NCBI GenBank assembly: GCA_964596525.1
Contig: CAZQUL010000001.1
Span: 140,830-204,829 of the forward strand
Length of the DNA: 64,000 nt
DNA from: an uncultured Gammaproteobacteria bacterium
GTDB taxonomy: Bacteria; Patescibacteriota; Patescibacteriia; Magasanikbacterales; GWA2-37-8
Reading direction: 5' to 3'
The notes below the pieces were generated by a model. It saw only the letters and a list, made by a program, of their open reading frames with translations, was not told where the DNA came from and searched no databases. Positions 1 through 64,000 of this stretch are shown piece by piece (position 1 is the first letter of the stretch; every line of letters begins with the position of its first letter). The position numbers and the translations under genes are program-made.

Positions 1-7
1 CTTCAGG

Positions 8-604
8 ATGAATGGCTATCGGATGATGGGATGGATGGCACTTTGGATCGTCATTGCGCTCGGCGCGGCGGCAACGATGCGCTGGATGAATTCGCCCCAA
101 TATGAACACTGGAAGGCCGAACGCAAGCTCCGACAAGAACGGGAAGAATGGGAAAACACGTGGACGTACAAAACTAGCGTGCTCTTGCGCGAGTTAAGTC
201 AGAAAGGGTGCGAACCGGAGCGCGACAGTTCTGACCAGATCTATAGAAGATACTGCGGGCCTCACGCTTCGTGGTTCGCGCTCAACTATCCTCAAGAACT
301 CCAGGAAGAGCTCTTGCGCGAGATGAATCACGAGCATATCGGGTTCGCCAAGCTCGGCATGACGATGAAAGACATCGAGACATTGGTCCAGGCAGCCAAG
401 ATCAAGATCTTGGGTCAGTACCTGGAAGAGCTCCGTTCACGTCGCGGCAACCTGATTCCGGCCGACCTCGAGAAGCTCGACTCCCTCTGCCGGCATGCAC
501 CTGAGCTCTACGCCGCCGCACTGCCTAACGGACCTGTCGCAGGCGAGCTGCAGGCTCTCGAGCGATCCGCTCGCGGACAGACCAAATTCTGCACCGAGGA
601 ATAA
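8..604 (+). CDS. hypothetical protein with N-terminal TM helix
   Basis: 197-aa ORF. Hydrophobic N-terminus (MMGWMALWIVIALGAAA), then a charged and coiled region. Hairpin terminator follows. No recognisable family. Confidence 0.5.
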   Translation: MNGYRMMGWMALWIVIALGAAATMRWMNSPQYEHWKAERKLRQEREEWENTWTYKTSVLLRELSQKGCEPERDSSDQIYRRYCGPHASWFALNYPQELQEELLREMNHEHIGFAKLGMTMKDIETLVQAAKIKILGQYLEELRSRRGNLIPADLEKLDSLCRHAPELYAAALPNGPVAGELQALERSARGQTKFCTEE

Positions 605-618
605 GCAAAAACCTTACC

Positions 619-641
619 GCGCCCCCAAGGGCGCTTTTGTG
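619..641 (+). terminator. rho-independent terminator
   Basis: gcgccc-ccaa-gggcgc hairpin followed by ttttgtg, directly after the stop of the 8..604 gene. Confidence 0.5.
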
Positions 642-658
642 TATATCCTAAGAGAATA

Positions 659-688
659 TTGACTACCATCTCTGCTATAACTAAAATA
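659..688 (+). promoter_or_regulatory. sigma70-like promoter
   Basis: TTGACT, 18-nt spacer, TAAAAT. Lies upstream of the RBS aggagaa and the ATG at 715. Confidence 0.4.
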
Positions 689-714
689 TATTCTCCGAAA
701 GGAGAAAGTATATT

Positions 715-948
715 ATGCGCTCTACCAACAAAGCACCCAAGAAGGCACCCCTCTTTCCCCTGTTCTTTGTCATCATCGCAGCCTGCGGACCCAAGCCGAC
801 CATGCCCGAGTACATCAACCCATCCGCTTCGCCGGGATACAAGGTCGGCAGCCCACCGATTACCAATCCTCGACCGGGTACCGGGTGCGGAAAGGGCTAT
901 GCCGGAGAAGACGGCTACTGCCATGAGGTGTTCGAACGCACCCAGTAA
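715..948 (+). CDS. small secreted or lipoprotein-like protein (77 aa)
   Basis: Signal peptide with Cys (FFVIIAACGPK), good RBS, hairpin terminator after the stop. Confidence 0.55.
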   Translation: MRSTNKAPKKAPLFPLFFVIIAACGPKPTMPEYINPSASPGYKVGSPPITNPRPGTGCGKGYAGEDGYCHEVFERTQ

Positions 949-963
949 CCGCCCACGATCCGC

Positions 964-992
964 CCTCGCTCTTGCCCAGAGCGAGGGTTTTA
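964..992 (+). terminator. rho-independent terminator
   Basis: ccctcgct ... agcgaggg stem followed by tttt. Confidence 0.5.
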
Positions 993-1041
993 ATATGGAC
1001 AACGTACGTATTCAGGTTATAATCAACGTACATTTTTCTCT

Positions 1042-1539
1042 ATGCAAGTCCCCCACCGTAAACCCGGTAAATTCACCCATCTCGTACCCGATCCGCTCAT
1101 TACGCAAGCGAAATTTGACGAACTTACTAAAAAGCTGGAGGGTCTTAAGGCCGCTCGCCCGTACGCTGCCGCCGAGGTAGCCCGGCTTGCCGAGCTCGGT
1201 GATTTTTCCGAAAACGTGGAATATCAACTCGCCAAAGGTAAATTGCGCGGTATCAACAACGGTATTGTGGCACTCGAAAAGCAGCTTATCAACGCGCGCA
1301 TTATTTCAGCAGCTGCCGACACAGAGACTGTGCACATCGGCCACACCGTTACTATCGAGAGCGAGGGAGTTCAAAAAACTTTCCAGATTCTCGGCTCTGT
1401 AGAAACCAAGCCCGGGCACGGAATAATCTCGCATAATTCACCACTGGGCGCCGCGCTCATAGGGCATGCAGTTGGAGATACTGTGACCATCGATCTGCCT
1501 ACCAAAAAAATTTCCTACACGATAGTACGCATCACATAA
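1042..1539 (+). CDS. greA: transcription elongation factor GreA
   Basis: GreA/GreB N-terminal coiled coil (FDELTKKLEGLK ... GDFSENVEYQLAK) and C-terminal FKBP-like domain (GHTVTIE...GKISHNSPLGAALIGH). The first ~17 aa may be an extension or an alternative start. Confidence 0.85.
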   Translation: MQVPHRKPGKFTHLVPDPLITQAKFDELTKKLEGLKAARPYAAAEVARLAELGDFSENVEYQLAKGKLRGINNGIVALEKQLINARIISAAADTETVHIGHTVTIESEGVQKTFQILGSVETKPGHGIISHNSPLGAALIGHAVGDTVTIDLPTKKISYTIVRIT

Positions 1540-1595
1540 TCTTTCTACACAGGGACTCATCGAAAACGAAAAGCCTCCTCATTGCGAGAAGGCTA

Positions 1596-1982
1596 CTAGA
1601 ATGCCGGCTTGGACAATTGGAACTGGGTGTCGGCAAAGGCGCGACTAAGAATATCATCGCGCTCGAGAGCGGCAATGAGGTTCCGAATCAGGCCTTTGAC
1701 AATGACTGTCGGAGCGCCCGCCGGAAGATGCGCGCTAACACCTACCAAGTAGAGGTCTTTAAGCTTTTGGAAGGCCGGCCCGTAGAGCTCTCTCTTACGA
1801 CGCGCCTCCTCGGTGTGCGACACAGGAATTGACAAGGTCGAACTCTCCTCGTGTGATAACTGTTCGATTCCAACCAAAACCGCGAAAGCACGGATGGCCT
1901 GTTCGCCATGAAGTGCGCCGGTTATTTGTTGGCACAAAGCCTCATCCATTTTATAGCGAGCTTTTGGAGAAACAGTGACCAT
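1596..1982 (-). CDS. hypothetical protein
   Basis: ORF 1596..2072. Start chosen at the internal ATG (MVTVSPKARYK...), which has a ggaggt SD 7 nt upstream. No family recognised. Confidence 0.45.
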   Translation of the reverse strand: MVTVSPKARYKMDEALCQQITGALHGEQAIRAFAVLVGIEQLSHEESSTLSIPVSHTEEARRKRELYGPAFQKLKDLYLVGVSAHLPAGAPTVIVKGLIRNLIAALERDDILSRAFADTQFQLSKPAF

Positions 1983-2093
1983 GAAGGAACCTCCGTCTCG
2001 AGTTTGGGCAGGCAAAATGCCTGTCGTTTTTGAAAACAGAACAAACCTACCATGGAAGAGCTGGATCGTCAAACTGTTTTTTTATTCTAACCA

Positions 2094-2123
2094 TTGACAA
2101 AAAAATAAAGAACGGCTCATAAT
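2094..2123 (+). promoter_or_regulatory. sigma70-like promoter
   Basis: TTGACA, 17/18-nt spacer, (T)CATAAT. About 35 nt upstream of the ggaggt RBS of the 2157 gene. Confidence 0.4.
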
Positions 2124-2156
2124 CAAGCGCACCACATCCCCAACCGGAGGTCTTTC

Positions 2157-2609
2157 ATGCACGCATATCGCACCATCTACGGCTATCTCGCCCTTGTATT
2201 CATGCTTGCCGGATGCCAGCACAACATTCGTACCCCGGAGCTGGTTTTTCCACCAGAGAATACCTCGTCGGGCCGAGTGCGCCTCTTTGCACCGGAGCAC
2301 GGCGGAGGAACGGTGTGGTGCATGCAGGTAAGCTGCCCTCTCGATACGCCGCTCGCCAATCTCCGTGATCTCCAACAGGGATCTGATGCATCCGTCCACG
2401 GCACAGCGCTCGAAATCGAATGCGGCCCCCATCGTATCGGCAAGCTCATCATGCCGCCCGAAACGTTCTTTCTGTACCGCGATATCCCCGCACTGCCAGG
2501 CCAAAAAATTCAGCTCATGAATGATTACGCTGTATATAACGCCTGCTTTACAGGCCCGGTTACCATCGAGTCATACCGGCACTGGAGAGTGCAGGAGACG
2601 ACTCGATGA
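2157..2609 (+). CDS. lipoprotein, hypothetical
   Basis: Lipobox LAGC after the signal peptide. Stop overlaps the next start (ATGA). Confidence 0.6.
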   Translation: MHAYRTIYGYLALVFMLAGCQHNIRTPELVFPPENTSSGRVRLFAPEHGGGTVWCMQVSCPLDTPLANLRDLQQGSDASVHGTALEIECGPHRIGKLIMPPETFFLYRDIPALPGQKIQLMNDYAVYNACFTGPVTIESYRHWRVQETTR

Positions 2610-2866
2610 ACGGCACGCTCATTACTTGGCCAGACAACCCTCTCCGGCAACTACTGCTATTTAGCATAGATGGAACAGCCGTTTCCGTAGAAGTGGTGCG
2701 TTCGGAGTCGGAAGCAGAGATATGGACGTGGGAACGGACAGATCGTTTCCAGGAAGATTCAGGTAAGCCGATCATGATCCTCTACGGAGGAACACTCGAA
2801 ATTCCGTATGCGGTACTGCGACAAATTCGCACGGAACCGTCGGGCACGATCGGCTACACACCCTAG
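2606..2866 (+). CDS. hypothetical protein (86 aa), co-transcribed with the upstream lipoprotein
   Basis: 4-bp start/stop overlap with the 2157..2609 gene. Confidence 0.5.
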   Translation: MNGTLITWPDNPLRQLLLFSIDGTAVSVEVVRSESEAEIWTWERTDRFQEDSGKPIMILYGGTLEIPYAVLRQIRTEPSGTIGYTP

Positions 2867-2933
2867 GGCAATTGCAAACAAACGACTCGGCTCTAACCGA
2901 GTCGTTTTTCAATTATTCCGTTTTGAAACGGAT

Positions 2934-4559
2934 TTACTTATTGAGCGCCGCGCGCGTACCCGGCCCAACAGTACCAAGCGGTTCAAGACCGTTCGCGATT
3001 TGGAATTTTTTAACTGCCGCAAGCGTTGCCGCACCGAAGAATCCCGTAGCTTCATCGGTCATAAACCCTTCGTCCTTAAGGCGTTTTTGGAGTTCCACTA
3101 CGTCGGTTCCTTTGGCGCCCGGAGCAATGGCTTTGGTGAAAACATATTTCGATACAGCAACCACGTTCGGCGGGACCGGGGCCGAAACAGGAATGACCGG
3201 TGCCGGGGATACCTGCGCCCCAACCGCAAGACATGATGCACCGCCGCACACGTTAACACTCGCCTCCCCTACTGCCACAGCACGCAGTTTGAGGACATTA
3301 CCGGATAGTTCGGTGGCAAAAGGCGAGCCGGGATTGCCGGAAAGCGTGTAGACGCCCGTGCCGCCCGAGAGAGCCAGCTTCAGTTCTTGGCCGACCGTAA
3401 GGAGATAGCGCGCGCTGAGCACTGAAACGGACGTTGGCGATTGCGAGAATGAAGCGGCATTAACGACAACCGACAAGAGCGTACAATTTCCACCCGACTG
3501 ACACACGGTGATCGTGGTAGAACCAGGACTAGCAGCAGTTACAACGAGCGTCGTACCGCTGATGACCGCAGAAGCAACCGTGGAATTGGAGTTCTGCGCC
3601 ACGGCATAGCCGCCGAGGCCCGTGAGTGTAACATTAGAAGATTGTCCGGCATTAAGCGTGAGTGATGTAGGGTTAAGCGTAAGCGTAGCTGACGAGCCAG
3701 ATGCCACAGTAACGCCGAGCGTACCACAACCACCGTTTGCCGCGCAGACTGTGAGGGTGGCTGAACCCGGAGAATTACCGTAGAGCGTGAGCGTAGAACC
3801 AACAATATTAGCTTGCACCACGTTATTGTTGGAATTGGAAAGTGTGTACGAACCAGATCCGCCGCTTACCGTAACGGCGACAACCTGCCCGGGCATGAGT
3901 GTTGGGTTGCTTTGACTAAACGCTACCGCACCCGAAGAAAAGCCGGCGGATGTTACTGTTACCACCGCGGTCGTGCAATTAGAAGCATTGGCAGCCGAAC
4001 AAATCTGGAGCGTAGTACCGCCAGCAGCTAAACCGTAAATAGTGAATTGATTATTATTCAAAGAAACCGAAGCAACTGACGGACTCGTATTACTCGCGAG
4101 ATAGAGTGAATTGCCCGTAGTGTTATTGACGGTGACAACAGCAGTTTGACCAGCGCCGACCGTGATGCTGCTTTGGCTCAAGGAAATGGTGCCACTCCCC
4201 GATGTGAGCGCACCGTACGGCCACGCGAGCGAATCGGAACGCTGACCATTGACCGAAACATTAAAGAGGCTTCCCGGTGCAATGCTATACGCAGCCGTGG
4301 AAATGGTCATGGTAAACGATCCGGATGAGTTGGTAGCGCCAAGCGAGGTCATTTTAACCGTTGCAGCATTGTCGAGATAATTGAGAATAACGCTACCACC
4401 CGCATCACCGGTAATGTTAAGCTGCACGCTGTCACCCCCGGTAAGCGTAGCGGAGAGCGTCGGTGGTGCGGCGAAAGCTGGGAGTGCGAATGCCGCGTAC
4501 GCAACAGCCGCCACAGCCGCCGCGCTGTTCAAAAATTTTTTAGAAAGAGCACGGGACAT
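2934..4559 (-). CDS. secreted cell-surface protein with tandem Ig-like (~75 aa) repeats and a C-terminal peptidoglycan-binding domain
   Basis: Signal peptide MSRALSKKFLNSAAAVAAVAYAAFALPAFA. At least 5 repeats, each with a conserved Cys pair (e.g. TLQICSAANASNCTTAVVTVT, TLTVCAANGGCGTLGVTVA, TITVCQSGGNCTLLSVVVN). C-terminus GAKGTDVVELQKRLKDEGF...AAVKKFQIANGLEPLGTVGPGTRAAL resembles PG_binding_1. Confidence 0.8.
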   Translation of the reverse strand: MSRALSKKFLNSAAAVAAVAYAAFALPAFAAPPTLSATLTGGDSVQLNITGDAGGSVILNYLDNAATVKMTSLGATNSSGSFTMTISTAAYSIAPGSLFNVSVNGQRSDSLAWPYGALTSGSGTISLSQSSITVGAGQTAVVTVNNTTGNSLYLASNTSPSVASVSLNNNQFTIYGLAAGGTTLQICSAANASNCTTAVVTVTSAGFSSGAVAFSQSNPTLMPGQVVAVTVSGGSGSYTLSNSNNNVVQANIVGSTLTLYGNSPGSATLTVCAANGGCGTLGVTVASGSSATLTLNPTSLTLNAGQSSNVTLTGLGGYAVAQNSNSTVASAVISGTTLVVTAASPGSTTITVCQSGGNCTLLSVVVNAASFSQSPTSVSVLSARYLLTVGQELKLALSGGTGVYTLSGNPGSPFATELSGNVLKLRAVAVGEASVNVCGGASCLAVGAQVSPAPVIPVSAPVPPNVVAVSKYVFTKAIAPGAKGTDVVELQKRLKDEGFMTDEATGFFGAATLAAVKKFQIANGLEPLGTVGPGTRAALNK

Positions 4560-4605
4560 ATATAAAGGATTAGTAATTTTGTAATTATACCATTCTTCTC
4601 CAACA

Positions 4606-4645
4606 AAAAAAGCCGAAGCGGAAACAGGTCGCGCTTCGGCCTACA
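4606..4645 (-). terminator. rho-independent terminator downstream of the GspS-like gene
   Basis: ggccgaagcgcg...cgcttcggc hairpin followed by ttttttt on the minus strand. Confidence 0.5.
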
Positions 4646-4660
4646 GCAATGAACACTCAG

Positions 4661-5809
4661 CTACGGAACGATGATGTGGGGCGCGAAGCGGCAGGCTACG
4701 TCGGTAATGTAACCAGTAGCGTCACGGATGCCGATGCCCGCCGGCTTATCTCCAACGACCCAGCTGCCGATGACCGCGCGACAACCATCACGCTCCGGGG
4801 TAGACACGAAATCCTGGTAAACGTACCCGGAATCGGTGTAGGGGCCGCCAGTTGATTGGATAACACCACCGCTAGCTATTACCGTAACGTTCGCCCCTTC
4901 GCGCGAAAGAACCGGCTTGCGGACGTACGCGGCAAGATGCCGCGGCTGCCCCGCGTATGCAGCGACGAGGTTGGGGTGATCCGGGAAGAGTTCCCAGAGA
5001 ATCGGCAGCATGCCTTTGGACGACATGAGCATCTTCCAGGGTGGTTCAAGCCAGCACATAGCATCAAGGCTCGATTCAAGATGGGCACCGCGCGCTTCGC
5101 GCGTGAGCCACTCCCACGGGTACAGCTTGAACACGTTAGCAAGCGGACGATTCGCCGTATCAACGAATGAACGCAGGCGTTCGCTGTAGCGGATGCAACC
5201 GATATCGATCGACGACACTTCAAGGCCCGAACCGGACGCAAGCGCCGCGCTCATAAGATAAGCGGCCGTTACCACCGCTTCGGGATGCGGAAGCCGCGCG
5301 AAATACACCGGACCCGGCCGCAAGGATTTTCTGAGTTCCCGCCAGGTAGCGACCAAGTGCTCATGGAGCGTATTGAACTGGTCGAATTGACCTCCGTAAT
5401 ACTCCTCTTGCCAATCCCATTGTGTTACCGCGGCCTCAAAGAGCGCAGTTGGTGTATCGGCGTTGTATTCGAGGAGCTTAGGCGGATTCACACCGTCATA
5501 GGCCAAATCGAACCGACCGTACAGCGAGGGTGACCGTTCGTTCCAAGAGCGCTCAACGAGCGGAATGGCAGCCGGCACGATGCCGAGTTCCGCGAACCGC
5601 CGCTTCTCGATCACGTATTCGGCCGCGCGGTGATACAGACGGTTGAGTTCGGCGGTTGCCGCTTCGATCTGGGCAATCTCGGTCTCGTGGAAGCGGTAAC
5701 AAACACTCTCGTCCCAGTAAGGAACTCCACCGGAGGTGTGGTATATGAGTCCGCGAGCTTCTACTTTGCGCTGCCAGTCGTTTCGGGGAGCGCAACGAGT
5801 CCTCTCCAT
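4661..5809 (-). CDS. glutathionylspermidine synthase family protein (GspS/YgiC/YjfC-like ATP-grasp)
   Basis: Full-length similarity to the pre-ATP-grasp GspS synthetase family (PYWDESVCYRF...EYNADTPT...VRKPVLSREGANV). Confidence 0.85.
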   Translation of the reverse strand: MERTRCAPRNDWQRKVEARGLIYHTSGGVPYWDESVCYRFHETEIAQIEAATAELNRLYHRAAEYVIEKRRFAELGIVPAAIPLVERSWNERSPSLYGRFDLAYDGVNPPKLLEYNADTPTALFEAAVTQWDWQEEYYGGQFDQFNTLHEHLVATWRELRKSLRPGPVYFARLPHPEAVVTAAYLMSAALASGSGLEVSSIDIGCIRYSERLRSFVDTANRPLANVFKLYPWEWLTREARGAHLESSLDAMCWLEPPWKMLMSSKGMLPILWELFPDHPNLVAAYAGQPRHLAAYVRKPVLSREGANVTVIASGGVIQSTGGPYTDSGYVYQDFVSTPERDGCRAVIGSWVVGDKPAGIGIRDATGYITDVACRFAPHIIVP

Positions 5810-5812
5810 GGC

Positions 5813-6169
5813 TTAGGTTCCTCCTGAGCCGCCGAAGCCGCGGCCGTTGGAGCCGAGACGGGCATTGCGCGGCAGGTAGCCGGTATGCGGCACAACCGTG
5901 GCGTGCTCACTCGGTTCAAGACTGCCACCGGAAATTTTACTGCCAACCGGATGATATGTCGGGTGATACACGTAGTGGCCCTGAGAGCCACCACCGTCTT
6001 GCGCACTCAAAAACCCATCACGCTTATTGGGAGCCGCACAGCTCTGCTCCTCCACAACAACACCATCACCGTTCACGCAGTGTTCGATCTCTTCGTAATC
6101 GTCGCAGCCGCTTGCAGCAGCGAGCACAAGAGCAAAACCAGCCGGAATCAACGATGTTTTACGGCGCAT
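5813..6169 (-). CDS. small lipoprotein, hypothetical (possibly YjfM/DUF1190-like partner of the GspS homologue)
   Basis: ORF 5813..6205. Probable start at the internal Met (MRRKTSLIPAGFALVLAAASGC) with a lipobox. Separated from the GspS start by only 3 bp. Confidence 0.5.
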   Translation of the reverse strand: MRRKTSLIPAGFALVLAAASGCDDYEEIEHCVNGDGVVVEEQSCAAPNKRDGFLSAQDGGGSQGHYVYHPTYHPVGSKISGGSLEPSEHATVVPHTGYLPRNARLGSNGRGFGGSGGT

Positions 6170-6337
6170 ATCCTTCTTCTCCACAGGGCAACCTATGCCC
6201 CTCAAATAACCCAGAAACGCTTCTTGAGAGGCACAGGGAAAGATACCAAATCATATGAAATTTACGGATTTTTGTCAATGATACGCCCTTAACAAAACCA
6301 CCCCGCGTAGATGCGAGGTGGTGATGCAATTTGGCAA

Positions 6338-8341
6338 TCAAAAGGTGTTTTCGTTGATGAAGCGGCGTGTGTTTTCGAGGAAGAGACCGGTGCCGCGCGC
6401 GAGACCGAGCGGGGCAAGAATTTTTTCAGGGTAGCGTTCTTGCAAGAGGAGCACGGCGCGATAGGTACCGTCGCCGAAATAGGTGGTTTCTTGTCCCGGA
6501 GAGCCAGGGCCTTCAGTGGCGACGAGAAAACCGCGGGTGTTGAGGAATTTTTGTAACTCGCGCACGTCGGTACCGCGCATGCCGAAACGCAGGTTGCGGG
6601 TAAAGATGTAGGCACTACGCATGCCGGTCGTTGGCGTGGAGGCCGGGAAGATTGGCTCGAGAGGAGCTGAGGCCGGAAAGGAAACCACTGGCGAAGGAAT
6701 GGGAGCGCTCTGCGACGGGGCCGGGGTTGGCTGGGGCGGCGTACCACCAGACGGAGAGGGAGCAGGCGTTCCCCCGCCAGCAGCTACACCGACCACGGCT
6801 GCCGAACGAACCGTGACGCTGCGGCTGACCGACGGACTCGCCGCATTGCCGGCCGGATCGGTCACGTTATAAACCACAGTGTAGGTACCATTAATTGCGG
6901 CATTTACGGTACCGGACGTAGTGACGCGCCCGGCGATATTGCCACTCGCCGCATCGAGGGCCGAAACGCCGGGATCGATGAACGTTTCACCATTGGTAAT
7001 CGTCATTTCGGCATCTCCAAGAAGAGTGAGAGCGGGAGCAACGTTGTCAATGAGGATAGCGGACGATGTGGCGAAGGCGGAGGTGTTGCCAGCCGAGTCA
7101 CGGATACGGACACGGAAGTACCAGGTGCCATCGGGAAGGGACGAGGTAACAGTAAGACTCGTAAGCCCGGTGGACGAACTGAACACCGTACCCGCGAAAA
7201 CGCTCGACGTGCTCCACTGGACCAGGTATGGCATGAGCGGAAATTCGCCGCCATCAGGGGTTACAGACCAAGTAACGGTCGGAGTCGTGTTCGTGGTCGG
7301 CGAGGTAGAAGTGGGAACTCCGGGCATGGTCGGCGGCGTAATATCGAAATATTGCAGAAGCGGATACGTGCCCGTAGTAAAGGACCAGATGCTGGCGAAA
7401 TCCCATCCCGCGTAGGTAGCCTGAGTTTGCATAGCAAGCGTGGTGGTACCCGTACCGCCTTTGGAACTGGCCTGTCCAGACCTGGTGACATCCCAATAAC
7501 TGTCGGTGACGATGGCGCCGGTCGTGGTAACACCCACCAAACCGCCAACCACCGCACTCGGCGTGGAAACCGACCCTTTGGAATAACTTTTGTCGACTAC
7601 GGCAGGAGACGTAAGGCTACCCACCAAGCCGCCGACGTTGTCGCCCGTAGCAGTAACGTTGACATGGGAAAAAGAATTACTGATTGTGCCGCTCGTGCTC
7701 AAACCAACCAAGCCGCCGAGCGTAGACTCACTACCGTTCTTGACTATGGAAATAGTACCGGTGGAAAAACTACGACTAATAGTGCTACTACCATGCATCG
7801 CACCGATCAAGCCGCCAACTATCGAATAACCGCTGCTTATGGTTACGTTGGAAGTGACACCCGTCACGGTTGAACTGGTAAGCTGGCCGACCACGCCGCC
7901 CATAATACTGATAAGTGCGCCCGATGATACGAGACCCTGAATGTTAACGTTGGTAATGGTACTATTATTAACGACCGCAGCTAAAATACCCACTTGGAAG
8001 TTGCCGTAAACCTGGGCGTTGGTCATTTTGAGGTTACGAATAGTGGCGCCATCGACGGTACCGAACAAACCGCGGCCGTTGATACCGGTGAAGATGCTGA
8101 AGTTATTGATCGTGAAACCGTCACCATCGAAGACGCCGCCGAAATTGCTGATGGGAGTAAACGATGAGCTGTTCGAACACGTAATATCGTTGATGAGCTG
8201 ATAGGTAGACGTGGTATCGGCCGGAATCGCTTGCAATTGTGCGCACGTACTAATAGTTGTCGTAGTAGCCTGCGCACTAGTGGGAAGTAAAAAAAATCCT
8301 ACAGCAAGCACTGCAACAAGAGACACTAAAAATAATTTCAT
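6338..8341 (-). CDS. secreted surface protein with GLUG-motif repeats, a DUF5011 Ig-like domain, a Pro-rich linker and a C-terminal PG-binding domain
   Basis: Signal peptide. Repeated GGLVG/GGLIG/GGVVG motifs. DUF5011-like block (ITNGETFIDPGVSALDAASGNIAGRV...GTYTVVYNVTDPAGNAA). Linker PAPSPSGGTPPQPTPAPSQSAP. C-terminal GMRGTDVRELQKFLNTRGF...LLLQERY resembles PG_binding_1. Confidence 0.8.
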   Translation of the reverse strand: MKLFLVSLVAVLAVGFFLLPTSAQATTTTISTCAQLQAIPADTTSTYQLINDITCSNSSSFTPISNFGGVFDGDGFTINNFSIFTGINGRGLFGTVDGATIRNLKMTNAQVYGNFQVGILAAVVNNSTITNVNIQGLVSSGALISIMGGVVGQLTSSTVTGVTSNVTISSGYSIVGGLIGAMHGSSTISRSFSTGTISIVKNGSESTLGGLVGLSTSGTISNSFSHVNVTATGDNVGGLVGSLTSPAVVDKSYSKGSVSTPSAVVGGLVGVTTTGAIVTDSYWDVTRSGQASSKGGTGTTTLAMQTQATYAGWDFASIWSFTTGTYPLLQYFDITPPTMPGVPTSTSPTTNTTPTVTWSVTPDGGEFPLMPYLVQWSTSSVFAGTVFSSSTGLTSLTVTSSLPDGTWYFRVRIRDSAGNTSAFATSSAILIDNVAPALTLLGDAEMTITNGETFIDPGVSALDAASGNIAGRVTTSGTVNAAINGTYTVVYNVTDPAGNAASPSVSRSVTVRSAAVVGVAAGGGTPAPSPSGGTPPQPTPAPSQSAPIPSPVVSFPASAPLEPIFPASTPTTGMRSAYIFTRNLRFGMRGTDVRELQKFLNTRGFLVATEGPGSPGQETTYFGDGTYRAVLLLQERYPEKILAPLGLARGTGLFLENTRRFINENTF

Positions 8342-8528
8342 ACCCTCCTTGGAGTTAAATGCAATGATTATAGTATAGCACGCCGACTAGAAATTTATAA
8401 CACGCATCGATTACTATACGAATCTTTTGCAGTTACTGCGCACCGCCCATTTGAAAGTTATTATTTAAAATTAAAAATCTGGATACTAGAGGTGTGGTAT
8501 TTTTTAATTCCCATTGTAATTATCACGT

Positions 8529-9203
8529 TTACTTATTGCGATCCTTCACCACCACACCATCTTTAAGTTCAACGATGCGTTTCGCGAGCTCCGCGTATTC
8601 CATTTCGTGCGTGACCATAATGATGGTCTGACCTTCTTTGTGTAGATCGAGGAACGCTTCCATGACGAGCTTGGAACTTGCCGAGTCGAGGTTTGCAGTC
8701 GGTTCATCGGCGAAGAGTACATGCGGGTCATGAGCGACCGCGCGAGCAATGGAAACACGCTGCTGTTGCCCGCCGGAGAGCTGGCTCGGCAAGTTGTTTT
8801 TGCGATCGGCAAGACCGACGCGGGTAAGCGCAATGATTGCTTTCGCTTCGGCTTCTTTTTTTGAGGCGCCTTGCATAAGGATCGGAAGGGAAACGTTTTC
8901 GAGCGCACTGAGTTCGGGTAAAAGGGCATAATCTTGGAAGACGAAGCCCATTTTTTGGAGACGGAGCGCGGTTTTGCGCGCTTCACTTAGACTCGAGGTG
9001 GCGAGATTGTCAAAATAAATTTCACCGCTCGAAGGAGTATCGAGAAGCGAGAGTTGATACAGAAGCGTGGATTTTCCGGCGCCGGACGGGCCGATAATCG
9101 AAGCGAATTCGCCGGTTTTGAATTCGAGATCGATGGATTTAAGAACCGTGAGTTCGGCATCGCCAGAGATGTATTTTTTGACGAGTTTTTGGGAGGAGAT
9201 CAT
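8529..9203 (-). CDS. ABC transporter ATP-binding protein (MacB/LolD-type)
   Basis: Walker A GPSGAGKST, signature LSGGQQQRVSIARA, Walker B LFADEPTANLD. ORF 8529..9278. Start placed at MISSQKLVKKY so that the distance to Walker A is typical. Confidence 0.85.
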   Translation of the reverse strand: MISSQKLVKKYISGDAELTVLKSIDLEFKTGEFASIIGPSGAGKSTLLYQLSLLDTPSSGEIYFDNLATSSLSEARKTALRLQKMGFVFQDYALLPELSALENVSLPILMQGASKKEAEAKAIIALTRVGLADRKNNLPSQLSGGQQQRVSIARAVAHDPHVLFADEPTANLDSASSKLVMEAFLDLHKEGQTIIMVTHEMEYAELAKRIVELKDGVVVKDRNK

Positions 9204-9298
9204 AGGATTGACAAAAAAACAAAAGCTCATTATAATTAAACGTTTCCTGCCACGGATAGCCAAGCAAACAAACAGCACACAAGCATAAGGAGATCCTC

Positions 9299-9577
9299 AT
9301 GGACGGTTACTACGGTTCGGCTATTACACGGATATTTTCAGGATTCTGCAAGCCGTTTGACCTCAAAGAGCGATGGAATGAAAAGGAGATCGAGTTCAAA
9401 ATCGAAATTCCGCCGGAAGGAGATCTGTTGATCTACAACGAGAATCTCAACAGACTCCAGACAGCTACCAAATCGCCTTTCTGCCCCCGCATCTTGTGCA
9501 GTCGGGACAAAGACCATGTTCGCATCTTGGTGACAGAAGTCTTCTTCCCAAAGGCAGAGATCGATTTACACACTTAG
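9299..9577 (+). CDS. hypothetical small protein (92 aa)
   Basis: Strong SD (aaggag) 6 nt upstream of the ATG. No family recognised. Confidence 0.4.
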   Translation: MDGYYGSAITRIFSGFCKPFDLKERWNEKEIEFKIEIPPEGDLLIYNENLNRLQTATKSPFCPRILCSRDKDHVRILVTEVFFPKAEIDLHT

Positions 9578-9723
9578 TGACCATACCCCATCAAACAGTG
9601 TCGGCAGAGACCTGAACCAGGCGCTCACCGACTCTACTACTGAATTGTTCGGTAGTAAAGTCGGCGCCTGGTTTTTGGTTTGTAAAAACCAAACTGAACT
9701 AGGGACTATTTTCCTTAATACAT

Positions 9724-9752
9724 TGACAAAAAGCATCGTGAGGGGTAGTATC
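9724..9752 (+). promoter_or_regulatory. near-consensus sigma70 promoter
   Basis: TTGACA, 17 nt, TAGTAT, about 50 nt upstream of the 9803 start. Confidence 0.5.
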
Positions 9753-9802
9753 TGAACGCCCCAAAAGAGCAGCCTTTCCAACTTTACACACGGGAGAGAG
9801 CG

Positions 9803-10873
9803 ATGAACAGACGAACTGCGCTGCATATTTTTGGTCTTGGTATCACCACCCTTGTTGGCGCCTGCGGCACCGGCACCATTGCCGTGGAATCCGACCCGCC
9901 CACCCCGCCGATCGTGCCCCCTGAGCCGATTGTGTATCCGGTGATTCCGGGCGGGCTCGTCATGACGAATTCTTCAGCCGGCGCGAGCGCGGCGAACGGT
10001 CTCAGTGTGCGCGCCGGAAGTTCTCGTGTCGCGGTCGGCATGATCGACTTCACGTGCCATCTAGATCTCCTCGAGATTGATGAGATAACAGCAACGTTCG
10101 TGGGCTCAGCATCACCCTCCGACGTGAGCACCTTCGAGCTTATGAGCGGCACGGAATCGCTTGCGTTCGGTCAGATGAACGGGAAACGTGTGACGTTTTC
10201 TTTCCCGCGTACGCCGCTTCGGCTGACTTACGGACAGAACGTCACCGTGCGTTTCTACGCCACGATCGGCGGTGGCATAAACCGCTACTTTCAGCTCGCG
10301 ATCAATGCCGAAACCGACGTCTTGGCGTTCGAAGTGACGGGCGAGGTGCGCACGGCGCGGCGCTTACCGACGGTGAATGTCGGCTCGTTCCCCATCCCGC
10401 TCTCACGCATTAACATCAATACCGGAGGTTTGCTGATCCAGGAATCGCCGGATTTTGCAGACCATACGGTTGGTAGCGGCGGAACCAGTCAGCGGATCGG
10501 CTGGTTTGAACTGAACGCTTTCGGCGAGGCGGTACGGATAACCTCTATCGCGCTTACGGTTACATTCGGCAACGGCCTTCGGCCCGAGCACGTTTCCAGT
10601 CTGCGGCTCAGATCTATACCGGGAGGCGCAAATGGGTTTCTCGAAGCAAGCGTTTCAAGCCTGGGCCTGATCAACTCGGTTATCTCGCTGACGAATCAGA
10701 ATTACATCGTGCCGGCCAATCAGAGCTGTGCGGTGTACATCGAAGCTAGCTTCGTGCCCGGAGCAGTAGGAACAATCCACGTGTCACTCAGCGGCACCTA
10801 CGCCCAGGGATTTATCTCGCTCGCGAGCATCTCGGTGCCCGCCACACGCGGCCGCACCATGACGGTGCAGTAA
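9803..10873 (+). CDS. lipoprotein, hypothetical (356 aa)
   Basis: Signal peptide with lipobox LVGAC. Pro-rich linker after the Cys. Terminator follows. Confidence 0.6.
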   Translation: MNRRTALHIFGLGITTLVGACGTGTIAVESDPPTPPIVPPEPIVYPVIPGGLVMTNSSAGASAANGLSVRAGSSRVAVGMIDFTCHLDLLEIDEITATFVGSASPSDVSTFELMSGTESLAFGQMNGKRVTFSFPRTPLRLTYGQNVTVRFYATIGGGINRYFQLAINAETDVLAFEVTGEVRTARRLPTVNVGSFPIPLSRININTGGLLIQESPDFADHTVGSGGTSQRIGWFELNAFGEAVRITSIALTVTFGNGLRPEHVSSLRLRSIPGGANGFLEASVSSLGLINSVISLTNQNYIVPANQSCAVYIEASFVPGAVGTIHVSLSGTYAQGFISLASISVPATRGRTMTVQ

Positions 10874-10887
10874 AGATCAAATTCTCA

Positions 10888-10916
10888 GCCCCCACATGGG
10901 GCTGTTTTAATATTTC
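10888..10916 (+). terminator. rho-independent terminator
   Basis: cagccccc-acat-gggggctg followed by tttt. Confidence 0.55.
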
Positions 10917-10933
10917 AAATCCCGAGGAGTTAG

Positions 10934-10962
10934 TTGACAAAAGGGCTAAAGCATTATATATT
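10934..10962 (+). promoter_or_regulatory. sigma70-like promoter
   Basis: TTGACA, 17 nt, TATATT, upstream of the 11033 gene. Confidence 0.45.
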
Positions 10963-11032
10963 ATTACGTCTTTGGCCGGCGACAGAAGTCGTTAGGTTGA
11001 AGCATTCCCCAGCCCTTTGAGAAGGAGAGAGC

Positions 11033-11881
11033 ATGTCCACCACCGATCAGTTCGGCCTTGTTGATTTCGTGCGCGGCCTGGGCGGCATTGCGCAGGGTGT
11101 CGTGAGCTACCCGCTCTTCGCCATTCCACGTACCGTGCGCCACATTTTTTCCGGCGCGATGATCGATGTATGGCGGGCCATTTGGCGCATGAAGCGGGTG
11201 GGACCCAATCTCAAGACAGTCCTGACGGTCGTCTCGGTTCCGGCTGCGGCCCTGACGCCCGGAGTGGTGGGTCTGATCGCAGGCTTGTACGGCGTCTATC
11301 GTGGTTTCAAGATTGCTTGCGATGAGAAAGATGAAGGGAATAGTCTCCTTAGCGTCTTTCCCGAGGCCTACCGCGAGCTGCGCACACTCGACCGCAAGGA
11401 GATTGCGAAGATGCTCGAGGACCTCGCCACCTACAAAAGCGAGCCACTCGACCCCGGCACGAAGCCGTTCGACATCTCGCCCCTCAAGGCAATCCGCGGT
11501 CTCGCTGCCGGCTCTCTGAGTGCAGTGGCCGGTGCGACACTCATAGGAACACTCGTTCTGTTCCGTCTACCTCAGCTTTCCGTGAAGGGCTTTAAGATAG
11601 CCTGGGAAGATGAAGATCAAATCTTTCTGGGACTGCTTTATACGATTGGCGTAATCATCATCACGCTGATCCTGATCCCGCTGTCATTCCTCATCCCCAC
11701 CCTGTTCGAGCTCGTCGACGGCACCCGCCACGGCTACCAGGAGAGCATCGGCTTTGCCCTCGGCAAGGCCTGGGACACGACCAAGAAGGTAAGCGAAGCA
11801 ATCAAGGACTTCCTCGGCAAGAAGAAGCAGCCTACCATCGCTTCGAGTCGGGCGCCTAACACATACAGCTCATCCACATAG
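11033..11881 (+). CDS. integral membrane protein, hypothetical
   Basis: Multiple hydrophobic segments (LTVVSVPAAALTPGVVGLIAGLYGV, IGVIIITLILIPLSFLIPTLF). Confidence 0.55.
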   Translation: MSTTDQFGLVDFVRGLGGIAQGVVSYPLFAIPRTVRHIFSGAMIDVWRAIWRMKRVGPNLKTVLTVVSVPAAALTPGVVGLIAGLYGVYRGFKIACDEKDEGNSLLSVFPEAYRELRTLDRKEIAKMLEDLATYKSEPLDPGTKPFDISPLKAIRGLAAGSLSAVAGATLIGTLVLFRLPQLSVKGFKIAWEDEDQIFLGLLYTIGVIIITLILIPLSFLIPTLFELVDGTRHGYQESIGFALGKAWDTTKKVSEAIKDFLGKKKQPTIASSRAPNTYSSST

Positions 11882-11987
11882 TCTAAAAGCCTTCGGCGCG
11901 TAGCGAGCCTGTCTCCTGCGTGCCGATTTATTTTTTACGGTTTAGATAAAAAGAAAAACCGCCGGTATTCGATCCGGTGGTCTTCGT

Positions 11988-13286
11988 TTATCTTCCCAAA
12001 ATCGCATCGAGTGTATTTTTGCGCACAATGATCCAGGCCGGTACGAAGCCGGCAAAGAGGACGACGACCATGAGGATGCCGATGCGCAGAAGAGCGCCGT
12101 CCGGCGTAACGACGAGGATGCCATCGGAGAAGGGAAAGTCGATGGGATTTTTTTCGAAAAACGGTTTAAGGAGTCCGAAGGTGAGCGCGACACCGATGCC
12201 GGAACCGACCGCCCCATAAAAAAACGCCTGTATGACGTACGAAAGCTGCACCGCGAACGGGCTGATGCCGATGCCTTTCATAATGCCGATGAATTTGCGC
12301 TTGGTGACGGCGTTAATGAAGATAACGATGAAGATGGTGATTGTCGCGACGACAAGCGCGATCGAGGAAAGCGCATTGCCGAGGATGCCCATGGTGGTTT
12401 CGATATCGCGCAAGAATGACGGGATGGCTTCTTGCGATGACTGCACGCGGGCCGGATTGGTGCCAAGGAAATTCTTGATATCATTGATGACTCCACGCTC
12501 CGTACCGGGTTTGACGCGGATCGCGATTTCTTGATAATCGAGCTTGCGGACCGGCACGAGGCGGCGCACCTCTTCGTCGAGAATAAAAGCACGCGATGAA
12601 ACTTCATCGATCTTGCTCTTCATGATGCCGCGCACGATGTATTCTTTGGCAATTGGCTCACCTTCGCCCGCGACGATGGAGAGACGTACACGGCTGCCGA
12701 TATCGACATCTTCGAGAAGCGTGAGGCCCGGGATGTTGGCATCCGCGAACGAGGAATATTTCTTGAGGATGTTGGCACCGATGATAATACCTTGTGTATC
12801 GCCGGCCTGGAGTGGTTCGCCGTATTTGACGAACTTGGAAATTTCGGTCAATTCTTCTTCTTTTTCCGGATCGATGCCAGCAACACTCAAGTTAGCGCGA
12901 TTGAGCTTTTCTTCGCTTTTTGGGAGCTTATCGAGCGTGCCCAGGATACCAGCGCCAACGAGGTAACGTGGCGCGAAACCCGTAACGTCGGGATGATTCG
13001 ATAAGAATGAAACAAGATTTTGCGAATCTTTGATGTACGTCTGGCGGTTCGGCGGGGTGATGATGATATCACCGCTGTAGTGTGCACGGAACTGGATGAA
13101 TGAACCGCTGATGAGGCCGACGAGGAGGCCGGAAACGACGACGAGATTGAGGAAGGTCAGGACCATGATGAAGATGATGAGCCCAGTAGTCCATTTGCTG
13201 GCGCGGCGGATGTGGCGGAGCGCCAAAAACCAGCCCACACGGATGGCGTGGAAGAATTCGTGGAGACGGGCGGCGAGGTGTAGCAT
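11988..13286 (-). CDS. ABC transporter permease, FtsX-like (MacB/LolE type)
   Basis: N-terminal TM, large extracytoplasmic domain, C-terminal three TM helices typical of the FtsX/MacB permease family. Hairpin terminator just downstream of the stop. Confidence 0.8.
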   Translation of the reverse strand: MLHLAARLHEFFHAIRVGWFLALRHIRRASKWTTGLIIFIMVLTFLNLVVVSGLLVGLISGSFIQFRAHYSGDIIITPPNRQTYIKDSQNLVSFLSNHPDVTGFAPRYLVGAGILGTLDKLPKSEEKLNRANLSVAGIDPEKEEELTEISKFVKYGEPLQAGDTQGIIIGANILKKYSSFADANIPGLTLLEDVDIGSRVRLSIVAGEGEPIAKEYIVRGIMKSKIDEVSSRAFILDEEVRRLVPVRKLDYQEIAIRVKPGTERGVINDIKNFLGTNPARVQSSQEAIPSFLRDIETTMGILGNALSSIALVVATITIFIVIFINAVTKRKFIGIMKGIGISPFAVQLSYVIQAFFYGAVGSGIGVALTFGLLKPFFEKNPIDFPFSDGILVVTPDGALLRIGILMVVVLFAGFVPAWIIVRKNTLDAILGR

Positions 13287-13329
13287 ACGGCTTTGCGCAA
13301 CAAGAGTAGTGTATCAAGATGTACCAGAA

Positions 13330-13626
13330 TTAGCCCGCCAAGTCAAAAGTAAGGCTTAGATTGTCTCCTGCGGCGATTCTTTCTTTTTTCCTTACCACGG
13401 CTTTGAGAGCAATGAGATACCGGAACTCTATCCCCTTGCCGCCGGGCAGAAGCGATGTTTTCCAGGTGGTTTTGCCAAGTGTGGCAATAATGGGAATGAA
13501 TCCGTACACGCCTTTTAGTCCGGATTGTTTTAGCTCCGCCGATTGCGCAGAAGAAAGAGCCACGAAATGCCAACCCCCTGGACCGGGAAATTTTTGGACC
13601 GCACCGGTAACAACGATTTTCTTCAT
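13330..13626 (-). CDS. DUF1905 domain protein
   Basis: MKKIVVTGAVQKFPGPGGWHFVAL... resembles DUF1905 small proteins. Confidence 0.55.
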   Translation of the reverse strand: MKKIVVTGAVQKFPGPGGWHFVALSSAQSAELKQSGLKGVYGFIPIIATLGKTTWKTSLLPGGKGIEFRYLIALKAVVRKKERIAAGDNLSLTFDLAG

Positions 13627-13632
13627 ACTTTT

Positions 13633-14241
13633 TTATTCGCACTGCTGCCGGAGCACGGTCTTCATTTTTTCCGGCGCGATTTTGCGCGGATCGTTCAGAT
13701 AAATCTCATGATGTTTGCCGGAGAGCTTTTTTCCATTTTCCAGAATATGCTCATGAATTTTCTGAATGTTCGGACCCTCGGCCGAAAACGGGCCAATGTG
13801 CACAAGCTGACCGACCAAACCTTCGTCGTACGTTTCAAAACGGATTTCGTGGAGTTTCGGAAACCCTTTTTTATTTTCCGCCTGCACGAGCGCTTCAGCA
13901 ACAACCTTCTTTGTCACGATATCGGGCTGCATGATCATCATGGTCCACTGCCACTTCTTGCGATCGTTCGTAACGAAATCGTTCATGTTTTTCGCCCACC
14001 ATAAACCTTCAAGCGGCATGACTTTGTAATCTATTTCCTGCGTTTTCTTGATCATGAATTTAATGGTGTAGGCGAGCGTAAAAAGCGCTTCGACCGCAGC
14101 CGCGTATTCTTGGGACGTGTTCGGGTCGCCTTGCCCGTCGATCATGAGAAAATTCATCGCGGGAACGGTGATGAGTTCGACGCTTTTAGCCGATGGATTA
14201 TACAGATGTTTGAGGAGTTTTTTGTGGTCAATTTTTTTCAT
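13633..14241 (-). CDS. GyrI-like small-molecule-binding domain protein
   Basis: Resembles GyrI-like/AraC effector-binding family proteins (PAMNFLMIDGQGDPNTSQEY...). Confidence 0.5.
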   Translation of the reverse strand: MKKIDHKKLLKHLYNPSAKSVELITVPAMNFLMIDGQGDPNTSQEYAAAVEALFTLAYTIKFMIKKTQEIDYKVMPLEGLWWAKNMNDFVTNDRKKWQWTMMIMQPDIVTKKVVAEALVQAENKKGFPKLHEIRFETYDEGLVGQLVHIGPFSAEGPNIQKIHEHILENGKKLSGKHHEIYLNDPRKIAPEKMKTVLRQQCE

Positions 14242-14794
14242 AGGCCTTTTTAAGGATTTTCTCGATCGTATTCCAGTTGCGCGTCGTCACGTTTTTGCCG
14301 AATTCTTTTTCGATGATGTTCATCGCGTCGGTCGTGCCGTGTTTTTCGGTAACGGTGAGAACGCTGATAATTTCAGTCTCTGTTACTTTGAGGATGGTAA
14401 AATCTTTTTCGGGCGATACGTAAGGAATTGTAAGTACGCTCGTTGGTTTTTCGGAAAGGAAGGTAATGTAAAGCCGTGTTGCTGGAGTTACTTCGATTTT
14501 TTGGAAGGGCTTCGTATCCGCGAGCTTGCGCACATCATCGATAGTGCGGACGATGACGACAATCGTTCGTTGATATTTTTTCTCAAGTGCCTGGGTGATG
14601 GATGCGGTAATTTTCCTGGTCGAAGTTTCCTCGGTTTCAAATACAATATTACCGCTCGCGAGAACAGTGCGCACCTTGCTGAAACCGAGTGATTCAAATA
14701 TCTTTTTAACGTCGGCCATTTTGACGAGCACGTTGCCGCCGACGTTGATGCCGCGGAGAAATACGGCGCAACGAGTGTGCGAACTTTTTGGCAT
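14228..14794 (-). CDS. DUF1697 domain protein
   Basis: FLRGINVGGNVLVKMADVKKIFESLGF matches DUF1697. Start taken at the internal Met MPKSSH. Confidence 0.55.
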   Translation of the reverse strand: MPKSSHTRCAVFLRGINVGGNVLVKMADVKKIFESLGFSKVRTVLASGNIVFETEETSTRKITASITQALEKKYQRTIVVIVRTIDDVRKLADTKPFQKIEVTPATRLYITFLSEKPTSVLTIPYVSPEKDFTILKVTETEIISVLTVTEKHGTTDAMNIIEKEFGKNVTTRNWNTIEKILKKAYEKN

Positions 14795-14795
14795 A

Positions 14796-15308
14796 TCAAA
14801 CCAGTCCCTGGCGCCTAAAAAAATCATTCCCCGGCCCTTTTTGGTCAGCCAAACTAGACAGCGGAAGAAACATGATCTTCACGACCGGTACGTGCGGAAA
14901 AATCTGGAGCGGAAAACCGCTCACGTTATGGAGTTCTAGGGCGATTGGATTGTCGGTGCCTGGTTCGATGAACATCGAGCCAAGGAGAATGCTCAACCCG
15001 GCTTGCGCGCGCGATCCGCGCGTGCTCAGAATGCCCGCGATATCATCGGACAAACGAATGTGTTCTTTGGATTTACAGACCAGAAAGGCGCCTGGTTCAA
15101 GGATGTAACCTTCGTCCGTGAGCGGGATTTCTTCGAATTCCTGCTTTGAGGTGCGAATATCGATGCGCGTAACAGGCTTGAGTTTGTAGAGCGTGGGACC
15201 AAGGGACAATGAGTAGCTGCCAGAGCGGAGATTGGCAGTGTCAAACGGCATAACAGTGATACGGCCGCTCGCAATGGATTCTTGGATGTCCTTATCGGAG
15301 AGAAGCAT
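14796..15308 (-). CDS. dcd: dCTP deaminase family protein
   Basis: MLLSDKDIQESIASGRITVMPF ... dUTPase-like fold motifs (GSYSLSLG, ILEPGAFLV). Confidence 0.75.
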   Translation of the reverse strand: MLLSDKDIQESIASGRITVMPFDTANLRSGSYSLSLGPTLYKLKPVTRIDIRTSKQEFEEIPLTDEGYILEPGAFLVCKSKEHIRLSDDIAGILSTRGSRAQAGLSILLGSMFIEPGTDNPIALELHNVSGFPLQIFPHVPVVKIMFLPLSSLADQKGPGNDFFRRQGLV

Positions 15309-15374
15309 AGAGTATTAAATGGATGAGGAAAGACTGCACACTAAAAACCATCGGCGAACCGACGGTTTTTAGTA

Positions 15375-16151
15375 TTAAGGGGCATCAACGAATTGGTTGA
15401 GAGAACCGAGGTCCATACCGCGGTCGCGGGCTGTCTTGAGGTATGGTTTGGCTTTTTCGTCGTCTTCTTTACCGAGATACGCCAGGCCAAGAAAGTACGG
15501 AATGGATGCTTCTCCGTTGTCATCGAGTTTTTCCAGGATGGCGATTGCCTCATCGTACTGATCATTAAAGAAATGCGCTACTGCCAGATTTTCTTTGGCC
15601 GTATCCTGGTCGGTCGCGTCGGCCGCTTTTTTGGCGTAGACGAGCGATTTTTTATAATCAACGTACTGTGGATGCGTATCGTTCAAATCCATGTAGAAGA
15701 GCGCGAGCGCGTTGTTGATCTGGAAATTATCCGGTTCAAGCTGTTCAGCAGTTGAAAAGTGCGCGAGCGCTTCTTCGGGTTTTGATTCAAGCACGGCGAT
15801 TTCGCCGCCAATAAGATGATGGTCAAACGAATCGGGTTTCGCTTGGGCGAATGCTTCTTTAAATTTGGCGAGTGCCGCTGCATCGTTGCCGCGGGTCGCT
15901 TCTACGTAAGCTTCATTTTTGAGGTTGTTGAGTGCTCGTTCGCCGCGGCCTTGAAAACAGCCGTATACACCTACGATAAGTAGAAGGCCAATGGCAACGG
16001 TGGGAAGCATTTTCTTTAGTTTTGTCGTTGTATCAGGGGTAGCCGATGAAGGAGTAGCCGAAGAGGCAACAGGAGTTGTGTTGGCAAAACCGCAATGAGG
16101 ACAAACTTTAGCGGACGATTCGAACGACTGGCCGCAGCGCGCGCAGAGCAT
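15375..16151 (-). CDS. zinc-ribbon plus TM plus TPR-repeat protein
   Basis: CARCGQSF...CPHCGF zinc ribbon, one TM helix, then TPR-like repeats (AEQLEPDNFQINNALALFYMDL...). Confidence 0.6.
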   Translation of the reverse strand: MLCARCGQSFESSAKVCPHCGFANTTPVASSATPSSATPDTTTKLKKMLPTVAIGLLLIVGVYGCFQGRGERALNNLKNEAYVEATRGNDAAALAKFKEAFAQAKPDSFDHHLIGGEIAVLESKPEEALAHFSTAEQLEPDNFQINNALALFYMDLNDTHPQYVDYKKSLVYAKKAADATDQDTAKENLAVAHFFNDQYDEAIAILEKLDDNGEASIPYFLGLAYLGKEDDEKAKPYLKTARDRGMDLGSLNQFVDAP

Positions 16152-16220
16152 ACGAAAAAAGTAAGTGAATGATGATAGGGTAACGATAACAAACCGCGAG
16201 ACAAGATTCAACCAGAAACG

Positions 16221-16808
16221 TTAATAGAATTTTTCGCCGCGCGCGAGCATGGCAACGATGGTTTCGAGGCGACGAGCGCGGGTTGCGGGTTTTTTGGCCG
16301 TAGCAAGACGGAAGGAGATGGCGTTAATGTTCGCCCGGCTGAGCGTGGCGACAAACGCTTTCATCTTAGAATTGCGGTTGATGATTTTTTGCAGATCAGG
16401 CGGAATTTCGGCCTTGCTAGGCGGCTCATAAGCCCGATCGAACCGTCCGTCGCGCTTGGCTTCTTCAACTTCTTTGAGCCCCGCGGGCGTCATGCGTTTT
16501 TCTTTGATAAGCCGTTCCACGTGGCCGATATTGAGTTTTGACCAGATGCTTTTGCTGCGGCGCGGGGAAAATTTCTGCAGATATGATTTCTCGTCGTATT
16601 TCTTAACTTGGCTGTCGATCCAGCCGAAACAGAGCGCTTCATCGAGGGCTTCGGGATACGTGATTGATAATTCATCGGAACCTTTTTTGAATATCCTGAT
16701 CCAGATACTGCCTGGTTCGGCATGATGTTTTATGAGCCATGAACGGAAATCCCGGGCAGCGGTGAACGAAAGAATGGGCGGCTCGATTTTTTTCTGTGAT
16801 GATTTCAT
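16221..16808 (-). CDS. YdeI/OmpD-associated family protein (DUF1801-like)
   Basis: FTAARDFRSWLIKHHAEPGSIWIRIFKK is typical of YdeI-like proteins. Start taken at MKSSQKK. Confidence 0.5.
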   Translation of the reverse strand: MKSSQKKIEPPILSFTAARDFRSWLIKHHAEPGSIWIRIFKKGSDELSITYPEALDEALCFGWIDSQVKKYDEKSYLQKFSPRRSKSIWSKLNIGHVERLIKEKRMTPAGLKEVEEAKRDGRFDRAYEPPSKAEIPPDLQKIINRNSKMKAFVATLSRANINAISFRLATAKKPATRARRLETIVAMLARGEKFY

Positions 16809-16812
16809 ACCG

Positions 16813-17421
16813 CTAAAAATCGACAGATGCGAAGAAGAGATCTTTCCCATTGCTTTGAACGACGAGCAGCGCGCCGAACGGAAGTTCTTGCGGCACAGCG
16901 GAAAATTCGCGGGCTCTGAGCGTCACCAAGAGTAATGCTTTAATGACGCCGTTGTGACCGGAGATGCCGATGGTTTCGTTGGGATGTTTGGCAGCGATGC
17001 GCATAAGAGCGGCGGCGTATCGTCGGGCCGCTTCAGCATAACTTTCCATACTCGGATGATATTTGACGGTGAAATCGATACTGGGACGCTCGGCATGATA
17101 CGTTTTTTTGGCCGCATCCAGTTCCTCCACATCTTTGCCATCGAAGATACCGTAATCGATTTCGCGCAGTTCAGGATCGACAGCAATCGGCAGCACCGTG
17201 TTCATTCCTTTCATTACTTCTTCCGCGCTTTGCTTGCTACGCTCGAGGGGAGAAACATATATACGATCGAATATAATTCTAGAAGAGATTTTTTTACCGA
17301 GTTCGCGCATTTGCTCTCTTCCTTGGGCGGTTAACGGAACATCGGTTACGCCGCAAACGAGATTTTTACCGTTTGTCTTGGCCGTAGTTTCGCCGTGACG
17401 CCAGATGTACAACGTGGTCAT
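16813..17421 (-). CDS. histidine phosphatase family protein (phosphoglycerate mutase-like)
   Basis: RHGET motif (LYIWRHGETTAKTNG), branch-1 histidine phosphatase. Confidence 0.8.
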   Translation of the reverse strand: MTTLYIWRHGETTAKTNGKNLVCGVTDVPLTAQGREQMRELGKKISSRIIFDRIYVSPLERSKQSAEEVMKGMNTVLPIAVDPELREIDYGIFDGKDVEELDAAKKTYHAERPSIDFTVKYHPSMESYAEAARRYAAALMRIAAKHPNETIGISGHNGVIKALLLVTLRAREFSAVPQELPFGALLVVQSNGKDLFFASVDF

Positions 17422-17515
17422 AAGAGGTTGAGAATATAGGCGAGAGTATCATAACGGTTTCTAGTACAAGCGACAAACGAAAAACCGGAGAATGGTCTCC
17501 GGTTATGGTACGAGA

Positions 17516-18121
17516 CTAGAGGCGCCGCCGCGAGCGGCCGCTCCAGGGATCGTTCTCCTCGAGCGGAAAACTGTGCCAGCCGCGGGCACTCCATACATCG
17601 ACCATATGCACGAAGGCAGCAAGCTCGTTCATGGTCCGGCGGCGGCCCGAGTAATCGCCGAGCTCTCCTTCAGCGTAGCGCACGGCATTTTCTTCTTCGC
17701 TTGTGAGCGTAATGCCGTACTCGGCGAGCTTGGCCAGACGGAACCGCTGGCACTCTTCTTTGGTGTCGACGCCGGGCCGGTGATGAAGCTGTCCGTCCGG
17801 ACCGCGCTCGTACTTCCACGGCTTCTCAAGGTCGTGGCAAAAATAACCGATGATGGCGCTCGCGAGCGAAAACGGCAGCGGACGGCAGGCGTTGAGAACG
17901 GGATACAGAACGAGAGCAATGTTCGCCCCGTCTTCCATATGATCGTAGAAACCTCCGGGCCAGGCCTGATGGTTATTCGTCGACCCCGGCGTTTCCTGAA
18001 AGAGCCTCTGGTTGTGGCTTATGAGCCAAAGAAAATTTCCACAACGCGGGTCCGGGGCGACGAAAACGGTAAAAATATCTGCAAGCGAGTAATATGGCGG
18101 CTTGCTGACGATGTTCGACAT
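17516..18121 (-). CDS. hypothetical protein, possible HD-domain phosphohydrolase
   Basis: ORF 17516..18262. Likely start at MSNIVSKPPYY. His/Asp-containing motifs (FCHDLEK, FVHMVD). The opposite-strand ORF 17492..18178 was judged spurious. Confidence 0.4.
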   Translation of the reverse strand: MSNIVSKPPYYSLADIFTVFVAPDPRCGNFLWLISHNQRLFQETPGSTNNHQAWPGGFYDHMEDGANIALVLYPVLNACRPLPFSLASAIIGYFCHDLEKPWKYERGPDGQLHHRPGVDTKEECQRFRLAKLAEYGITLTSEEENAVRYAEGELGDYSGRRRTMNELAAFVHMVDVWSARGWHSFPLEENDPWSGRSRRRL

Positions 18122-18228
18122 TGGCGCCTCCTTTTGTTTACCGGTGGCGACGAGCATACCATACGAAAAAATCCTTGACAACAAAACCGACCATGTCCAG
18201 AGTCGGTTTTGTATCATCGCACTCAGGT

Positions 18229-18522
18229 TTATTTGCCGCTGCGGTACCATTTTTGTCCCCAAAACGTCACGTAGTAATAATCATAACTACACGCATCAAC
18301 GACCGCTCCGAACGGTGCCCAGCGCACGTTGATGCAGGAACCATCGCAGGTGCAACCATCTTTCGACCGCTTAAAGAATGCTTCATCAATCCCCTCCCCA
18401 ACGCTCCGCGGACGAAACTCACGTTCAATGAGATCTTCTCCGTTATCAAGCCACAGCCAGGGAGCAGCAAAGAGAATAAGCAACGCGACACAGCCGCATA
18501 GAAGTATAAAAATTTTCTTCAT
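18229..18522 (-). CDS. small secreted Cys-containing protein
   Basis: Start at MKKIFILLCGCVALLILFAA signal/lipobox-like N-terminus. C-terminal Cys cluster CTCDGSC...C. Confidence 0.4.
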   Translation of the reverse strand: MKKIFILLCGCVALLILFAAPWLWLDNGEDLIEREFRPRSVGEGIDEAFFKRSKDGCTCDGSCINVRWAPFGAVVDACSYDYYYVTFWGQKWYRSGK

Positions 18523-18591
18523 AAAAAAGACACAAGAATCTTTGAGGTACGATAAACGTACTACTAGAAAATTCAAGCGGTCTGGTGCGTT

Positions 18592-19167
18592 CTAGGCGCT
18601 CTTGTATCTGAAACACGACGTTAGATGGTCATTCACCATGCCGCACGCCTGCATGTGCGCGTAGATGACTGTTGGGCCAAGGAATTTGAAACCGCGTTTT
18701 TTGAGATCCTTGGCAAAGGCTTCGGCTTGGCGAGTGACAGCCGGAACATCTTTGAGTGTTTTTCGCTTGCCGTTGATTGGTTTATTATCGACAAAACCCC
18801 ACATATACTTTGCAAACGTGCCGAATTCTTTTTGTACACCAAGAAAGCGCGCGGCATTGTTGATGGCAGCGTTGATCTTGAGGCGGTTGCGGATAATGGA
18901 CGGATCGAGCAGCAATTTCTCGACATGATCTTTAGTAAACAACACGACCTCCTTCGGCTCAAAATCAGCAAACAGCCGGCGGTAACCTTCGCGTTTGTGC
19001 AGAATAGTCTTCCACGAGAGCCCGGCTTGGGCGCTTTCAAGGACAAGGAATTCGAAAATTTTCCGGTCGTCATGCACGGGTACGCCCCATTCTTCGTCAT
19101 GGTAGCGGATCATGAGAGGGTCCTCGCCAGTCCAGGCGCAACGAGAAGGAGATTGGGTAGTCGGCAT
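18592..19167 (-). CDS. tag: DNA-3-methyladenine glycosylase I
   Basis: CAWTGEDPLMIRYHDEEWGVPVHDDRKIFEFLVLESAQAGLSW... is a strong Tag family match. Start at MPTTQSP. Confidence 0.85.
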   Translation of the reverse strand: MPTTQSPSRCAWTGEDPLMIRYHDEEWGVPVHDDRKIFEFLVLESAQAGLSWKTILHKREGYRRLFADFEPKEVVLFTKDHVEKLLLDPSIIRNRLKINAAINNAARFLGVQKEFGTFAKYMWGFVDNKPINGKRKTLKDVPAVTRQAEAFAKDLKKRGFKFLGPTVIYAHMQACGMVNDHLTSCFRYKSA

Positions 19168-19186
19168 ACGTAGCTTGCGGAAATCT

Positions 19187-20338
19187 TTATTTATTTTTGG
19201 CGATAAAACTCTGAAATTCTTTTTCGTAAATGCGTCCGTACACTTCGTAGGGGAAATTAAATTGGTCCACATCTATACCCAGCATCTTCAGTTGCGGAGG
19301 ATCCATATCCCACACATCGTAATAACTGACGTACTGCTCGTTTCGCTCCTTATCGAAGCCGATATCAGCTTTGTATTTGCCCAGTTGGCGAGTATAGCTA
19401 TTACTTGGGAATCTTTTATGTTTTTTGATAAATTCAACTAGGTCACCGAATGTTTTTCCTTTAAAATTCACTCCGTTTCCCAATTCTTTTACATCTTTTT
19501 CCAAAGAGCCAACGGGGTTAATTATACTTTTTATTATTTCACGACTGTCGAATTCGGCATACGTAGCGCGACTGTCTTTTGCCTGTGCAGGACGGTAACG
19601 AGCCGGCTTTACCGTGTCAAAGTACTGCTCCAAACCAAGATATTTTCTGAACATGTCAATTCGAATCTCGGTCATCATACTAAAATAACGCACATCCGGA
19701 GGAACGTCGTCTTTTTTCATTTCTAAAAATCTCTCTTTAGTATAAAAGGGTTTACCTTCTCGAATCTGCTTCAAACGACCAAGTTCATTTATAATTGGTA
19801 CCCCATCATAACTGAAAGGATCCATTCGTTGTGCCATTTTTTCTTTAAAGGCAATTTCTTCAGGGGACATTTTTCCGTCTTTGCGCACTTGGAGAAAATC
19901 AATGCACGTGTTGTACGTATCAACAAGATCGGATGAGATATAGGTGTCGACTATAGCCATTCCAGCAGGCAGCTTACCGCGATCAAGATGCTTACCGTCA
20001 TTGTAGTGAGTCGCTTCTTTTTTGGTGTAGTGCGCGTAGCCGATATAACTGCCGCCCATGGCAAAAGGCAGGGCCAGAACTACCGGACGTATTTTTTTAT
20101 AAAAAGAAGCCAAAACTGCAGAAGCTTTTTTCTTTAGGGCTTTTGCCTCTTCTGCTTTCTGTGGCACAGCTGAAGACTCGATTTCGCTGACTTCTTGAAA
20201 AACTTCGGCGGTCGCTGCGAGTGCTTGATCAAAAAATTCCTCTGCGGCGCGCTCGGTTAATTTGTTGTCAGTTTCAATTTTTTCTGGTTTAAGCTTGGTT
20301 TCAGCTGCCGATCTTTGTTGGAAAAATCTTTTCTCCAT
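19187..20338 (-). CDS. hypothetical membrane-anchored protein (383 aa) in an AT-rich island
   Basis: One TM helix (VVLALPFAMGGSYIGYAHY) after a charged N-terminus. The gene is markedly more AT-rich than its flanks. No family recognised. Confidence 0.55.
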   Translation of the reverse strand: MEKRFFQQRSAAETKLKPEKIETDNKLTERAAEEFFDQALAATAEVFQEVSEIESSAVPQKAEEAKALKKKASAVLASFYKKIRPVVLALPFAMGGSYIGYAHYTKKEATHYNDGKHLDRGKLPAGMAIVDTYISSDLVDTYNTCIDFLQVRKDGKMSPEEIAFKEKMAQRMDPFSYDGVPIINELGRLKQIREGKPFYTKERFLEMKKDDVPPDVRYFSMMTEIRIDMFRKYLGLEQYFDTVKPARYRPAQAKDSRATYAEFDSREIIKSIINPVGSLEKDVKELGNGVNFKGKTFGDLVEFIKKHKRFPSNSYTRQLGKYKADIGFDKERNEQYVSYYDVWDMDPPQLKMLGIDVDQFNFPYEVYGRIYEKEFQSFIAKNK

Positions 20339-20340
20339 AG

Positions 20341-20493
20341 TATTTAACTAGGTGTTGTCAAACCGGACGAAGGGTCTTGATTTTGACGATGCTTTAAATT
20401 TCTTAGTTCCGATTTAATCTCATTCATTTTTACCATAAAATCATGGTAAGATTTTTTAATATGCTCAAGTTGGTCTTGCTGTTCTATAGGCAT
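20341..20493 (-). CDS. possible small coiled-coil ORF (50 aa), not in the ORF track
   Basis: MPIEQQDQLEHIKKSYHDFMVKMNEIKSELRNLKHRQNQDPSSGLTTPS. Ends 2 nt before the 383-aa gene start. AT-rich. No SD. Confidence 0.2.
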
Positions 20494-20560
20494 ACTATTG
20501 GAAAAAATTTAGGATAAGAAAATCTTAGCATTATTCGTCAAAGATGGTCCATACGCATTA

Positions 20561-21031
20561 TCACGTTCTTTCATCAAGCGGCCAGGTGCGCTCGTCATCG
20601 CACCAGACATCACGGGTAATTTCTTTGACAGTCGTAAAGAATGGCTTTTTGAATTCACTGCAGGTGTTCGACGCTTCGGGGTCGATGTAATCTCCGCCTT
20701 GCCAGATACAACGGCCTTGGCACTCAGCATCATTAACGCACGGCGTTTCGTAATCTGTCGTTTCACCCTCCGGGTAGCAGCCATAACGCTGAACATTTCC
20801 TGCTCCACCGAGCTGAAAATAATTAATAAGCACGCCACCGGCTTTGGCACAGCGCTCGATAAGCGTTGGACTCGGGCGCAAGCAACCAACGCCTGTGCGC
20901 GGCAGACGGTCGACGATATACTCGTTGTGATTTATCGGACTAAGATCGGGAGGCGAAGAAAAAAACATCAAGAGTATCCCCACGCTTATAACCCCAAAAC
21001 CCACCGCTACGAGCGCAAGAATCTTTTTCAT
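20561..21031 (-). CDS. secreted or signal-anchored Cys-rich protein, paralogue of 22796..23269
   Basis: Start at MKKILALVAVGF. Conserved block RYGCYPEGETTDYETPCVNDAECQGRC...SNTCSEFKKPFFTT...WCDD is shared with the 22796..23269 protein. Confidence 0.6.
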   Translation of the reverse strand: MKKILALVAVGFGVISVGILLMFFSSPPDLSPINHNEYIVDRLPRTGVGCLRPSPTLIERCAKAGGVLINYFQLGGAGNVQRYGCYPEGETTDYETPCVNDAECQGRCIWQGGDYIDPEASNTCSEFKKPFFTTVKEITRDVWCDDERTWPLDERT

Positions 21032-21033
21032 AG

Positions 21034-22245
21034 TTAAGAAGTCACGAAACGAAAGCGGCGCTGTGTGACTATATAGGTAAACGACAAGAAAAGAGCAATG
21101 CAAGCCACAATGCCGAGAACGCTTTCAAACCCAACGGTGTCAAGCGCGGTACCAAGAAGCACAGGAGCCGAAAGATTCCCGAGCGTCATGATACTCTCAA
21201 AGGCACCACCGCGCTGACCGCTCGTAGCGGCCGGCCCGAGCGTGACGATTTCACGGCGCTGCACGATAATAAAACATTCAAACAATATCCCTAACACAAA
21301 ACTAGCGGCGACTTTCACGCCATACAAGGGAAAAATCGCGATGCTACCCATGACGATAGCGACTCCCACGAGGCTCCCTGCCACGACCGGCAACGGGCCA
21401 TAACGATCAACAAGGCGGCCGAGACGAATTCCGAAAAGCGATGGTAGCGCAGCGACAACCATAAGCAAAATAACAAGCGTCGGCTGCGCTCCTTCGATAT
21501 AGGCGTCGATGGGAATGAAAAACAACATCAGGTCATCGAGGAGCGTAACGAAAAACATGAGCGCGGTAAAAAACCAGAGCCGTCTTCCCCACGTACGCCA
21601 CTCGTCGAAAGCGTTTTTGTAGGAACGCAAGAACGACGTAAGGGCTGGAACGCGGACCCGCGGCTTATCGACCGGCGCATGTAAAACGAGCACGAGGGCG
21701 ACGAGCGAAAACGGTACGACTGCAGCCAACAGCCAATGGATCGGAACGATCGGAGCAAGCCCCATGCCGATGAGCGCGGTAATGATCCAGCCGAAATTAG
21801 AGCAGGAATCGATGTAACCGAACGCTGTCCCAAGCTCGGCACGCTTGGCGAACCGACGGAAATACGTATTTACGCTCAGGTATTCGACCGTCGCCGCGAA
21901 GCCGTGAATCGCGCGGGCGATGACGATGAACACGGCCGCGCCGAGCGTCCCGGCTAAGAAGTAGCTTATACCGACGAAAGGGTACGCGATAAGCGCGATA
22001 ATGATAAGATGGCGAGCGGAAATGCGATCTTCGTAGCTCCCGATGATCGGCAGAGAAAGAATGCTCACGATTTCAAACATCGCCTTGAACAGCCCTGCTT
22101 CGGCAAACGTATCGGCAGCGAAAAAAATAAAGAGCGGCAAGAGCCCGTCTCCGAATCCCCAGCCTGCCCAGCGAACAGCGCGCGCCCATGCCATGAAACG
22201 GACGGCACGTGGAAGAGCGGCGGGAGTTTGGGCCGTTGTGGCCAT
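21034..22245 (-). CDS. MFS transporter
   Basis: About 12 TM segments, MFS-like loops. ORF extends to 22272 with a TTG. ATG start taken at MATTAQ. Confidence 0.75.
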   Translation of the reverse strand: MATTAQTPAALPRAVRFMAWARAVRWAGWGFGDGLLPLFIFFAADTFAEAGLFKAMFEIVSILSLPIIGSYEDRISARHLIIIALIAYPFVGISYFLAGTLGAAVFIVIARAIHGFAATVEYLSVNTYFRRFAKRAELGTAFGYIDSCSNFGWIITALIGMGLAPIVPIHWLLAAVVPFSLVALVLVLHAPVDKPRVRVPALTSFLRSYKNAFDEWRTWGRRLWFFTALMFFVTLLDDLMLFFIPIDAYIEGAQPTLVILLMVVAALPSLFGIRLGRLVDRYGPLPVVAGSLVGVAIVMGSIAIFPLYGVKVAASFVLGILFECFIIVQRREIVTLGPAATSGQRGGAFESIMTLGNLSAPVLLGTALDTVGFESVLGIVACIALFLSFTYIVTQRRFRFVTS

Positions 22246-22321
22246 AAAGAACGAAATAATACTAAAGACCAACTACTAACCACCTACACTGTATCAAAAA
22301 CGCGTCGTTATTCAAAACGCT

Positions 22322-22768
22322 TTAGGTCAGAATTTTTTCCGTCATGATCCGGTTGTCTTCTATGAGCGGCTGCGGCTCGACGGCCGTAAAATAAAATCCG
22401 CTCTGCACGAGAAACGCCAACATTTCGCGCCGGTTATTACGCGTCTTGATCCCGATTTTTCTATAACCGTGCTGACGCGCCCACTCTTCAAGATACTTCA
22501 TCATCGCCCGCAAAATACCCTGGCGACGGAACCGCGGATCAACACCCGCCATCCAACAGTAGAACGATCCGTCGTTGTTTTTATCGTATGAAACCATGTA
22601 TCCGGCCGGTTCATCGGATAGATATGCAACGAGGATTAATTTTTCTTTATCGGCGTATCTCGTTTCAAAATACGCCTTGTCATACGGCTCACCGAATTCG
22701 ACGATCGAGGCGTTTATTTTGACGGCAACGTCAATAGAATCTTCTTTGACGATATTACTAGACATCAT
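22322..22768 (-). CDS. GNAT family N-acetyltransferase
   Basis: Acetyl-CoA binding motif RRQGILRAMMKYLEEWARQHGY, GNAT fold. Confidence 0.75.
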   Translation of the reverse strand: MMSSNIVKEDSIDVAVKINASIVEFGEPYDKAYFETRYADKEKLILVAYLSDEPAGYMVSYDKNNDGSFYCWMAGVDPRFRRQGILRAMMKYLEEWARQHGYRKIGIKTRNNRREMLAFLVQSGFYFTAVEPQPLIEDNRIMTEKILT

Positions 22769-22795
22769 AGGGAATTCTAGATTTAAGAGAGGCAA

Positions 22796-23269
22796 TTATC
22801 CCGCCCCGCACTTGTCACTCCACACAGGAATATCCTCCTGCGAAGCAAACAGCGGTTTTTTAAAATTCGTGCAGGTTGTAACGCCAGTGCGTTGTTTAGT
22901 CGCCCAGTCATATGAACTGCACAGTCCCTCACACATATCATCCGAGGTGCAGGGCTTACCGGCATCAGCGGCACTGCCGGCGGCGAAACAACCGTAGCGC
23001 TTTTCTGCCTCCCCTACGAAAAAAGGGGCCATCATTCCCCCACCGGCCAACGAGCAGCGCCTATCGAGTTCATAACGGGCTTCGCCACACACTACCGTAC
23101 TGGTTGGCCCTAGATGGTACTGTTTATAGGTAAATTCCTCCGCGGTGATAGGGCGCAGATGATGGTTGTTGTACGTGGGAAGTACAATAGATTCATAATA
23201 CTCTCTTCCTAATAAATATCCACCTACCACCATTACCAAAGCAGCGAAAAATATGATCTGTTTTCTCAT
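22796..23269 (-). CDS. secreted or signal-anchored Cys-rich protein, paralogue of 20561..21031
   Basis: MRKQIIFFAALVMVVGGYLL N-terminus. Shared block RYGCFAAGSAADAGKPCTSDDMCEGLC...TTCTNFKKPLFAS...KCG. Confidence 0.6.
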   Translation of the reverse strand: MRKQIIFFAALVMVVGGYLLGREYYESIVLPTYNNHHLRPITAEEFTYKQYHLGPTSTVVCGEARYELDRRCSLAGGGMMAPFFVGEAEKRYGCFAAGSAADAGKPCTSDDMCEGLCSSYDWATKQRTGVTTCTNFKKPLFASQEDIPVWSDKCGAG

Positions 23270-23275
23270 AAAAAA

Positions 23276-23926
23276 CTAGAAGGTCCGTTTATTTTCTTTA
23301 TACATTTCCTGAGAAGCAATTTTGACCAATGTATCAAGCGTCGTGGGAGAGCGTTTCATAAAACGTTCGACCAGCACATATCCCAATCGATATCCGATCC
23401 AACGAGGAAGTTTTCCACTACCGAAAAACCACTCAGCATGATCATACGTCGTACTCATTGATTCTTTTGCAACTCTTTTCCAGAATTTATCTTCGTCTTT
23501 AATTTTCTTGATATAAGGAATCGTGTGAGAAACTGTTGTTTTCTCTACAAAACAGGCTATTCCTTCGGAGACGAGCGCATCCAACAAGGTAGTGCCATAC
23601 CCCACGGAATTTTCGCGAACAATATGAGCCGCTTCATGGAAAATCGTGGAGGGCATACCGCGTTCAATAATTCTCTTTACGTCGATGCGATCGAAATCTA
23701 TTTTTATATCGATGCCCGTTCTGCCCACCGCACTGCCGACGATACCAGTTTCAGGGATGACGTAAAAATCCTGAGCCTGCATGATGATAACTTCAATCGG
23801 CTTTGTATACAAAAAAATATTTCTTACTTCAGCAAGCGCAGCAGAAGACTTTTTAAGAATACTTTGAACATGTCTTTTGGGGACGCCTATCACGTGGATA
23901 TTGTCCGTACATTGTTGCATACGCAT
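23276..23926 (-). CDS. putative zinc metallopeptidase (HExxH, DUF2268-like)
   Basis: HEAAH zincin motif in a soluble ~216-aa protein. Confidence 0.45.
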   Translation of the reverse strand: MRMQQCTDNIHVIGVPKRHVQSILKKSSAALAEVRNIFLYTKPIEVIIMQAQDFYVIPETGIVGSAVGRTGIDIKIDFDRIDVKRIIERGMPSTIFHEAAHIVRENSVGYGTTLLDALVSEGIACFVEKTTVSHTIPYIKKIKDEDKFWKRVAKESMSTTYDHAEWFFGSGKLPRWIGYRLGYVLVERFMKRSPTTLDTLVKIASQEMYKENKRTF

Positions 23927-23934
23927 AAAAAAGT

Positions 23935-24615
23935 TTAGGTAGTATCTTTTCTGCGATACTCATTCACCGTATCATGCGCGAGTCTCGTCGGTTCGGGCAA
24001 ACGATGCTGGCGCACGCATGTTTTAATGATTCCTATAGACTCTTCCAGAGTAATGAGATGCCCCGGCGAAATGAAAACGGGCTTAACCTTCGCTTTGGTG
24101 CGTAGTGCGGCGCCGATTATTTCTTCTTTGTTATAGCGATCGTAGAGATATGAAACCGAACCGGGTTCTTCGCCTGGTTCATCGTAGACGCCGGTGAGCA
24201 CGCTTTTCGCGCAGCCGATCGTCGGAATATCGAGCACGAGCCCGAGATGCGTCGCGATACCAAGCCGGCGCGGATGCGCGATGCCGACACCGTCGACGAC
24301 GATAAGATCGGGTTTTCGCTCAAGTTTTTCCCAGGCTTTGAGGAGCATAGGGATTTCCCGGAACGATAGAAGGCCGGGAATATACGGAAACGGAATGGTA
24401 TCTTTCGCGACCGCATGATCGACAAGCTCAAGTTGCGGGTACGACAACGTGACAAATCCGGCAAACCCTTCCGTCGCGAAGCGGTTCATACTGACATCAC
24501 AGCCGCCGATAAGCGTTACCGGCTTTTGGAGCGGGACGAGCTGGATTTTTTTACGCAGTTCCGTTTGTTGCCGAATTGCTTCGGCCGGAGCGACTTTCCA
24601 GGATGCAGGGCGCAT
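23935..24615 (-). CDS. nfi: endonuclease V (deoxyinosine 3' endonuclease)
   Basis: PYIPGLLSFREIPMLLKAW...DLIVVDGVGIAHPRRLGIATHLG...LPEPTRLAH. ORF reaches 24651. Start placed at MRPASWK by alignment to the E. coli Nfi N-terminus. Confidence 0.85.
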   Translation of the reverse strand: MRPASWKVAPAEAIRQQTELRKKIQLVPLQKPVTLIGGCDVSMNRFATEGFAGFVTLSYPQLELVDHAVAKDTIPFPYIPGLLSFREIPMLLKAWEKLERKPDLIVVDGVGIAHPRRLGIATHLGLVLDIPTIGCAKSVLTGVYDEPGEEPGSVSYLYDRYNKEEIIGAALRTKAKVKPVFISPGHLITLEESIGIIKTCVRQHRLPEPTRLAHDTVNEYRRKDTT

Positions 24616-24631
24616 ACATACACGATTACAT

Positions 24632-24910
24632 TCACTGCTTTTTTCGAACATCTTTCCATGACCACCATTTCATTTTCTCCGCTTCCCGCCCGCCGTTTGC
24701 ATAATACACGGCGCAGCGAAAAACGTATAACAGACAACGATCTTGCACCACTCCGGCATGTCGATTGGAACGATCGTAGAGCTTTTCCGGATCCTCCCCT
24801 TTTAAATCTTCGACCGACTTGATACCAATCGCGCGCAGGTCGCGGGCAATGGATATACCAACACCGGGGATGGAGGTAAGGTTTTGCGGATCGGAAGTTT
24901 TTTTCTTCAT
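24632..24910 (-). CDS. helix-hairpin-helix domain small protein
   Basis: IPGVGISIARDLRAIGIKSVEDL HhH motif. Confidence 0.5.
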   Translation of the reverse strand: MKKKTSDPQNLTSIPGVGISIARDLRAIGIKSVEDLKGEDPEKLYDRSNRHAGVVQDRCLLYVFRCAVYYANGGREAEKMKWWSWKDVRKKQ

Positions 24911-25033
24911 AGTGTTTCTCGTAAAAGCAGTATGTTTACGAAGTATCCCATGTTCTAGAATTTTTTTCTACTTTCGATTGAATGAAAATAAAAACGGTTC
25001 TGAGGATGAGCTCACAACCGTTATGGAAACGAA

Positions 25034-26359
25034 TTATTCATTCGTCGATTTTACTTCAGGAGTAGCCGGTTCTTTTTCATACCGCTCGGCCAATAACTTG
25101 TACGGTTTGGAGCGCATCGCGATGAGCGTCACGATGAGTCCGATTATTCCAGCGCACGTAAACACGAGCCCGATGCCGCGCCCCGGACCAACGCCGTACC
25201 AGCTGCCGATAAGCTCGACACCTTTGCCGGTCGTCATGAACGGAATGAAAACATACTGGGCAATGGGACCGATAAGAAAGGCGGTGAGGGGCGACGCAGC
25301 TTGTTCGATACTTTGCGCGAAGCCGAACACGCGGCCCTGGCGTTCGACCGGCACGACTTTTTGCACGATGGTCTGCTCGGTCGCTTCGATGAAGGGCATA
25401 AGCATGATCCAAACCAGCGTGCACACCGCAAGGAGCACGATGGAGGGCTGTGCAGCAAGAAACATGGCGACGATCCAGAGGGTAATATTGACTCTAAACA
25501 ACGTTTTGAGCGGCTTCGTGCCCAACCCTTTCTTGGCAATGTAGAGCCCACCGAAAATGAAACCAAGGCTCAAAAACGCCCAGAGCGTGCCCCACACGTG
25601 GAGCGGCACGAGCGACAAGCCGTAGGGATCCATGAGCGGCATAAAAACACCGCCCAAGAAGTTGTTGAACGTAGTAAAGAAGATAAGCGCGAAAAGCCCG
25701 GGGATGGATTTGACGACTGCGATAGTGCCGCGAATGTCGAGTTTTTTGGGCGCCGCATCGGTATGAATGATGTCTTTTTCCGGAATAACAAGAAAGGCGA
25801 GATGCACGATAACGAGGGCGATAAGTGCGAGCGCGCCCGTGAGGACCCACGTGAGACCCGCAAAGGTAAGCGCGAAACCGCTGACGATGTTCGCCACCAT
25901 GAACGACATTCCCATCACCGTACCGCTCGCGCCATTGACGCGGTCGCGTTTATCCTCGGGGACGAGGATGGTTGTAAGGGTTGAGAGCGAGATGGCGCGG
26001 ATATTCCCGGCGATGACGCCGAACATGAGAAGCGTGATGAAAGCCCACAGCCACGGACTCGCGACCGTCCCAAACGCGCCAGCAGGAGCGGTGAGGTACA
26101 CACCGAACGCACATGCAAATAGTAGCAGTGTCGCCGCACTCGACATGAGCATAGCGTTTTTCTTGCGGTTATGATCGACGATCGAACCGAACCAGAAACC
26201 GGAGAGCGCAACAAGCACAAGATACACGCCAGACATGACGGATGTAGTAACGACGGATTTGGTGGAAAGATACGCCCAGTACGTAGCACTAAACCAGATT
26301 ATGTTCGTGGTAATGCCGGCAAGAAGAGTGTTGCCGAGCAGATGGTAAAAAGCTTTCAT
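25034..26359 (-). CDS. MFS transporter (efflux-type)
   Basis: 12-14 TM helices with MFS signature loops. ORF extends to 26365 with a TTG. Confidence 0.8.
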   Translation of the reverse strand: MKAFYHLLGNTLLAGITTNIIWFSATYWAYLSTKSVVTTSVMSGVYLVLVALSGFWFGSIVDHNRKKNAMLMSSAATLLLFACAFGVYLTAPAGAFGTVASPWLWAFITLLMFGVIAGNIRAISLSTLTTILVPEDKRDRVNGASGTVMGMSFMVANIVSGFALTFAGLTWVLTGALALIALVIVHLAFLVIPEKDIIHTDAAPKKLDIRGTIAVVKSIPGLFALIFFTTFNNFLGGVFMPLMDPYGLSLVPLHVWGTLWAFLSLGFIFGGLYIAKKGLGTKPLKTLFRVNITLWIVAMFLAAQPSIVLLAVCTLVWIMLMPFIEATEQTIVQKVVPVERQGRVFGFAQSIEQAASPLTAFLIGPIAQYVFIPFMTTGKGVELIGSWYGVGPGRGIGLVFTCAGIIGLIVTLIAMRSKPYKLLAERYEKEPATPEVKSTNE

Positions 26360-26499
26360 AAACAATTAACTCTACAATCAGGCCGAAAACCTGACCTCTG
26401 AAGCTCTCGCAGCGTACCGGAAAAAAACATTTATGACAAGAAGATTCGTCTACATATAAAAAACCGGAGACACTTCATTTCTCCGGTTCTCTTTATCTG

Positions 26500-26874
26500 T
26501 TAGGTGGTTCTCTTCTTGGTGACGCGGGCTATTCTTGCCACAATATTATCAACTGTTTTTTGCACTTCGGGATGAAGACCGTATTCTGAATCGGCGAACA
26601 AGCGCTCCGAGAGTTCGAATTTGCTGGCCAGTGCCGCGACTTCATTATTAATACCGTCGACGAGCGGATGGCGCATGGCAAGCGTAGTTTCCCCGTCGAG
26701 ATCCACTTTATCCATGACTTTTTTTAGAATTTCCCTCTGCGCCCACTGCACCGTAGTATCTCCTGAACCATACGGAACGCTCCGTAAGAAATCCTTCATC
26801 GACATTTTGTCGGGGATTTCACGGTCTTCTTGAAAAGTCGGATCCGAACCACGACCAAAACGTTCTCCTTTCAT
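26500..26874 (-). CDS. hypothetical protein (124 aa)
   Basis: Clean ORF between GC-typical genes. No family recognised. Confidence 0.45.
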   Translation of the reverse strand: MKGERFGRGSDPTFQEDREIPDKMSMKDFLRSVPYGSGDTTVQWAQREILKKVMDKVDLDGETTLAMRHPLVDGINNEVAALASKFELSERLFADSEYGLHPEVQKTVDNIVARIARVTKKRTT

Positions 26875-26928
26875 ACGTTTGAAAATAGTTATATTAACCC
26901 TTTCATCTTATCAGAAAAAAAAATTTTA

Positions 26929-27234
26929 TCAACCATCAAGAGCGGAAAGTAGCACCCGTAACGCACTTGGTCCGATACCATGAAGCGCGGCAATTTGATC
27001 TTCGGTATATCTTTTAAGCTGTGACAAGTTCTTTATGCCGGCATTAGATAGCGCACGCAAGGCCGGAGCGCTGAGTTTGGGAAAATCACTTTGTTGATGT
27101 TTTTTATAATAACCCGACCAGCATTTCGGGCAGACCGGACAATCGCTCGACTTGTAGAACACGTGGCCGCGCGAACATGTTTTTTTCTTTGATCGAGAAA
27201 CTTTTGCGGCTCTGGCAGACGTGGACGTCTTCAT
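26929..27234 (-). CDS. zinc-ribbon plus HhH small basic protein
   Basis: CSRGH...CPVCPKC zinc ribbon and a C-terminal HhH-like LHGIGPSALRVLLSAL. Confidence 0.45.
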   Translation of the reverse strand: MKTSTSARAAKVSRSKKKTCSRGHVFYKSSDCPVCPKCWSGYYKKHQQSDFPKLSAPALRALSNAGIKNLSQLKRYTEDQIAALHGIGPSALRVLLSALDG

Positions 27235-27447
27235 AAAAAAAGAGAAAAAGTATCAGATATTAAATCGTAAGGAAGGTTGTGCTTCCACCACGCAATTACT
27301 CGAAAGCTTCATGCCCCAACGCTGTTAGAGCGGCACCGTTCTTTAGGGACTTAAAAAACCTTGTCGACTGACCTCCACCTGCAGCACGTAGGGGCGCGCA
27401 GCCTGAAATGCATATATCTATAGTATACAGAAGCGAACAAAAATATT

Positions 27448-28065
27448 TCAGGATGCAAGAATATAGTGCGCCACGTCGATAAAATTCCGTTCGCGATACG
27501 ACCACGGCAAAGCTTCTTCTGGACTAATTTCGGCAAGCGTTTTGTTCCAGCCGTCCGGGACAAAGATGGCATTATAACCCCCACCAAAGATATTCTCTGC
27601 AGATGGCGCAATCCATGAAGGAAAATCCGCGCACACTTCAGCACGTGCGATACGGCCGTTGACATGATGCACAAACAGCTTACAGTCGCCGTCGGGTGTG
27701 GCATAAGCAACCGCGGAATTAATAACGGCCCGGCGATCATCAATGCCATTCATTCTATGTAGAATTTCATCGCGGCCATACTGTTTAAGAAACTCCCCAG
27801 CGCGGATTCCCGGCGCATCATCTAGAGCGGCAACGCGCAGATCCGTATCTTCAGTCATGATCGGTACACGTAGTTTAGCAGCCAAAAACAAGGCACCGTT
27901 TTTGGCCACGTCGGCGACGGTCATACCGATTTCATCATATGCCGCTTCCACCCCGTATGTATCCCGCGCGGACACTATATCAATTGGAAAAGCGCACCGT
28001 TCGACGACAAAACGGAGTTGTGCGAGCTTGGCGTTATTGCCCGTTGCAAAAAGAAGTTGTTTCAT
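27448..28065 (-). CDS. non-canonical purine NTP pyrophosphatase (RdgB/Ham1 family)
   Basis: LFATGNNAKLAQL N-terminus and C-terminal GGGYNAIFVPDGWNKTLAEISPEE...SYRERN match the Ham1/ITPase family. Confidence 0.7.
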   Translation of the reverse strand: MKQLLFATGNNAKLAQLRFVVERCAFPIDIVSARDTYGVEAAYDEIGMTVADVAKNGALFLAAKLRVPIMTEDTDLRVAALDDAPGIRAGEFLKQYGRDEILHRMNGIDDRRAVINSAVAYATPDGDCKLFVHHVNGRIARAEVCADFPSWIAPSAENIFGGGYNAIFVPDGWNKTLAEISPEEALPWSYRERNFIDVAHYILAS

Positions 28066-29072
28066 ATTGTGCGGCGATCGATCATGGCGATGTTTTCGCG
28101 GCCGGTGCCGATAAGCGTAATAGGCACACCGAGATCGCGCTCAAGATGTTCGATGTAGGTCTTTGCTGGAGCACTCAAAGCATTCCAGGAATTCTTTCCT
28201 TCGTCTTGGGGAAAGAGATAATTGAGAAACTGCAGCGCGATCTGGGTAGGGCGGTTGAGACGGATGGCGCGTTTGACGATGTTAACATCGAATTCGGCGA
28301 CGCGGCGGATTTTTTTGGTGACGGTCGTGGTTTCGACTACCGGTTTGCCGATGCGCCGCGACAATTCTTCCCACGAAATTTCGTGCGGCAGGGGGCCAGA
28401 ATTGCCAGCAACACGGATGGGGAAGGTGCGGATGACGAGAATAATATCGGTGACGGAGCGCGGCGAGAGCCCGGCTTCGGCCAAAAAATTCGCAGCCGTG
28501 GTGTCGCGCGACGTGGTGAAGGGATATATGCCGTGATAGAGCGAGAGACCGAAGCCTTGGGTGCCTTCGACAAGCACGTGCTTGCCGCCATCGATAGCCT
28601 GGTTAAGGAGTTCGGCAACATCAGCGAGTTGCACGCCGGTCAGTACATCTTTGGCAAGCCTAAAGGTACGGCGGCCGATACGATCGATGAGCGCGGCGCC
28701 GCAACCTTTGCCCGTGCTGCCAATCGCGCGCATCAATTCGCGCTCGGACTCGGCATGACGCTCTTCAATAATACCGGCGGAAGGATCGATAAAAAGGCGT
28801 TTTTTCGTATTGGTCCGAATGATCTCATTCTTTAAAAGTTCCGGATCGATGAGGGCGCCTGCGCCAATAGCGAGCACGCACGCGTCATTCATGAACGTCG
28901 CCGGAATCTGTTGCAGCCGATACTCTTCACCCGCGACGAATACGGTGTGGCCAGCGTTGGGCGCGCCGGTCCGCACTGCCACATCAACTTCTGGCGCGAG
29001 ATAGGAGATGACTTTTCCTTTCGCTTCGGAACCGAATTGTCCGCCGATGACGACGGTAAGACGACCAGGCAT
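28062..29072 (-). CDS. adenylosuccinate synthetase-like protein (short form)
   Basis: VVIGGQFGSEAKGKV ... GAPNAGHTV P-loop/GDP motifs of PurA. 4-bp overlap with the RdgB-like gene. About 337 aa is shorter than canonical PurA. Confidence 0.65.
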   Translation of the reverse strand: MPGRLTVVIGGQFGSEAKGKVISYLAPEVDVAVRTGAPNAGHTVFVAGEEYRLQQIPATFMNDACVLAIGAGALIDPELLKNEIIRTNTKKRLFIDPSAGIIEERHAESERELMRAIGSTGKGCGAALIDRIGRRTFRLAKDVLTGVQLADVAELLNQAIDGGKHVLVEGTQGFGLSLYHGIYPFTTSRDTTAANFLAEAGLSPRSVTDIILVIRTFPIRVAGNSGPLPHEISWEELSRRIGKPVVETTTVTKKIRRVAEFDVNIVKRAIRLNRPTQIALQFLNYLFPQDEGKNSWNALSAPAKTYIEHLERDLGVPITLIGTGRENIAMIDRRTI

Positions 29073-29426
29073 ATCCAAAGATATGTAGTAATTTTACAGC
29101 AACGACCGCAGAAAAATCCGCGGCCGTAAGAGCTCGTACGACTATTCTTCAGAACCCCGAACAATCGGGATTCCGAAGAACTTCTTACTCGATTATTTTC
29201 CGCAGGTGCAAGACGCTTCCGGGCATGGCTTGCCGGATTCGTGGTCATGCGGACACGACGTGCATTTTACTTCTTCCATATACCAAGGCGTTAAGGTGAA
29301 TTAAACGACCTTTGCAAAGGGAAAGAGAGGCATTCTTTTCGAGCGTAGAGTGAAGTAACCGTAACACAAGAAAAAATAGAACGGAAGAGTGGGTAGGATA
29401 AATCATGATATAATTTATGAAATCGT

Positions 29427-32400
29427 ATGCCTCATTCTTTTTTGGCAGGAAGCGTCAAAGTGTTCACCGCTTTTCTCATTATAATCTGCACTATCTTCGG
29501 GAGGGGTTTTTTTCGTTTAAGCGCGGCTGAAGCGCGTGAAATTTCTGCATTTGAATCAGCTGCTGAACAAACACCGCGACACCATCGCTACGTGGAAGGC
29601 GAAGTAATCGTCAAACACCGCGACTCATCGTTCAATCTGCGTGATGTCGGCGGCCGGATACGCTCGCGGACGTTTTGGGAAACTCGAGGTTTAAATGTCG
29701 AGCGGGAATTCCGGCGGCAGAATATAAACGTACTCAAGAGCCGCCGCGGACAAACAACCGAAGCAATGGTAAACGAACTCCGAAATGACCCGAACGTGGC
29801 ATTCGTTCAGCCCAACTACATCTACACGCCCGGCGCGATCGCGACCGACGATACGCTCCGCGAGAGTCTCTGGGGGCTCGATAACAGCGGGCAGACGGTA
29901 AACGGTTTGGCCGGTACAACAAACGCGGATATCAATGCACCCGAAGCCTGGGCCATCAACGAAGGTACGAACACAACGACGATCGTGGCCGTCATCGACA
30001 CCGGTGTTGCGTATAACCACCCAGATCTTCTGGCCAACATGTGGGATGGCACAAACTGCAAAGACGCGAACGGCAACGCACTCGGCAACTGCATTCACGG
30101 ATATGATTATGAAGACGGCGATAAAAATCCGGCACCGACTCATAACACGCACGGCACGCACGTGGCTGGCACCATCGCGGCGGTCAAAAATAATACAAAA
30201 GGCATTATCGGCGTTGCCCCGAACGTGCACATCATGGCACTCAAATCGAGCCTCACGACGACGAACATCATCAATGCTATGGATTTCGCCGAACAGAATG
30301 GCGCACGCATCATTAATGCCAGCTGGGGCGGTCCATCGAATGATCTCGCGCTCAAAGCCGCGATCGATGCGTTTCCTGGAATTTTTATAGCTGCAGCCGG
30401 CAACGATGCTTCGAATAACGATTCGACGCCTACTTATCCCTGCAACTTTACCTCTGCCAACCTTATCTGCGTTGCCGCCACCACGCAGACCGATGGCCTC
30501 GCTTCGTTTTCTAACTACGGCGCGACGAGTGTAGATGTAGGCGCACCCGGCACGAACATTTTAAGCGCCATCGATTCGTCGACCAAACTCAATGAAACGT
30601 TTCAGAGTCTTACGCCTCCGACATTACCTTCTGGCTGGACCACGACCGGCACGGCTGCCGCTTGGGCCACCGTCAACATCAGTGATTCTGGCACTATGCT
30701 CACGCCAGATCCGAATAATCCCTACGCCGACAACGCGAGCTCGTCCATCATTTCTTCATCGTTCGATCTTTCCACGTCGACCGGCGCGACATTCGATTTT
30801 CTCGCCCGCTGCCAAACCGAATACGCCACTACGAGCTGGCGCGATTACATGATCTTGGATTTTGGCTCGAGCAGCACCACGTTTACGGAATTCACCCGTT
30901 TCGATCAAGCCCAGCTCGATTTTTACAATGGCGTAAGTAATCCGGCAGGTACGGCCACGTATCATTTTCAAAATCTGCAAATTCCCACGCACTTTCTTAC
31001 CAGCACGTTCACGTTCCGTTTCCGTTGGATCACGAACGGCACGGACAACGCGTATGCCGGCTGCGCGGTCGATAACATCACGCTTGTCAGTTTCAGCGAT
31101 GGCGCGGATGAAAAGTACGGTTTCCTGAACGGTACGTCCATGGCTACGCCGCACGTGGTGGGCCTGGCCGGGCTCCTTCTCGGGTACAAACCAAACCTCA
31201 GCATATCGCAGCTCAAAACCGCCATCTTAAACACCGGCACGACGCTCGCGGGCCTTACCGGCAAAAGCACCACTGCCAAACGCATCGATGCCTACGCCGC
31301 GCTCGTTTCCGTTACCCCGCCGACCGCGGTAACATCCACTCCTCCAAGCGGATCAAGCAGCGTCGCGCTCTCGACCGTGCCGACTGTCACGTTTTCCAAA
31401 ACCATGGACACTTCGACCCTCGCGAGCGGCATTGAACTCCGGCTGTACGCCACGGATGCGCGGGTAACAACCACCGTTTCGAGTACTTTAAACCCGACGA
31501 TCGCTGTGGTACCAAGCGTAAGTTTGGCGCCCAGCACAACGTATTATCTCTTCGTCTCAACGAGCGTTAAAGATGCGGACGGCAATAATCTGGAAATACC
31601 CTGGAGTGCAGCCGACAAGGCCGCACACGCTTTTACCACCGGTCCCGATACGACCGCGCCCGTAATTACCATCCTTGGTGATAACCCCACCTCAACCCTG
31701 CGCGGTCTTATTTACATCGACCCAGGCGCAACGGCGCTCGATGACGTGGACGGCTCGGTTGCTGTTACGGTGACCGGCACGGTTGCCACCAGTACGGCAG
31801 GCGCATACAGCATCGTGTATTCGGCAACGGATAGCTCTTCCAACACCGCATTTGCCACGCGCACCGTGAACGTGGTGGCCGATACTACTGCACCCGTTAT
31901 CACCCTTAATGGTTCGAGCGTCATTACCATGTATGTCCGCGATATTTTTAATGACCCGGGCGCGTCGGCCATCGATAACGTCGACGGCAGTGTGAGCGTT
32001 TCAATTTCCGGATCGGTGAATATTACGAACGCCGGCAGTTACACGCTCACCTACACGGCCACGGATTCTTCGGGCAACATTGCAACCGTCACGCGCACAG
32101 TGAACGTCACCATTCCACCAGGCGGCGGAGGTGGGGGCGGTGGGGGTGGAGGCGGAGGTGGAGGTTACTCGGCTCCATCGTACACTGCGCCAACCACTCT
32201 TCCGGTAGCCGTTACGAGCACGCGGCTTACTGCACCGCTTCTAAGCCCGACGCCGATTGGACAATTCTTCCCTTTGAATATTCCGCTGACACCCGACACG
32301 ACAAGCATCGTCACCAGCGAAACGCCCCCCGCTCCCCCACCGTCCCGCATCGAAACGCTTCTCAAAAATCTCAAACCCGGCGATCGTAAAACGCAGGTAA

Positions 32401-32708
32401 AGGAATTACAGATTGAATTACAACGACTCGGATTCCTCAGTAAATCCATCACCCCCACCACGCTCTACGGCACAGCAACGGATGCAGCCGTAAAAAAATA
32501 CCGCGCCTCGCTTGCCAAAAAACCAGTTGTCGCCACGCCGACCATCGACGAACTCATCGCCACCACCAAATTCGGCACCACAAGCGACAAAGTGCGACAA
32601 CTCCAAACCTTGCTTAAAAATCTAGGCTTTCTCAAAGCTTCTCCTACCGGTTACTACGGCGCCGCAACGCGCACAGCGGTAACGGAGTATACAAAAAGTA
32701 AACGATAA
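29427..32708 (+). CDS. giant secreted subtilisin-like (S8) serine protease with Ig-like DUF5011 domains, a poly-Gly tract and two C-terminal PG-binding domains
   Basis: Signal peptide. I9-like propeptide. Catalytic triad motifs VAVIDTGVAYNHPDL / HGTHVAGTIAAV / GTSMATPHVVGLAGLL. Two DUF5011-like blocks (DTTAPVIT...YIDPGATALDDVDGSV). Tract GGGGGGGGGGGGGGG. Two PG_binding_1-like repeats at the C-terminus. Confidence 0.9.
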   Translation: MPHSFLAGSVKVFTAFLIIICTIFGRGFFRLSAAEAREISAFESAAEQTPRHHRYVEGEVIVKHRDSSFNLRDVGGRIRSRTFWETRGLNVEREFRRQNINVLKSRRGQTTEAMVNELRNDPNVAFVQPNYIYTPGAIATDDTLRESLWGLDNSGQTVNGLAGTTNADINAPEAWAINEGTNTTTIVAVIDTGVAYNHPDLLANMWDGTNCKDANGNALGNCIHGYDYEDGDKNPAPTHNTHGTHVAGTIAAVKNNTKGIIGVAPNVHIMALKSSLTTTNIINAMDFAEQNGARIINASWGGPSNDLALKAAIDAFPGIFIAAAGNDASNNDSTPTYPCNFTSANLICVAATTQTDGLASFSNYGATSVDVGAPGTNILSAIDSSTKLNETFQSLTPPTLPSGWTTTGTAAAWATVNISDSGTMLTPDPNNPYADNASSSIISSSFDLSTSTGATFDFLARCQTEYATTSWRDYMILDFGSSSTTFTEFTRFDQAQLDFYNGVSNPAGTATYHFQNLQIPTHFLTSTFTFRFRWITNGTDNAYAGCAVDNITLVSFSDGADEKYGFLNGTSMATPHVVGLAGLLLGYKPNLSISQLKTAILNTGTTLAGLTGKSTTAKRIDAYAALVSVTPPTAVTSTPPSGSSSVALSTVPTVTFSKTMDTSTLASGIELRLYATDARVTTTVSSTLNPTIAVVPSVSLAPSTTYYLFVSTSVKDADGNNLEIPWSAADKAAHAFTTGPDTTAPVITILGDNPTSTLRGLIYIDPGATALDDVDGSVAVTVTGTVATSTAGAYSIVYSATDSSSNTAFATRTVNVVADTTAPVITLNGSSVITMYVRDIFNDPGASAIDNVDGSVSVSISGSVNITNAGSYTLTYTATDSSGNIATVTRTVNVTIPPGGGGGGGGGGGGGGGYSAPSYTAPTTLPVAVTSTRLTAPLLSPTPIGQFFPLNIPLTPDTTSIVTSETPPAPPPSRIETLLKNLKPGDRKTQVKELQIELQRLGFLSKSITPTTLYGTATDAAVKKYRASLAKKPVVATPTIDELIATTKFGTTSDKVRQLQTLLKNLGFLKASPTGYYGAATRTAVTEYTKSKR

Positions 32709-32710
32709 AC

Positions 32711-32746
32711 AAAAGCTCCGCGATCAGGTTGTCGCGGAGTTTTTTT
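32711..32746. terminator. bidirectional hairpin terminator between the convergent subtilase and paralogue P1
   Basis: aaaagctccgcga...tcgcggagttttttt. The first 22 nt are identical to the terminator at 33271. Confidence 0.6.
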
Positions 32747-32760
32747 ACAACGAATCAATT

Positions 32761-33177
32761 CTAGGCCGCCGCCTTTACGATTTCCGGCGGCACTACCCCC
32801 TCAGCAATACACCACGGCTCGCTTGGCAGCTCCCGCGATTCGAGAAGATATTCGTCGACATCGAAAGAGTTGGCCATACCTCCATGTTTTTTGGTAGCCA
32901 TAAAAACGCACGTGGTGCCGCGCTGCACTACCAGTTGGCGGATAATGGTGCGCGTATCGGCCAAGGGACTCAGGTGGTCCGCGGTACGCTGCACGGCACA
33001 GAGCGTGTAGTCATCCTGCTTGAAAGTCCATGTGGATATTTCTAGGCGATATCCCGAACAGCAGCCCGATTCACACTCCCGAACGGCAGAATGGGCAACG
33101 CACTCCGGCGTCGAACACGCGCTTGTGATGTGACGCCATAAAACTTCACACGCAGCAGGGTCTTGGTTTTCAGACAT
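32761..33177 (-). CDS. paralogue P1 of a tandem family of ~140-aa cytoplasmic proteins (unknown function)
   Basis: ORF 32761..33183. Start at the MSENQ Met has an agggagg SD 6 nt upstream. Shares C-x-x-LW, YT(I/L)-A, SASKK-GG and ELPSE-W-AEGV-PPE blocks with P2 and P3. Confidence 0.6.
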   Translation of the reverse strand: MSENQDPAACEVLWRHITSACSTPECVAHSAVRECESGCCSGYRLEISTWTFKQDDYTLCAVQRTADHLSPLADTRTIIRQLVVQRGTTCVFMATKKHGGMANSFDVDEYLLESRELPSEPWCIAEGVVPPEIVKAAA

Positions 33178-33270
33178 TGACATCCTCCCTCGATCGTTTT
33201 GTTCGTGTGAACCGTAACACAGCGAAACAAAAAGTCAACGGTGGATACGATCAGAATACAAATTATTAAC

Positions 33271-33307
33271 AAAAGCTCCGCGATCAGATGACCGTGGAGC
33301 TAGTTTT
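33271..33307 (-). terminator. hairpin terminator after paralogue P2
   Basis: agctcc...ggagct stem with a T-run on the minus strand. 5' part identical to the 32711 terminator. Confidence 0.5.
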
Positions 33308-33324
33308 GGCACTCAAGGGACTTT

Positions 33325-33744
33325 CTAGGCCACCGCGTTCGCGAGCTCAGGCGGAATGACACCCTCGGCGACGCGCCACATTTCGCTCGGCAGCTCCTCC
33401 GAGCTGCTCGGTATTCCGTGGGCATCGAACTTTTTCAAGGTTCCCCCTTCCTTTTTACTGGCCGAAAAGATCGCCTCTTCGCCACAATGGATACTCAATC
33501 GCAACGTCGCCGTACACTTGTCCAAAAGAGGAGTCTTGGTTTTGACAAGGAACGACGTGGCGCGAATTGTATAACCGCCGTGCTCGAGCGTCCACGTACG
33601 AATCTCATTGGACGCACTCATGCCGCGGAAACCGCACGACATACTGTCGGAATCCGTGGTACGCTCATCCTGCCCAAGGCTTGTGACCAGATCCCACAAA
33701 GCCTGGCAAGAAAGAATGCCGTTATTCTGCTGATTTTCGGACAT
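33325..33744 (-). CDS. paralogue P2 of the tandem family
   Basis: MSENQQNN start with a gaggagg SD. Conserved blocks as in P1. Confidence 0.6.
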   Translation of the reverse strand: MSENQQNNGILSCQALWDLVTSLGQDERTTDSDSMSCGFRGMSASNEIRTWTLEHGGYTIRATSFLVKTKTPLLDKCTATLRLSIHCGEEAIFSASKKEGGTLKKFDAHGIPSSSEELPSEMWRVAEGVIPPELANAVA

Positions 33745-33881
33745 GACAACCTCCTCTCAATTCTGGTAGTTGACAGAACGGAATACTCTAGCAAAAAATT
33801 AGCACAAAGTCAACCGTATCTGTGGTTATGTTTTCTTTGGTATTAAAAAATCAGATTGCGTGCACCACACAAAAATCATTT

Positions 33882-33918
33882 AAAAAAACGAAATCTCCGC
33901 GACAACAATCGCGGAGAT
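33882..33918 (-). terminator. hairpin terminator after paralogue P3
   Basis: tctccgcg-acaacaat-cgcggaga with tttcgttttttt on the minus strand. Confidence 0.5.
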
Positions 33919-33938
33919 ATACACGAAGAACGAAGTGA

Positions 33939-34352
33939 TTAAGCCGCAGGTCGGAGGAACAATTCCGGCACCGCGCCAGACCGTATCTTCCACGGTTCGA
34001 CCGCATAGTCTTCGATACCCAGATAGCGCTCGTCGACACCGAAATTTTTTCTCTGGCCGCCTTCGGCTTTGGAGGCAGAAAAAACGACTGCCTTGTCTTT
34101 CATGATTTCGATGGCGCGGTCATGCTTCAGATCTTCGAATGACGGGCAAAACGAACTCATCTTCATCCTCGTGGCTCGGATGGTAAACCCGTCTTCGTCA
34201 AAGTACCAGATTTCGAGTTCGAAACCATACCCACCCCGGTGCGAACCATTCGATGTTGAGCCGGAATCTTTGTTGAGTTTTGGCTCGCGACCGGTCGTAA
34301 AGCGCTTCCACAACGCTTCACAATCCACGGTCGCAGGTGAGGTGTTCGACAT
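33939..34352 (-). CDS. paralogue P3 of the tandem family
   Basis: ORF 33939..34412. Start at MSNTSPATVDCEALW with an aaggag SD. Conserved blocks CEALW, FTIRAT, SASKAEGG, EPW...GAVPE. Confidence 0.6.
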   Translation of the reverse strand: MSNTSPATVDCEALWKRFTTGREPKLNKDSGSTSNGSHRGGYGFELEIWYFDEDGFTIRATRMKMSSFCPSFEDLKHDRAIEIMKDKAVVFSASKAEGGQRKNFGVDERYLGIEDYAVEPWKIRSGAVPELFLRPAA

Positions 34353-34408
34353 GACGTACTCCTTTACTACAAGAACCGAGGACAACGTAGCAGACGAAAA
34401 GAAAAAGG

Positions 34409-35383
34409 TCAATTACCACGTTTTTCACCGTCAACGCTCGGCACCACGTACAACCGCACCACAATGGCGCCAAACAAAAATACTTGCGACATGTAATAGA
34501 ACCACAATACGAAGAGCACGAGCGCCGAAGCTGCACCATAGCCCGTAAACGCCGTGCTTGACCCGAGGTACAACCCGAGAAGCAGTTTGCTGACCATGAA
34601 AAACGCACCCGTGATCGCTCCGCCGATGAGCGCTGGCCTCCACGCCAAACGTTTGGACGGCAACACTTTGTACGTCAGCGCCAAAAAAACCGAGATGAGC
34701 GCAAACGATACCACAAAATCAATGATATGCCCCACCACCACAGCCTGTGGCATCATTCGAGAAAGTGCGCCGCCAAAGGCCGTAAGCAGCGCGCTCAACG
34801 CAAGCGAAACGAGAAGAAGAAATCCGATGGAGAGCACCATCCCAAACGACAAGAGTTTCTGACGAATAAAAAGCCATACACCGCGGCGCACGGTTTTGTC
34901 GGGCAGGTTCTCAAAGATGGTGTTGAGCGCAGTTTGCAGCTGCGAAAAAATTCCAGCTGCACCGATAAGAAGTACAACAAAACCAACGATACTCAGCACA
35001 ATATCCGCCCCTTCAGTTGCCCGTGCACGAATAAGCGATTCAATAAATTCTCCGCCCCGCGGCCCGAACGTAGCGTTGAACTGATCTATCACCGCGGTTT
35101 GTGCCGCTGTTCGGTCGAGAAAGATCCCCGCGACAGAAATAGCGATAACGAGAAGCGGCGCGATGGAAAAAATGGTGTAGTACGCAATCGATGCGCCAAA
35201 TGTACCAACTCTGGCCGATGACCATAGCGCGGAAATTCTTTTGGCATGCGCAACGATCGGTGCAAAGCGATCACGCCAGGACGCTGTCTTTGGGGCAGTA
35301 TCGGAAACCACATTTTTTTCAAGATACGTTGAGCGGATAAAAACGACGAGCGACGTGAGAAGAACTTTAGACGTGAATTTCAT
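34409..35383 (-). CDS. YihY/virulence factor BrkB family membrane protein
   Basis: Six TM helices and the YihY/BrkB (RNase BN-like) family signature (GASIAYYTIFSIAPLLVIAISVAGIF...). Confidence 0.75.
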   Translation of the reverse strand: MKFTSKVLLTSLVVFIRSTYLEKNVVSDTAPKTASWRDRFAPIVAHAKRISALWSSARVGTFGASIAYYTIFSIAPLLVIAISVAGIFLDRTAAQTAVIDQFNATFGPRGGEFIESLIRARATEGADIVLSIVGFVVLLIGAAGIFSQLQTALNTIFENLPDKTVRRGVWLFIRQKLLSFGMVLSIGFLLLVSLALSALLTAFGGALSRMMPQAVVVGHIIDFVVSFALISVFLALTYKVLPSKRLAWRPALIGGAITGAFFMVSKLLLGLYLGSSTAFTGYGAASALVLFVLWFYYMSQVFLFGAIVVRLYVVPSVDGEKRGN

Positions 35384-35494
35384 AGGCGTTTCTTACGACA
35401 CTACTACCGTAGCACGTAACGCCCAAGTCGGGGATAGCGGGAGTGACCAACCAAAAACACCGGGCTAAGATCCCGGTGTTTTTTAAGAGAAGAC

Positions 35495-35917
35495 TTATTT
35501 AACTTTTACGTAGAATCCTTCACTTCCGTAGAGCGTATACGTACCATCGCCTTTGTCTTGCGCGTAGACTTCTACATTCTTACCAATATGCTTCTCCAGA
35601 TCGCCGATACTCTCGGCACCCTGGACCGAACCTACAGTGTCGCGGCTCCAGCCCATCAGGACCGTAACGTGTTTCTTGTCGACGACGACGTAGCATTCGC
35701 CGTCAACGAAGCAGCCGACGTTTACTTCTTGGAGTTTACCGGTGAAGTTAGCGACTTTGAGTTTGGTGGCGGGTTGTTGAACGGTGGTGGTGGGGGCTGG
35801 GATGCGGGCGGTGTCTTGAGGCGTACTAGTTTGAGTGACGGGCTGAGAGGAAGCGCAGCCAGCGGCGAGGAGGAGAACGGCGAAGATGGCGGTGAGGAGA
35901 GGGGTTTTGGGGGACAT
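35495..35917 (-). CDS. lipoprotein, hypothetical
   Basis: Lipobox LLLAAGCASS. ORF to 35941 with a TTG. ATG start taken at MSPKTP. Confidence 0.55.
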   Translation of the reverse strand: MSPKTPLLTAIFAVLLLAAGCASSQPVTQTSTPQDTARIPAPTTTVQQPATKLKVANFTGKLQEVNVGCFVDGECYVVVDKKHVTVLMGWSRDTVGSVQGAESIGDLEKHIGKNVEVYAQDKGDGTYTLYGSEGFYVKVK

Positions 35918-36050
35918 ATGGAAAGTTAAGATGAATAGCAACTACTTGCAAGAACGATCCTGCCCGACTCTTTATTACACCTACCCATATACTAAAATTA
36001 GCGACTAAAGCTTGATTTTAAGTAAGTCATTTTTAGCAAAGAGAGAATAT

Positions 36051-36656
36051 TCATAAATTTTTATACTTCGCCATCTTCTTCAATTTCTCTCCAACGGATG
36101 TTGTTGTTATATATTGCAATAATTTTACCTGTTCAACAATTAGTTTTGATGGTCCAAAAGGTTGCCACCAATATTCATCTTCTTCAAAAAATTTTATCTT
36201 TTGTTTTTTAGATTCATATTCTTGCTTGCTTTGACTCTCCTCGCTATATTGAACAAATCTTTCTATAATAATACGACTTTTTTCTCGCCAAAGATCTGGC
36301 AAACTATAAGCCTCAGAAAGTTCTTTATTTATTAAAATGCATGTATTAAAAAAATTATCAACGAGCCTTAAATCCCTACCATCAAAAGTCTTAGCAAATA
36401 AATGCTTGTACTTGTTCCAGCTATTTTCAAAAGGAAGTTGTCTAATACTTGTCAGGTTAATTCCGTTTATTTTGATGTTATCAAATAAATTTTCACAATC
36501 AATAATCTCCACTAAAATTATCTTCGCTGCCTTTACCTTCTCTTCCTCTTTTTGTTGAAGCCAAATAATATAGGCAATAAAGGCCGTCACTAAGGTTGCA
36601 AAGCCCGCAAAAAATTCAGAATTAAGGACTGACCAGATTAACTTTAAAAAAAACAT
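36051..36656 (-). CDS. hypothetical membrane-anchored protein encoded in an AT-rich island next to tRNA-Ser
   Basis: N-terminal TM (FFAGFATLVTAFIAYIIWL), Lys/Glu/Asn-rich remainder. GC far below the surrounding genome. Confidence 0.5.
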   Translation of the reverse strand: MFFLKLIWSVLNSEFFAGFATLVTAFIAYIIWLQQKEEEKVKAAKIILVEIIDCENLFDNIKINGINLTSIRQLPFENSWNKYKHLFAKTFDGRDLRLVDNFFNTCILINKELSEAYSLPDLWREKSRIIIERFVQYSEESQSKQEYESKKQKIKFFEEDEYWWQPFGPSKLIVEQVKLLQYITTTSVGEKLKKMAKYKNL

Positions 36657-36902
36657 ATTTTAGTTTCCATTTAAGAAAAACTAAGAGTATCAAGCTAACA
36701 GTTGCTATTTTAGGAATACTTTACTGAGAAATTGGCTATCACTTTAATAAACTCAAGTACGTTTTCCAATCTTATCAATAATTGTAATTCGGCTCGGATG
36801 TACTTCTTCCAAAAATTCCTTCGCCGTGCCACCTTTTTCTACAACCCCTCTTATACGTACATTTATATTACACTTCGTTAATTAAAGAAGATAAAACTTA
36901 TC

Positions 36903-36989
36903 GCGGAAGGGGCGAGATTCGAACTCGCGGTACCCTTGCGGGCACGACAGTTTTCAAGACTGTTGCCTTAAACCACTCGGCCACCCTTC
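36903..36989 (-). tRNA. tRNA-Ser (anticodon TGA)
   Basis: Minus strand reads GGAAGGGTGGCCGAGTGGTTTAAGGCAACAGTCTTGAAAACTGTCGTGCCCGCAAGGGTACCGCGAGTTCGAATCTCGCCCCTTCCG. 7-bp acceptor stem, anticodon loop CTTGAAA (UGA), long variable arm, T-arm GAGTTCGAATCTC. No encoded CCA. Confidence 0.85.
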
Positions 36990-37093
36990 CAACGGACATT
37001 TACCGCCTTACCCTACCAAACCCTGCTGTACTTTTCAAGAATCAAAAAACCGCCATCCTCGGGGACAGCGGCGCGGGTCAGAGAGCTTGAGTA

Positions 37094-37603
37094 CTACCGG
37101 GGAACAGAAAAGGTCTTGCCGTTCATATGGCAGAGCCGGAATACCTCAGCTCGGGAACCGCCCAAGAGCAGGCAGCGGGTTTCACCATTGAGCTCCACGG
37201 TTTTTCCAAACCAGAGCGTTGTGGGCTGCGGCGACGTCTCGTGGGAACGACCACTGGCGCGGATATTGAGCGGCACCGGAAGATTCCCGCCCGCGACATT
37301 AACAAGCGTAAGGCACAAGTTGGTCCGGGGGTACTCAACGTTGAACGGCAGGGAAACCTTGATCTGCTGCTCACTAGCAGAGTTGATAAAGAGGTTTGCC
37401 AAACGGTCTCCATTGGCCATGACCTCGAACTCGTAGGTTCCGACGTTTCCGAGGTTTTGCATCGAGGCAACGACTTCCTGGAAATCTTCACAGTAATCGC
37501 CGTCGAGACCACTGCCTCCTCCGACCGGACCGCCGCAGCCGGTCATGGCAGCAAAGCCGATTGAGAGAGCGGTGGAGCACAGGGCGCTGATGTATCGCTT
37601 CAT
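37094..37603 (-). CDS. lipoprotein, hypothetical
   Basis: Start MKRYISALCSTALSIGFAAMTGC (lipobox) with an aggaga SD. ORF extends to 37663. Confidence 0.55.
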   Translation of the reverse strand: MKRYISALCSTALSIGFAAMTGCGGPVGGGSGLDGDYCEDFQEVVASMQNLGNVGTYEFEVMANGDRLANLFINSASEQQIKVSLPFNVEYPRTNLCLTLVNVAGGNLPVPLNIRASGRSHETSPQPTTLWFGKTVELNGETRCLLLGGSRAEVFRLCHMNGKTFSVPR

Positions 37604-37804
37604 CGGGTTTCTCCTGCGCAGGTTGCGCCGGATCAAGTTAGCAGAAACATGAATAAAAATCAAGGTTTTAAGCCGATAAAACCCACGACCTCATGTTAGA
37701 AGATTTCCAATACGTCCACCAACCAGAAACAACCCACCTCTTGACACACCGCCCGATTCGCGGTATTCTCCTTCGATTCTGAACCGAAACGAAAGGAGAC
37801 AGAC

Positions 37805-38449
37805 ATGATCGACGACCGAGTGTTCATTGCCTTGGACGTGGAAGCTGCCGGAGATTGCTTGGGACTATCGCCGACCATATCGATCGGCGCCTGCGTGGTG
37901 ACACGAGAGGATTTCGGGCCATTCGCCACGCACGAACAGTGGGGAAAAACCTTCTACACCGAGCTTAAAATAAAAGCCGACCCATGCGGCGTGGATAGCG
38001 AAGCAATGCGCGTGGGATGTTCTGAACTTAAATGCCTGGAGACGCTGCGTAAGCACCCCTTCTTTGATACGAGCAACGAAGCGTTCAATCCAACCCTCGT
38101 CATTAAAGTCCTGCAGGAGCTCGGCGAAGATCCGGCAGCCGCGCTGAAACGTTTCAACGCCTGGCTCGCCCGAGTAGCCGGCGGGCGCATGATCGTTGGC
38201 GTCACGGATGCGATGCCCTTCGACGCCGCGCATGTGGGATTGCTCTTCGGACTCCAGGGTTATCGCTCGCCCTTCGGATGGAAAGGGTATCACCTGCCTT
38301 CGATGTACGAAGGACACACCGGCAACCAAGCGTCGCGCATAAAGGAGCTCGTACCCGACACGCGCGAGAAGCCGCACCGAGCCGACCATGACGCGCACTA
38401 CCTGGCCCAGTTGACGCGCGAGCTGTTCTTCAACCGGCTCCACTGGTAA
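37805..38449 (+). CDS. DEDD-family 3'-5' exonuclease domain protein
   Basis: Exo I motif FIALDVEAAG, Exo III motif HRADHDAHY (DEDDh). aaggag RBS. Confidence 0.6.
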   Translation: MIDDRVFIALDVEAAGDCLGLSPTISIGACVVTREDFGPFATHEQWGKTFYTELKIKADPCGVDSEAMRVGCSELKCLETLRKHPFFDTSNEAFNPTLVIKVLQELGEDPAAALKRFNAWLARVAGGRMIVGVTDAMPFDAAHVGLLFGLQGYRSPFGWKGYHLPSMYEGHTGNQASRIKELVPDTREKPHRADHDAHYLAQLTRELFFNRLHW

Positions 38450-38536
38450 ACACATAATCCGTTGCTTTCGGGCAACGGATTTCGTATTAAAAAACAAGAG
38501 CGACTGCCGCGGCGGGCAGTCGGAATGGGTTGTTCG

Positions 38537-38767
38537 TTAGGCGTGGGCGCGCGCCCAGAGGGTACCGCCGCCTTCGATCGTGCGATCGAAGTTCTCGACG
38601 ATCATGGCGCGCTTGCCGTTCCGACCCTCGAGGCGCAGGAAGCCCTTGCGCTTCGTCTGCTGCACCTTGCGCAGCTTGATGGGCTTGGGCTCACCGGCCA
38701 AGAAAATCTTGGCATTGCCCTTCTTCGTGAACTGAACCGCGACCACGGAGCCAATCTTCGTTTCCAT
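38537..38767 (-). CDS. small basic hypothetical protein (76 aa)
   Basis: ORF with a gaggtg SD upstream of METKIGSV. GC-rich third positions. The opposite-strand ORF 38462..38842 was not favoured. Confidence 0.35.
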   Translation of the reverse strand: METKIGSVVAVQFTKKGNAKIFLAGEPKPIKLRKVQQTKRKGFLRLEGRNGKRAMIVENFDRTIEGGGTLWARAHA

Positions 38768-38899
38768 CGGACACCTCACAATGGTTGGGTAGCAAAACGA
38801 ACATCATACTATACCACAAAACAGAGCTTTTGTCAAGGTTAAAACGCGACAAAAAATGGCTTATATAAAACCAAAACCGACCATGTCTGGTCGGCAGCT

Positions 38900-40765
38900 T
38901 TAACAACCCGATGGGCGCAGGCTAAAACACGTCCCGCCGGAAGGGGCGTAGGCCTCAAAGCGATCGGGCGGTTCGCAGATAATGCCGGTCGTACCGTCAT
39001 CGCCCAGGGTAAAAACGTGGTTGGTGAAACCAAGGATATTGGTGTAGCGGAAACGATAGAGCGTACACCCGTTGCCATACGGCGTGTCCTTGGGCGCAGT
39101 GCCGCGGTTCGGCAGATAGCCGAGGGCCAGTGAGCAATCGTAGCCCAGGGCTAGCAGTGACCCATAGTCGCCATCCGCGGTCGATACGAGCACATGGTCG
39201 GTGCCTTTGCTGCACTGCACGACGAGACTCGAACTCGGAATCGCGTTCGTAGCAGCGACGAAGGCTGCGCGTTGGAAGGTATATCCGGCGCAGGCCGCGG
39301 GTGCAGTGCCGCTCGGTCCAAAACAGTAGCTGCTCGCCGGACTGACGAAGCGATTGATGGTGCGCCAGCACGATGGATCGTTGTCGACGAGGCCATCACC
39401 GTTGTCGTCGCGACCATTGCAGGTTTCGGGCATAGGTGGCGGGGCGGACATGTCGGGTGGGGGTGAGGAGGTCATGTCGGGCGGCGCAACGGGCGGATCT
39501 TGGCACCGACCATCTTTGCAGATAAATGCCCCAGGACAGGCGATGACGCTCGCAAAGCAGCCGGAAGCTGGGCAATCGACCAAGGTCTTGGCATCACGGC
39601 AGTACGACGCGGCACAGGCCTTAGATCGACACTTCCCATCATCACAACCACACGGACAGGAAACGACTTCGGAAGCACATCCGTCGGCGCTGCACGTTTG
39701 GCGCGTGGTGGGGTTGAGGCAGAAAGAAGAGGAAGGGGTACAACGATTAATCCCACATTCACCTTCTCCCTGACAACAGCCTGAACATGTCCCTGCCTTC
39801 ACCCATTGCAGACCATCAGGCCCGCATTCCTCGACGCTTTGAGTTCCGCCACAACGCTTTGAGCCGGGAGAGCAGATGCGCTGCGGGGCACGTTCGTTTA
39901 TCGGATCACACCATTCACGATACGCTGGCTTGGTACATCCAATAGTCGCCGTTGCTCCTGGAACTTTGACCGGTTCAGCGCAAACCGCCTTATCAGCTTC
40001 AAAGTTCTTCCAAGCCGGAACTTGTGCGCTAGCATCTTCGCACTCTCCACAAAACGCGAGGAGCCATTCCTTATCAGCCCACGGCTTCCATTTCTGAGAA
40101 AGTGCCGCACAAGCATCCAGGACACGTTCTGTATAAACATCTGCCGCTCGCAAGCAGCCATGACAAAACAAGGTACAGGCATGCCCGATAAGTTCAGCTT
40201 CCATAGTCGGACCGACAATTTTGTCGAGCCGAGTAAAACCGCGACCGAGACCGGTGTCAATTCCAACGGTTTGGACTTGATAACGGGCACTGGTGACCAA
40301 AGCAGGCACCGGAGCGGAGAGGTACTGTATTCTAAGGGGCGTCGAGAGGGCGCTAAAGAGGCATTCCGGGGAAGTATCGATGCCTAGAGTCCAGTTTTCA
40401 CATGGATCCAGAAAGTACGAATCCTGATAGTAGCAGGACTCGGACAGATCTGGACTCCGCGCGAACTGCAACTTGTTCTTAGGAAGATACTTCTCTTTCC
40501 CCGAACGTTCCATTTGAGGAAAAATGAGCTCCGCCTCAATTCCCAGAATCTCGCGCTCCCGTGTTGAACGGAAAAGCGGTTTTCGATTCCACAAGAGACG
40601 GGCGGCAGGATTCGCGCGCGAAACAGGAACCGTGACTTGAACTCCGTCAGGGACCCATTCAGTCAACGGAGGTAGCGGGGAATCGGCTTTCGAGGTCGCA
40701 ATGATCATGAGCGAACAAACGACCACGATCGAAAATATCTTGCGCGACTTTTTTACGGACGCCAT
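38900..40765 (-). CDS. secreted disulfide-rich protein with MopE-like putative metal-binding motif
   Basis: Signal peptide. More than 40 Cys in CxxC and CxnC repeats. ETCNGRDDNGDGLVDNDPSC resembles the putative metal-binding motif (CxGxDDDCDG). Pro-rich segment PPVAPPDMTSSPPPDMSAPPPMP. Confidence 0.6.
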   Translation of the reverse strand: MASVKKSRKIFSIVVVCSLMIIATSKADSPLPPLTEWVPDGVQVTVPVSRANPAARLLWNRKPLFRSTREREILGIEAELIFPQMERSGKEKYLPKNKLQFARSPDLSESCYYQDSYFLDPCENWTLGIDTSPECLFSALSTPLRIQYLSAPVPALVTSARYQVQTVGIDTGLGRGFTRLDKIVGPTMEAELIGHACTLFCHGCLRAADVYTERVLDACAALSQKWKPWADKEWLLAFCGECEDASAQVPAWKNFEADKAVCAEPVKVPGATATIGCTKPAYREWCDPINERAPQRICSPGSKRCGGTQSVEECGPDGLQWVKAGTCSGCCQGEGECGINRCTPSSSFCLNPTTRQTCSADGCASEVVSCPCGCDDGKCRSKACAASYCRDAKTLVDCPASGCFASVIACPGAFICKDGRCQDPPVAPPDMTSSPPPDMSAPPPMPETCNGRDDNGDGLVDNDPSCWRTINRFVSPASSYCFGPSGTAPAACAGYTFQRAAFVAATNAIPSSSLVVQCSKGTDHVLVSTADGDYGSLLALGYDCSLALGYLPNRGTAPKDTPYGNGCTLYRFRYTNILGFTNHVFTLGDDGTTGIICEPPDRFEAYAPSGGTCFSLRPSGC

Positions 40766-41475
40766 CTGCTTACCTCCTGGATACTCTGGTAGAACGGAAT
40801 ACCTTGCGGCTGACTTCCGGCTTCGATCTGAACGGAATATACTCGAGAATCATTTTGAATTCGAGCTAAATCCCGCACTGGACCACGGAGTGCGAGGCCG
40901 ACCACAACAAGAGAAGGACGTTCGAGCTCAAGAGCGTAATCCTTCTGCTCCCGCTCTAGCGCTCCTGGGCGACACATCTGATTACCCTCGGCACATAAGC
41001 GCTTCATCTCTTCGAACGAATCCTTACTAACCTGGATTTCTTGTTGATGGGCAGCTGCAAGCTCAGACAGCAGTTCGTCTTTGGCCGGCATTTCAGGATT
41101 GAAGTTGTAGAAACCTCCCCCGACTTCACCGGCGCGGGTATACCACGTAACGAAACTGGAGCTAGGGAAACTCTTGAACCAAGTGATCACTTCACGGGCC
41201 GGAATCTCACGCTTGAGAGCAATTTGAGCAACTACAACGCGCTCCGGATTGGCAGCACTCTGAACTTCCACGCCAGCGCGCAGCATGGCAAGCATATCAG
41301 CATGTGTTGTCGGCCAGTTATCGATGAATTTTTGCACTGCCCAATTCGGTGGGGCCGACTCCCCTGCCTTAAACCCATTACACCCGCTACCCCCGAGCGC
41401 GGCGAGTGTAAGAGTTGCAAAGAGTCCGAAAAGGAAGCGGCGTGATGGCGACATACGAGAAATGGGGTGAGGCAT
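40753..41475 (-). CDS. lipoprotein, hypothetical, translationally coupled to the Cys-rich protein gene
   Basis: Start MPHPISRMSPSRRFLFGLFATLTLAALGGSGC (lipobox) with a ggagga SD. 13-bp overlap with the downstream gene. Confidence 0.55.
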   Translation of the reverse strand: MPHPISRMSPSRRFLFGLFATLTLAALGGSGCNGFKAGESAPPNWAVQKFIDNWPTTHADMLAMLRAGVEVQSAANPERVVVAQIALKREIPAREVITWFKSFPSSSFVTWYTRAGEVGGGFYNFNPEMPAKDELLSELAAAHQQEIQVSKDSFEEMKRLCAEGNQMCRPGALEREQKDYALELERPSLVVVGLALRGPVRDLARIQNDSRVYSVQIEAGSQPQGIPFYQSIQEVSRWRP

Positions 41476-41661
41476 AATTCTTTCCTCCATCGTAGAAGGG
41501 TTGGTGAGTTGTGTAAAGAGCGTCATGCTCAAGAAGCAACAAAAAACTATCGACGCATGCGATAGCTCGTCCCCTCTTTGATGAGTAACCTACTCTGATT
41601 GAAAATGATGTAAAGAGTTTTGTGTGGATAAGAAACAAAAATTTTATCGAAATTTTATAAA

Positions 41662-44580
41662 TTAGAATAGTTTCTTCCGCAGCACCGCTCCGATGCCGAC
41701 AGCTGCTACGGCGGCGACCGAAAAAATGATGGTTTTCGGATACGAGGAACTCTTGCTTCTTGTCGATTGATTTAATGATGAAATCACCGAAGAACTGGAA
41801 TCAGTTTTTTCTATCACTTCAACATCGGCCACGCCGCGCGGCCAGAGCTCCACACCCTTCGTGCCGTTTTCAAGAACGCCGGTCACGATAAGTTCGCTTC
41901 CTTCGGCAAGCGTAGTGCTCGTAAGACCAGTGCCAGTTTTGATGGTAGCGAGAAGCTCGGCTGTACCGTCATCGAGATACCAACTCGTGCGTTTACGTTC
42001 GGTGAGTTCGGCACGAACGCTAATAAGCATGCCGAAGTGATCGAGTGACAAATCTTCAATTGCGAAGGAGTCGGTAGCAGCGAGTGAACGTGTGCCAACG
42101 CGGGTAATATCGGCGGCAGTTTTTATGAGAATACGCGGGCGGCTTTGCGCGATGGAGATGGTACCGCGAACACGCACTTCATCGCCAAGCTTTAACGCCG
42201 GAAACTGGCTTTTGCTTTGGAATAACGCGAGGCCACCACTCTCGTCACTCAGGTATGCAATTTGTTTACCAAAAATGCCGGGTACGCTGGTAATGACACC
42301 TTGCACATCAACCGGTGTACCAGATGGCAGAAGACGAATATCGGCAAGACGCGCACTCACGACGGTTTTAGATTTTGCAGCCGTTTTCGTCGTTGTTTTT
42401 TTGGTGGTGGCAGGTTTGGTGGTTTTTGTTTTTGATGTTGAGGTAGAGGAACTTGTTTTTTTAGTGGCGGATGGTTGTTCGAGGGCAACTTTGGTGATGA
42501 CGAAATCCCCGCTCGATTCGCTGAAGGGCGGTTGCGTTGGCATAGTCATCCATGCCGTCCCGTTCGTAGTGTAGGAAAAACCATTATTCAACCGAGGTAC
42601 GCTGACCGTACTCACGCGCTCACCAAAACGGTTATAGAGCTCGACGGTCGTAGCACTTTTTGGCACCTCAAGACCGGTTGCGGGTGCAAAGAATACGGCA
42701 GTCTCGCGCGGGGCAAGAATGGTTTTTTCTGGAATCGTGAACCGCGAACGTCCAAGTGCGAGCTGCCAACCGTCGAGGTCGATGGCGATCGAATCGTTGT
42801 TTATGATTTTTATAAACGACGGAAGAACACCTTCGCTCTCGGCCGCGACTTCCGTTACCATGACTAATCCTTGTTCGGCGGGAATTCCATCGGCCGCCGT
42901 GAACACGAACGGGAAGCTACCGACCGAACCGCGCGAGGTGGCGGCGCTCACGACTCCACGATATGTGCCCGCTACGATTGGCGTAAACGTGAGGCGCGAA
43001 CCTGTGCCAATAACAGCGTCGTCAATGATCCAGGTGAGTACGAGGCGTCCGCCGCGTTTGTCAAAGGTGCGCGAGGCATCGAAAGTTACCGCACGGTGTA
43101 CCGGAACATGTCGTGGCGCAAGTACATTCCAAATGACGCCAGATGATAGCGTGGTCGGCGCTGGTTTGTTCGGTGTTGCCGCGCCGCGCGCCCACGTAGT
43201 ATCGACAAGACGCTGCAGACTTTCGGTTCCTTCGGGGAGCGGATCAAGAATGAGCATGTCGGCTACGGAATCATCATCACGAAAAAGCCAGAGCGTGCCG
43301 CTGACAGACGTGGGGCCGAAAAGTTTGGTGGTGCGGTTATAGAACGTACGAAAAGCGCGACGCTCGATAACCCCGTCGAGCGCGTACACCGTGTTATTCA
43401 TGGCCAAACGCCAGCCGGAGAGACTGACTCGCTCATCGGTATGATTGTATAGCTCGATAAATCCGCTGTCAGTTACCAAAACCTCACTTAGATATAAAGG
43501 CGACGTTGATGTGGTGAAAAAAATATACCCCGGTTTTTTGAGACTGGTTTGACTGGTTATACCACCCGAAAAGCCGGAGCTGCCGCTTGAGGATGGTGGC
43601 GGAGCCGCCTCTTCTTCGTTTACAGGAGAGGTAACAATATTGCTTGAACCAAACGTGCGTGTCGTTGAAAGCACCCACGATCCGCCACCATCGACCGAGC
43701 GGACCAACACGTCGTTGCTCGATGGCACGAGCTCGTCGGCATATGTTAGTTCATCGATGACAGTTCCGGCAGGGTCCTTAAGGATCACTTTGTCACCGCC
43801 GTTGTTGAGCTTGCTGCCCGTGATAGTAACAACCGCGAATCCGCCGGGGGCGATCGTTCCTTCGAGCGTGGCGATGAGGCACGAGGTGGCACGATCATCG
43901 CAGAGCGTACCACCCGTAAGATCCATGGCGCTTGAACCAGTGTTAAAAAGCTCGACAAGCTCGGTACCGTCCGTTGGCGCCACAAGAATTTCGTTCAAAC
44001 GAAGCTTGCTCCAGTCGGCCGTACCCGGCGGATCATCAGGCGGAGGCGCGGTAGACCCACCGCTATTCGCAAATCCCACGCTACTGCCTGATGGGTGTAC
44101 GCCCCAGTTGGCAAGCGTATAATCAGCTGACGCGAAATTTTTCCGTTCAAGCGAGGTTTTCTGATGCGCGGGATACGTAAAGATCTCCGCCACCGCATTC
44201 GCGCTGTCGTAGAGGCCGATCTCTTCGCCATTTTCGCTTAGACTCGTCCACACGGAATCAAAAATCGGCACGGCCACTTCGGGATGATCAATAGCGAACT
44301 GCGCCGCGTCTTGGGCGATGACGGCATAGCTGCCCGGCGCGATTGTTGTACCGTGTCTAAAGGCCGTAAGAGCATGCTTCACACCTCCTTCCCAAAACTT
44401 CCATCCGCTCATATCAAACGAAATAGAGCCGGTATTATGCACCTCCACCCATTCATGCGTGCTGGTAGGATACGCACCGATTTCGCTCACGACAAGCGAT
44501 GAGGCAGCATGCGTTTGAATAGCATTAAAAAATAAAACGATACATGAAACAGCAAAAAGTAACCCTCCGTACCGAGTCAT
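41662..44580 (-). CDS. giant surface protein with four lamin-tail domains (LTD), a Thr/Lys-rich linker, a C-terminal OB-like domain and a C-terminal TM anchor
   Basis: Signal peptide. LTD signatures VVSEIGAYPTSTHEWVEVHNTGSISFDMSGWKF, LRLNEILVAPTDGTELVELFNTGSSAMDLTGGTL, LYLSEVLVTDSGFIELYNHTDERVSLSGWRL, VMVTEVAAESEGVLPSFIKIINNDSIAIDLDGWQL. Linker TKTKTTKPATTKKTTTKTAAKSK. Terminal IIFSVAAVAAVGIGAVLRKKLF. Confidence 0.8.
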   Translation of the reverse strand: MTRYGGLLFAVSCIVLFFNAIQTHAASSLVVSEIGAYPTSTHEWVEVHNTGSISFDMSGWKFWEGGVKHALTAFRHGTTIAPGSYAVIAQDAAQFAIDHPEVAVPIFDSVWTSLSENGEEIGLYDSANAVAEIFTYPAHQKTSLERKNFASADYTLANWGVHPSGSSVGFANSGGSTAPPPDDPPGTADWSKLRLNEILVAPTDGTELVELFNTGSSAMDLTGGTLCDDRATSCLIATLEGTIAPGGFAVVTITGSKLNNGGDKVILKDPAGTVIDELTYADELVPSSNDVLVRSVDGGGSWVLSTTRTFGSSNIVTSPVNEEEAAPPPSSSGSSGFSGGITSQTSLKKPGYIFFTTSTSPLYLSEVLVTDSGFIELYNHTDERVSLSGWRLAMNNTVYALDGVIERRAFRTFYNRTTKLFGPTSVSGTLWLFRDDDSVADMLILDPLPEGTESLQRLVDTTWARGAATPNKPAPTTLSSGVIWNVLAPRHVPVHRAVTFDASRTFDKRGGRLVLTWIIDDAVIGTGSRLTFTPIVAGTYRGVVSAATSRGSVGSFPFVFTAADGIPAEQGLVMVTEVAAESEGVLPSFIKIINNDSIAIDLDGWQLALGRSRFTIPEKTILAPRETAVFFAPATGLEVPKSATTVELYNRFGERVSTVSVPRLNNGFSYTTNGTAWMTMPTQPPFSESSGDFVITKVALEQPSATKKTSSSTSTSKTKTTKPATTKKTTTKTAAKSKTVVSARLADIRLLPSGTPVDVQGVITSVPGIFGKQIAYLSDESGGLALFQSKSQFPALKLGDEVRVRGTISIAQSRPRILIKTAADITRVGTRSLAATDSFAIEDLSLDHFGMLISVRAELTERKRTSWYLDDGTAELLATIKTGTGLTSTTLAEGSELIVTGVLENGTKGVELWPRGVADVEVIEKTDSSSSVISSLNQSTRSKSSSYPKTIIFSVAAVAAVGIGAVLRKKLF

Positions 44581-44775
44581 ATGAACTCCTTAGTTTTAAA
44601 ATTGCTCGACTGTAGCAAAGTTAAAATCGGAGCGCCAGGCTTTGGAGTGGATAAAAAACTCTAAAAAAACTAAAAGCGCGCAATTAAGAGAAGAAGAGAG
44701 AAAAATCACTATCGGAATATTATAAAGATTCTATATTTTCTTTATCCGAAAGTAGTCGCGGGTCTGAAACATAAT

Positions 44776-44921
44776 GTCATTACGAGAAAGGAGTCAAGCG
44801 ACTGACGAAGCAATCTCCTCGTTAGCAAAGCAAGCTTTTAAATACTGAGGGATTGCCCGCCCGGCACGCCTTCTGCTGCCATGGCGGACGGGCTTCGTCA
44901 CTACGTTCCTCGCAATGACAT
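44776..44921. repeat. nested palindromic intergenic repeat, copy A
   Basis: Outer arms gtcattacgag/ctcgcaatgac, inner arms gacgaagcaatc/gggattgc...cttcgtc. The right arm carries a ~35-bp CCATGG-centred palindromic insert. Related copies at 53521 and 57885. Confidence 0.7.
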
Positions 44922-44954
44922 TTTAGAGGCTTGCCAGGTACTACAAATACGATC

Positions 44955-45689
44955 TCACAACAACTCAAATAACAATCGAAATAATTTTTTCTGAAATTCC
45001 GCGAAGGTGGCGTTTTCTACCACCCATGCGGTCATGGAGTTGTAATCGACGAACGCGACTGTGTCGGCGTAAACGATCTGCGAAATGTTATACGTGAACA
45101 CATCGAAACGCGCCGGAACGTTTTTGATAAGACGACCAAGGCGTGGTTTTTTACGGCTAGCCGCCACTTCGTTAGTGATGATATAGCGATTCAGATCTCC
45201 GTCCGGACCGGTGCGCGTAAAATATTTCTGCGGCAAATACGAACGGTTCTGGCGATGATTTTTGTGCGACTCGTAGCGATAAAACGTTTCGCCTTTACCG
45301 AGGCGGTTCACCATGTCGGAAAAAACTTGGCGGATACCCTCGGGTCCGCTGTAGACGCGGATCGTCGGCTTGTCGCTGCCTTCGCGGTAGAGGGCAAGCA
45401 GTTCGGGTAAAAGCTCGGCACGCTCGCTCTTGGCACGTTCGGCCCGTTCTTCGAGGACATGCGGGGACTCGGCTGCATATACTGTGCGCTTGCCGCGGCG
45501 CGCCTCGCTCGCGAGTCCTTCGGCGGCGAGCGATGGCGCCAAACGGTATACTGCGGTACGCGAGAATGCAGTGTGCCGGGCGATTTCGGCAATGGTCTGT
45601 GGCCCGCGGGTAAGCAGCGTATAATATACCTGTGCCTGATCGAGCGAAAGACCGAGATGTTCAAAAAGATGGCGATAACGTTTATTCAT
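44955..45689 (-). CDS. TrmB-family transcriptional regulator
   Basis: N-terminal wHTH (LSLDQAQVYYTLLTRGPQTIAEIARHTAFSRTAVYRLAPSLAAEGL) and TrmB-like C-terminal domain. Confidence 0.65.
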   Translation of the reverse strand: MNKRYRHLFEHLGLSLDQAQVYYTLLTRGPQTIAEIARHTAFSRTAVYRLAPSLAAEGLASEARRGKRTVYAAESPHVLEERAERAKSERAELLPELLALYREGSDKPTIRVYSGPEGIRQVFSDMVNRLGKGETFYRYESHKNHRQNRSYLPQKYFTRTGPDGDLNRYIITNEVAASRKKPRLGRLIKNVPARFDVFTYNISQIVYADTVAFVDYNSMTAWVVENATFAEFQKKLFRLLFELL

Positions 45690-45937
45690 AATAATATAAA
45701 GACAACAGCCAACAGTGACCAGTCAAAAGGATTCAATTTCCTATTGACTGTTATCTACTCACTATTGTCTTATTAAAAGTATCTTTTTATAGATCATATT
45801 TCAAATAGCTATTATTATATAGAATAAGCTAAAATTATAGTACTGTGTATATGAAGTGTTTATTTTATATACATTTTAATCAGTTTGGATATTACTCCTG
45901 GTAGAGTGGAGACAGAACTTTTACCGGAGTACATCCC

Positions 45938-46774
45938 ATGAACCCACGTCCTATGCTTCCCCTGCATCTTTCACTCGTGCGCCACGGCGAATCCGAAGGC
46001 AACGTGTACGTCAAAGCCCGCGACGGCAAGCTACCCGAGGTCGGCCCCGTGCCACCGGAATTCTTGAAGCGTCACAGTACCAATTGGCGGCTCACTACCA
46101 AAGGCATTGCCCAAGTCAAAACGGTTGGTGAGTGGCTCAAAGCCGAGCACGGCGAGAATTTTTATACCCACTTCCGGGTTTCGGAAGCGCTCCGTGCCGT
46201 CGAGACCGCCGCCCATCTCGAACTGCCGAACGCGCAATGGATCATGGATTTTCGGCTCCGCGAGCGCGACCATGGCCTTATGGACGTGATGACGGTTGAA
46301 GACCGCACTACGACGTTCGCGCGCAATCTGGCACAACGCAAAATCAACTCGTTCTACTGGGCGCCGCATGACGGCGAGTCCATGGCCCGGCTCTGCGAAC
46401 GACTCCAGAGCGGCATTATCGACACGCTGCACCGCCGCGCAACGAACGACCGCGCTATTCTCGTCTGTCACGGAGAAGTGCTCTGGGGCATGCGTATCAT
46501 GCTTGAGCGCATCCCTGGCCACCGCTTCGTCGAACTCGACGCGGTGCATCACGGGCCGGACGAAATCTACAACGGCCAGGTCATCGAATATACCCGCATC
46601 AACCCGACAGACCAGAACGAAGTGCTCGAGTATTATGGCTGGACCCGTTCGGTGTGCCCATGGGATACGCGGCTCTCTACCAACGAATGGCGTCCCATCG
46701 TTCGCGAAACATTCTCGAACGAAGATCTCTTGGCCTTTGCCGAGAAGACGAAGCGCCTCGTCGATAGGAGCTAA
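45938..46774 (+). CDS. histidine phosphatase family protein
   Basis: LVRHGESEGN motif. Confidence 0.75.
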   Translation: MNPRPMLPLHLSLVRHGESEGNVYVKARDGKLPEVGPVPPEFLKRHSTNWRLTTKGIAQVKTVGEWLKAEHGENFYTHFRVSEALRAVETAAHLELPNAQWIMDFRLRERDHGLMDVMTVEDRTTTFARNLAQRKINSFYWAPHDGESMARLCERLQSGIIDTLHRRATNDRAILVCHGEVLWGMRIMLERIPGHRFVELDAVHHGPDEIYNGQVIEYTRINPTDQNEVLEYYGWTRSVCPWDTRLSTNEWRPIVRETFSNEDLLAFAEKTKRLVDRS

Positions 46775-46817
46775 ACCACAACCGCCCGGCTTACGCCAGG
46801 CGGTTTTCATTTTTCTT

Positions 46818-48239
46818 TTAACGCACGTACCCATACGGGTTAACGCGTACGCCGTTTCTGATGACTTCGAAGTGGAGGTGGATACCGGTGACGCCGCGCA
46901 CGTTACCGGTGTTGCCCATAAGGCCGATGGTCTGGCCGCGTTCTACGTAGTCGCCGACCGCAACAAGTATCACGTCGTTATGACCATACAGCGTCTTAAT
47001 GCCGCCGCCATGGTCGATGATGACATAGCAACCATAACCGCTGTTGAGCGTCTTGCCGCGGTACTGACCGACTGGCGGACAGTTGGCTGTTACGACGCGG
47101 CCGGCGTTTGAGGCGTAGTTAGGCGTATGGAACGGACCGGCGATATCAAGCGCGTGGTGGCGGATACCGTACGACTGCGTAACGGTACGCGCGCCCGAAG
47201 GCCAGACATAACCACTCACGCTCGCGGTTTCACGCGATGGCGGCGGTGTAGCCGTGACACGCGGCGCGCTAGGACGGCTCGGCGTGGTGGGGCGCGTCGG
47301 CGTTACACCGATAGCCGTAGATTTAGCTCCGCCCGGTACCATAATACGTTCGCCGGCGATAAGATTGGAACCATTAGGGTTAAGCTGATTGAAAGAAACA
47401 ATGTCTTTTTCTTCGGCACTGTAGAGGCGGGCGATTTTTGAAATCGTATCGCCGCGCGCGACCGTATGCATCACGCCCGATACCGGCGGGATCTTAAGCG
47501 TATTACCCGGCTGCAAGATACTGCGCGTAGTTAGATTATTTTCCCACAAGATAGTGGCGATGGATACGCCGTAGTCGGCCGCAATGCTATAGAGCGAATC
47601 ACCGGATTCGACGGTATAAAGTTCCACGGTTGAGCGACCCGAAAAGTAGACGCCCGGCATGATAGTCGGCTTAAGTACGGCTAAGCCACCAGCACGTTCA
47701 GCCAAAACATCGTAGCCCGGGGCTTCACGTACAGGGTCAACCACGCTGTCACGCTGGAAAGCGCCGGCCCGCCAGGGAGCGTATTCGGAGAGCGCCGGTT
47801 CATCGCTCGCCACGGCTTCTTCGTAGATTTCGGTCGCTTCGGCGTTTTCGGAAAGAAGCGTGTATAAAAAAGTCTTCTGACCCGGCGAAGCCAAAAGCAG
47901 TTGGCGGCTAAAGGAGGTGTGCGGCAAAGCGATCAAAACCAAGATGCCGAGCATGGCGGTGTGCACTACCGCGCGTTTATACCACCATTCTTTACCCCAC
48001 GAGATGCCGATTTTGCGCAATGCATACCCCACGCGGTAACGGACCGAACCTTGAACGCGCCAGAACCCTACGAACGCGCGACCAGCGCCACTACCAAGCA
48101 GAGCGCCGCATTTCCATACCAGCCGTTTAAGGGCGATGAGGAAGCGCAAAAAAACTAATAAAAAACGGTATTTCATAGGTATTGGTGATAGTACCATCGC
48201 GCCGCTGTTTTGTCGACCATAATCCCTCTTTTGAGCCAA
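46818..48239 (-). CDS. M23 family metallopeptidase with two LysM domains
   Basis: LysM (YTVESGDSLYSIAADYGVSIATI, HTVARGDTISKIARLY). M23 HxxxD / HxH motifs (HHALDIAG ... GIHLHFEV). N-terminal TM. Exact start uncertain (alternatives MVLSPIP, MKYRF). Confidence 0.85.
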   Translation of the reverse strand: MAQKRDYGRQNSGAMVLSPIPMKYRFLLVFLRFLIALKRLVWKCGALLGSGAGRAFVGFWRVQGSVRYRVGYALRKIGISWGKEWWYKRAVVHTAMLGILVLIALPHTSFSRQLLLASPGQKTFLYTLLSENAEATEIYEEAVASDEPALSEYAPWRAGAFQRDSVVDPVREAPGYDVLAERAGGLAVLKPTIMPGVYFSGRSTVELYTVESGDSLYSIAADYGVSIATILWENNLTTRSILQPGNTLKIPPVSGVMHTVARGDTISKIARLYSAEEKDIVSFNQLNPNGSNLIAGERIMVPGGAKSTAIGVTPTRPTTPSRPSAPRVTATPPPSRETASVSGYVWPSGARTVTQSYGIRHHALDIAGPFHTPNYASNAGRVVTANCPPVGQYRGKTLNSGYGCYVIIDHGGGIKTLYGHNDVILVAVGDYVERGQTIGLMGNTGNVRGVTGIHLHFEVIRNGVRVNPYGYVR

Positions 48240-48299
48240 AAAATGGCTTTCTCGTGGGACGTATAAAATTAAAGGAGCCTATCCGTGATAGGCTCCAAG

Positions 48300-49013
48300 C
48301 TAGATCCACCAGCTCAGCGTTTCAGAGAGCGTGGCCTCAAAAAACCCGGTGAGAAGGCGCGTCGCTGCAAGGTCAGGCCCCTCCGTGCCCACTTCGAAAT
48401 AGGGCGACCTTCCGTGCTCGATGTTCGCCTTGAGGCGAAATTTCTGGATGTGCTCGGGCGCGCGAGGCAAAAGCTCAAGCAGATCCAGGATCTCGTAGTG
48501 ATAAAACCCGTACGGTATCACGAGCTCGAGACGCCGCTTGCGCTCGAGCGTCAGCATGATGCCACGAACGAAATCCGCTCTCTCGAGCTCGGTCTGGCGC
48601 CGCCAGAAGCGCTCGGCCGGGTTGAAAAAGCGCCCGGAGAGAAACTTCTGCACCGCGGCGGCCGCGGCGAAGAGCACAGCCTCATCGTAATCGCTCTGGG
48701 CCCGCGCGAGCGCCTGGTCGATGAAGCGGTTCACCACGGCGGTACAGCGGTCACAGGCGCCTTTGGATGATGTCACTACTGCCCACGGCAGATCATCACC
48801 CTCTAGAAAGTCGACGACCATGGCACCGGAGGGGCGTGACGTGTCAGCGAGCGGCTCAAACGGCAAGGTGAGTTCGGTGCAATTCGGCCATGAGTCGGAA
48901 ATCTGAGGAATCACCTGAAGGGAGCCGTTAAACGAAACGTTTTCTTGCACTGCAAAACGCCCGCACGCATTCTTGAGCGCCGCAGCCACCACCAAACCGT
49001 TGATCGCCACCAT
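48300..49013 (-). CDS. hypothetical protein (238 aa)
   Basis: ORF 48300..49301. Start chosen at MVAINGLVV, which has an aaggagg SD. No family recognised. Confidence 0.4.
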   Translation of the reverse strand: MVAINGLVVAAALKNACGRFAVQENVSFNGSLQVIPQISDSWPNCTELTLPFEPLADTSRPSGAMVVDFLEGDDLPWAVVTSSKGACDRCTAVVNRFIDQALARAQSDYDEAVLFAAAAAVQKFLSGRFFNPAERFWRRQTELERADFVRGIMLTLERKRRLELVIPYGFYHYEILDLLELLPRAPEHIQKFRLKANIEHGRSPYFEVGTEGPDLAATRLLTGFFEATLSETLSWWI

Positions 49014-49178
49014 CCTTGCCTCCTTAAGGTAAGGGTAAGAAAAAAAAGAACGAGGGGCAAGGTCCCCTCTTATTCCTTTAGATTGTGCAAAAATCTTACA
49101 TGAATTTTCATTTTTTGTCAAGGTTGTATAAAAGCAAAAGAGGCTTCCCGAACGGGTTGCCTCTAGGCTTGGGCAGAC

Positions 49179-49301
49179 CCACAACCGCTCCTCACTGCGA
49201 CGGAGATTTCTTCCGAGGCGGCGCATACGCGGCGGCGGACGGCCGATGAAGTACAGAACGACGAACACCACGACAAGCATGAGAGCCACATAATAGTTCA
49301 T
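49179..49301 (-). CDS. possible small hydrophobic peptide (~40 aa)
   Basis: MNYYVALMLVVVFVVLYFIGRPPP... preceded by a ggaggtgagcc SD. Same frame as the downstream gene. Confidence 0.3.
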
Positions 49302-49510
49302 GGCTCACCTCCTTAGCCGGAACGTACGGTGATTCGAGAGATTTGACAAGGTTCGGGTGGATAAGTGAAGAAAATTTCGGTTAGCAGTTCACGGAGCTCG
49401 AAAAAAAGGCTGCAACGAAAAAACAATGCATTAATCACACTACACTTGTACTGACTTGCTCTAGTAGTTGTTAGCCAACCACACACCAATCTTTACCTAA
49501 GCGCGCGTTT

Positions 49511-51064
49511 GTGGGCACAATAGAAGACTTTGGTTTTCTTTCTTGCTTTATGTTTTTCTCATTGCGCGCTGGTGCGGTCATCGGGCTTGAATGCACAGCA
49601 GTCGATGTGGAAGTGGATCTCAACAAAGGTCAGACTTCATTTGCGATTGTTGGGCTTGGCGACACGGCCATTAAAGAAGCTAAGGATCGCATTTTTTCCG
49701 CGTTCAAAAACTCGCAATTTTCGTACCCGTTTAATTTCCGCATCGTCATTAATTTAGCGCCGGCGGATTTGGCCAAAGAAGGTCCGGCGTATGATCTGCC
49801 AATGGCGATCGGGCTTATTGCTTTATCGCACAGTTTGAACCTGGCAGTGGATGACGCGCTTATCGTCGGTGAACTTGGGCTTGATGGCAGCGTGCGGCAT
49901 GTCACGGGCATTTTACCGCTCACGCTTTTTGCCAAAGAGCGCGGGCTTAAACGAGTGTTTGTGCCCGCACCCGACGCGCGCGAAGCCGCACTGGTATCGG
50001 GCATTGACGTGTACCCGGTAAAAACGCTCCGTGAACTCGTGGATCATTTAACAGACACTTTGTCTATCGCACCGTTCCAAACCGCGCAAGGATCTGACGA
50101 CGCCGAGGCGGTTTCATACGAGTATGACATGGCGCAGGTGAAAGGACAGGAGTTCGCCAAGCGCGCGCTCGAGATCGCGGCGAGCGGCAACCACAACATT
50201 ATGATGAGCGGGCCGCCCGGGTCGGGCAAGACACTCTTAGCCCGGACTCTTCCGTCGCTCCTACCACCCCTCACCGAAACCGAAGCGCTCGAAGTCACCA
50301 AAATCTATTCGGTCGCCGGACTCCTCAAACACAATCTCGTGCGCGAACGACCATTTCGTTCACCGCACCACACGGCTTCGGGTGTGGCGCTCGTCGGCGG
50401 CGGGCGCGTGCCGCGGCCCGGTGAAATATCACTCGCACATCGCGGCATTTTGTTCCTCGACGAATTTCCGGAGTTCCCGCGGACCGTCATAGAAAACCTA
50501 CGCCAGCCGCTCGAGGATGGCATCGTCACTATTTCGCGCGCCGAAGGGACACTGTCGTTCCCGGCCCGGTTCATTCTGGTTGCGAGCCTCAATCCCTGCC
50601 CGTGCGGTTTCGCGAGCGATCCGGAGCGCGCCTGTACCTGCTCTCCTATACAAAAACTGCGCTACCAGAAAAAACTCTCCGGACCCCTGCTCGATCGCAT
50701 TGATTTGCATGTTGAGGTGCCGCGCGTACAATTCGACAAACTGACCGCGGAAACGAACGCGGAAACATCCGGGGTGATCCGTGAGCGGGTGCTTGCTGCG
50801 CGCGAGCGTCAAGCACGCCGCTTCAAGGGCACGCGCCTTCTCACCAATAGCGAGATGGGCAACCGCGAAATCAAAGAATACTGCAAACTGGACGAAGAAA
50901 GCATGGCACTTCTACGCACAGCCACGACGCAGCTGCATTTATCGGCACGCGTGTACCACCGCTTGCTCAAAGTGGCACGCACCATCGCGGATCTCGCAGG
51001 GAGTGACCGTATCGCCCTTCCTCATGTGGCTGAGGCGCTGCAACTGCGATCCAGGCAGGAATAA
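49511..51064 (+). CDS. YifB/ComM family Mg-chelatase-like AAA+ ATPase
   Basis: Lon-protease-like N-domain (NLAPADLAKEGPAYDLPMAIG), Walker A MSGPPGSGKT, C-terminal ChlI/ComM domain. Start may be a non-ATG codon slightly upstream. Confidence 0.85.
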   Translation: MGTIEDFGFLSCFMFFSLRAGAVIGLECTAVDVEVDLNKGQTSFAIVGLGDTAIKEAKDRIFSAFKNSQFSYPFNFRIVINLAPADLAKEGPAYDLPMAIGLIALSHSLNLAVDDALIVGELGLDGSVRHVTGILPLTLFAKERGLKRVFVPAPDAREAALVSGIDVYPVKTLRELVDHLTDTLSIAPFQTAQGSDDAEAVSYEYDMAQVKGQEFAKRALEIAASGNHNIMMSGPPGSGKTLLARTLPSLLPPLTETEALEVTKIYSVAGLLKHNLVRERPFRSPHHTASGVALVGGGRVPRPGEISLAHRGILFLDEFPEFPRTVIENLRQPLEDGIVTISRAEGTLSFPARFILVASLNPCPCGFASDPERACTCSPIQKLRYQKKLSGPLLDRIDLHVEVPRVQFDKLTAETNAETSGVIRERVLAARERQARRFKGTRLLTNSEMGNREIKEYCKLDEESMALLRTATTQLHLSARVYHRLLKVARTIADLAGSDRIALPHVAEALQLRSRQE

Positions 51065-51090
51065 CGCTTGATCATTGTCCGCTGCCAAAG

Positions 51091-51678
51091 ATGCGTAGTA
51101 TACTAAAGGTACCCATCATTATTCATATGCTCTTTCGCGATCCGCTCAATTCATTACTTACGCAACTCGTTCTCCCTGATACGTTCGCCGCGTTCGTATT
51201 GTTTTATATCATGCCTCTTATCGTTTCGGTTATTGTCGGCGGGCTCTTGGGCTGGCAGCGCGGCATGCAAGGCAAGGCTGCCGGGCTACGCACATACACG
51301 CTCGTCACGGTGGGTGCCACCCTTTTTACTCTAGCTGGCGAAGCGTTTCTTCCCACGCCAGGTGCCGAAGCCGAACAAGCCCGCATCATCGCTCAGATCG
51401 TCACCGGTATCGGGTTTATCGGCGCTGGTCTTATCTTCCGCCACGGTACGAACGGCGAACAGGTAGAAGGCGTAACAACTGCGGCTGGCCTCTGGGTAAC
51501 GGCTGCACTTGGCGTCTTGGCCGGACTCCGCCTCTATACGTTTGCATTCATTGCTACTTTTATCATTTTAGGAATTTTATTTTTCCCAGATCGCTGGCTC
51601 CTGGGCTCGCATGCCCTGCCCGAATCGGAGCCACCGCGCACAACAAAAAAGCGCTCAACTAAAAACACCTCTAGATAA
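51091..51678 (+). CDS. MgtC/SapB family membrane protein
   Basis: GLRTYTLVTVGATLFTL ... IVTGIGFIGAGLIF MgtC signature. Start possibly at the internal Met 51127. Confidence 0.75.
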   Translation: MRSILKVPIIIHMLFRDPLNSLLTQLVLPDTFAAFVLFYIMPLIVSVIVGGLLGWQRGMQGKAAGLRTYTLVTVGATLFTLAGEAFLPTPGAEAEQARIIAQIVTGIGFIGAGLIFRHGTNGEQVEGVTTAAGLWVTAALGVLAGLRLYTFAFIATFIILGILFFPDRWLLGSHALPESEPPRTTKKRSTKNTSR

Positions 51679-52177
51679 GAGGTGTTTTTAGATACCAGGC
51701 GCCGAGCACGGTAATGGCAATACCGTAGAGTAGCGACGGCAGCGGGCGAGCGAAGAGTGAAATGAGCCACGCCACCGCAACGAGCGGCCAGGTGATAACC
51801 ATGAGCCAGTTGCGCCGCACGTACTGTTTCCAGAGCGCGCCGAGCGTACGCACATCGCCATCTGAGGGTGGAGCTGAGCGAGCGATACTCACAGCAAGCC
51901 ACAGTGCCAAGAGAGTGTAGCCGCTCAACGCACGCGACGTGACAAACGAAGCAAGGAAGAGCCCGACAACCGTATTGCCAAGAAGCGGCCCGAGAGAAAT
52001 AAAAAGGCTCGCCGAAAACGTTTCCGGTTCGGCATGTTCTACAAAACCAGGCGGATCGCGGAAGCGCAGCGGTACGAAACGATAAATCTTGACTCCAAGC
52101 ATTACGCACCACAGAGCGTGGTTGAGTTCATGCACGATTACGCCCGGCGCGGAAAAAATAATAGAGAGAAAACGCAT
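51671..52177 (-). CDS. membrane protein with HExxH motif (putative metalloprotease)
   Basis: Start MRFLSIIFSAPGVIVHELNHALW. Three or four TM helices. Confidence 0.45.
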   Translation of the reverse strand: MRFLSIIFSAPGVIVHELNHALWCVMLGVKIYRFVPLRFRDPPGFVEHAEPETFSASLFISLGPLLGNTVVGLFLASFVTSRALSGYTLLALWLAVSIARSAPPSDGDVRTLGALWKQYVRRNWLMVITWPLVAVAWLISLFARPLPSLLYGIAITVLGAWYLKTPLI

Positions 52178-52185
52178 GGGAAAAA

Positions 52186-53511
52186 TTAGGCGGTTTCGAG
52201 ATCGGCGGCAAAAACCAGCGCGAGCGTGATCCACCACAGAAATGCCAAATCATTTTTAAAATACGGTACATCCACCAAACCGTGCATAACGAATGCGGCA
52301 ACTACTGCTACAGCGCCAAGCGCGGGCCATGATGCGCGAGTCAGTACTTGACGCATAGCCAAAACAACCGCGTACCCAAGTAAGGCAAACATTGCCAACA
52401 TACCCAAAAGCCCCGTTTCGGTCCAAAAATTGAGTACGATGTTGTGCGGATAGATGAGGCGTTCGAGCGCTTTCACGTCATAATGCGGTTTCTGCACTTT
52501 GCGAAAAAACTGGCGGAAACCAGGCCCGAAAACGAAGTTTTGTGGCGATGCGGTAAGATAGGACGTAGTGTAACTCCACAGCGTAAAACGGTTTTTACCG
52601 GCTTGGTCGCGAAAAAGCACCTGCTCGCGCACCGGGGCAACGAAGGCGATGGCCGCCACTACCCCAACGACACCAAGTAGAACAAGTTTGTACCATCGCA
52701 GGCCGACAGCGATTACCAAAAGTCCAGCACCCAAAGCCGCGACACCACCCGCTGATTTAGTAGCCGCAAGACATACGAGCGAAAGAAGAAGCGTAACGAC
52801 CGCAAGAATGACTGGGAGCGACATTCTTTTAAGAATTTCACGCCGGGACGCAAGCGCGATCGTGCGTACTGCGGACCACTCTTCACCAAGGTACGTAACG
52901 ATGAACAGCATAATCGGTACCATAAAGAGCGCCACCGCGTTCGGCGAGGTGTAAAACAACGTTACGCGCCGCGTGGCAGCTGCCATCCATTCGGGCGTCG
53001 CGATACCCCAGCCGGTAAGCGCTTGTGCAATGCCGTAGAGGGCCATGACGAGAACTGTCGCGCCCAGCGCGTAAAAAACATGGGTACGCACCACGAATGC
53101 GTTCTCAACGCTGGACGGACTGATGGAACGCACCCGAGCGATACAGATGATGGCGAAGATGAGCGGTTCAAGCACGTACGCACGCCACTGCCCAAACGAG
53201 AGAATCACCATGTCACTCACCGCGATGCTAGCAACAGACGAAGCAAGAAATACGAACGGTAGAATTGCCGCGAACGGCCGACGTTTGGCAAATGCTCTAA
53301 GAACCGGCAGGTCGCTTTTGGCATACCGCAGAAGCCATACACCCACTACCGCAGCCCACGTAATTTCGAGCAGCGTAGTCGGCAAGGGTCCGATATGAAA
53401 ACGAATCAGATAGCTTGGCAACGTAAACGCTAACCACAGTACAGCATAGCGCCAACGAAACCAGGCGACACCGGCGATGAGAGCTGCGTAGATAAGGGCA
53501 AAAATAGGCAT
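52186..53511 (-). CDS. O-antigen ligase/polymerase-like membrane protein (Wzy_C family)
   Basis: About 12 TM helices with a central large loop typical of the O-antigen ligase family. Confidence 0.55.
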   Translation of the reverse strand: MPIFALIYAALIAGVAWFRWRYAVLWLAFTLPSYLIRFHIGPLPTTLLEITWAAVVGVWLLRYAKSDLPVLRAFAKRRPFAAILPFVFLASSVASIAVSDMVILSFGQWRAYVLEPLIFAIICIARVRSISPSSVENAFVVRTHVFYALGATVLVMALYGIAQALTGWGIATPEWMAAATRRVTLFYTSPNAVALFMVPIMLFIVTYLGEEWSAVRTIALASRREILKRMSLPVILAVVTLLLSLVCLAATKSAGGVAALGAGLLVIAVGLRWYKLVLLGVVGVVAAIAFVAPVREQVLFRDQAGKNRFTLWSYTTSYLTASPQNFVFGPGFRQFFRKVQKPHYDVKALERLIYPHNIVLNFWTETGLLGMLAMFALLGYAVVLAMRQVLTRASWPALGAVAVVAAFVMHGLVDVPYFKNDLAFLWWITLALVFAADLETA

Positions 53512-53520
53512 AGTAGTAGT

Positions 53521-53624
53521 GTCATTGCGAGGAGCGAGTTAGACGAGCGACGAAGCAATCCCCTTGATAGAAGGGTGAGCACTGAATTACCGAGGGATTG
53601 CTTCGTCGTTCCTCCTCGCAATGA
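53521..53624. repeat. nested palindromic intergenic repeat, copy B (core form)
   Basis: gtcattgcgagg...gacgaagcaatcccc ttgatag ...gagggattgcttcgtc...cctcgcaatgac followed by a T-run on the plus strand. Confidence 0.7.
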
Positions 53625-53639
53625 CGGTGTTTTTTTAAA

Positions 53640-54392
53640 TCATTGTATTCTACTGACGCTCCACAAAATATCAAACCACTGGCGGAGCATGAGCGTCAAG
53701 GACGGGCTCGTTATCACAACCCCAATCCCCTCTTCTTTGCGGCTAAAGAATGCGACGGATTGGTCCCAAATAAAGAGCGATGTCACGAATGTACAACTCG
53801 GCGGCAAAAACCGCACCTCACGGCGTTCGAGTCGGTTGCGTTCTTTGGTGTAATTTTTGATTTCTTCGCTCGCGACACGCAGGCTCTTGAGAGCCAATCC
53901 TTTGGCCACACGACGACGATTAAAGTGCATTTTCTCGCCCAAAACACGCTGCAAATCGCGCGGTGAAACAATTTCATAGATAATCCGATCTTTAGCTTCA
54001 AGGATTTCGTAGAAAACGGTGCGCACGTGTTCACGGTACAATACGCGCACGCCGATGCGCGCAGAGGGCTCTTCGCGAATTTCTTTAAGAAACGGCATGA
54101 TTCCGGCCAGCTCCTCGAGTAAGCGCTCGGTTTGTTTTTTGAGTGTCTCGGGCGGCAACGCGGCGTAGTGATGCCGCGAACCGCGTTTAGTGGCGACCAC
54201 GATCCCCTTTTCCATAAGGCGTTTGATGATGGACTGCACTGTCGAGACTGGCACATCGAGACGCGTCGCGAGCGGCGAGAGCGTAAGGGGCGATTCAGCG
54301 ATAAGCGCCAAGTACACCGATTGTTCGGGCACGCTTAAACCGTAACGGGCAAGCACTTCGGAGATTTCTTGTTTAGCATCAGCATCAATCAT
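53640..54392 (-). CDS. TrmB-like transcriptional regulator (paralogue of 44955..45689)
   Basis: wHTH (LSVPEQSVYLALIAESPLTLSPLATRLDVPVSTVQSIIKRLMEKGIV) plus a TrmB-like C-terminal domain. Confidence 0.6.
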   Translation of the reverse strand: MIDADAKQEISEVLARYGLSVPEQSVYLALIAESPLTLSPLATRLDVPVSTVQSIIKRLMEKGIVVATKRGSRHHYAALPPETLKKQTERLLEELAGIMPFLKEIREEPSARIGVRVLYREHVRTVFYEILEAKDRIIYEIVSPRDLQRVLGEKMHFNRRRVAKGLALKSLRVASEEIKNYTKERNRLERREVRFLPPSCTFVTSLFIWDQSVAFFSRKEEGIGVVITSPSLTLMLRQWFDILWSVSRIQ

Positions 54393-54519
54393 ACTACTTA
54401 TTTACGATATTTTTCGTAAATTATATATGGTTTATTTTACCATATATATAACATTTTTCAACATATCCACGTTTTTTACTTTAAAAAGTATGTAATAAAT
54501 ATGCAGCAGCGCGTACGAT

Positions 54520-54999
54520 GTGGACGAAGGGAGGAAGCGAATGCACACGAAACCCCGCCGTTCATTACAATTACTTGTCACGGATGTGGTGGTGCTCAGC
54601 GGTCCGTATGCAGACCCGAACATCACGCTCATCAGGAGCACCAGACCGTACCTCGCAGGCAAGCTCCTCTTGCCCGGCGGACACGTGGACGAAGGAGAAA
54701 CCACCAAGCGCGCCGCACAGCGGGAAGGCGGCGAAGAGGTGGGTCTCACCATCGAACTCGACGAACTCGAGCTCTTTACTGTGCTCGATGCGCCGGGACG
54801 CGACGTGCGCGACGGCGTGGATCGGGTGTCGGTCGTATACCTAGTCGACCGGCGCGGACACGACGTAGCACCACAAGCCGGCGACGATGCGGCCGCGGTG
54901 GAAACACTGCCGCTGCGCACCGTTTCGGCTGTGGATATGGGTTATGACCACGGGACAGTTGTCGAAATGCTCAAAACCAGCTATGGTGGTGGCGGATAA
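54520..54999 (+). CDS. NUDIX hydrolase
   Basis: Nudix box GGHVDEGETTKRAAQREGGEEVGL. Confidence 0.75.
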   Translation: MDEGRKRMHTKPRRSLQLLVTDVVVLSGPYADPNITLIRSTRPYLAGKLLLPGGHVDEGETTKRAAQREGGEEVGLTIELDELELFTVLDAPGRDVRDGVDRVSVVYLVDRRGHDVAPQAGDDAAAVETLPLRTVSAVDMGYDHGTVVEMLKTSYGGGG

Positions 55000-55016
55000 A
55001 CCACTGGGGGTACATC

Positions 55017-56084
55017 ATGGAAACCAACGCGTCTGACGAGAAGAAACTGCTCATCATCCCTTTGCCGGAGATGACGGAGATGGCCAAAAGAATTCTATCC
55101 GAACTCGAAAGAATGGGAGACCATCGTTTCCGCATCGTCGATCTCGACTGCACTTCGTATGCCGACGGATCGCTCGAAGTGGAGCTCAAAGACTCGGTCC
55201 GCTTCCGCTATGCATATCTTCTAGCGTCACCTGCACTCGACATCCGTACCGGTAAGCCCAATCCCAACGAGAGCTTGATGCGACTTCTCTTGGCGATCAA
55301 CGCCCTGCAGAACTCCTCCGTCAAAAAGGATGTGATGCTGGTTCTGCCTTATATCCCCTACCAGCGCGCCGATCGTACGGGAGGCAAGCGTAAGGCGACA
55401 GGCATCTCTGTCGTCAAAAAGCTTCTTAAATCCCATTCTTGCGTTGATCGCATCATTACCTGCGAACCGCACTTCTCGCAGCTCGGCACGGTGTTTGACG
55501 GCGAGCTCGATGAGCTCAGCAGCGTAAAGATGTTCGGCGAAATGATCTGCGAACGATGGGGGGAGCACCGCGACAACCTGGTTGTGGTTTCTCCTGACGC
55601 TGGCGGTCTCAGTCGCGCCACCCGCCTCGCCGACTACCTGAGCCGCAAGCTCGGCACGCTCATCGAGGTCATGTTCCTTAACAAGGTCCGCAAAGAGGCC
55701 AACAAAGTCGAGAAGTCCTTCATCCCGCTGAGCGGCAACTATCATGGCAAGAAGGCCGTTCTCATCGACGACATCGGTGACACGATGGGCACAGCCTGCC
55801 AGGGTATGAAAACGCTCACCGAGGCTGGTATGGACGTGCTCGGTATGTTCGTGACGCACGGCGTTTTCAGTTCGCATGAGGGCGTGAGCGCGGCCGATCG
55901 CTGTCGTGCAGCCGGCCTCAGGGTTGTGACCACCAACACCATTCCGCGCTCGGACGAGTATTACACCGCAAACGCGGACTGGATCATCCACGTCGTCGAT
56001 ATCGCGCCGCGCCTCGCCAAGGCCATCCATAACATGGCGACCAGCGCGAGCTTCAGCGCCCTCAATGGGCACGAGGAGAAGTAG
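55017..56084 (+). CDS. ribose-phosphate pyrophosphokinase-like protein (Prs family)
   Basis: N-terminal Prs domain and PRPP-binding loop (VLIDDIGDTMGTACQG). Confidence 0.7.
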   Translation: METNASDEKKLLIIPLPEMTEMAKRILSELERMGDHRFRIVDLDCTSYADGSLEVELKDSVRFRYAYLLASPALDIRTGKPNPNESLMRLLLAINALQNSSVKKDVMLVLPYIPYQRADRTGGKRKATGISVVKKLLKSHSCVDRIITCEPHFSQLGTVFDGELDELSSVKMFGEMICERWGEHRDNLVVVSPDAGGLSRATRLADYLSRKLGTLIEVMFLNKVRKEANKVEKSFIPLSGNYHGKKAVLIDDIGDTMGTACQGMKTLTEAGMDVLGMFVTHGVFSSHEGVSAADRCRAAGLRVVTTNTIPRSDEYYTANADWIIHVVDIAPRLAKAIHNMATSASFSALNGHEEK

Positions 56085-56087
56085 ACC

Positions 56088-56657
56088 ATGAAGACCGTTG
56101 AAGATACGCTTCAGGAAGCCATTCTCAAGATCCCGCACTTTCCCGATGCGAGCTGCCCGGTGTTCTATCACATCGGACCGATCATCGAGAATCCGGCACT
56201 GTTTGACCTGGCGATCTCGAGCTTGCACGCGGCGATCGATAAGCGACTCATTATCACCCGCGTCGCAGCCATCGAAGCGCGGGCCTGGCTCTTCGTTCGC
56301 GATGTCGCGCGGCCGTACCGCGCAGCGGTGGATCTCATCCGCAAGGTCGGCAAGACGCCGCCGCCGACGATCCGATCCGAAGAACATGCCCGTGAGTATG
56401 GCACCGCGATTCTCGAGATGGCCGCAATGCCGACGGTCGAAACGCGACCGGACGGCGTAACGATCGTTCTCGATGACGTGACCGCGACCGGCGCCACGCA
56501 GATCGCTGCCGCACGTATGGTGCGGAATCGTCGGAACAAAGACGGCAGCACACCGCGCGTCGTGTGCCTCTCCCTCATCGAGCTTACTGCGCTCAAGGGT
56601 CGCGAGCGGCTCGCGGAGATGGGCGTTCCGCTCTTTTCCGTAATCAAGATTCCCTAA
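56088..56657 (+). CDS. phosphoribosyltransferase (adenine PRTase-like)
   Basis: PRPP-binding motif IVLDDVTATGAT. Confidence 0.65.
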   Translation: MKTVEDTLQEAILKIPHFPDASCPVFYHIGPIIENPALFDLAISSLHAAIDKRLIITRVAAIEARAWLFVRDVARPYRAAVDLIRKVGKTPPPTIRSEEHAREYGTAILEMAAMPTVETRPDGVTIVLDDVTATGATQIAAARMVRNRRNKDGSTPRVVCLSLIELTALKGRERLAEMGVPLFSVIKIP

Positions 56658-56693
56658 AAACAACCCCACGACTTCGGTCGTGGGGATTCTGTT

Positions 56694-57863
56694 TTAATTC
56701 GGAATTTTCCATTCATTGATAAGTTCGAGCAGTCGGTCGTCTTCGATCGCCCGTCGTGCATCACGCATGAGATTCAACATCACGGCTAGATTATGGATGC
56801 TCGCGAGACGCATTGCCGTCATTTCTTCGGCAACGAAGAGATGATGAATATAACTGCGCGTGTACCGTGTACAGGTAAAGCAGGTGCAATTCGCATCGAG
56901 TGCTGCAAGGTCGTTTTTGAATGCCGCGTTCTTGATGTTAAGTCGATGGCGACGTGACGGATCTTTGATATAGATCATGCCATGGCGCGCCAAACGGGTT
57001 GGCGCCACGCAATCAAACATGTCCGCACCATGACTCACCGCAATAAGGAGGTCATACGGATTTAAACCAAGACCCATGGTATAGCGCGGTCGGTTCGGGT
57101 CGAGGATCGGCACAACCCAATCCAGGATGTCGGCGGTTGCAGTCATGTTATAACCGATGGATTCGCCGCCGATCGCCAAACCGTCGAACGCGAGATTTGT
57201 AATAAAACGAGCGGACTCTTCGCGTAGCTCGCGGTGCGTACCACCCTGTACAATACCGAAGACGAATTGTTCGTAACCGTGATACTGACGATTAGCTTCG
57301 TGCGCGGCCAGAGATTGCACGGCCCAACGGTGCGTGCGCTCGAGCGCAGTGCGGGCATACGCGGTGGTCGCGTCGTCTGGCGTACATTCATCGAAAGCCA
57401 TGATGATGTCAGCGCCGAGCTTGTGTTGGATGTCGATGGCACTTTCCGGCGTGAAGCGTTTCATTGAGCCGTCGAGATGGCTTTTAAACGTGACGCCTTC
57501 ATCATCGATCGTGACGAGTTTGCCTTGGTCGCCCGTGCCAGCGCGTGCTTTTTGCAAACCCAAACTAAAAACCTGAAACCCACCACTGTCGGTAAGAAGC
57601 GCGCCGTTCCAGTTCATAAATTTGTGTAAGCCGCCCTGGCGACCGATAAGGTCTTCGCCGGGACGCAGGTGCAGGTGGTAGGTATTAGCCAACATAATCT
57701 CGGCACCAAGTGTTTTCATGTCATCTTGGTCGAGCGTTTTTACGCCGGCTTGCGTGCCAACCGGCATGAAACACGGCGTTTCGATGGTGCCATGCGCAGT
57801 CGTTAAACGACCGCGGCGGGCCGGAGTGTGAGGGTCTTGCTTGAGAATCGTGAACAAAGACAT
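56694..57863 (-). CDS. tgt: queuine tRNA-ribosyltransferase
   Basis: ARRGRLTTAHGTIETPCFMPVGTQAGVK...LLTDSGGFQVFSL... and zinc-site cysteines (CTCFTCTRY). Confidence 0.9.
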   Translation of the reverse strand: MSLFTILKQDPHTPARRGRLTTAHGTIETPCFMPVGTQAGVKTLDQDDMKTLGAEIMLANTYHLHLRPGEDLIGRQGGLHKFMNWNGALLTDSGGFQVFSLGLQKARAGTGDQGKLVTIDDEGVTFKSHLDGSMKRFTPESAIDIQHKLGADIIMAFDECTPDDATTAYARTALERTHRWAVQSLAAHEANRQYHGYEQFVFGIVQGGTHRELREESARFITNLAFDGLAIGGESIGYNMTATADILDWVVPILDPNRPRYTMGLGLNPYDLLIAVSHGADMFDCVAPTRLARHGMIYIKDPSRRHRLNIKNAAFKNDLAALDANCTCFTCTRYTRSYIHHLFVAEEMTAMRLASIHNLAVMLNLMRDARRAIEDDRLLELINEWKIPN

Positions 57864-57884
57864 AGATGCAATTCGTCATTGCGA

Positions 57885-58016
57885 GGAATAATGACGAAGA
57901 CCGTCCGCCATGGCAGCACGGCGTGCCGGGCGGGCAATCCCCTTGATAGCTGAGTGGGTTCTGAAGTACAGAGGGATTGCTTCGTCAGTCGTCTGACTCC
58001 TTCCTCGCAATGACAT
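57885..58016. repeat. nested palindromic intergenic repeat, copy C
   Basis: Same outer and inner arms as copies A and B. The CCATGG-centred insert sits in the left arm, inverted relative to copy A. Confidence 0.7.
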
Positions 58017-58033
58017 TTGTATGATCGTTAACT

Positions 58034-59062
58034 TTATAAAAATCTTGATTTGACCCTCCGCACTAAACGCAGCAGCCGATATGTCAGCGCACGCGGCAGT
58101 GAGAAAATAATTTCATACGTACCGGGAAACACGCGGATATCACCTTCGAAACCGAGTTTGAAGCGCGTGTATCCAGCTTTTGAACTGCGCTCATCATACC
58201 GATAATCCGCCACGGAGAGCACTCTTGTTTTCGGTGATCGCGGACCGAGCGGCTCGGCGATACCGAAAAAGTCATACAGCGCACAACCATACGCGCGAGC
58301 CCGCAGTAGTGCCTGCCACTGTACCAGGTGCGGTGCCATGAGTTGGCGGAAGTGGTAGCGCGAGGCGCCGTAGAGATAGGTATACGTTGCGGGCGTTTTC
58401 CAGAACACAGCGCTTGCGATGGGCTGGCCATCATGCCAGGCAGTCGCTTGTTCGGCGGACGATGCAGCTAAGACCGCCTGGTAATGAGCGCGGGGATGAA
58501 GGCGAAATCCATCACGGTTACCTGTTTCCTGGCTGATACTCCAAAATAATTCTTCGTTCTTTTCCCAGGTTATCGTGACTCCCTTGCGTTCTGCGAGGCG
58601 AATGTTGTAGCGCGTCTTGGGATGAAACCGAGCAAGCAACTCTTCGGGGCTGGTGAGGGGCACGGTGATGGTTGTCGCTGGCTGAACCATCGTTACAGAC
58701 TGCATTTTGATGCCCCTAGGCACCGTCCGCGGCTCGACACGCCACAAAAAACTTGAACGACTAATATAGGTGCGCAATGACGACCATGCCTCATTATTTT
58801 CTCCATCTGACAGTGAAGAAGCAAAAACCGGTCCGTAGGGCGAATAGGCATACGTCCCCAACGGAGTGTCGTGATATGTCACAAGCGTTTGAGCGGTCCG
58901 CTTACCATTAGTTTCCACCACCAAACACTCGAGACGCTCACCCTCGCTCACAAGCACACGAACCCACTCACTCGTCTGCGTGAGCGGCAAGAGATCGCCC
59001 GCGTACTGGGTAAAATCGTCCCACATTGCATCATCTTCAATCCGAACCGAGCGTACCTCCAT
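58034..59062 (-). CDS. FemAB-family peptidoglycan interpeptide-bridge aminoacyltransferase-like protein
   Basis: Resembles the FemAB / lipid II aminoacyl transferase family (KTRYNIRLAERKGVTI...GFRLHPRAHYQAV...LYGASRY). Confidence 0.65.
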   Translation of the reverse strand: MEVRSVRIEDDAMWDDFTQYAGDLLPLTQTSEWVRVLVSEGERLECLVVETNGKRTAQTLVTYHDTPLGTYAYSPYGPVFASSLSDGENNEAWSSLRTYISRSSFLWRVEPRTVPRGIKMQSVTMVQPATTITVPLTSPEELLARFHPKTRYNIRLAERKGVTITWEKNEELFWSISQETGNRDGFRLHPRAHYQAVLAASSAEQATAWHDGQPIASAVFWKTPATYTYLYGASRYHFRQLMAPHLVQWQALLRARAYGCALYDFFGIAEPLGPRSPKTRVLSVADYRYDERSSKAGYTRFKLGFEGDIRVFPGTYEIIFSLPRALTYRLLRLVRRVKSRFL

Positions 59063-59063
59063 A

Positions 59064-61949
59064 CTATTCGGTTACACGCACACTGAGCTCCTGTTCGGTT
59101 ACAAGACCGCCATCAGTCATGGTTTCGGCGATGAGTGTTGAATCGCCCGGGCCTGGACTATGGTTCCAAGTGAAGATGAGATTGTTGTTGAAGAGTTTCT
59201 CATCAGGCAAGAAGGTATAGATAAGTTTTTTCTCCTGACCTGGGGCAACAAGGTAGATATTAACGGTTTTAATATCATCGAAACGGAAAGGCGTGAGGTA
59301 CATGGCACGTGGAAAATCGGAGTTCTTAAGGGTTACAGTGTTCCCCCCGAACCATGACACGGACGGCGGATCGAGTTCGACATCGAGCGTGAAGGGAACT
59401 TCTTTCTGAACATAGTTGCCCAGATCGTCCATGGCAACCACGGTAAGCACGTGCTGGCCCCGGCTCAGATCGCGCGCGTAGTAATTGAAGGAAAACGGCG
59501 CGTTGTAGCTTGTGCCGACCAACAAGCCATCGATACGGTATTCAACACGAGACACGCCGCGCGGCGCGGCTGCGTTTACTTGAAAATTAAGGGCGCGCGC
59601 CGTGAACGTCTGGTATGCGGTCGGGCTTACAACGTCTACCGAGGGGATGAGCGCCGGATCCTGCGGCATATCCACTTCGGAGGGCGGATCGGTAAGAACA
59701 ATGGTTTCGCCCGCAGTCTGACGACGCACTACCCATTCCTGAAGGTACTTTTCCCAGTTTTCATACTGCGGATCAGCGGTCGGATCGGCAGGTGCTGGAC
59801 CGCGGGGATCGGTACGCACTACATAATGCAAAATATCATGCGGCGGCAGATAGGTACGCTCTTCTACAAGATGTGCCGGCGTGGTGGAGGCGGCAATGCG
59901 GCCGGTAAGGGTGTTAATTTTGAGCTTGATACCCCGATCAGCACCGCGCAGCACGGGTTTATCGGGCGGCGTCGTGGTAGCAGGTACCGCGAATTTCTCA
60001 ACCGGCGTACCCGAAACCGCCTGGCGCATGAATTGATTCCAGATAAGGCCAGCAAGTTTTTCACCGCCTTGGCCAGCTTTCATGGGGGTGTAGTCGGTAT
60101 TACCCACCCATACACCGGCCGCGAGCGAGGGTACGTAGCCGAGCGTCCAAGCATCGCGGTAGTTTTGCGTGGTACCGGTTTTGGCAGCAGCCGGACGATC
60201 TGGGAGCACCAAATTATTTTTGGCACCAAAAATGTAGGCGCGGGCATTATTGTCGGCCAAAACGTTGGTGATGGTCGTAGCTAATTCTTCGCTCACTGCC
60301 TCGGTGGGTTCGCCGGCACGCCATTCATAGAGCTTTTCACCTTGATCGTTTTCGACGCTCAAGATGCTCGTTGGCGGCAGGCGTTTGCCGCCGTTAGCAA
60401 GCGCAGCATAGGCAGCTGTGTGCTCAAGCGGACTTACCACACCGCCGCCAAGCACCAAACTCAAACCCAAATCACCGTTGAATGTGGTGTAGCCGAACCG
60501 TTTGGCAAAGTCGATGGTTTCTTCGTAGCCGACAAGATACATCGCTTTGACGGCCGGAATGTTGAGCGAACCTTGGAGGGCAGACCGGAACGTGATGAGA
60601 CCGTACTCGCGGCCGTTGGCATTGCGCGGAGCGAACGGCCGGCGGCCTGTGAGGTCAAACTCAGTACGCACGTCATAAACTACCGTTTCGGGTGTATAAC
60701 CTTTTTCAAATGCTGCAAGATAAACGAACGGCTTGAATGATGAACCAGGCTGGCGCTGGCCCTGGGCGATGACGTTGTACTGACCGTCGATTTCTTTGTT
60801 ATAAAAGTCGCGCGAACCGACCATGGCGAGGACTTCGCCGGTTTTGGGGTCAAGGGCAACGAGCGCGGCATTGTTGGCATTCGATTCTTTCGCGAATTTA
60901 TCACCGTTTTCTTTAACGATCGCTTCGGCAGCGATTTGCTTGTCGTAATCGAGCGTGGTCACGACTTTGAAGCCGCTCGTATCAACAACGCGTTCGCCAT
61001 ACTGCTCATCAAGAAGGCCTTTCACGTACAAGACAAAATGCTGCGCATGCGGAATGCCTTGAGCTTTTTCGAAGACCAGCGGCTCGGCCTGGGCCGCGGT
61101 TTTTTGTTCTTGGGTAATAAAGTTCTGTTCAGCCATGAGATAGAGCACCAAGTTGCGACGCTCTTTGTGCGCTTCCGGGTTGCGCAGGTAGTAGCTCGGC
61201 TGCTTGAGCATGGCCGCAAGGGTAGCTGATTCGGCGATCGTCAAATCTGCGGCCGACTTATTGAAGTAACTGCGCGACGCCGCTTCGATGCCGTAGTTGG
61301 TGGAGCCATACGAAATCTCGTTGAGATACATGGTAAGGATCTGGTCTTTGGTGTAATGGCGCTCGAGCTGAACAGCCAGAATGGCTTCTTTGATTTTGCG
61401 GAAATAACCAGCGAAACCGCGACTCTCGTTGCCGACCAGCGCATTCTTGATGAGCTGCTGAGTAAGCGTAGAGGCGCCGCCCGAACCAGCACGGTGCCAG
61501 CCCAAACGACCCAAAATGTTATTAAACCCGGCACGAAGGATACTAGGCACGCGCACGCCGCCATGCTCGTAAAATAATTTGTCTTCTACGGCAATAGTTG
61601 CCTGCACCGCCGAAGTGGCCATGCGGTCGAGCGGAATGATAGTCCGTTTCTGATCGCCGTAGGTTTCGTACAAAAGATGCGTGCCGGTGCGGTCGTAAAT
61701 TTTGGTGCTTTGCGCTACTTGACGCGTAGAAAGCTGTTCAAGCGATAAGCCGTCGCGGGTGACAAGGAGGACAATGGTAACGCCAGCTACAATCATGACA
61801 ACAAAACCGCCAACAAGAGTCCATAAGATCTCACGGCGATGGGTACCGAAGAATCGCCGCACGCGGTACCACACCTTGCGCCAGCCTTCACGGGGCGCCG
61901 GCGGGGTGACCTGGGTCCGAGGGCGGGAAAAACGCCAGTTTCTGGTCAT
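59064..61949 (-). CDS. class A penicillin-binding protein (PBP1A type) with C-terminal Ig-like extension
   Basis: N-terminal TM. GT51 motifs (EDKLFYEHGGV, GASTLTQQL). Transpeptidase SxxK (GSSFKPF), SxN, KTGT. About 300 aa of C-terminal beta-rich domains. Confidence 0.9.
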   Translation of the reverse strand: MTRNWRFSRPRTQVTPPAPREGWRKVWYRVRRFFGTHRREILWTLVGGFVVMIVAGVTIVLLVTRDGLSLEQLSTRQVAQSTKIYDRTGTHLLYETYGDQKRTIIPLDRMATSAVQATIAVEDKLFYEHGGVRVPSILRAGFNNILGRLGWHRAGSGGASTLTQQLIKNALVGNESRGFAGYFRKIKEAILAVQLERHYTKDQILTMYLNEISYGSTNYGIEAASRSYFNKSAADLTIAESATLAAMLKQPSYYLRNPEAHKERRNLVLYLMAEQNFITQEQKTAAQAEPLVFEKAQGIPHAQHFVLYVKGLLDEQYGERVVDTSGFKVVTTLDYDKQIAAEAIVKENGDKFAKESNANNAALVALDPKTGEVLAMVGSRDFYNKEIDGQYNVIAQGQRQPGSSFKPFVYLAAFEKGYTPETVVYDVRTEFDLTGRRPFAPRNANGREYGLITFRSALQGSLNIPAVKAMYLVGYEETIDFAKRFGYTTFNGDLGLSLVLGGGVVSPLEHTAAYAALANGGKRLPPTSILSVENDQGEKLYEWRAGEPTEAVSEELATTITNVLADNNARAYIFGAKNNLVLPDRPAAAKTGTTQNYRDAWTLGYVPSLAAGVWVGNTDYTPMKAGQGGEKLAGLIWNQFMRQAVSGTPVEKFAVPATTTPPDKPVLRGADRGIKLKINTLTGRIAASTTPAHLVEERTYLPPHDILHYVVRTDPRGPAPADPTADPQYENWEKYLQEWVVRRQTAGETIVLTDPPSEVDMPQDPALIPSVDVVSPTAYQTFTARALNFQVNAAAPRGVSRVEYRIDGLLVGTSYNAPFSFNYYARDLSRGQHVLTVVAMDDLGNYVQKEVPFTLDVELDPPSVSWFGGNTVTLKNSDFPRAMYLTPFRFDDIKTVNIYLVAPGQEKKLIYTFLPDEKLFNNNLIFTWNHSPGPGDSTLIAETMTDGGLVTEQELSVRVTE

Positions 61950-62011
61950 ACGATAAAATGCTTTTTTGGCTAATTATAAAGAAAAAAGAAGATTGTACGA
62001 GGCTGTTTCCC

Positions 62012-62040
62012 TTGACAAAAACCTCGTTTTCTGGTATCAT
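62012..62040 (+). promoter_or_regulatory. sigma70 promoter with extended -10
   Basis: TTGACA, 17 nt, TGgTATCAT, upstream of the 3D-domain gene. Confidence 0.45.
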
Positions 62041-62120
62041 TTCGTGTTACGCTCAGTCGGCTTGGATACCTTAGAGGTATCCTTTTGGTTTTTTAAAGGG
62101 GCGTACATAACCCCTTCGCT

Positions 62121-62720
62121 ATGAACCATTGTATCACGTTATTCCTTACCACGGTTTCGCAACGCATCGCCTGCAGTATCATGACGCTCGGCTTGGCCGG
62201 AGGGCTCGTTATACCCCTTACCCCGGCGACCACCTCGGTACCTGTAGAACCCGCTGTTTTAGCCACATCTACAGTAGAAACGACGTTATCGGAAACTACT
62301 GAAGGCCGCCTCTTCTTTCCTGATGTTGTCATACCGGACCGAAAAGTCAAGGCAACCCTGACTGCTTATTCCAGCACCCCGGACCAGACCGATTCCGACC
62401 CGTTTACGGCCGCTTCGGGCAAACGAGTGTTCGATGGCATGATCGCCGCCAACGGCTTGCCGTTTGGCACTAAGATCAAAATTCCGGAACTCTTCGGCGA
62501 CAAGGTCTTCGTCGTTGAAGACCGCATGAACGCTCGCTACGGTTTTGGCCGTTTCGACATCTGGATGGATGCGCCGCGCCACGTAGTTAATGCCTTTGGC
62601 GTAAAACGCGCGACCGTCGAAATTTATTACCCAGGCTCTAAAGCCACTGCCAAAGCTCTTGCCGCGGCCCGTACTCGTACCACGAGCACGGTCGCTCAGA
62701 AAGACTTGGCTCGCAAATAA
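62121..62720 (+). CDS. 3D-domain (MltA-like / YuiC-like) cell-wall protein
   Basis: TAYSSTPDQTDSDPFTAASGKRV...FGTKIKIPELFGDKVFVVEDRMNARYGFGRFDIWM is characteristic of the 3D domain. Start may be the internal Met at 62181. Confidence 0.65.
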   Translation: MNHCITLFLTTVSQRIACSIMTLGLAGGLVIPLTPATTSVPVEPAVLATSTVETTLSETTEGRLFFPDVVIPDRKVKATLTAYSSTPDQTDSDPFTAASGKRVFDGMIAANGLPFGTKIKIPELFGDKVFVVEDRMNARYGFGRFDIWMDAPRHVVNAFGVKRATVEIYYPGSKATAKALAAARTRTTSTVAQKDLARK

Positions 62721-63615
62721 CATCTTCGCAAGCACAACCGCCCTGCACCCGCAGGGCGGTTGTGGTAGTAAGCGTACGGCGCGGTTATTTCTCACTTGTT
62801 ATCTTGACAAACGCTCTCTGCCGTGGTATAAAGTGCGGTCGTTCTTTCACCGCACGTAACCCCGGAGGCACGCCATGCTTGAGATATTCGGCATGTTCGC
62901 GCGTGCCATCTGGTGGCACGCAGAACATATTTTCAGCGTACAGGTTATCGTTCCACTAGCGCCAGCTACGACAATGCCCGCGACGGAACGGCTTCCTTGC
63001 AGCACACACCGTGGCAAACCCCGCGGCCACAACTGGCCGCCAAAAACCGGCTGCGGGCGCGCCAGGAAAGAAACGCCGACCGTCACGAGGTCGCTTCCCG
63101 AGCGGAAGAACTATCGTGGAGAAGATCAGCTTCCTGATCTGACCCAACAGATCCTTAGCACAAAGGATTCAAACATCGTGCCCGCTCAACGTCGGAAACG
63201 GAGAGAAGGAGACGCTCATTAAACACGTCTATGGCGGTATAACCCGCCCGCTGTCGAGCTGACAGCGTAATCCACCCACTGTTGGAAAGGGGGGGTATTG
63301 AGGATGTATTGCATCTTCGTCAATTGGTTTGGCCTTAAACCGGTCAGCGGTCGGGCCTTAAGGGGAGGCTAGAGACCCTACGTGAGGGGTGAATCTCCTG
63401 ACCGCCGCGGATCCTTGTCCGCGTACAAAGATCGCGTCGCGAACGATCCGAACAATCCGTGGGCGAGAGTTAAAGGATTGTTTGATGCAAGGTAGGCACC
63501 TCGATGGCTAAGAAGCAGGCGGGGAAACCCTTAAACATCCTGCGGAGCATCAATCGAGACGTGCGACAAGCGACAACTCTTTGCCCGAGCGGATTTCATC
63601 CGCATCGGGCATAAC

Positions 63616-63650
63616 TAAAAACAGCTTTCTTACGGAAGGCTGTTTTTAGT
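63616..63650. terminator. bidirectional hairpin terminator
   Basis: aaaaacagcttt-cttacgg-aaggctgttttt, with T-runs on both strands, just 3' of the 63666 minus-strand gene. Confidence 0.5.
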
Positions 63651-63665
63651 TTTGAATACTTTGGA

Positions 63666-64000
63666 TTATGCCGCGTTTTTGGGGGTCTCGGGCGGAGTAT
63701 CTTTTTTCTTGACCTCCGTCGTTTCGGAGGACTCGCTCTCCTCCATTGATTCGAGCGGGCGGGTGCCATGTTCTTCTTGGTAACGATCCTGGTTGGCAAG
63801 ACCCAAGATGAGTTGGCGCAGGCGCTGCGGATCTTTTACATTGTGCGCCTGGAATTTGGTGACAGCGGAAGCGTTTTGGATCAGTAAATTGCCGTAGTTG
63901 AAAAATGAAGCGACCATGCCTTTTATTTCGGTCGTGATATCTTGCACCTGGTACATATCCATCTCGGAAACGGTGCGCGCGAACAACGTGTGCTGCTCCA
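63666..64000 (-). CDS. hypothetical protein, 5'-truncated by the window edge
   Basis: The frame stays open to position 64000. Acidic/Lys-rich C-terminal tail. Confidence 0.4.
   Translation of the reverse strand, partial: EQHTLFARTVSEMDMYQVQDITTEIKGMVASFFNYGNLLIQNASAVTKFQAHNVKDPQRLRQLILGLANQDRYQEEHGTRPLESMEESESSETTEVKKKDTPPETPKNAA

What the first reader, a model, noticed from the sequence alone, without database searches (positions are those of the whole stretch)
41662..44580. 972-aa surface protein with four lamin-tail domains, a Thr/Lys-rich linker, an OB-like module and a C-terminal membrane anchor
There are four tandem LTD-type signatures (hydrophobic-SE-I/V...E-h-V-E-L-h-N...h-D-L-S/T-G-W). 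The lamin-tail domain is an Ig-like fold named after eukaryotic lamins. It is found in bacteria mainly in secreted proteins of unknown role. Here four copies are followed by a low-complexity linker (TKTKTTKPATTKKTTTKTAAKSK), a globular C-terminal region and a hydrophobic C-terminal tail. The gene heads an operon that also encodes a lipoprotein and a disulfide-rich secreted protein. This suggests a surface adhesion or nucleic-acid/cell binding apparatus.
Basis: partly seen in the sequence, partly recalled or inferred. Interest (0 to 1): 0.55.

Follow-up and report, generated by a model that had tools for sequence, protein, structure and literature searches.

The report
Membrane-anchored LTD/tandem-OB putative DNA-binding surface protein
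This gene from an ultrasmall (CPR/Patescibacteria-type) bacterium encodes a long, membrane-tethered surface protein whose membrane-proximal end looks like a DNA-gripping module. It is most likely a receptor for extracellular DNA that lacks any DNA-cutting domain, rather than part of a three-gene adhesion operon.

Summary
The described protein is real. ORF 41662..44580 (-) encodes 972 aa with a signal peptide, four lamin-tail domains (Pfam E 6e-51), a Lys/Thr-rich basic linker and a C-terminal TM helix plus RKKLF tail. The "OB-like module" is in fact two tandem OB barrels (AF2 pLDDT 91.5). Its top-ranked solved-structure matches are tandem-OB DNA binders (POT1, HIN-200, RPA70).

This ~180-aa module defines a large family (2050 cluster representatives). 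It sits a median of 20 residues before a C-terminal TM anchor. It overlaps Pfam DUF5689, the family of Bacteroides DdbD and of a Riemerella protein required for natural transformation. Relatives fuse it to ComEA-type helix-hairpin-helix or staphylococcal-nuclease domains. No catalytic domain exists in this protein.

Best reading (about 0.55): a nuclease-less, ExeM/DdbD-like cell-surface receptor for extracellular DNA.

The three-gene operon is not supported. A hairpin with a T-run and a separate RBS follow the gene. The lipoprotein and Cys-rich genes form an independent conserved pair elsewhere, and they are absent beside eight homologs.

DNA binding is inferred, not shown. The LTDs are acidic, so an adhesin role for the distal array remains open.

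The parts
41662..44580 (-). Complete gene, 972 aa plus stop: SP - LTD1 - LTD2 - LTD3 - PKD - LTD4 - basic K/T linker - OB1 - OB2 - Ser-rich stalk - TM - RKKLF
   Evidence: ORF list. Pfam. Full-length AF2 model with seven all-beta domains separated by disordered linkers.
44586..44591 (-). Ribosome-binding site AAGGAG, 5 nt upstream of the ATG
   Evidence: Read directly from the sequence.
44506..44580 (-). Signal peptide, aa 1-25 (n-region MTRYGG, hydrophobic core, ...THA|AS)
   Evidence: Hydropathy windows aa 3-26, KD up to 1.79. Aligned N-terminal signals in all 10 homologs. The cleavage site is inferred by eye; no SignalP run was possible.
44086..44499 (-). LTD1 (aa 28-165), the most conserved domain of the family; its N-terminus resembles the ExeM N-terminal LTD
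   Evidence: PF00932 52.4 bits. NF033680 ExeM partial hit aa 20-133, E 7.9e-5. Mean pairwise identity 0.49.
43651..44013 (-). LTD2 (aa 190-310), with a Cys pair (C227/C233, 'TLCDDRATSCLIA') kept in close homologs
   Evidence: PF00932 54.0 bits. Alignment. Mean pairwise identity 0.45.
43165..43506 (-). LTD3 (aa 359-472), a divergent copy
   Evidence: PF00932 31.9 bits, partial, just under the 34.3 cutoff when scanned alone. Beta-sandwich with pLDDT around 70-90 in the model.
42892..43140 (-).
   Evidence: PKD_4 18.6 bits, below threshold. Foldseek ColG PKD 4tn9_A TMt 0.86, rmsd 1.8 A. PF18911 in 30/62 relatives. pI.
42529..42867 (-). LTD4 (aa 572-684)
   Evidence: PF00932 45.5 bits.
42361..42528 (-). 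Disordered Lys/Thr/Ser-rich basic linker (aa 685-740). The charge figures are for aa 691-740: pI 10.4, 11 K+R against 2 D+E
   Evidence: Sequence and charge. pLDDT below 50 for aa 686-738. Basic in most but not all homologs.
42085..42360 (-). OB1 (aa 741-832), first barrel of the tandem-OB module; basic (pI 10.5)
   Evidence: PF01336 24.9-26.0 bits against a cutoff of 27, E 9e-6 to 2e-5. AF2 pLDDT 91.5 for the module. Foldseek hits to POT1, HIN, RPA70.
41806..42084 (-). OB2 (aa 833-925), second barrel; acidic (pI 4.4)
   Evidence: AF2 model. No Pfam hit when scanned alone (protein 7). pI.
41740..41805 (-). Ser-rich membrane-proximal stalk (aa 926-947)
   Evidence: Sequence. pLDDT below 50. Across 140 relatives the gap from module end to TM has a median of 20 residues.
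41665..41739 (-). C-terminal TM helix plus cytoplasmic basic tail RKKLF (aa 948-972); no LPXTG, GlyGly-CTERM or PEP-CTERM signal
   Evidence: Hydropathy up to KD 2.09. Helix 949-971 in the model. No sorting-signal family in NCBIfam at E<=1. 138/164 relatives have a C-terminal hydrophobic helix.
41544..41568 (-). Terminator-like hairpin with T-run, 94 nt downstream of the stop codon; probable end of a monocistronic transcript
   Evidence: Pattern scan, where the overall count was not above the shuffle expectation. Sequence read.
38900..41475 (-). NOT part of the unit. Adjacent independent two-gene pair: a 240-aa predicted lipoprotein (ATG 41475, lipobox-like GGSGC) and a 621-aa Cys-rich secreted protein (start 40765, 13-nt overlap with the lipoprotein gene)
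   Evidence: Own RBS GGAGG. Called as 240 + 621 aa in L009/L010. The pair is conserved without an LTD gene in L011 and L012. Absent from 8 LTD-homolog loci. No Pfam or NCBIfam hits.

Best explanation
The gene encodes a type-I, C-terminally membrane-anchored cell-surface protein of a CPR/Patescibacteria-type bacterium. It most likely acts as a non-catalytic receptor for extracellular nucleic acid, most probably DNA.

Proposed mechanism:
1. After Sec export and signal-peptide cleavage, the protein stays tethered by its C-terminal helix, with RKKLF inside the cell.
2. About 20 residues above the membrane sits a tandem-OB module. It is related to DUF5689/DdbD, and its fold resembles HIN-200, POT1 and RPA70. 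Together with the adjoining basic K/T-rich linker and the basic PKD domain, it binds DNA without sequence specificity.
3. This holds DNA next to the membrane, where uptake machinery (ComEC, type IV pili) or separate nucleases can act on it. The role is topologically like ComEA in monoderm bacteria, and like the LTD-OB substrate-binding portion of ExeM/Xds with the nuclease removed.
4. The four acidic LTDs plus the PKD domain form a long beads-on-a-string arm that projects through or over the cell wall. Its well-conserved tip (LTD1-LTD2) engages a still unknown partner.

Shown: the domain architecture, the topology signals, the tandem-OB fold prediction, the family relationships, the fusions in relatives and the absence of a catalytic domain.
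Inferred: DNA as the ligand, coupling to uptake or degradation, and the role of the LTD arm.
For: 1. Fold. The C-terminal module is confidently predicted (pLDDT 91.5, pTM 0.85) as two OB barrels. The 50 best-ranked Foldseek PDB hits listed are all tandem-OB DNA binders: POT1 (E 1.3e-6), p204/IFI16/AIM2/p202 HIN-200 including 4jbm, Teb1, RPA70 DBD-AB and Taq SSB.
2. Sequence family. PF01336 'OB-fold nucleic acid binding' matches 13/13 subfamily modules (best E 1.9e-14) and 61/62 wider relatives.
3. DUF5689 link. DUF5689 matches 10/13 subfamily modules (best 4.4e-10) and 33/62 relatives (best 9.6e-15). The module profile hits an NCBI-named DUF5689 protein at E 1.6e-6 against 5.8e9 sequences. DUF5689 is the annotation of DdbD in the B. 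thetaiotaomicron DNA-utilisation locus, whose model resembles p202 HIN 4JBM (bioRxiv 10.1101/2025.03.18.642099). It is also one of two domains of Riemerella RA0C_RS04920, which is essential for natural transformation (PMC8459023).
4. Domain fusions in module-bearing relatives. ComEA-type HHH_3 is fused N-terminally to LTDs-(PKD)-OB in P0076, P0095, P0106 and P0144. An SNase nuclease is inserted among LTDs and OBs in P0047, P0056 and P0082.
5. Precedents for LTD plus OB or nuclease in extracellular DNA processing. ExeM (PMC6085458), Xds (PMC6746945), an Izemoplasma 1049-aa protein (PMC8289736) and Haloferax Hvo_1477, which combines LTD and thermonuclease (PMC5118699).
6. Membrane-proximal placement. 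In 161 relatives the module ends a median of 54 residues from the C-terminus. In 140 of them a hydrophobic helix follows after a median of 20 residues.
7. Charge. OB1 has pI 10.5, the linker 10.4 and the PKD domain 11.2.
8. No catalytic domain. All 972 residues are accounted for by seven beta domains, linkers, the signal peptide and the TM helix.
9. Biological setting. CPR bacteria have ComEC, DprA, ComFC and type IV pili, and Saccharibacteria are naturally competent (PMC10633639).
Against: - No experiment or direct computation shows DNA binding by this protein.
- The query's own OB1 scores just below the PF01336 cutoff (26.0 against 27 bits), and the query itself does not hit DUF5689. That link is transitive through relatives.
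- Foldseek TM-scores are only 0.3-0.45, so the barrel-barrel geometry differs from HIN and RPA.
- OB folds also bind non-nucleic ligands. 4/13 modules also hit the periplasmic BOF family, whose ligand is unknown.
- All four LTDs and OB2 are acidic (pI 4.2-4.9), so most of the ectodomain is unlikely to bind a polyanion directly. OB1 is basic in only 7/11 family members.
- No ComEC, ComEA, pilus or secreted-nuclease gene was found among about 45 window ORFs scanned.
- The nearby ComM/YifB gene travels with housekeeping genes (LspA, DksA-type zinc finger, LysM-M23) and may reflect plain synteny.
- In Saccharibacteria, com genes were dispensable for growth, which weakens a nucleotide-scavenging rationale.
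- The full-length fold search mainly returns extended multi-Ig surface proteins, including adhesins and S-layer proteins.
Confidence: 0.55

Rival explanations
1. Host-cell or surface adhesin. The LTD/PKD array is an extended stalk whose conserved LTD1-LTD2 tip binds a host envelope component or a substrate surface. The OB module is only a membrane-proximal base, or binds oligosaccharide.
For: The beads-on-a-string all-beta ectodomain resembles SiiE, the ice-binding adhesin, GhpA and S-layer proteins in Foldseek. LTD1 and LTD2 are the most conserved parts (0.49 and 0.45 mean pairwise identity). The LTDs are acidic and so poorly suited to DNA. Cultivated CPR bacteria are episymbionts that need multiple adhesins (PMC10633639). 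The LTD was dispensable for nuclease activity in Xds.
Against: This does not explain why the invariant core of the family is the tandem-OB module plus anchor, while the number of LTDs varies from zero to four. It also does not explain the fusions to ComEA-HhH and SNase or the overlap with DUF5689/DdbD. No known adhesin family was matched by Pfam or NCBIfam.
Confidence: 0.25
2. Substrate-capture arm for nucleotide scavenging. The protein binds eDNA or RNA to present it to separately encoded secreted nucleases, feeding nucleoside import rather than transformation. This is a functional sub-variant of the main explanation.
For: SNase-containing relatives have the same LTD/OB frame. ExeM, Xds, Hvo_1477 and Izemoplasma give nuclease precedents. 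DdbD acts in DNA catabolism. CPR bacteria lack nucleotide synthesis. The window carries nucleotide-salvage-type genes: PurA, PRPP synthetase and Ham1.
Against: No secreted nuclease gene lies next to the gene. Com genes were not needed for growth in Saccharibacteria, although that concerns ComEC and not nucleases.
Confidence: 0.15
3. One reading: a three-gene surface apparatus in which the LTD protein, the lipoprotein and the Cys-rich secreted protein are co-transcribed and work together.
For: All three genes are on the same strand and adjacent, and all three products are predicted to be exported. A Roizmanbacteria paper notes a secreted Cys-rich protein gene near an LTD protein gene (PMC6509639); homology to this pair was not tested.
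Against: A 186-nt gap with a terminator-like hairpin, a promoter-like site and a separate RBS follows the LTD gene. Neither partner is present in 8 LTD-homolog loci. The pair recurs on its own in L011 and L012, next to unrelated opposite-strand genes.
Confidence: 0.05
4. Cryptic extracellular nuclease: a true ExeM-like enzyme with an unrecognised catalytic domain.
For: LTD1 gives a weak match to the ExeM N-terminus. The overall SP-LTD-OB-TM frame is shared with ExeM/Xds.
Against: No EEP, SNase, metallo-beta-lactamase or other hydrolase hit appears at E<=1. The full-length model contains only beta-sandwich and beta-barrel domains plus disordered linkers, leaving no unassigned globular region.
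Confidence: 0.03

Closest known systems
ExeM (Shewanella oneidensis) / Xds (Vibrio cholerae) extracellular nucleases
   Same: Signal peptide, N-terminal LTD (the query's LTD1 gives the only NCBIfam hit, to ExeM positions 17-127), an OB-fold nucleic-acid-binding region, a linker and a C-terminal TM anchor with a basic tail. Both are retained at the cell envelope and act on extracellular DNA.
   Different: There is no EEP nuclease domain, which is half of ExeM and its defining activity. The query has four LTDs plus a PKD domain instead of one LTD. Its OB module is DUF5689-like. No GlyGly-CTERM or rhombosortase signal was detected. The whole-protein score is 20.9 bits against a cutoff of 1300. 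It works like the substrate-binding part of ExeM but is not a member.
DUF5689 proteins: DdbD (B. thetaiotaomicron ddbABCDEF) and RA0C_RS04920 (Riemerella anatipestifer natural transformation)
   Same: The tandem-OB module overlaps the PF18942 profile (positions 42-217) in relatives. DdbD has the same HIN/p202-like (4JBM) structural resemblance (against my). Both are extracellular and non-catalytic, and DdbD is linked genetically to exogenous DNA uptake and metabolism.
   Different: [quoted passage not shown] RA0C_RS04920 also carries DUF5017 and choice-of-anchor J domains. Here the module is tethered by a C-terminal TM helix in a putatively monoderm-type CPR cell and carries an LTD/PKD arm. 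The query itself does not reach any PF18942 score.
ComEA, the membrane-anchored dsDNA receptor of competent bacteria
   Same: A membrane-tethered, non-catalytic, sequence-independent DNA-binding role close to the membrane is proposed. Four relatives of this family carry a bona fide ComEA-type HHH_3 domain on the same LTD-OB-TM frame.
   Different: The query has no helix-hairpin-helix domain. Its anchor is C-terminal rather than N-terminal (the N-terminal position in ComEA is from my own knowledge). There is no sequence homology.
LTD-nuclease fusion proteins: Haloferax Hvo_1477 (LTD + thermonuclease), the Ca. Izemoplasma 1049-aa protein, and relatives P0047/P0056/P0082
   Same: LTDs are combined with nucleic-acid-binding OB domains in exported proteins tied to extracellular DNA metabolism.
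   Different: Those proteins carry an SNase/thermonuclease domain. The query does not.
HIN-200 domains (AIM2, IFI16, p202, p204), POT1 and RPA70 DBD-A/B
   Same: They share a two-barrel tandem-OB arrangement. They are the best structural matches (E 1e-6 to 1e-4).
   Different: The similarity is at fold level only (TM 0.3-0.45, 9-16% identity). Those are eukaryotic cytosolic or nuclear proteins. There are no Pfam HIN or POT1 hits.

Membership tests
Lamin-tail-domain (PF00932) containing proteins | HMM match above the Pfam gathering score | tested here: met
   171.8 bits against 34.3, four stretches. Three of the four copies exceed the cutoff when scanned alone; LTD3 scores 31.9 bits.
Lamin-tail-domain (PF00932) containing proteins | Ig-like beta-sandwich fold | tested here: met
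   The full-length AF2 model gives all-beta domains at aa 28-165, 190-305, 360-470 and 572-682 with pLDDT mostly 70-90.
ExeM/Xds (NF033680) extracellular nuclease | Whole-protein NCBIfam score at or above the 1300-bit cutoff | tested here: not met
   20.9 bits, covering the N-terminal LTD region only.
ExeM/Xds (NF033680) extracellular nuclease | C-terminal endonuclease/exonuclease/phosphatase (EEP) catalytic domain | tested here: not met
   No EEP or other hydrolase family at E<=1. No unassigned globular region in the model.
ExeM/Xds (NF033680) extracellular nuclease | Signal peptide + LTD + OB region + C-terminal hydrophobic anchor with basic tail | tested here: met
   Feature list taken from PMC6085458.
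DUF5689 (PF18942; DdbD / RA0C_RS04920) | HMM match to PF18942 | tested here: inconclusive
   The query gives no hit at E<=5. However, 10/13 modules of its own subfamily hit (best 4.4e-10), as do 33/62 wider relatives (best 9.6e-15). The module profile finds an NCBI-named DUF5689 protein at E 1.6e-6.
DUF5689 (PF18942; DdbD / RA0C_RS04920) | HIN/p202-like tandem-OB predicted structure | tested here: met
   Foldseek hits to 4jbm_A/B (E 5e-5 to 9e-5, TM 0.43-0.44) and other HIN domains. The same comparison is reported for DdbD.
DUF5689 (PF18942; DdbD / RA0C_RS04920) | Encoded next to a TonB-dependent transporter (DdbC-like) and nucleases | tested here: not met
   No TonB-dependent transporter or secreted nuclease among the window ORFs scanned or in homolog loci.
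DUF5689 (PF18942; DdbD / RA0C_RS04920) | Required for uptake or metabolism of exogenous DNA | not testable with these tools
   This needs genetics or biochemistry.
ComEA DNA receptor | Helix-hairpin-helix (HHH_3) DNA-binding domain | tested here: not met
   No HHH family hit in the query. The domain is present in relatives P0076, P0095, P0106 and P0144.
PKD domain (PF18911/PF00801) | HMM match above cutoff, or a PKD beta-sandwich fold | tested here: met
   The HMM is below threshold (18.6 against 27 bits). The structural match to ColG PKD 4tn9_A is TMt 0.86, rmsd 1.8 A. Homologs pass the HMM, for example P0095 at 71.5 bits.
Sortase (LPXTG) / GlyGly-CTERM / PEP-CTERM sorted surface proteins | Recognisable sorting motif before the C-terminal helix | tested here: not met
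   No LPXTG, GG or PEP motif in ...SSSYPKTIIFSVAAVAAVGIGAVLRKKLF. No sorting-signal model in NCBIfam at E<=1. Homologs share only a basic-Tyr pattern (K/R-K/R-Y) before the helix.
BOF (PF04076; YdeI/YgiW periplasmic OB proteins) | HMM match to PF04076 | tested here: not met
   The query does not hit. 4/13 subfamily modules hit (best 2e-6). A JGI label 'YdeI (BOF family)' is attached to P0009.

The most novel reading that the evidence does not exclude
The C-terminally anchored tandem-OB module (with or without LTD arms) is the dedicated extracellular-DNA receptor of CPR/Patescibacteria. It would be a monoderm-type counterpart of Bacteroidota DdbD and a functional analog of ComEA, holding incoming DNA at the membrane for ComEC and type IV pilus uptake. 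The LTD arm would reach beyond the wall to find DNA, possibly at the host surface. This would define a new, very widespread class of DNA receptors (more than 2000 50%-identity clusters) and give a molecular handle on how ultrasmall symbionts acquire DNA.
Probability: 0.25. Interest if true: 0.75.

Novelty: new variant of a known kind. Interest (0 to 1): 0.5.

Why it matters
CPR/Patescibacteria are a large share of bacterial diversity. They cannot make nucleotides, and at least some are naturally competent, yet how they first capture extracellular DNA at the cell surface is not described (PMC10633639 lists ComEC, DprA, ComFC and pili).

If this family is the membrane-tethered DNA-binding component, three things follow:
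- It links three so far separate observations into one theme: LTD plus OB in the ExeM/Xds nucleases, DUF5689/DdbD in Bacteroidota DNA utilisation and transformation, and the multi-LTD proteins of CPR bacteria.
- It gives DUF5689 and the bacterial LTD a testable functional context.
- It supplies a concrete target (the roughly 185-aa tandem-OB module) for binding assays and for knock-outs in the few tractable Saccharibacteria.

If instead the protein is an adhesin, it is an ordinary multi-Ig surface protein.

Tried and rejected
Led nowhere:
- The search for related loci with the family alignment failed because no stretch was conserved enough. The single-protein genome scan returned only one locus, a Ca. 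Magasanikbacteria MAG.
- Sequence search of the PDB with the full protein found nothing. With the module profile it found only weak OB hits, E>=0.014.
- An exact look-up of the window protein's contig failed.
- The contexts of stand-alone module proteins P0174 and P0170 were uninformative.
- Literature searches found no paper describing LTD-OB surface proteins in CPR bacteria.

Considered and rejected:
- A hidden nuclease domain: no hits and no unassigned fold.
- A sortase, rhombosortase or exosortase sorting signal.
- The three-gene operon.
- Functional coupling to the nearby ComM/YifB gene. It recurs near homologs, but so do LspA, the DksA-type zinc finger and LysM-M23. I therefore treat it as lineage synteny, not evidence.
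- Paralogs in the window: none found.
- The terminator and promoter calls are pattern matches whose overall counts do not exceed shuffles. They are used only as supporting evidence.

Full report
OBSERVATION

The ORF at 41662..44580 on the minus strand is real and encodes 972 aa. It is preceded by AAGGAG 5 nt before the ATG. Pfam gives LTD (PF00932) at E 6.2e-51 with four matched stretches. Scanned as separate segments, the four copies score 52.4, 54.0, 31.9 and 45.5 bits. Hydropathy shows only two hydrophobic segments: an N-terminal signal (aa 3-26) and a C-terminal helix (aa 948-969) followed by RKKLF. The quoted linker is at aa 717-739, and the aa 691-740 stretch has pI 10.4. The title of the finding is therefore correct.

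There are two amendments. A PKD-type Ig domain lies between LTD3 and LTD4 (aa 481-563). It is below the Pfam threshold in the query, but it superposes on the ColG PKD domain at TMt 0.86 and rmsd 1.8 A, and it passes Pfam in many relatives. The 'OB-like module' is two tandem OB barrels, not one.

ANATOMY

A full-length AlphaFold2 model (11-sequence alignment, mean pLDDT 69.9) shows seven all-beta globular domains:

| Domain | Residues |
|---|---|
| LTD1 | 28-165 |
| LTD2 | 190-305 |
| LTD3 | 360-470 |
| PKD | 481-563 |
| LTD4 | 572-682 |
| OB1 | 741-830 |
| OB2 | 838-923 |

The domains are separated by disordered linkers (aa 171-187, 313-358, 686-738, 925-954). The only helices of note are the signal peptide and the TM anchor. 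Nothing is left over that could be a catalytic domain, and no hydrolase family is hit.

The charge is strikingly partitioned:
- The four LTDs and OB2 are acidic (pI 4.2-4.9).
- The PKD domain (11.2), the K/T linker (10.4) and OB1 (10.5) are basic.

Across 11 full-length homologs (24-36% identity, same domain order), the most conserved parts are the distal LTD1 (0.49) and LTD2 (0.45), then OB1 (0.39). Linkers are poorly conserved, at 0.12-0.29.

THE C-TERMINAL MODULE IS THE CORE OF A LARGE FAMILY

The module alone (aa 740-930) folds with pLDDT 91.5 and pTM 0.85. Its best 50 PDB matches listed by Foldseek are all tandem-OB DNA binders: POT1, the HIN-200 domains of p204/IFI16/AIM2/p202, Teb1, RPA70 DBD-A/B and Thermus SSB. 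E-values run from 1e-6 to about 5e-4, although TM-scores are only 0.3-0.45.

An exhaustive HMMER search of 1.84 billion cluster representatives finds 2050 proteins at E<=1e-3 and 1146 at E<=1e-10, with lengths from 150 to 1511 aa. In 161 retrieved proteins the module ends a median of 54 residues before the C-terminus. In 140 of them a hydrophobic helix follows after a median gap of 20 residues. 22 of the 161 carry 2-6 tandem copies. So the invariant unit is 'tandem OB plus short stalk plus C-terminal TM anchor', and the LTD/PKD arm is a variable addition.

Pfam on 62 of these proteins:

| Family | Proteins of 62 |
|---|---|
| PF01336 (nucleic-acid-binding OB) | 61 |
| LTD | 49 |
| DUF5689 | 33 |
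| PKD_4 | 30 |
| BOF | 7 |
| SNase | 2 |
| HHH_3 | 1 |

Among the modules of the query's own subfamily scanned alone, 13/13 hit PF01336 and 10/13 hit DUF5689. The query's own module reaches 26.0 bits against the PF01336 cutoff of 27. It does not hit DUF5689 itself, so that link is transitive.

LINKS TO EXTRACELLULAR DNA

1. DUF5689 occurs in only three papers of the searchable library. The two listed both concern DNA uptake. DdbD of the B. thetaiotaomicron ddbABCDEF DNA-utilisation locus is a DUF5689 protein. Its AlphaFold model resembles the dsDNA-binding p202 HIN domain 4JBM, and it is proposed as the substrate-binding partner of the transporter DdbC. RA0C_RS04920 of Riemerella anatipestifer (DUF5689 + DUF5017) is essential for natural transformation. 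My independent fold search hit the same 4jbm entry. The module profile also retrieves an NCBI-named DUF5689 protein at E 1.6e-6 against 5.8e9 sequences.
2. Relatives fuse the same frame to undisputed DNA-handling domains. A ComEA-type HHH_3 domain sits at the N-terminus of P0076, P0095, P0106 and P0144. P0095 is HHH_3-LTDx3-PKD-OB, almost the query's architecture. A staphylococcal nuclease domain occurs in P0047, P0056 and P0082.
3. LTD plus OB plus nuclease plus C-terminal anchor is the architecture of ExeM and Xds. In both, the OB region is essential for nuclease activity. The LTD is dispensable in Xds; in ExeM it is dispensable for DNA clearing in vivo, and its loss slows degradation in vitro. 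The query's only NCBIfam hit is LTD1 to the ExeM N-terminus.
4. LTD-nuclease proteins are also tied to eDNA metabolism in Ca. Izemoplasma and Haloferax.

CONTEXT AND THE OPERON CLAIM

The window looks like a CPR/Patescibacteria chromosome. It carries PBP1, FemAB, TGT, PRPP synthetase, PurA, LysM-M23 peptidase, ComM/YifB, several PG-binding surface proteins and two TrmB-type regulators. It derives from a 1.34-Mb NCBI contig. The nearest named relative of the protein is in a Ca. Magasanikbacteria MAG.

Downstream of the LTD gene there is a 186-nt gap. It contains a hairpin with a T-run (41568..41544), a promoter-like site, and a separate GGAGG RBS with an ATG at 41475. The following 240-aa lipoprotein gene and 621-aa Cys-rich gene overlap by 13 nt.

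Neither protein has a homolog in eight loci that carry LTD-family homologs, whereas LysM-M23 and ComM do recur there. The Cys-rich protein has only three homologs. In the two whose contexts I examined (L011, L012), the same overlapping pair is present with no LTD gene nearby. The three-gene 'apparatus' is therefore a local adjacency, not a conserved unit.

One caveat: a Roizmanbacteria study mentions an LTD gene near a secreted Cys-rich protein gene. Homology to this pair was not tested.

MECHANISM

The best-supported reading is a non-catalytic, membrane-tethered receptor for extracellular DNA. The tandem-OB module, helped by the basic linker and the PKD domain, would hold DNA about 20 residues above the membrane. 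That is the position where ComEA works in monoderm bacteria. The acidic LTD arm would project outward.

- Shown: architecture, topology signals, fold, family links and the absence of a catalytic domain.
- Inferred: DNA as the ligand, hand-off to ComEC and pili (known in CPR bacteria) or to nucleases, and what the conserved LTD1-2 tip binds.

Confidence is about 0.55. The main rival (about 0.25) is a host or surface adhesin. It is favoured by the adhesin-like overall shape, the acidic LTDs and the conserved tip. It does not explain the conserved OB-anchor core or the HhH and SNase fusions.

COMPARISON AND NOVELTY

The protein works like the substrate-binding part of ExeM/Xds and like DdbD. It fails membership of ExeM (no EEP domain, 20.9 against 1300 bits), of ComEA (no HhH) and, strictly, of DUF5689 (the query does not reach the HMM and there is no TonB-dependent partner). 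It is best filed as a new variant of a known kind: a nuclease-less, C-terminally TM-anchored LTD array on a DUF5689-like tandem-OB module, typical of CPR bacteria. I found no description of this architecture in the searchable literature.

Interest is moderate at 0.5.

Noticed in passing
window 38900-41475 (-); L011 9300-11875; L012 1042-3617: A 240-aa predicted lipoprotein gene and a 621-aa Cys-rich secreted protein gene overlap by 13 nt. They form a conserved two-gene unit found in only three other metagenomic genomes (42-45% identity); I checked the pairing in two of them. Neither protein has a Pfam or NCBIfam match. The function is unknown, and the unit is independent of the LTD gene.
   Followed up: partly
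window 49511-51064 (+); L001 4721-6238; L002 1-213: A ComM/YifB-type Mg-chelatase-like AAA+ gene lies 4.9 kb from the LTD gene and recurs near LTD-family homologs (68% identity in L001). It travels together with LspA, a DksA-type zinc-finger gene and a LysM-M23 peptidase gene. This is probably lineage synteny. ComM is a transformation helicase in other bacteria (my own knowledge).
   Followed up: partly
window 44581-44954, especially 44892-44917 (-): The 374-nt upstream intergenic region contains a GC-rich segment, CATTGCGAGGAACGTAGTGACGAAGC, followed by a partly complementary 'GCTTCGTCAG'. It is unique in the window. It may be a regulatory element or a small repeat of the kind seen in CPR genomes.
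   Followed up: partly
window 44955-45689 (-) and 53640-54392 (-): There are two TrmB-family winged-helix regulators in the window. One sits immediately upstream of the LTD gene on the same strand and is a possible regulator of it. This was not tested.
   Followed up: no
proteins P0021, P0023, P0024 (1411-1511 aa): Some relatives carry 5-6 tandem copies of the whole tandem-OB module, that is 10-12 OB barrels in a row, and lack a C-terminal hydrophobic helix. This is a different, possibly secreted, multivalent form.
   Followed up: no
window 43885-43905 (-), aa 226-232 region of LTD2: A conserved Cys pair (C227, C233; 'LCD.R....C') occurs in LTD2 of the close homologs. It suggests a disulfide-stapled loop that could be a ligand-binding site.
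   Followed up: no
window 29427-32708 (+), 6338-8341 (-), 2934-4559 (-): Three large exported proteins end in PG_binding_1 domains: an S8 subtilase with Ig-like domains, a Glug/Big_13 protein, and a T2SS-T3SS_pil_N protein. They indicate a peptidoglycan-attached surface proteome in this organism.
   Followed up: no
PMC6509639 (Roizmanbacteria), no window coordinates: [quoted passage not shown] This hints that the LTD / Cys-rich adjacency may recur in another CPR lineage.
   Followed up: no

What the first reader, a model, noticed from the sequence alone, without database searches (positions are those of the whole stretch)
57885..58016. Family of nested palindromic intergenic repeats, three copies in 64 kb
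Copies at 44776-44921, 53521-53624 and 57885-58016 share the outer inverted arms gtcattgcgagg / cctcgcaatgac and the inner inverted arms gacgaagcaatcccc / ggggattgcttcgtc. Each copy can fold as a long imperfect hairpin of about 100 nt. Each lies in the short gap 3' of a minus-strand gene (the TrmB-like gene, the TrmB-like paralogue, and the FemAB-like gene) and 5' of the next minus-strand gene. Copy B is followed by a run of T on the plus strand. This looks like a MITE/REP-like structured element or a shared regulatory or terminator RNA structure.
Basis: seen in the sequence. Interest (0 to 1): 0.62.

Follow-up and report, generated by a model that had tools for sequence, protein, structure and literature searches.

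The report
Hairpin repeat dimers, Ssn-nuclease type
The three intergenic palindromes are inverted pairs of a short DNA hairpin motif found across many bacterial phyla; it belongs to a known class of repeats that flank, and in tested relatives are cut by, small single-strand-specific GIY-YIG nucleases (Ssn), so this is a new sub-family in a new host group, not a new kind of element.

Summary
The window has exactly three copies (44776-44919, 53521-53625, 57875-58014), not chance.

The unit occurs in many bacterial phyla and in phage-like contigs. It has the CGTC/TGTC head, the A-T stem start and the head-to-head habit of the CGTC-tagged REP superfamily (Di Nocera 2013).

In 63 metagenome loci fetched only by protein similarity, a ~95-aa GIY-YIG gene has such units within 150 nt on at least one side in 54 and on both sides in 37. 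I first took this for new. It was published in 2025 (Chenal et al., Ssn nucleases and their NTS/SRM hairpins). Ssn cuts only single-stranded DNA just upstream of its hairpin.

The window family keeps the same determinants (GTC head, C after the stem), but the published SRM search pattern misses it (0 of 444 units). The host is a Patescibacteria bacterium. No Ssn gene lies in the window.

A terminator or regulatory RNA role is not supported. Verdict: new member of a known kind, moderate interest.

The parts
44776..44919 (.). Copy A: head-to-head dimer (40-nt unit, 35-nt spacer, 69-nt long-form unit).
   Evidence: It folds at -54.6 (+) and -66.6 (-) kcal/mol.
44776..44815 (+). A left unit, GTCATTACGAGAAAGGAGTCAAGCGACTGACGAAGCAATC. 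The folding strand is the plus strand.
   Evidence: Covariance model R1 gives E 8.2e-6. It matches 36 of 40 positions of C's right unit.
44816..44850 (+). A spacer, 35 nt.
   Evidence: It is homologous to the B and C spacers in the same orientation (22/35 versus 8-9/35 for the reverse complement).
44851..44919 (-). A right unit, long form. An extra G+C hairpin (P3, about 44857-44892) sits between GACGAAG and GCAATC.
   Evidence: R1 gives E 5.8e-5 for 44889-44922. It matches 62 of 65 positions of C's left unit. The P3 hairpin appears in the folds.
53521..53625 (.). Copy B: head-to-head dimer (40-nt unit, 35-nt spacer, 30-nt unit). It lies 9 nt from the Wzy_C-like start codon and 14 nt from the TrmB-like stop.
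   Evidence: It folds at -62.3 and -55 kcal/mol, z -9.5 and -8.3.
53521..53560 (+). B left unit, GTCATTGCGAGGAGCGAGTTAGACGAGCGACGAAGCAATC.
   Evidence: R1 gives E 3.6e-9.
53561..53595 (+). B spacer, 35 nt.
   Evidence: It matches 27 of 35 positions of the C spacer in the same orientation.
53596..53625 (-). B right unit, GTCATTGCGAGGAGGAACGACGAAGCAATC.
   Evidence: R1 gives E 9.5e-9. All 30 nt are identical to units on Calothrix and Aulosira plasmids.
57875..58014 (.). Copy C: head-to-head dimer with its arms swapped relative to A and B (65-nt long-form unit, 35-nt spacer, 40-nt unit). It lies 11 nt from the TGT start codon and 19 nt from the FemAB stop.
   Evidence: It folds at -68 and -63.3 kcal/mol. 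The public short-read contig L001 ends inside it.
57875..57939 (+). C left unit, long form, with the P3 hairpin at about 57900-57933.
   Evidence: R1 gives only E 2.5 because the insert splits the unit.
57940..57974 (+). C spacer, 35 nt.
57975..58014 (-). C right unit, GTCATTGCGAGGAAGGAGTCAGACGACTGACGAAGCAATC.
   Evidence: R1 gives E 1e-7.

Best explanation
**What the copies are.** Each copy is a head-to-head (inverted) dimer of a DNA hairpin unit. The unit reads Y-GTC, a 5-bp stem ATTGC/GCAAT, tandem G.A mismatches plus one bulged A, a freely variable inner hairpin (P2, sometimes with a second hairpin P3), and a 3' C. The unit belongs to the CGTC-tagged REP superfamily, that is, to the hairpin repeats (NTS/SRM) that accompany Ssn nucleases. 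Ssn proteins are ~95-aa single-domain GIY-YIG enzymes.

**Most likely mechanism (inferred by homology).** When the G-rich strand of a unit becomes single-stranded during replication, DNA uptake or repair, it folds. A cognate Ssn then binds the hairpin and its 3' C and cuts the single strand a few nucleotides 5' of the GTC head. In a dimer each strand carries one cleavable unit.

**Origin of the window copies (inferred).** The gene-less dimers in this window are non-autonomous relatives of unit-ssn-unit cassettes. How they are copied to new sites is unknown.

**Shown here:** the anatomy of the copies, covariation in P2, the family's breadth, its linkage to Ssn-family genes in other genomes, and conservation of the head and tail.

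**Inferred:** that this Patescibacteria genome has a cognate Ssn, and that these copies are cut.

Effects of the roughly 100-nt hairpin on the surrounding mRNAs are possible by-products.
For: **Family breadth**
Genome hosts include Alpha-, Gamma- and Deltaproteobacteria, Chloroflexi, Patescibacteria, Bacteroidota, Cyanobacteria, Planctomycetota, Zixibacteria and Firmicutes.
- Of 176 neighbouring unit pairs closer than 1.5 kb, 109 are inward-facing dimers, with a modal spacer of 24-28 nt.

**Structure**
- There are 303 distinct P2 sequences. Their mean terminal stem is 2.3 bp against 0.54 bp when shuffled. GCGNAGC is the commonest form.
- In a 34-sequence alignment, 4 of 5 P2 pairs change on both sides. 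The covariation score is 0.139 against 0.063, reached by 0 of 500 shuffles.

**Linkage to the nuclease**
- Eighty loci were fetched by GIY-YIG protein similarity alone. Of the 63 with enough flank, 37 have a unit upstream and an inverted unit downstream, and 54 have at least one.
- Unit density is 7.2 per kb near the gene against 0.82 per kb elsewhere. A reversed-sequence control gave 1 unit against 274.
- The protein tree tracks the stem type of the flanking repeats (0 of 5000 permutations).
- Named cases have cognate CGTC repeats around the gene: N. gonorrhoeae, A. lipoferum, N. aromaticivorans, S. meliloti, Planktothrix and Spirosoma.
- The GIY-YIG protein enclosed by an ATTGC-type dimer (L182) matches PF01541 at 5.9e-18. 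It is 44% identical (E 2e-26) to the N. gonorrhoeae homologue of meningococcal SsnA.
- Candidate active-site residues (Y, Y, R, H, E, N; my assignment) are 97-100% conserved in the 80 proteins.

**Same determinants as the characterised enzyme**
- In 107 units from the protein-fetched loci, positions -3 to -1 are G, T and C in 104, 103 and 104 cases, and +1 is C in 106.
- For SsnA, the three bases before the palindrome govern cutting and the C after it governs binding. The enzyme acts on ssDNA only (PMC11893778).
Against: - No Ssn-like ORF lies in the 64-kb window (E up to 10, six frames). The rest of the 1.34-Mb source contig could not be read.
- The published SRM search pattern hits none of the window arms and 0 of 444 family units. 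No enzyme has been tested on this sub-family.
- Its stem and loop do not fit CGTC families 1-4 (stems of 8-9 bp, loops of 4-5 nt).
- Only 4 of 241 unit-selected loci carry a GIY-YIG ORF, so most copies sit far from any nuclease gene.
- No clean filled-versus-empty site pair was found, so mobility is not demonstrated.
Confidence: 0.72

Rival explanations
1. An RNA-level element. The dimers would act in the transcripts of the minus-strand operons as terminators, attenuators, 3'-end stabilisers or translational regulators, and that would be why they are kept.
For: All three lie in tight gaps between co-directional genes, 14-35 nt after a stop codon and, for B and C, 9-11 nt before the next start. 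The RNA folds are very stable. B has a T7 run on the plus strand. E. coli REPs are known to stabilise upstream mRNA (own knowledge).
Against: There is no T-run on the sense strand, and the scan does not call the copies terminators, whereas short canonical terminator-like hairpins are present nearby. No Rfam match lies at the copies. Single units elsewhere are 33 against and 32 with the gene strand. GNA triloops and tandem G.A mismatches are hallmarks of stable DNA mini-hairpins (own knowledge), and only one strand can form them. SsnA does not bind RNA.
Confidence: 0.12
2. Orphan repeats. The copies are homologous to Ssn-associated hairpins, but this small Patescibacteria genome has no cognate nuclease. 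The copies would then be relics, acquired or inherited, with no present activity.
For: No Ssn ORF lies in the window. Most unit-bearing loci lack one nearby. In the 2025 study 81%, not all, of genomes rich in such repeats had a homologue.
Against: The six arms are well preserved, with intact heads and tails. Paired arms of different copies match at 36 of 40 and 62 of 65 positions, which suggests recent copying or maintenance.
Confidence: 0.2
3. REPINs mobilised by a RAYT (Y1/HUH) transposase, as in Pseudomonas and E. coli.
For: The organisation as inverted doublets of hairpin units, without target-site duplication, is the same.
Against: The head is CGTC/TGTC, not GTAG. An HMM built from RAYT and related Y1 transposases found one ORF in 332 loci (2.26 Mb), and it does not flank the units. 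Di Nocera et al. also found no transposase next to CGTC repeats.
Confidence: 0.03
4. A classical MITE derived from a DDE-transposase insertion sequence.
For: It has terminal inverted arms, a short length and intergenic positions.
Against: There is no target-site duplication in 92 of 101 dimers. Conservation stops two bases outside GTC...GAC. Units also occur singly and in tandem arrays, and no transposase is associated.
Confidence: 0.03

Closest known systems
Ssn nucleases and their NTS/SRM hairpin repeats (Chenal et al., Nat Commun 2025, PMC11893778)
   Same: The unit has an unpaired (C/T)GTC head, a stem that starts with AT, and a C immediately after the stem. Units flank ~95-aa single-domain GIY-YIG genes on one or both sides. 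A protein enclosed by an ATTGC-type dimer is 44% identical to the N. gonorrhoeae homologue of SsnA.
   Different: The published SRM search pattern does not match this family (0 of 444). The stem is 5 bp, followed by tandem G.A mismatches and a variable inner hairpin of 5 to more than 40 nt, not a continuous 8-9-bp stem. No enzyme for this sub-family has been tested. The paper does not mention Patescibacteria.
CGTC-tagged REP superfamily, families CGTC-1 to -4, including dRS3 and RPE-4/-6 (Di Nocera et al. 2013, PMC3733652)
   Same: It shares the CGTC/TGTC head, the stem beginning with A-T and T-A pairs, a short unpaired tail, predominantly head-to-head dimers, intergenic positions, and the absence of a flanking transposase.
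   Different: Those families have 8-9-bp stems and 4-5-nt loops. Here the stem is interrupted by G.A pairs and P2 is variable. The tail in the window is CCC/CTC rather than CCA. That paper lists five phyla, without Patescibacteria.
REPIN/RAYT systems (Bertels & Rainey 2011; Nunvar 2010; Ton-Hoang 2012)
   Same: Both are inverted doublets of a hairpin unit and have no target-site duplication. In both, a small enzyme gene flanked by its own repeats recognises ssDNA hairpins.
   Different: REPINs have a GTAG head and a Y1/HUH transposase. Here the head is CGTC, the linked gene is GIY-YIG, and Y1 genes are not associated.
d(GCGNAGC) DNA mini-hairpins with GNA triloops (Hirao, Yoshizawa; own knowledge)
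   Same: The commonest P2 is GCGAAGC, GCGCAGC, GCGTAGC or GCGGAGC (147 of 553 units).
   Different: Those are isolated oligonucleotide motifs. Here the mini-hairpin is the replaceable tip of a larger conserved unit.

Membership tests
Ssn-related hairpin repeats (NTS/SRM) | The repeats flank genes of Ssn-family (cd10448-type, single-domain GIY-YIG) nucleases. | tested here: met
   This holds for the family in other genomes: 54 of 63 protein-fetched loci have a unit on at least one side and 37 on both. L182 has the gene inside a dimer. The protein is 44% identical to the Neisseria SsnA homologue. I did not run the cd10448 model itself.
Ssn-related hairpin repeats (NTS/SRM) | A cognate Ssn gene is present in the same genome. 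| not testable with these tools
   None lies in the 64-kb window. The 1.34-Mb source contig could not be read.
Ssn-related hairpin repeats (NTS/SRM) | The unit matches the published degenerate SRM search sequence HGTCWYN(0-2)YYVSBRHN(0-5)WNVSBRGN(0-2)RNCYNB. | tested here: not met
   0 of 444 family units match and none of the six window arms does. The one window hit, at 11342, is unrelated. This is an operational search pattern, not the definition of the class.
Ssn-related hairpin repeats (NTS/SRM) | Three conserved unpaired bases lie 5' of the palindrome and a C immediately follows it (the cutting and binding determinants). | tested here: met
   In 107 independent units, G, T and C occur in 104, 103 and 104 cases at -3 to -1, and C in 106 cases at +1. 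All six window arms have GTC and a trailing C.
Ssn-related hairpin repeats (NTS/SRM) | The repeat is cut as ssDNA on one strand only by the cognate enzyme. | not testable with these tools
   This needs biochemistry.
CGTC-tagged REP superfamily | An unpaired terminal CGTC (or TGTC/CCTC) tag. | tested here: met
   At position -1 before GTC, 75 of 101 dimers have C and 21 have T. The window arms are TGTC four times and CGTC twice.
CGTC-tagged REP superfamily | The stem starts with complementary A-T residues at positions 1 and 2. | tested here: met
   The stem is ATTGC/GCAAT. Its pairs are 98% formed in the alignment.
CGTC-tagged REP superfamily | A stem of 8-9 bp and a loop of 4-5 nt (families CGTC-1 to -4). 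| tested here: not met
   The unit has a 5-bp stem, tandem G.A mismatches plus a bulged A, and a variable P2 of 5 to more than 40 nt. It would be a further family.
CGTC-tagged REP superfamily | Predominantly head-to-head dimers. | tested here: met
   109 of 176 close neighbour pairs are head-to-head, as are all three window copies.
REPIN/RAYT | A GTAG-type head and an associated Y1 (RAYT) transposase. | tested here: not met
   The head is CGTC. Only one Y1-like ORF was found in 332 loci.
MITE (DDE-type) | Target-site duplication at the ends. | tested here: not met
   92 of 101 dimers have none, the same as shuffled pairs.
Intrinsic terminator | A G+C hairpin followed by a U-run on the strand of the upstream gene. 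| tested here: not met
   No T-run follows the copies on the minus strand, and the scan does not call them terminators.
Any Rfam family | A score at or near a family's threshold. | tested here: not met
   No hit lies at the copies, at gathering thresholds or at E up to 10.

The most novel reading that the evidence does not exclude
The tandem-G.A family seen here may be one of the most widespread Ssn-type hairpin classes, reaching Patescibacteria and phage-like contigs, yet it is invisible to the published SRM search pattern. Its inner hairpin is freely replaceable (303 variants, plus optional second hairpins). Its partner nucleases would therefore read only the GTC head, the 5-bp stem, the G.A platform and the 3' C. 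That would make it a naturally modular ssDNA cleavage site. The swapped arms around a fixed spacer (copy C versus A and B) would mean the dimers pass through a hairpin- or cruciform-mediated inversion or copying step.
Probability: 0.35. Interest if true: 0.55.

Novelty: new member of a known kind. Interest (0 to 1): 0.4.

Why it matters
- **Naming an unlabelled repeat.** These palindromes are unannotated in the public records I read, and they coincide with breaks in a short-read assembly of this genome. The report ties them to a defined enzyme class.
- **Joining two literatures.** The CGTC-tagged REPs of 2013 were said to "lack a dedicated transposase". The Ssn/NTS system of 2025 does not cite that work. 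In the organisms of the 2013 paper that I checked, the Ssn gene sits inside the species' own CGTC repeats.
- **A gap in the published search pattern.** It misses a large, cross-phylum sub-family. The variable inner hairpin of that sub-family says something about what the nuclease must recognise.
- **Relevance to the host.** Patescibacteria have small genomes and are thought to depend on DNA uptake (own knowledge). A system that cuts incoming single strands at marked sites would matter there, but that remains to be shown.

Tried and rejected
- **Sequence-string literature searches.** Two searches for the arm sequences returned only unrelated primer matches.
- **Novelty of the GIY-YIG link.** Four keyword searches found nothing linking GIY-YIG to REPs, and I briefly treated the link as new. 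A fifth search, which included dRS3, found the 2025 Ssn paper, so I withdrew that claim.
- **RAYT hypothesis.** Rejected.
- **Empty versus filled sites.** An all-against-all BLAST of the loci gave no clean pair. Orthologous intergenic regions carry different palindromes rather than simple indels.
- **Same Ssn protein in different contexts as evidence of mobility.** P0107 occurs only in one context across samples.
- **Segmental duplication as the source of A and B.** Rejected: the two TrmB-like proteins are only 28% identical.
- **Sense-strand bias of single units.** An early impression from phage-like contigs did not hold overall.
- **Phage records.** The phage GenBank collection has no match to copy B.
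- **Source genome.** It could not be fetched beyond the window. The only contig retrieved was a 4.3-kb Logan contig.

Full report
**1. The observation**

The three copies are real. Their limits are A 44776-44919, B 53521-53625 and C 57875-58014.

The 12-mer GTCATTGCGAGG occurs five times without mismatch, and a sixth arm has two mismatches. All six lie at copy ends. The inner arm GACGAAGCAATCCCC matches four times at the copies with at most one mismatch. All 11 hits at up to 3 mismatches were reached by 0 of 100 shuffles.

Each copy folds into a long hairpin on either strand: -54.6 to -68 kcal/mol, z -3.7 to -9.5, with 0 of 200 shuffles as stable.

Each copy lies between two minus-strand genes:

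| Copy | Gene upstream (minus-strand sense) | Gap after its stop | Gene downstream | Gap before its start |
|---|---|---|---|---|
| A | TrmB-like | 35 nt | LTD protein | 195 nt |
| B | TrmB-like | 14 nt | Wzy_C-like | 9 nt |
| C | FemAB | 19 nt | TGT | 11 nt |

The two TrmB-like proteins are only 28% identical. A and B are therefore not products of a recent segmental duplication.

**2. Anatomy**

The "outer" and "inner" arms are the two halves of one unit: Y-GTC / ATTGC / GA / [P2 hairpin] / GA-A / GCAAT / C. Each copy is a head-to-head dimer of two such units around a 35-nt spacer.

- A and B have a 40-nt unit on the left.
- B has a 30-nt unit on the right.
- A (right) and C (left) have a 65-69-nt long form. 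In it an extra G+C hairpin sits between GACGAAG and GCAATC.
- These two long arms match at 62 of 65 positions. Similar two-hairpin forms occur elsewhere, for example in L174 and L250.

The three spacers are homologous in the same orientation (22-27 of 35 matches, against 8-9 for the reverse complement). The arms of C, however, are swapped relative to A and B.

A covariance model built only from units of other genomes finds the six arms in the window and nothing else. Five arms score E 3.6e-9 to 5.8e-5. C-left, split by its insert, scores E 2.5.

**3. The family**

It did the same in one-genome-per-species bacterial genomes. Hosts there include Alpha-, Gamma- and Deltaproteobacteria, Chloroflexi, Patescibacteria, Bacteroidota, Cyanobacteria, Melainabacteria, Planctomycetota, Zixibacteria, Ignavibacteria, Latescibacterota, Firmicutes and Helicobacter.

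Among 462 relaxed units, 109 of 176 close neighbour pairs are inward-facing dimers, with a modal spacer of 24-28 nt.

B's right unit is identical over all 30 nt to units on Calothrix and Aulosira plasmids. It is 94-97% identical to units on Trichormus, Tolypothrix and Methylosinus plasmids. The three loci I read (Calothrix, Aulosira, Methylosinus) are unannotated, gene-less dimers.

*The inner hairpin.* P2 is a true hairpin with free sequence.
- There are 303 distinct versions, with a mean terminal stem of 2.3 bp against 0.54 bp when shuffled.
- GCGNAGC is the commonest form.
- In a gap-free alignment of 34 units, 4 of 5 P2 pairs change on both sides. The covariation score is 0.139 against 0.063, reached by 0 of 500 shuffles.
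- Tandem G.A pairs and GNA triloops are features of very stable DNA mini-hairpins (own knowledge). Only the G-rich strand can form them.

*Dimer boundaries.* They are sharp. Position -1 is C in 75 dimers and T in 21, and position -2 is a pyrimidine. Nothing is conserved beyond that. There is no target-site duplication in 92 of 101 dimers.

**4. What it is linked to**

*The lead.* One dimer (L182) encloses a 96-aa GIY-YIG gene. I used three such proteins to fetch 80 metagenome loci by protein similarity alone.

*Flanking units.* Of the 63 loci with at least 150 nt on both sides:

| Class | Loci |
|---|---|
| Unit upstream and inverted unit downstream | 37 |
| Correctly oriented unit on at least one side (includes the 37) | 54 |
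| No unit of these four stem types | 9 |

The 9 loci in the last row mostly carry other CGTC-type palindromes instead. Unit density is 7.2 per kb near the gene against 0.82 per kb elsewhere. A reversed-sequence control gave 1 unit against 274.

*Sister families.* They have co-varying stems (ATTCT/AGAAT, ATCCT/AGGAT, ACCCT/AGGGT, ATCCC/GGGAT). The protein tree tracks the stem type (0 of 5000 permutations).

*Named organisms.* The gene sits among the species' own CGTC repeats:
- N. gonorrhoeae: dRS3/CGTC-1.
- Azospirillum lipoferum AZO_p3: CGTC-1 dimers on both sides, between sufB and sufC.
- N. aromaticivorans: CGTC-2-like.
- S. meliloti: CGTC-3.
- Planktothrix and Spirosoma.

*Negative checks.* Y1/RAYT transposases are not associated: one ORF in 332 loci. 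Candidate catalytic residues (Y, Y, R, H, E, N; my assignment) are 97-100% conserved in the 80 proteins.

**5. Comparison with what is known**

The repeat class matches the CGTC-tagged REPs of Di Nocera et al. 2013. It has the CGTC/TGTC head, a stem starting with A-T, a short tail and predominantly head-to-head dimers. Their text says these repeats "apparently lack a dedicated transposase".

For a while I believed the GIY-YIG link was new, because four literature searches found nothing. A fifth search found Chenal et al. 2025. Their findings:
- The Ssn family consists of single-domain GIY-YIG nucleases.
- Their genes are flanked by hairpin repeats, called NTS in Neisseria and SRM elsewhere. 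71% of homologues have at least one nearby and 42% have them on both sides.
- SsnA binds its hairpin only as ssDNA, not as dsDNA, RNA or the reverse strand. It cuts a few nt upstream.
- The three bases before the palindrome matter for cutting, and the C after it matters for binding.
- The enzyme lowers transformation by NTS-bearing DNA.

My association is therefore a re-discovery, and the numbers agree.

The L182 protein is 44% identical (E 2e-26) to the N. gonorrhoeae homologue of SsnA. In 107 units from the protein-fetched loci, GTC before the stem and C after it are conserved in 103-106 cases. These are the determinants found for SsnA.

What is not covered by that paper:
- Its SRM search pattern matches 0 of 444 units of this family and none of the window arms.
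- It does not cite the CGTC-REP work.
- It does not mention Patescibacteria.

**6. Host and context**

The best TGT matches that carry an organism name are Magasanikbacteria and other Patescibacteria. An identical TGT lies on a 1.34-Mb contig. The closest other TGT is only 70% identical, so no close genome was available for comparison.

No Ssn-like ORF lies in the window.

Genes around the copies are a mix of envelope and housekeeping functions: LTD protein, Wzy_C, LysM-M23 peptidase, FemAB, PBP1A, TGT, Prs and NUDIX. There is also a Mg-chelatase/ComM-like ATPase.

**7. Mechanism and rivals**

*Most likely.* The dimers are recognition sites of an Ssn-type ssDNA nuclease. They are non-autonomous relatives of unit-ssn-unit cassettes. 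Cutting is expected a few nt 5' of each GTC head on the strand that forms the G.A-containing hairpin. How the copies spread is unknown, because a hydrolytic GIY-YIG enzyme cannot by itself join strands. The flip/flop of the spacer hints at an inversion or hairpin-copying step (n = 3, not tested further).

*Terminator or regulatory RNA.* This reading is not supported. There is no sense-strand T-run, and the genome's terminator-like sites look different. No Rfam match lies at the copies. Single units show no gene-strand bias. Side effects of such stable hairpins on the mRNAs of B and C are nevertheless plausible.

*Orphan repeats.* That the copies have no cognate enzyme in this genome cannot be excluded.

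**8. Verdict**

This is a real element of a known kind (CGTC-REP / Ssn hairpin repeats). It represents a structurally distinct and very widespread sub-family, found here in a host group that neither paper mentions. Interest is moderate.

Noticed in passing
window 44816-44850, 53561-53595, 57940-57974: The 35-nt spacers of all three copies are homologous in the same orientation, but the arms of C are swapped relative to A and B. The family therefore exists in "flip" and "flop" forms.
   Followed up: partly
window 49550-51064 (+): A Mg-chelatase/ComM-like ATPase (PF01078, PF13541, PF13335) lies between copies A and B. ComM homologues act in natural transformation in other bacteria (own knowledge), which is the process Ssn modulates in Neisseria.
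   Followed up: no
window 53511-53521 and 57863-57875: The start codons of the Wzy_C-like gene and of TGT lie only 9 and 11 nt from the base of a very stable hairpin of about -60 kcal/mol. No Shine-Dalgarno-like sequence lies in between.
   Followed up: no
L001 (= window 53694-57930): The only public contig retrieved for this organism's TGT gene ends inside copy C and starts 69 nt from copy B. The repeats coincide with breaks in a short-read assembly.
   Followed up: partly
L016, L121, L037, L004 and other IMG/VR contigs: In phage-like contigs with three or more single units, the units are co-oriented within a contig (49 of 54 on the majority strand, 37.8 expected). Across contigs there is no consistent relation to gene strand.
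   Followed up: partly
L259 1796-2348; L265 84-1338: Tandem arrays of head-to-head dimers (period about 105-125 nt) lie directly next to an Ssn gene. In L259 the gene occupies the spacer of the first dimer.
   Followed up: partly
L322 9888-10396; L337; L340: Ssn cassettes are wedged between uvrB and uvrA (L322), between sufB and sufC (Azospirillum lipoferum AZO_p3), and between an MmeI-type restriction enzyme and DISARM drmA (Planktothrix plasmid).
   Followed up: no
L167 556-1838: In a Patescibacteria MAG, a 308-aa ORF that may be a transposase lies between two oppositely oriented units about 1.1 kb apart. I did not check its identity.
   Followed up: no
L050, L100, L116 (phage-like contigs): Unrelated A+T-rich palindromic insertions of about 100-150 nt lie between a ribosome-binding site and the start codon of an orthologous gene. 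They are absent from related contigs.
   Followed up: no
window 32700-32746 and 33260-33306; 46774-46805 and 62730-62766: Two further small repeat pairs look like shared terminator-type hairpins (…GCTCCGCGATCAG…CGCGGAGTTTTTTT and AACCGCC…GGCGGTT).
   Followed up: no
window 38800-38838 and 62010-62048: A 39-nt inverted repeat, 74% complementary, contains TTGACA-like and TATCAT-like hexamers. It may be a shared promoter region.
   Followed up: no
window 36904-36990 (-): This is the only Rfam hit at gathering threshold: an 87-nt tRNA, long enough to have a long variable arm.
   Followed up: no
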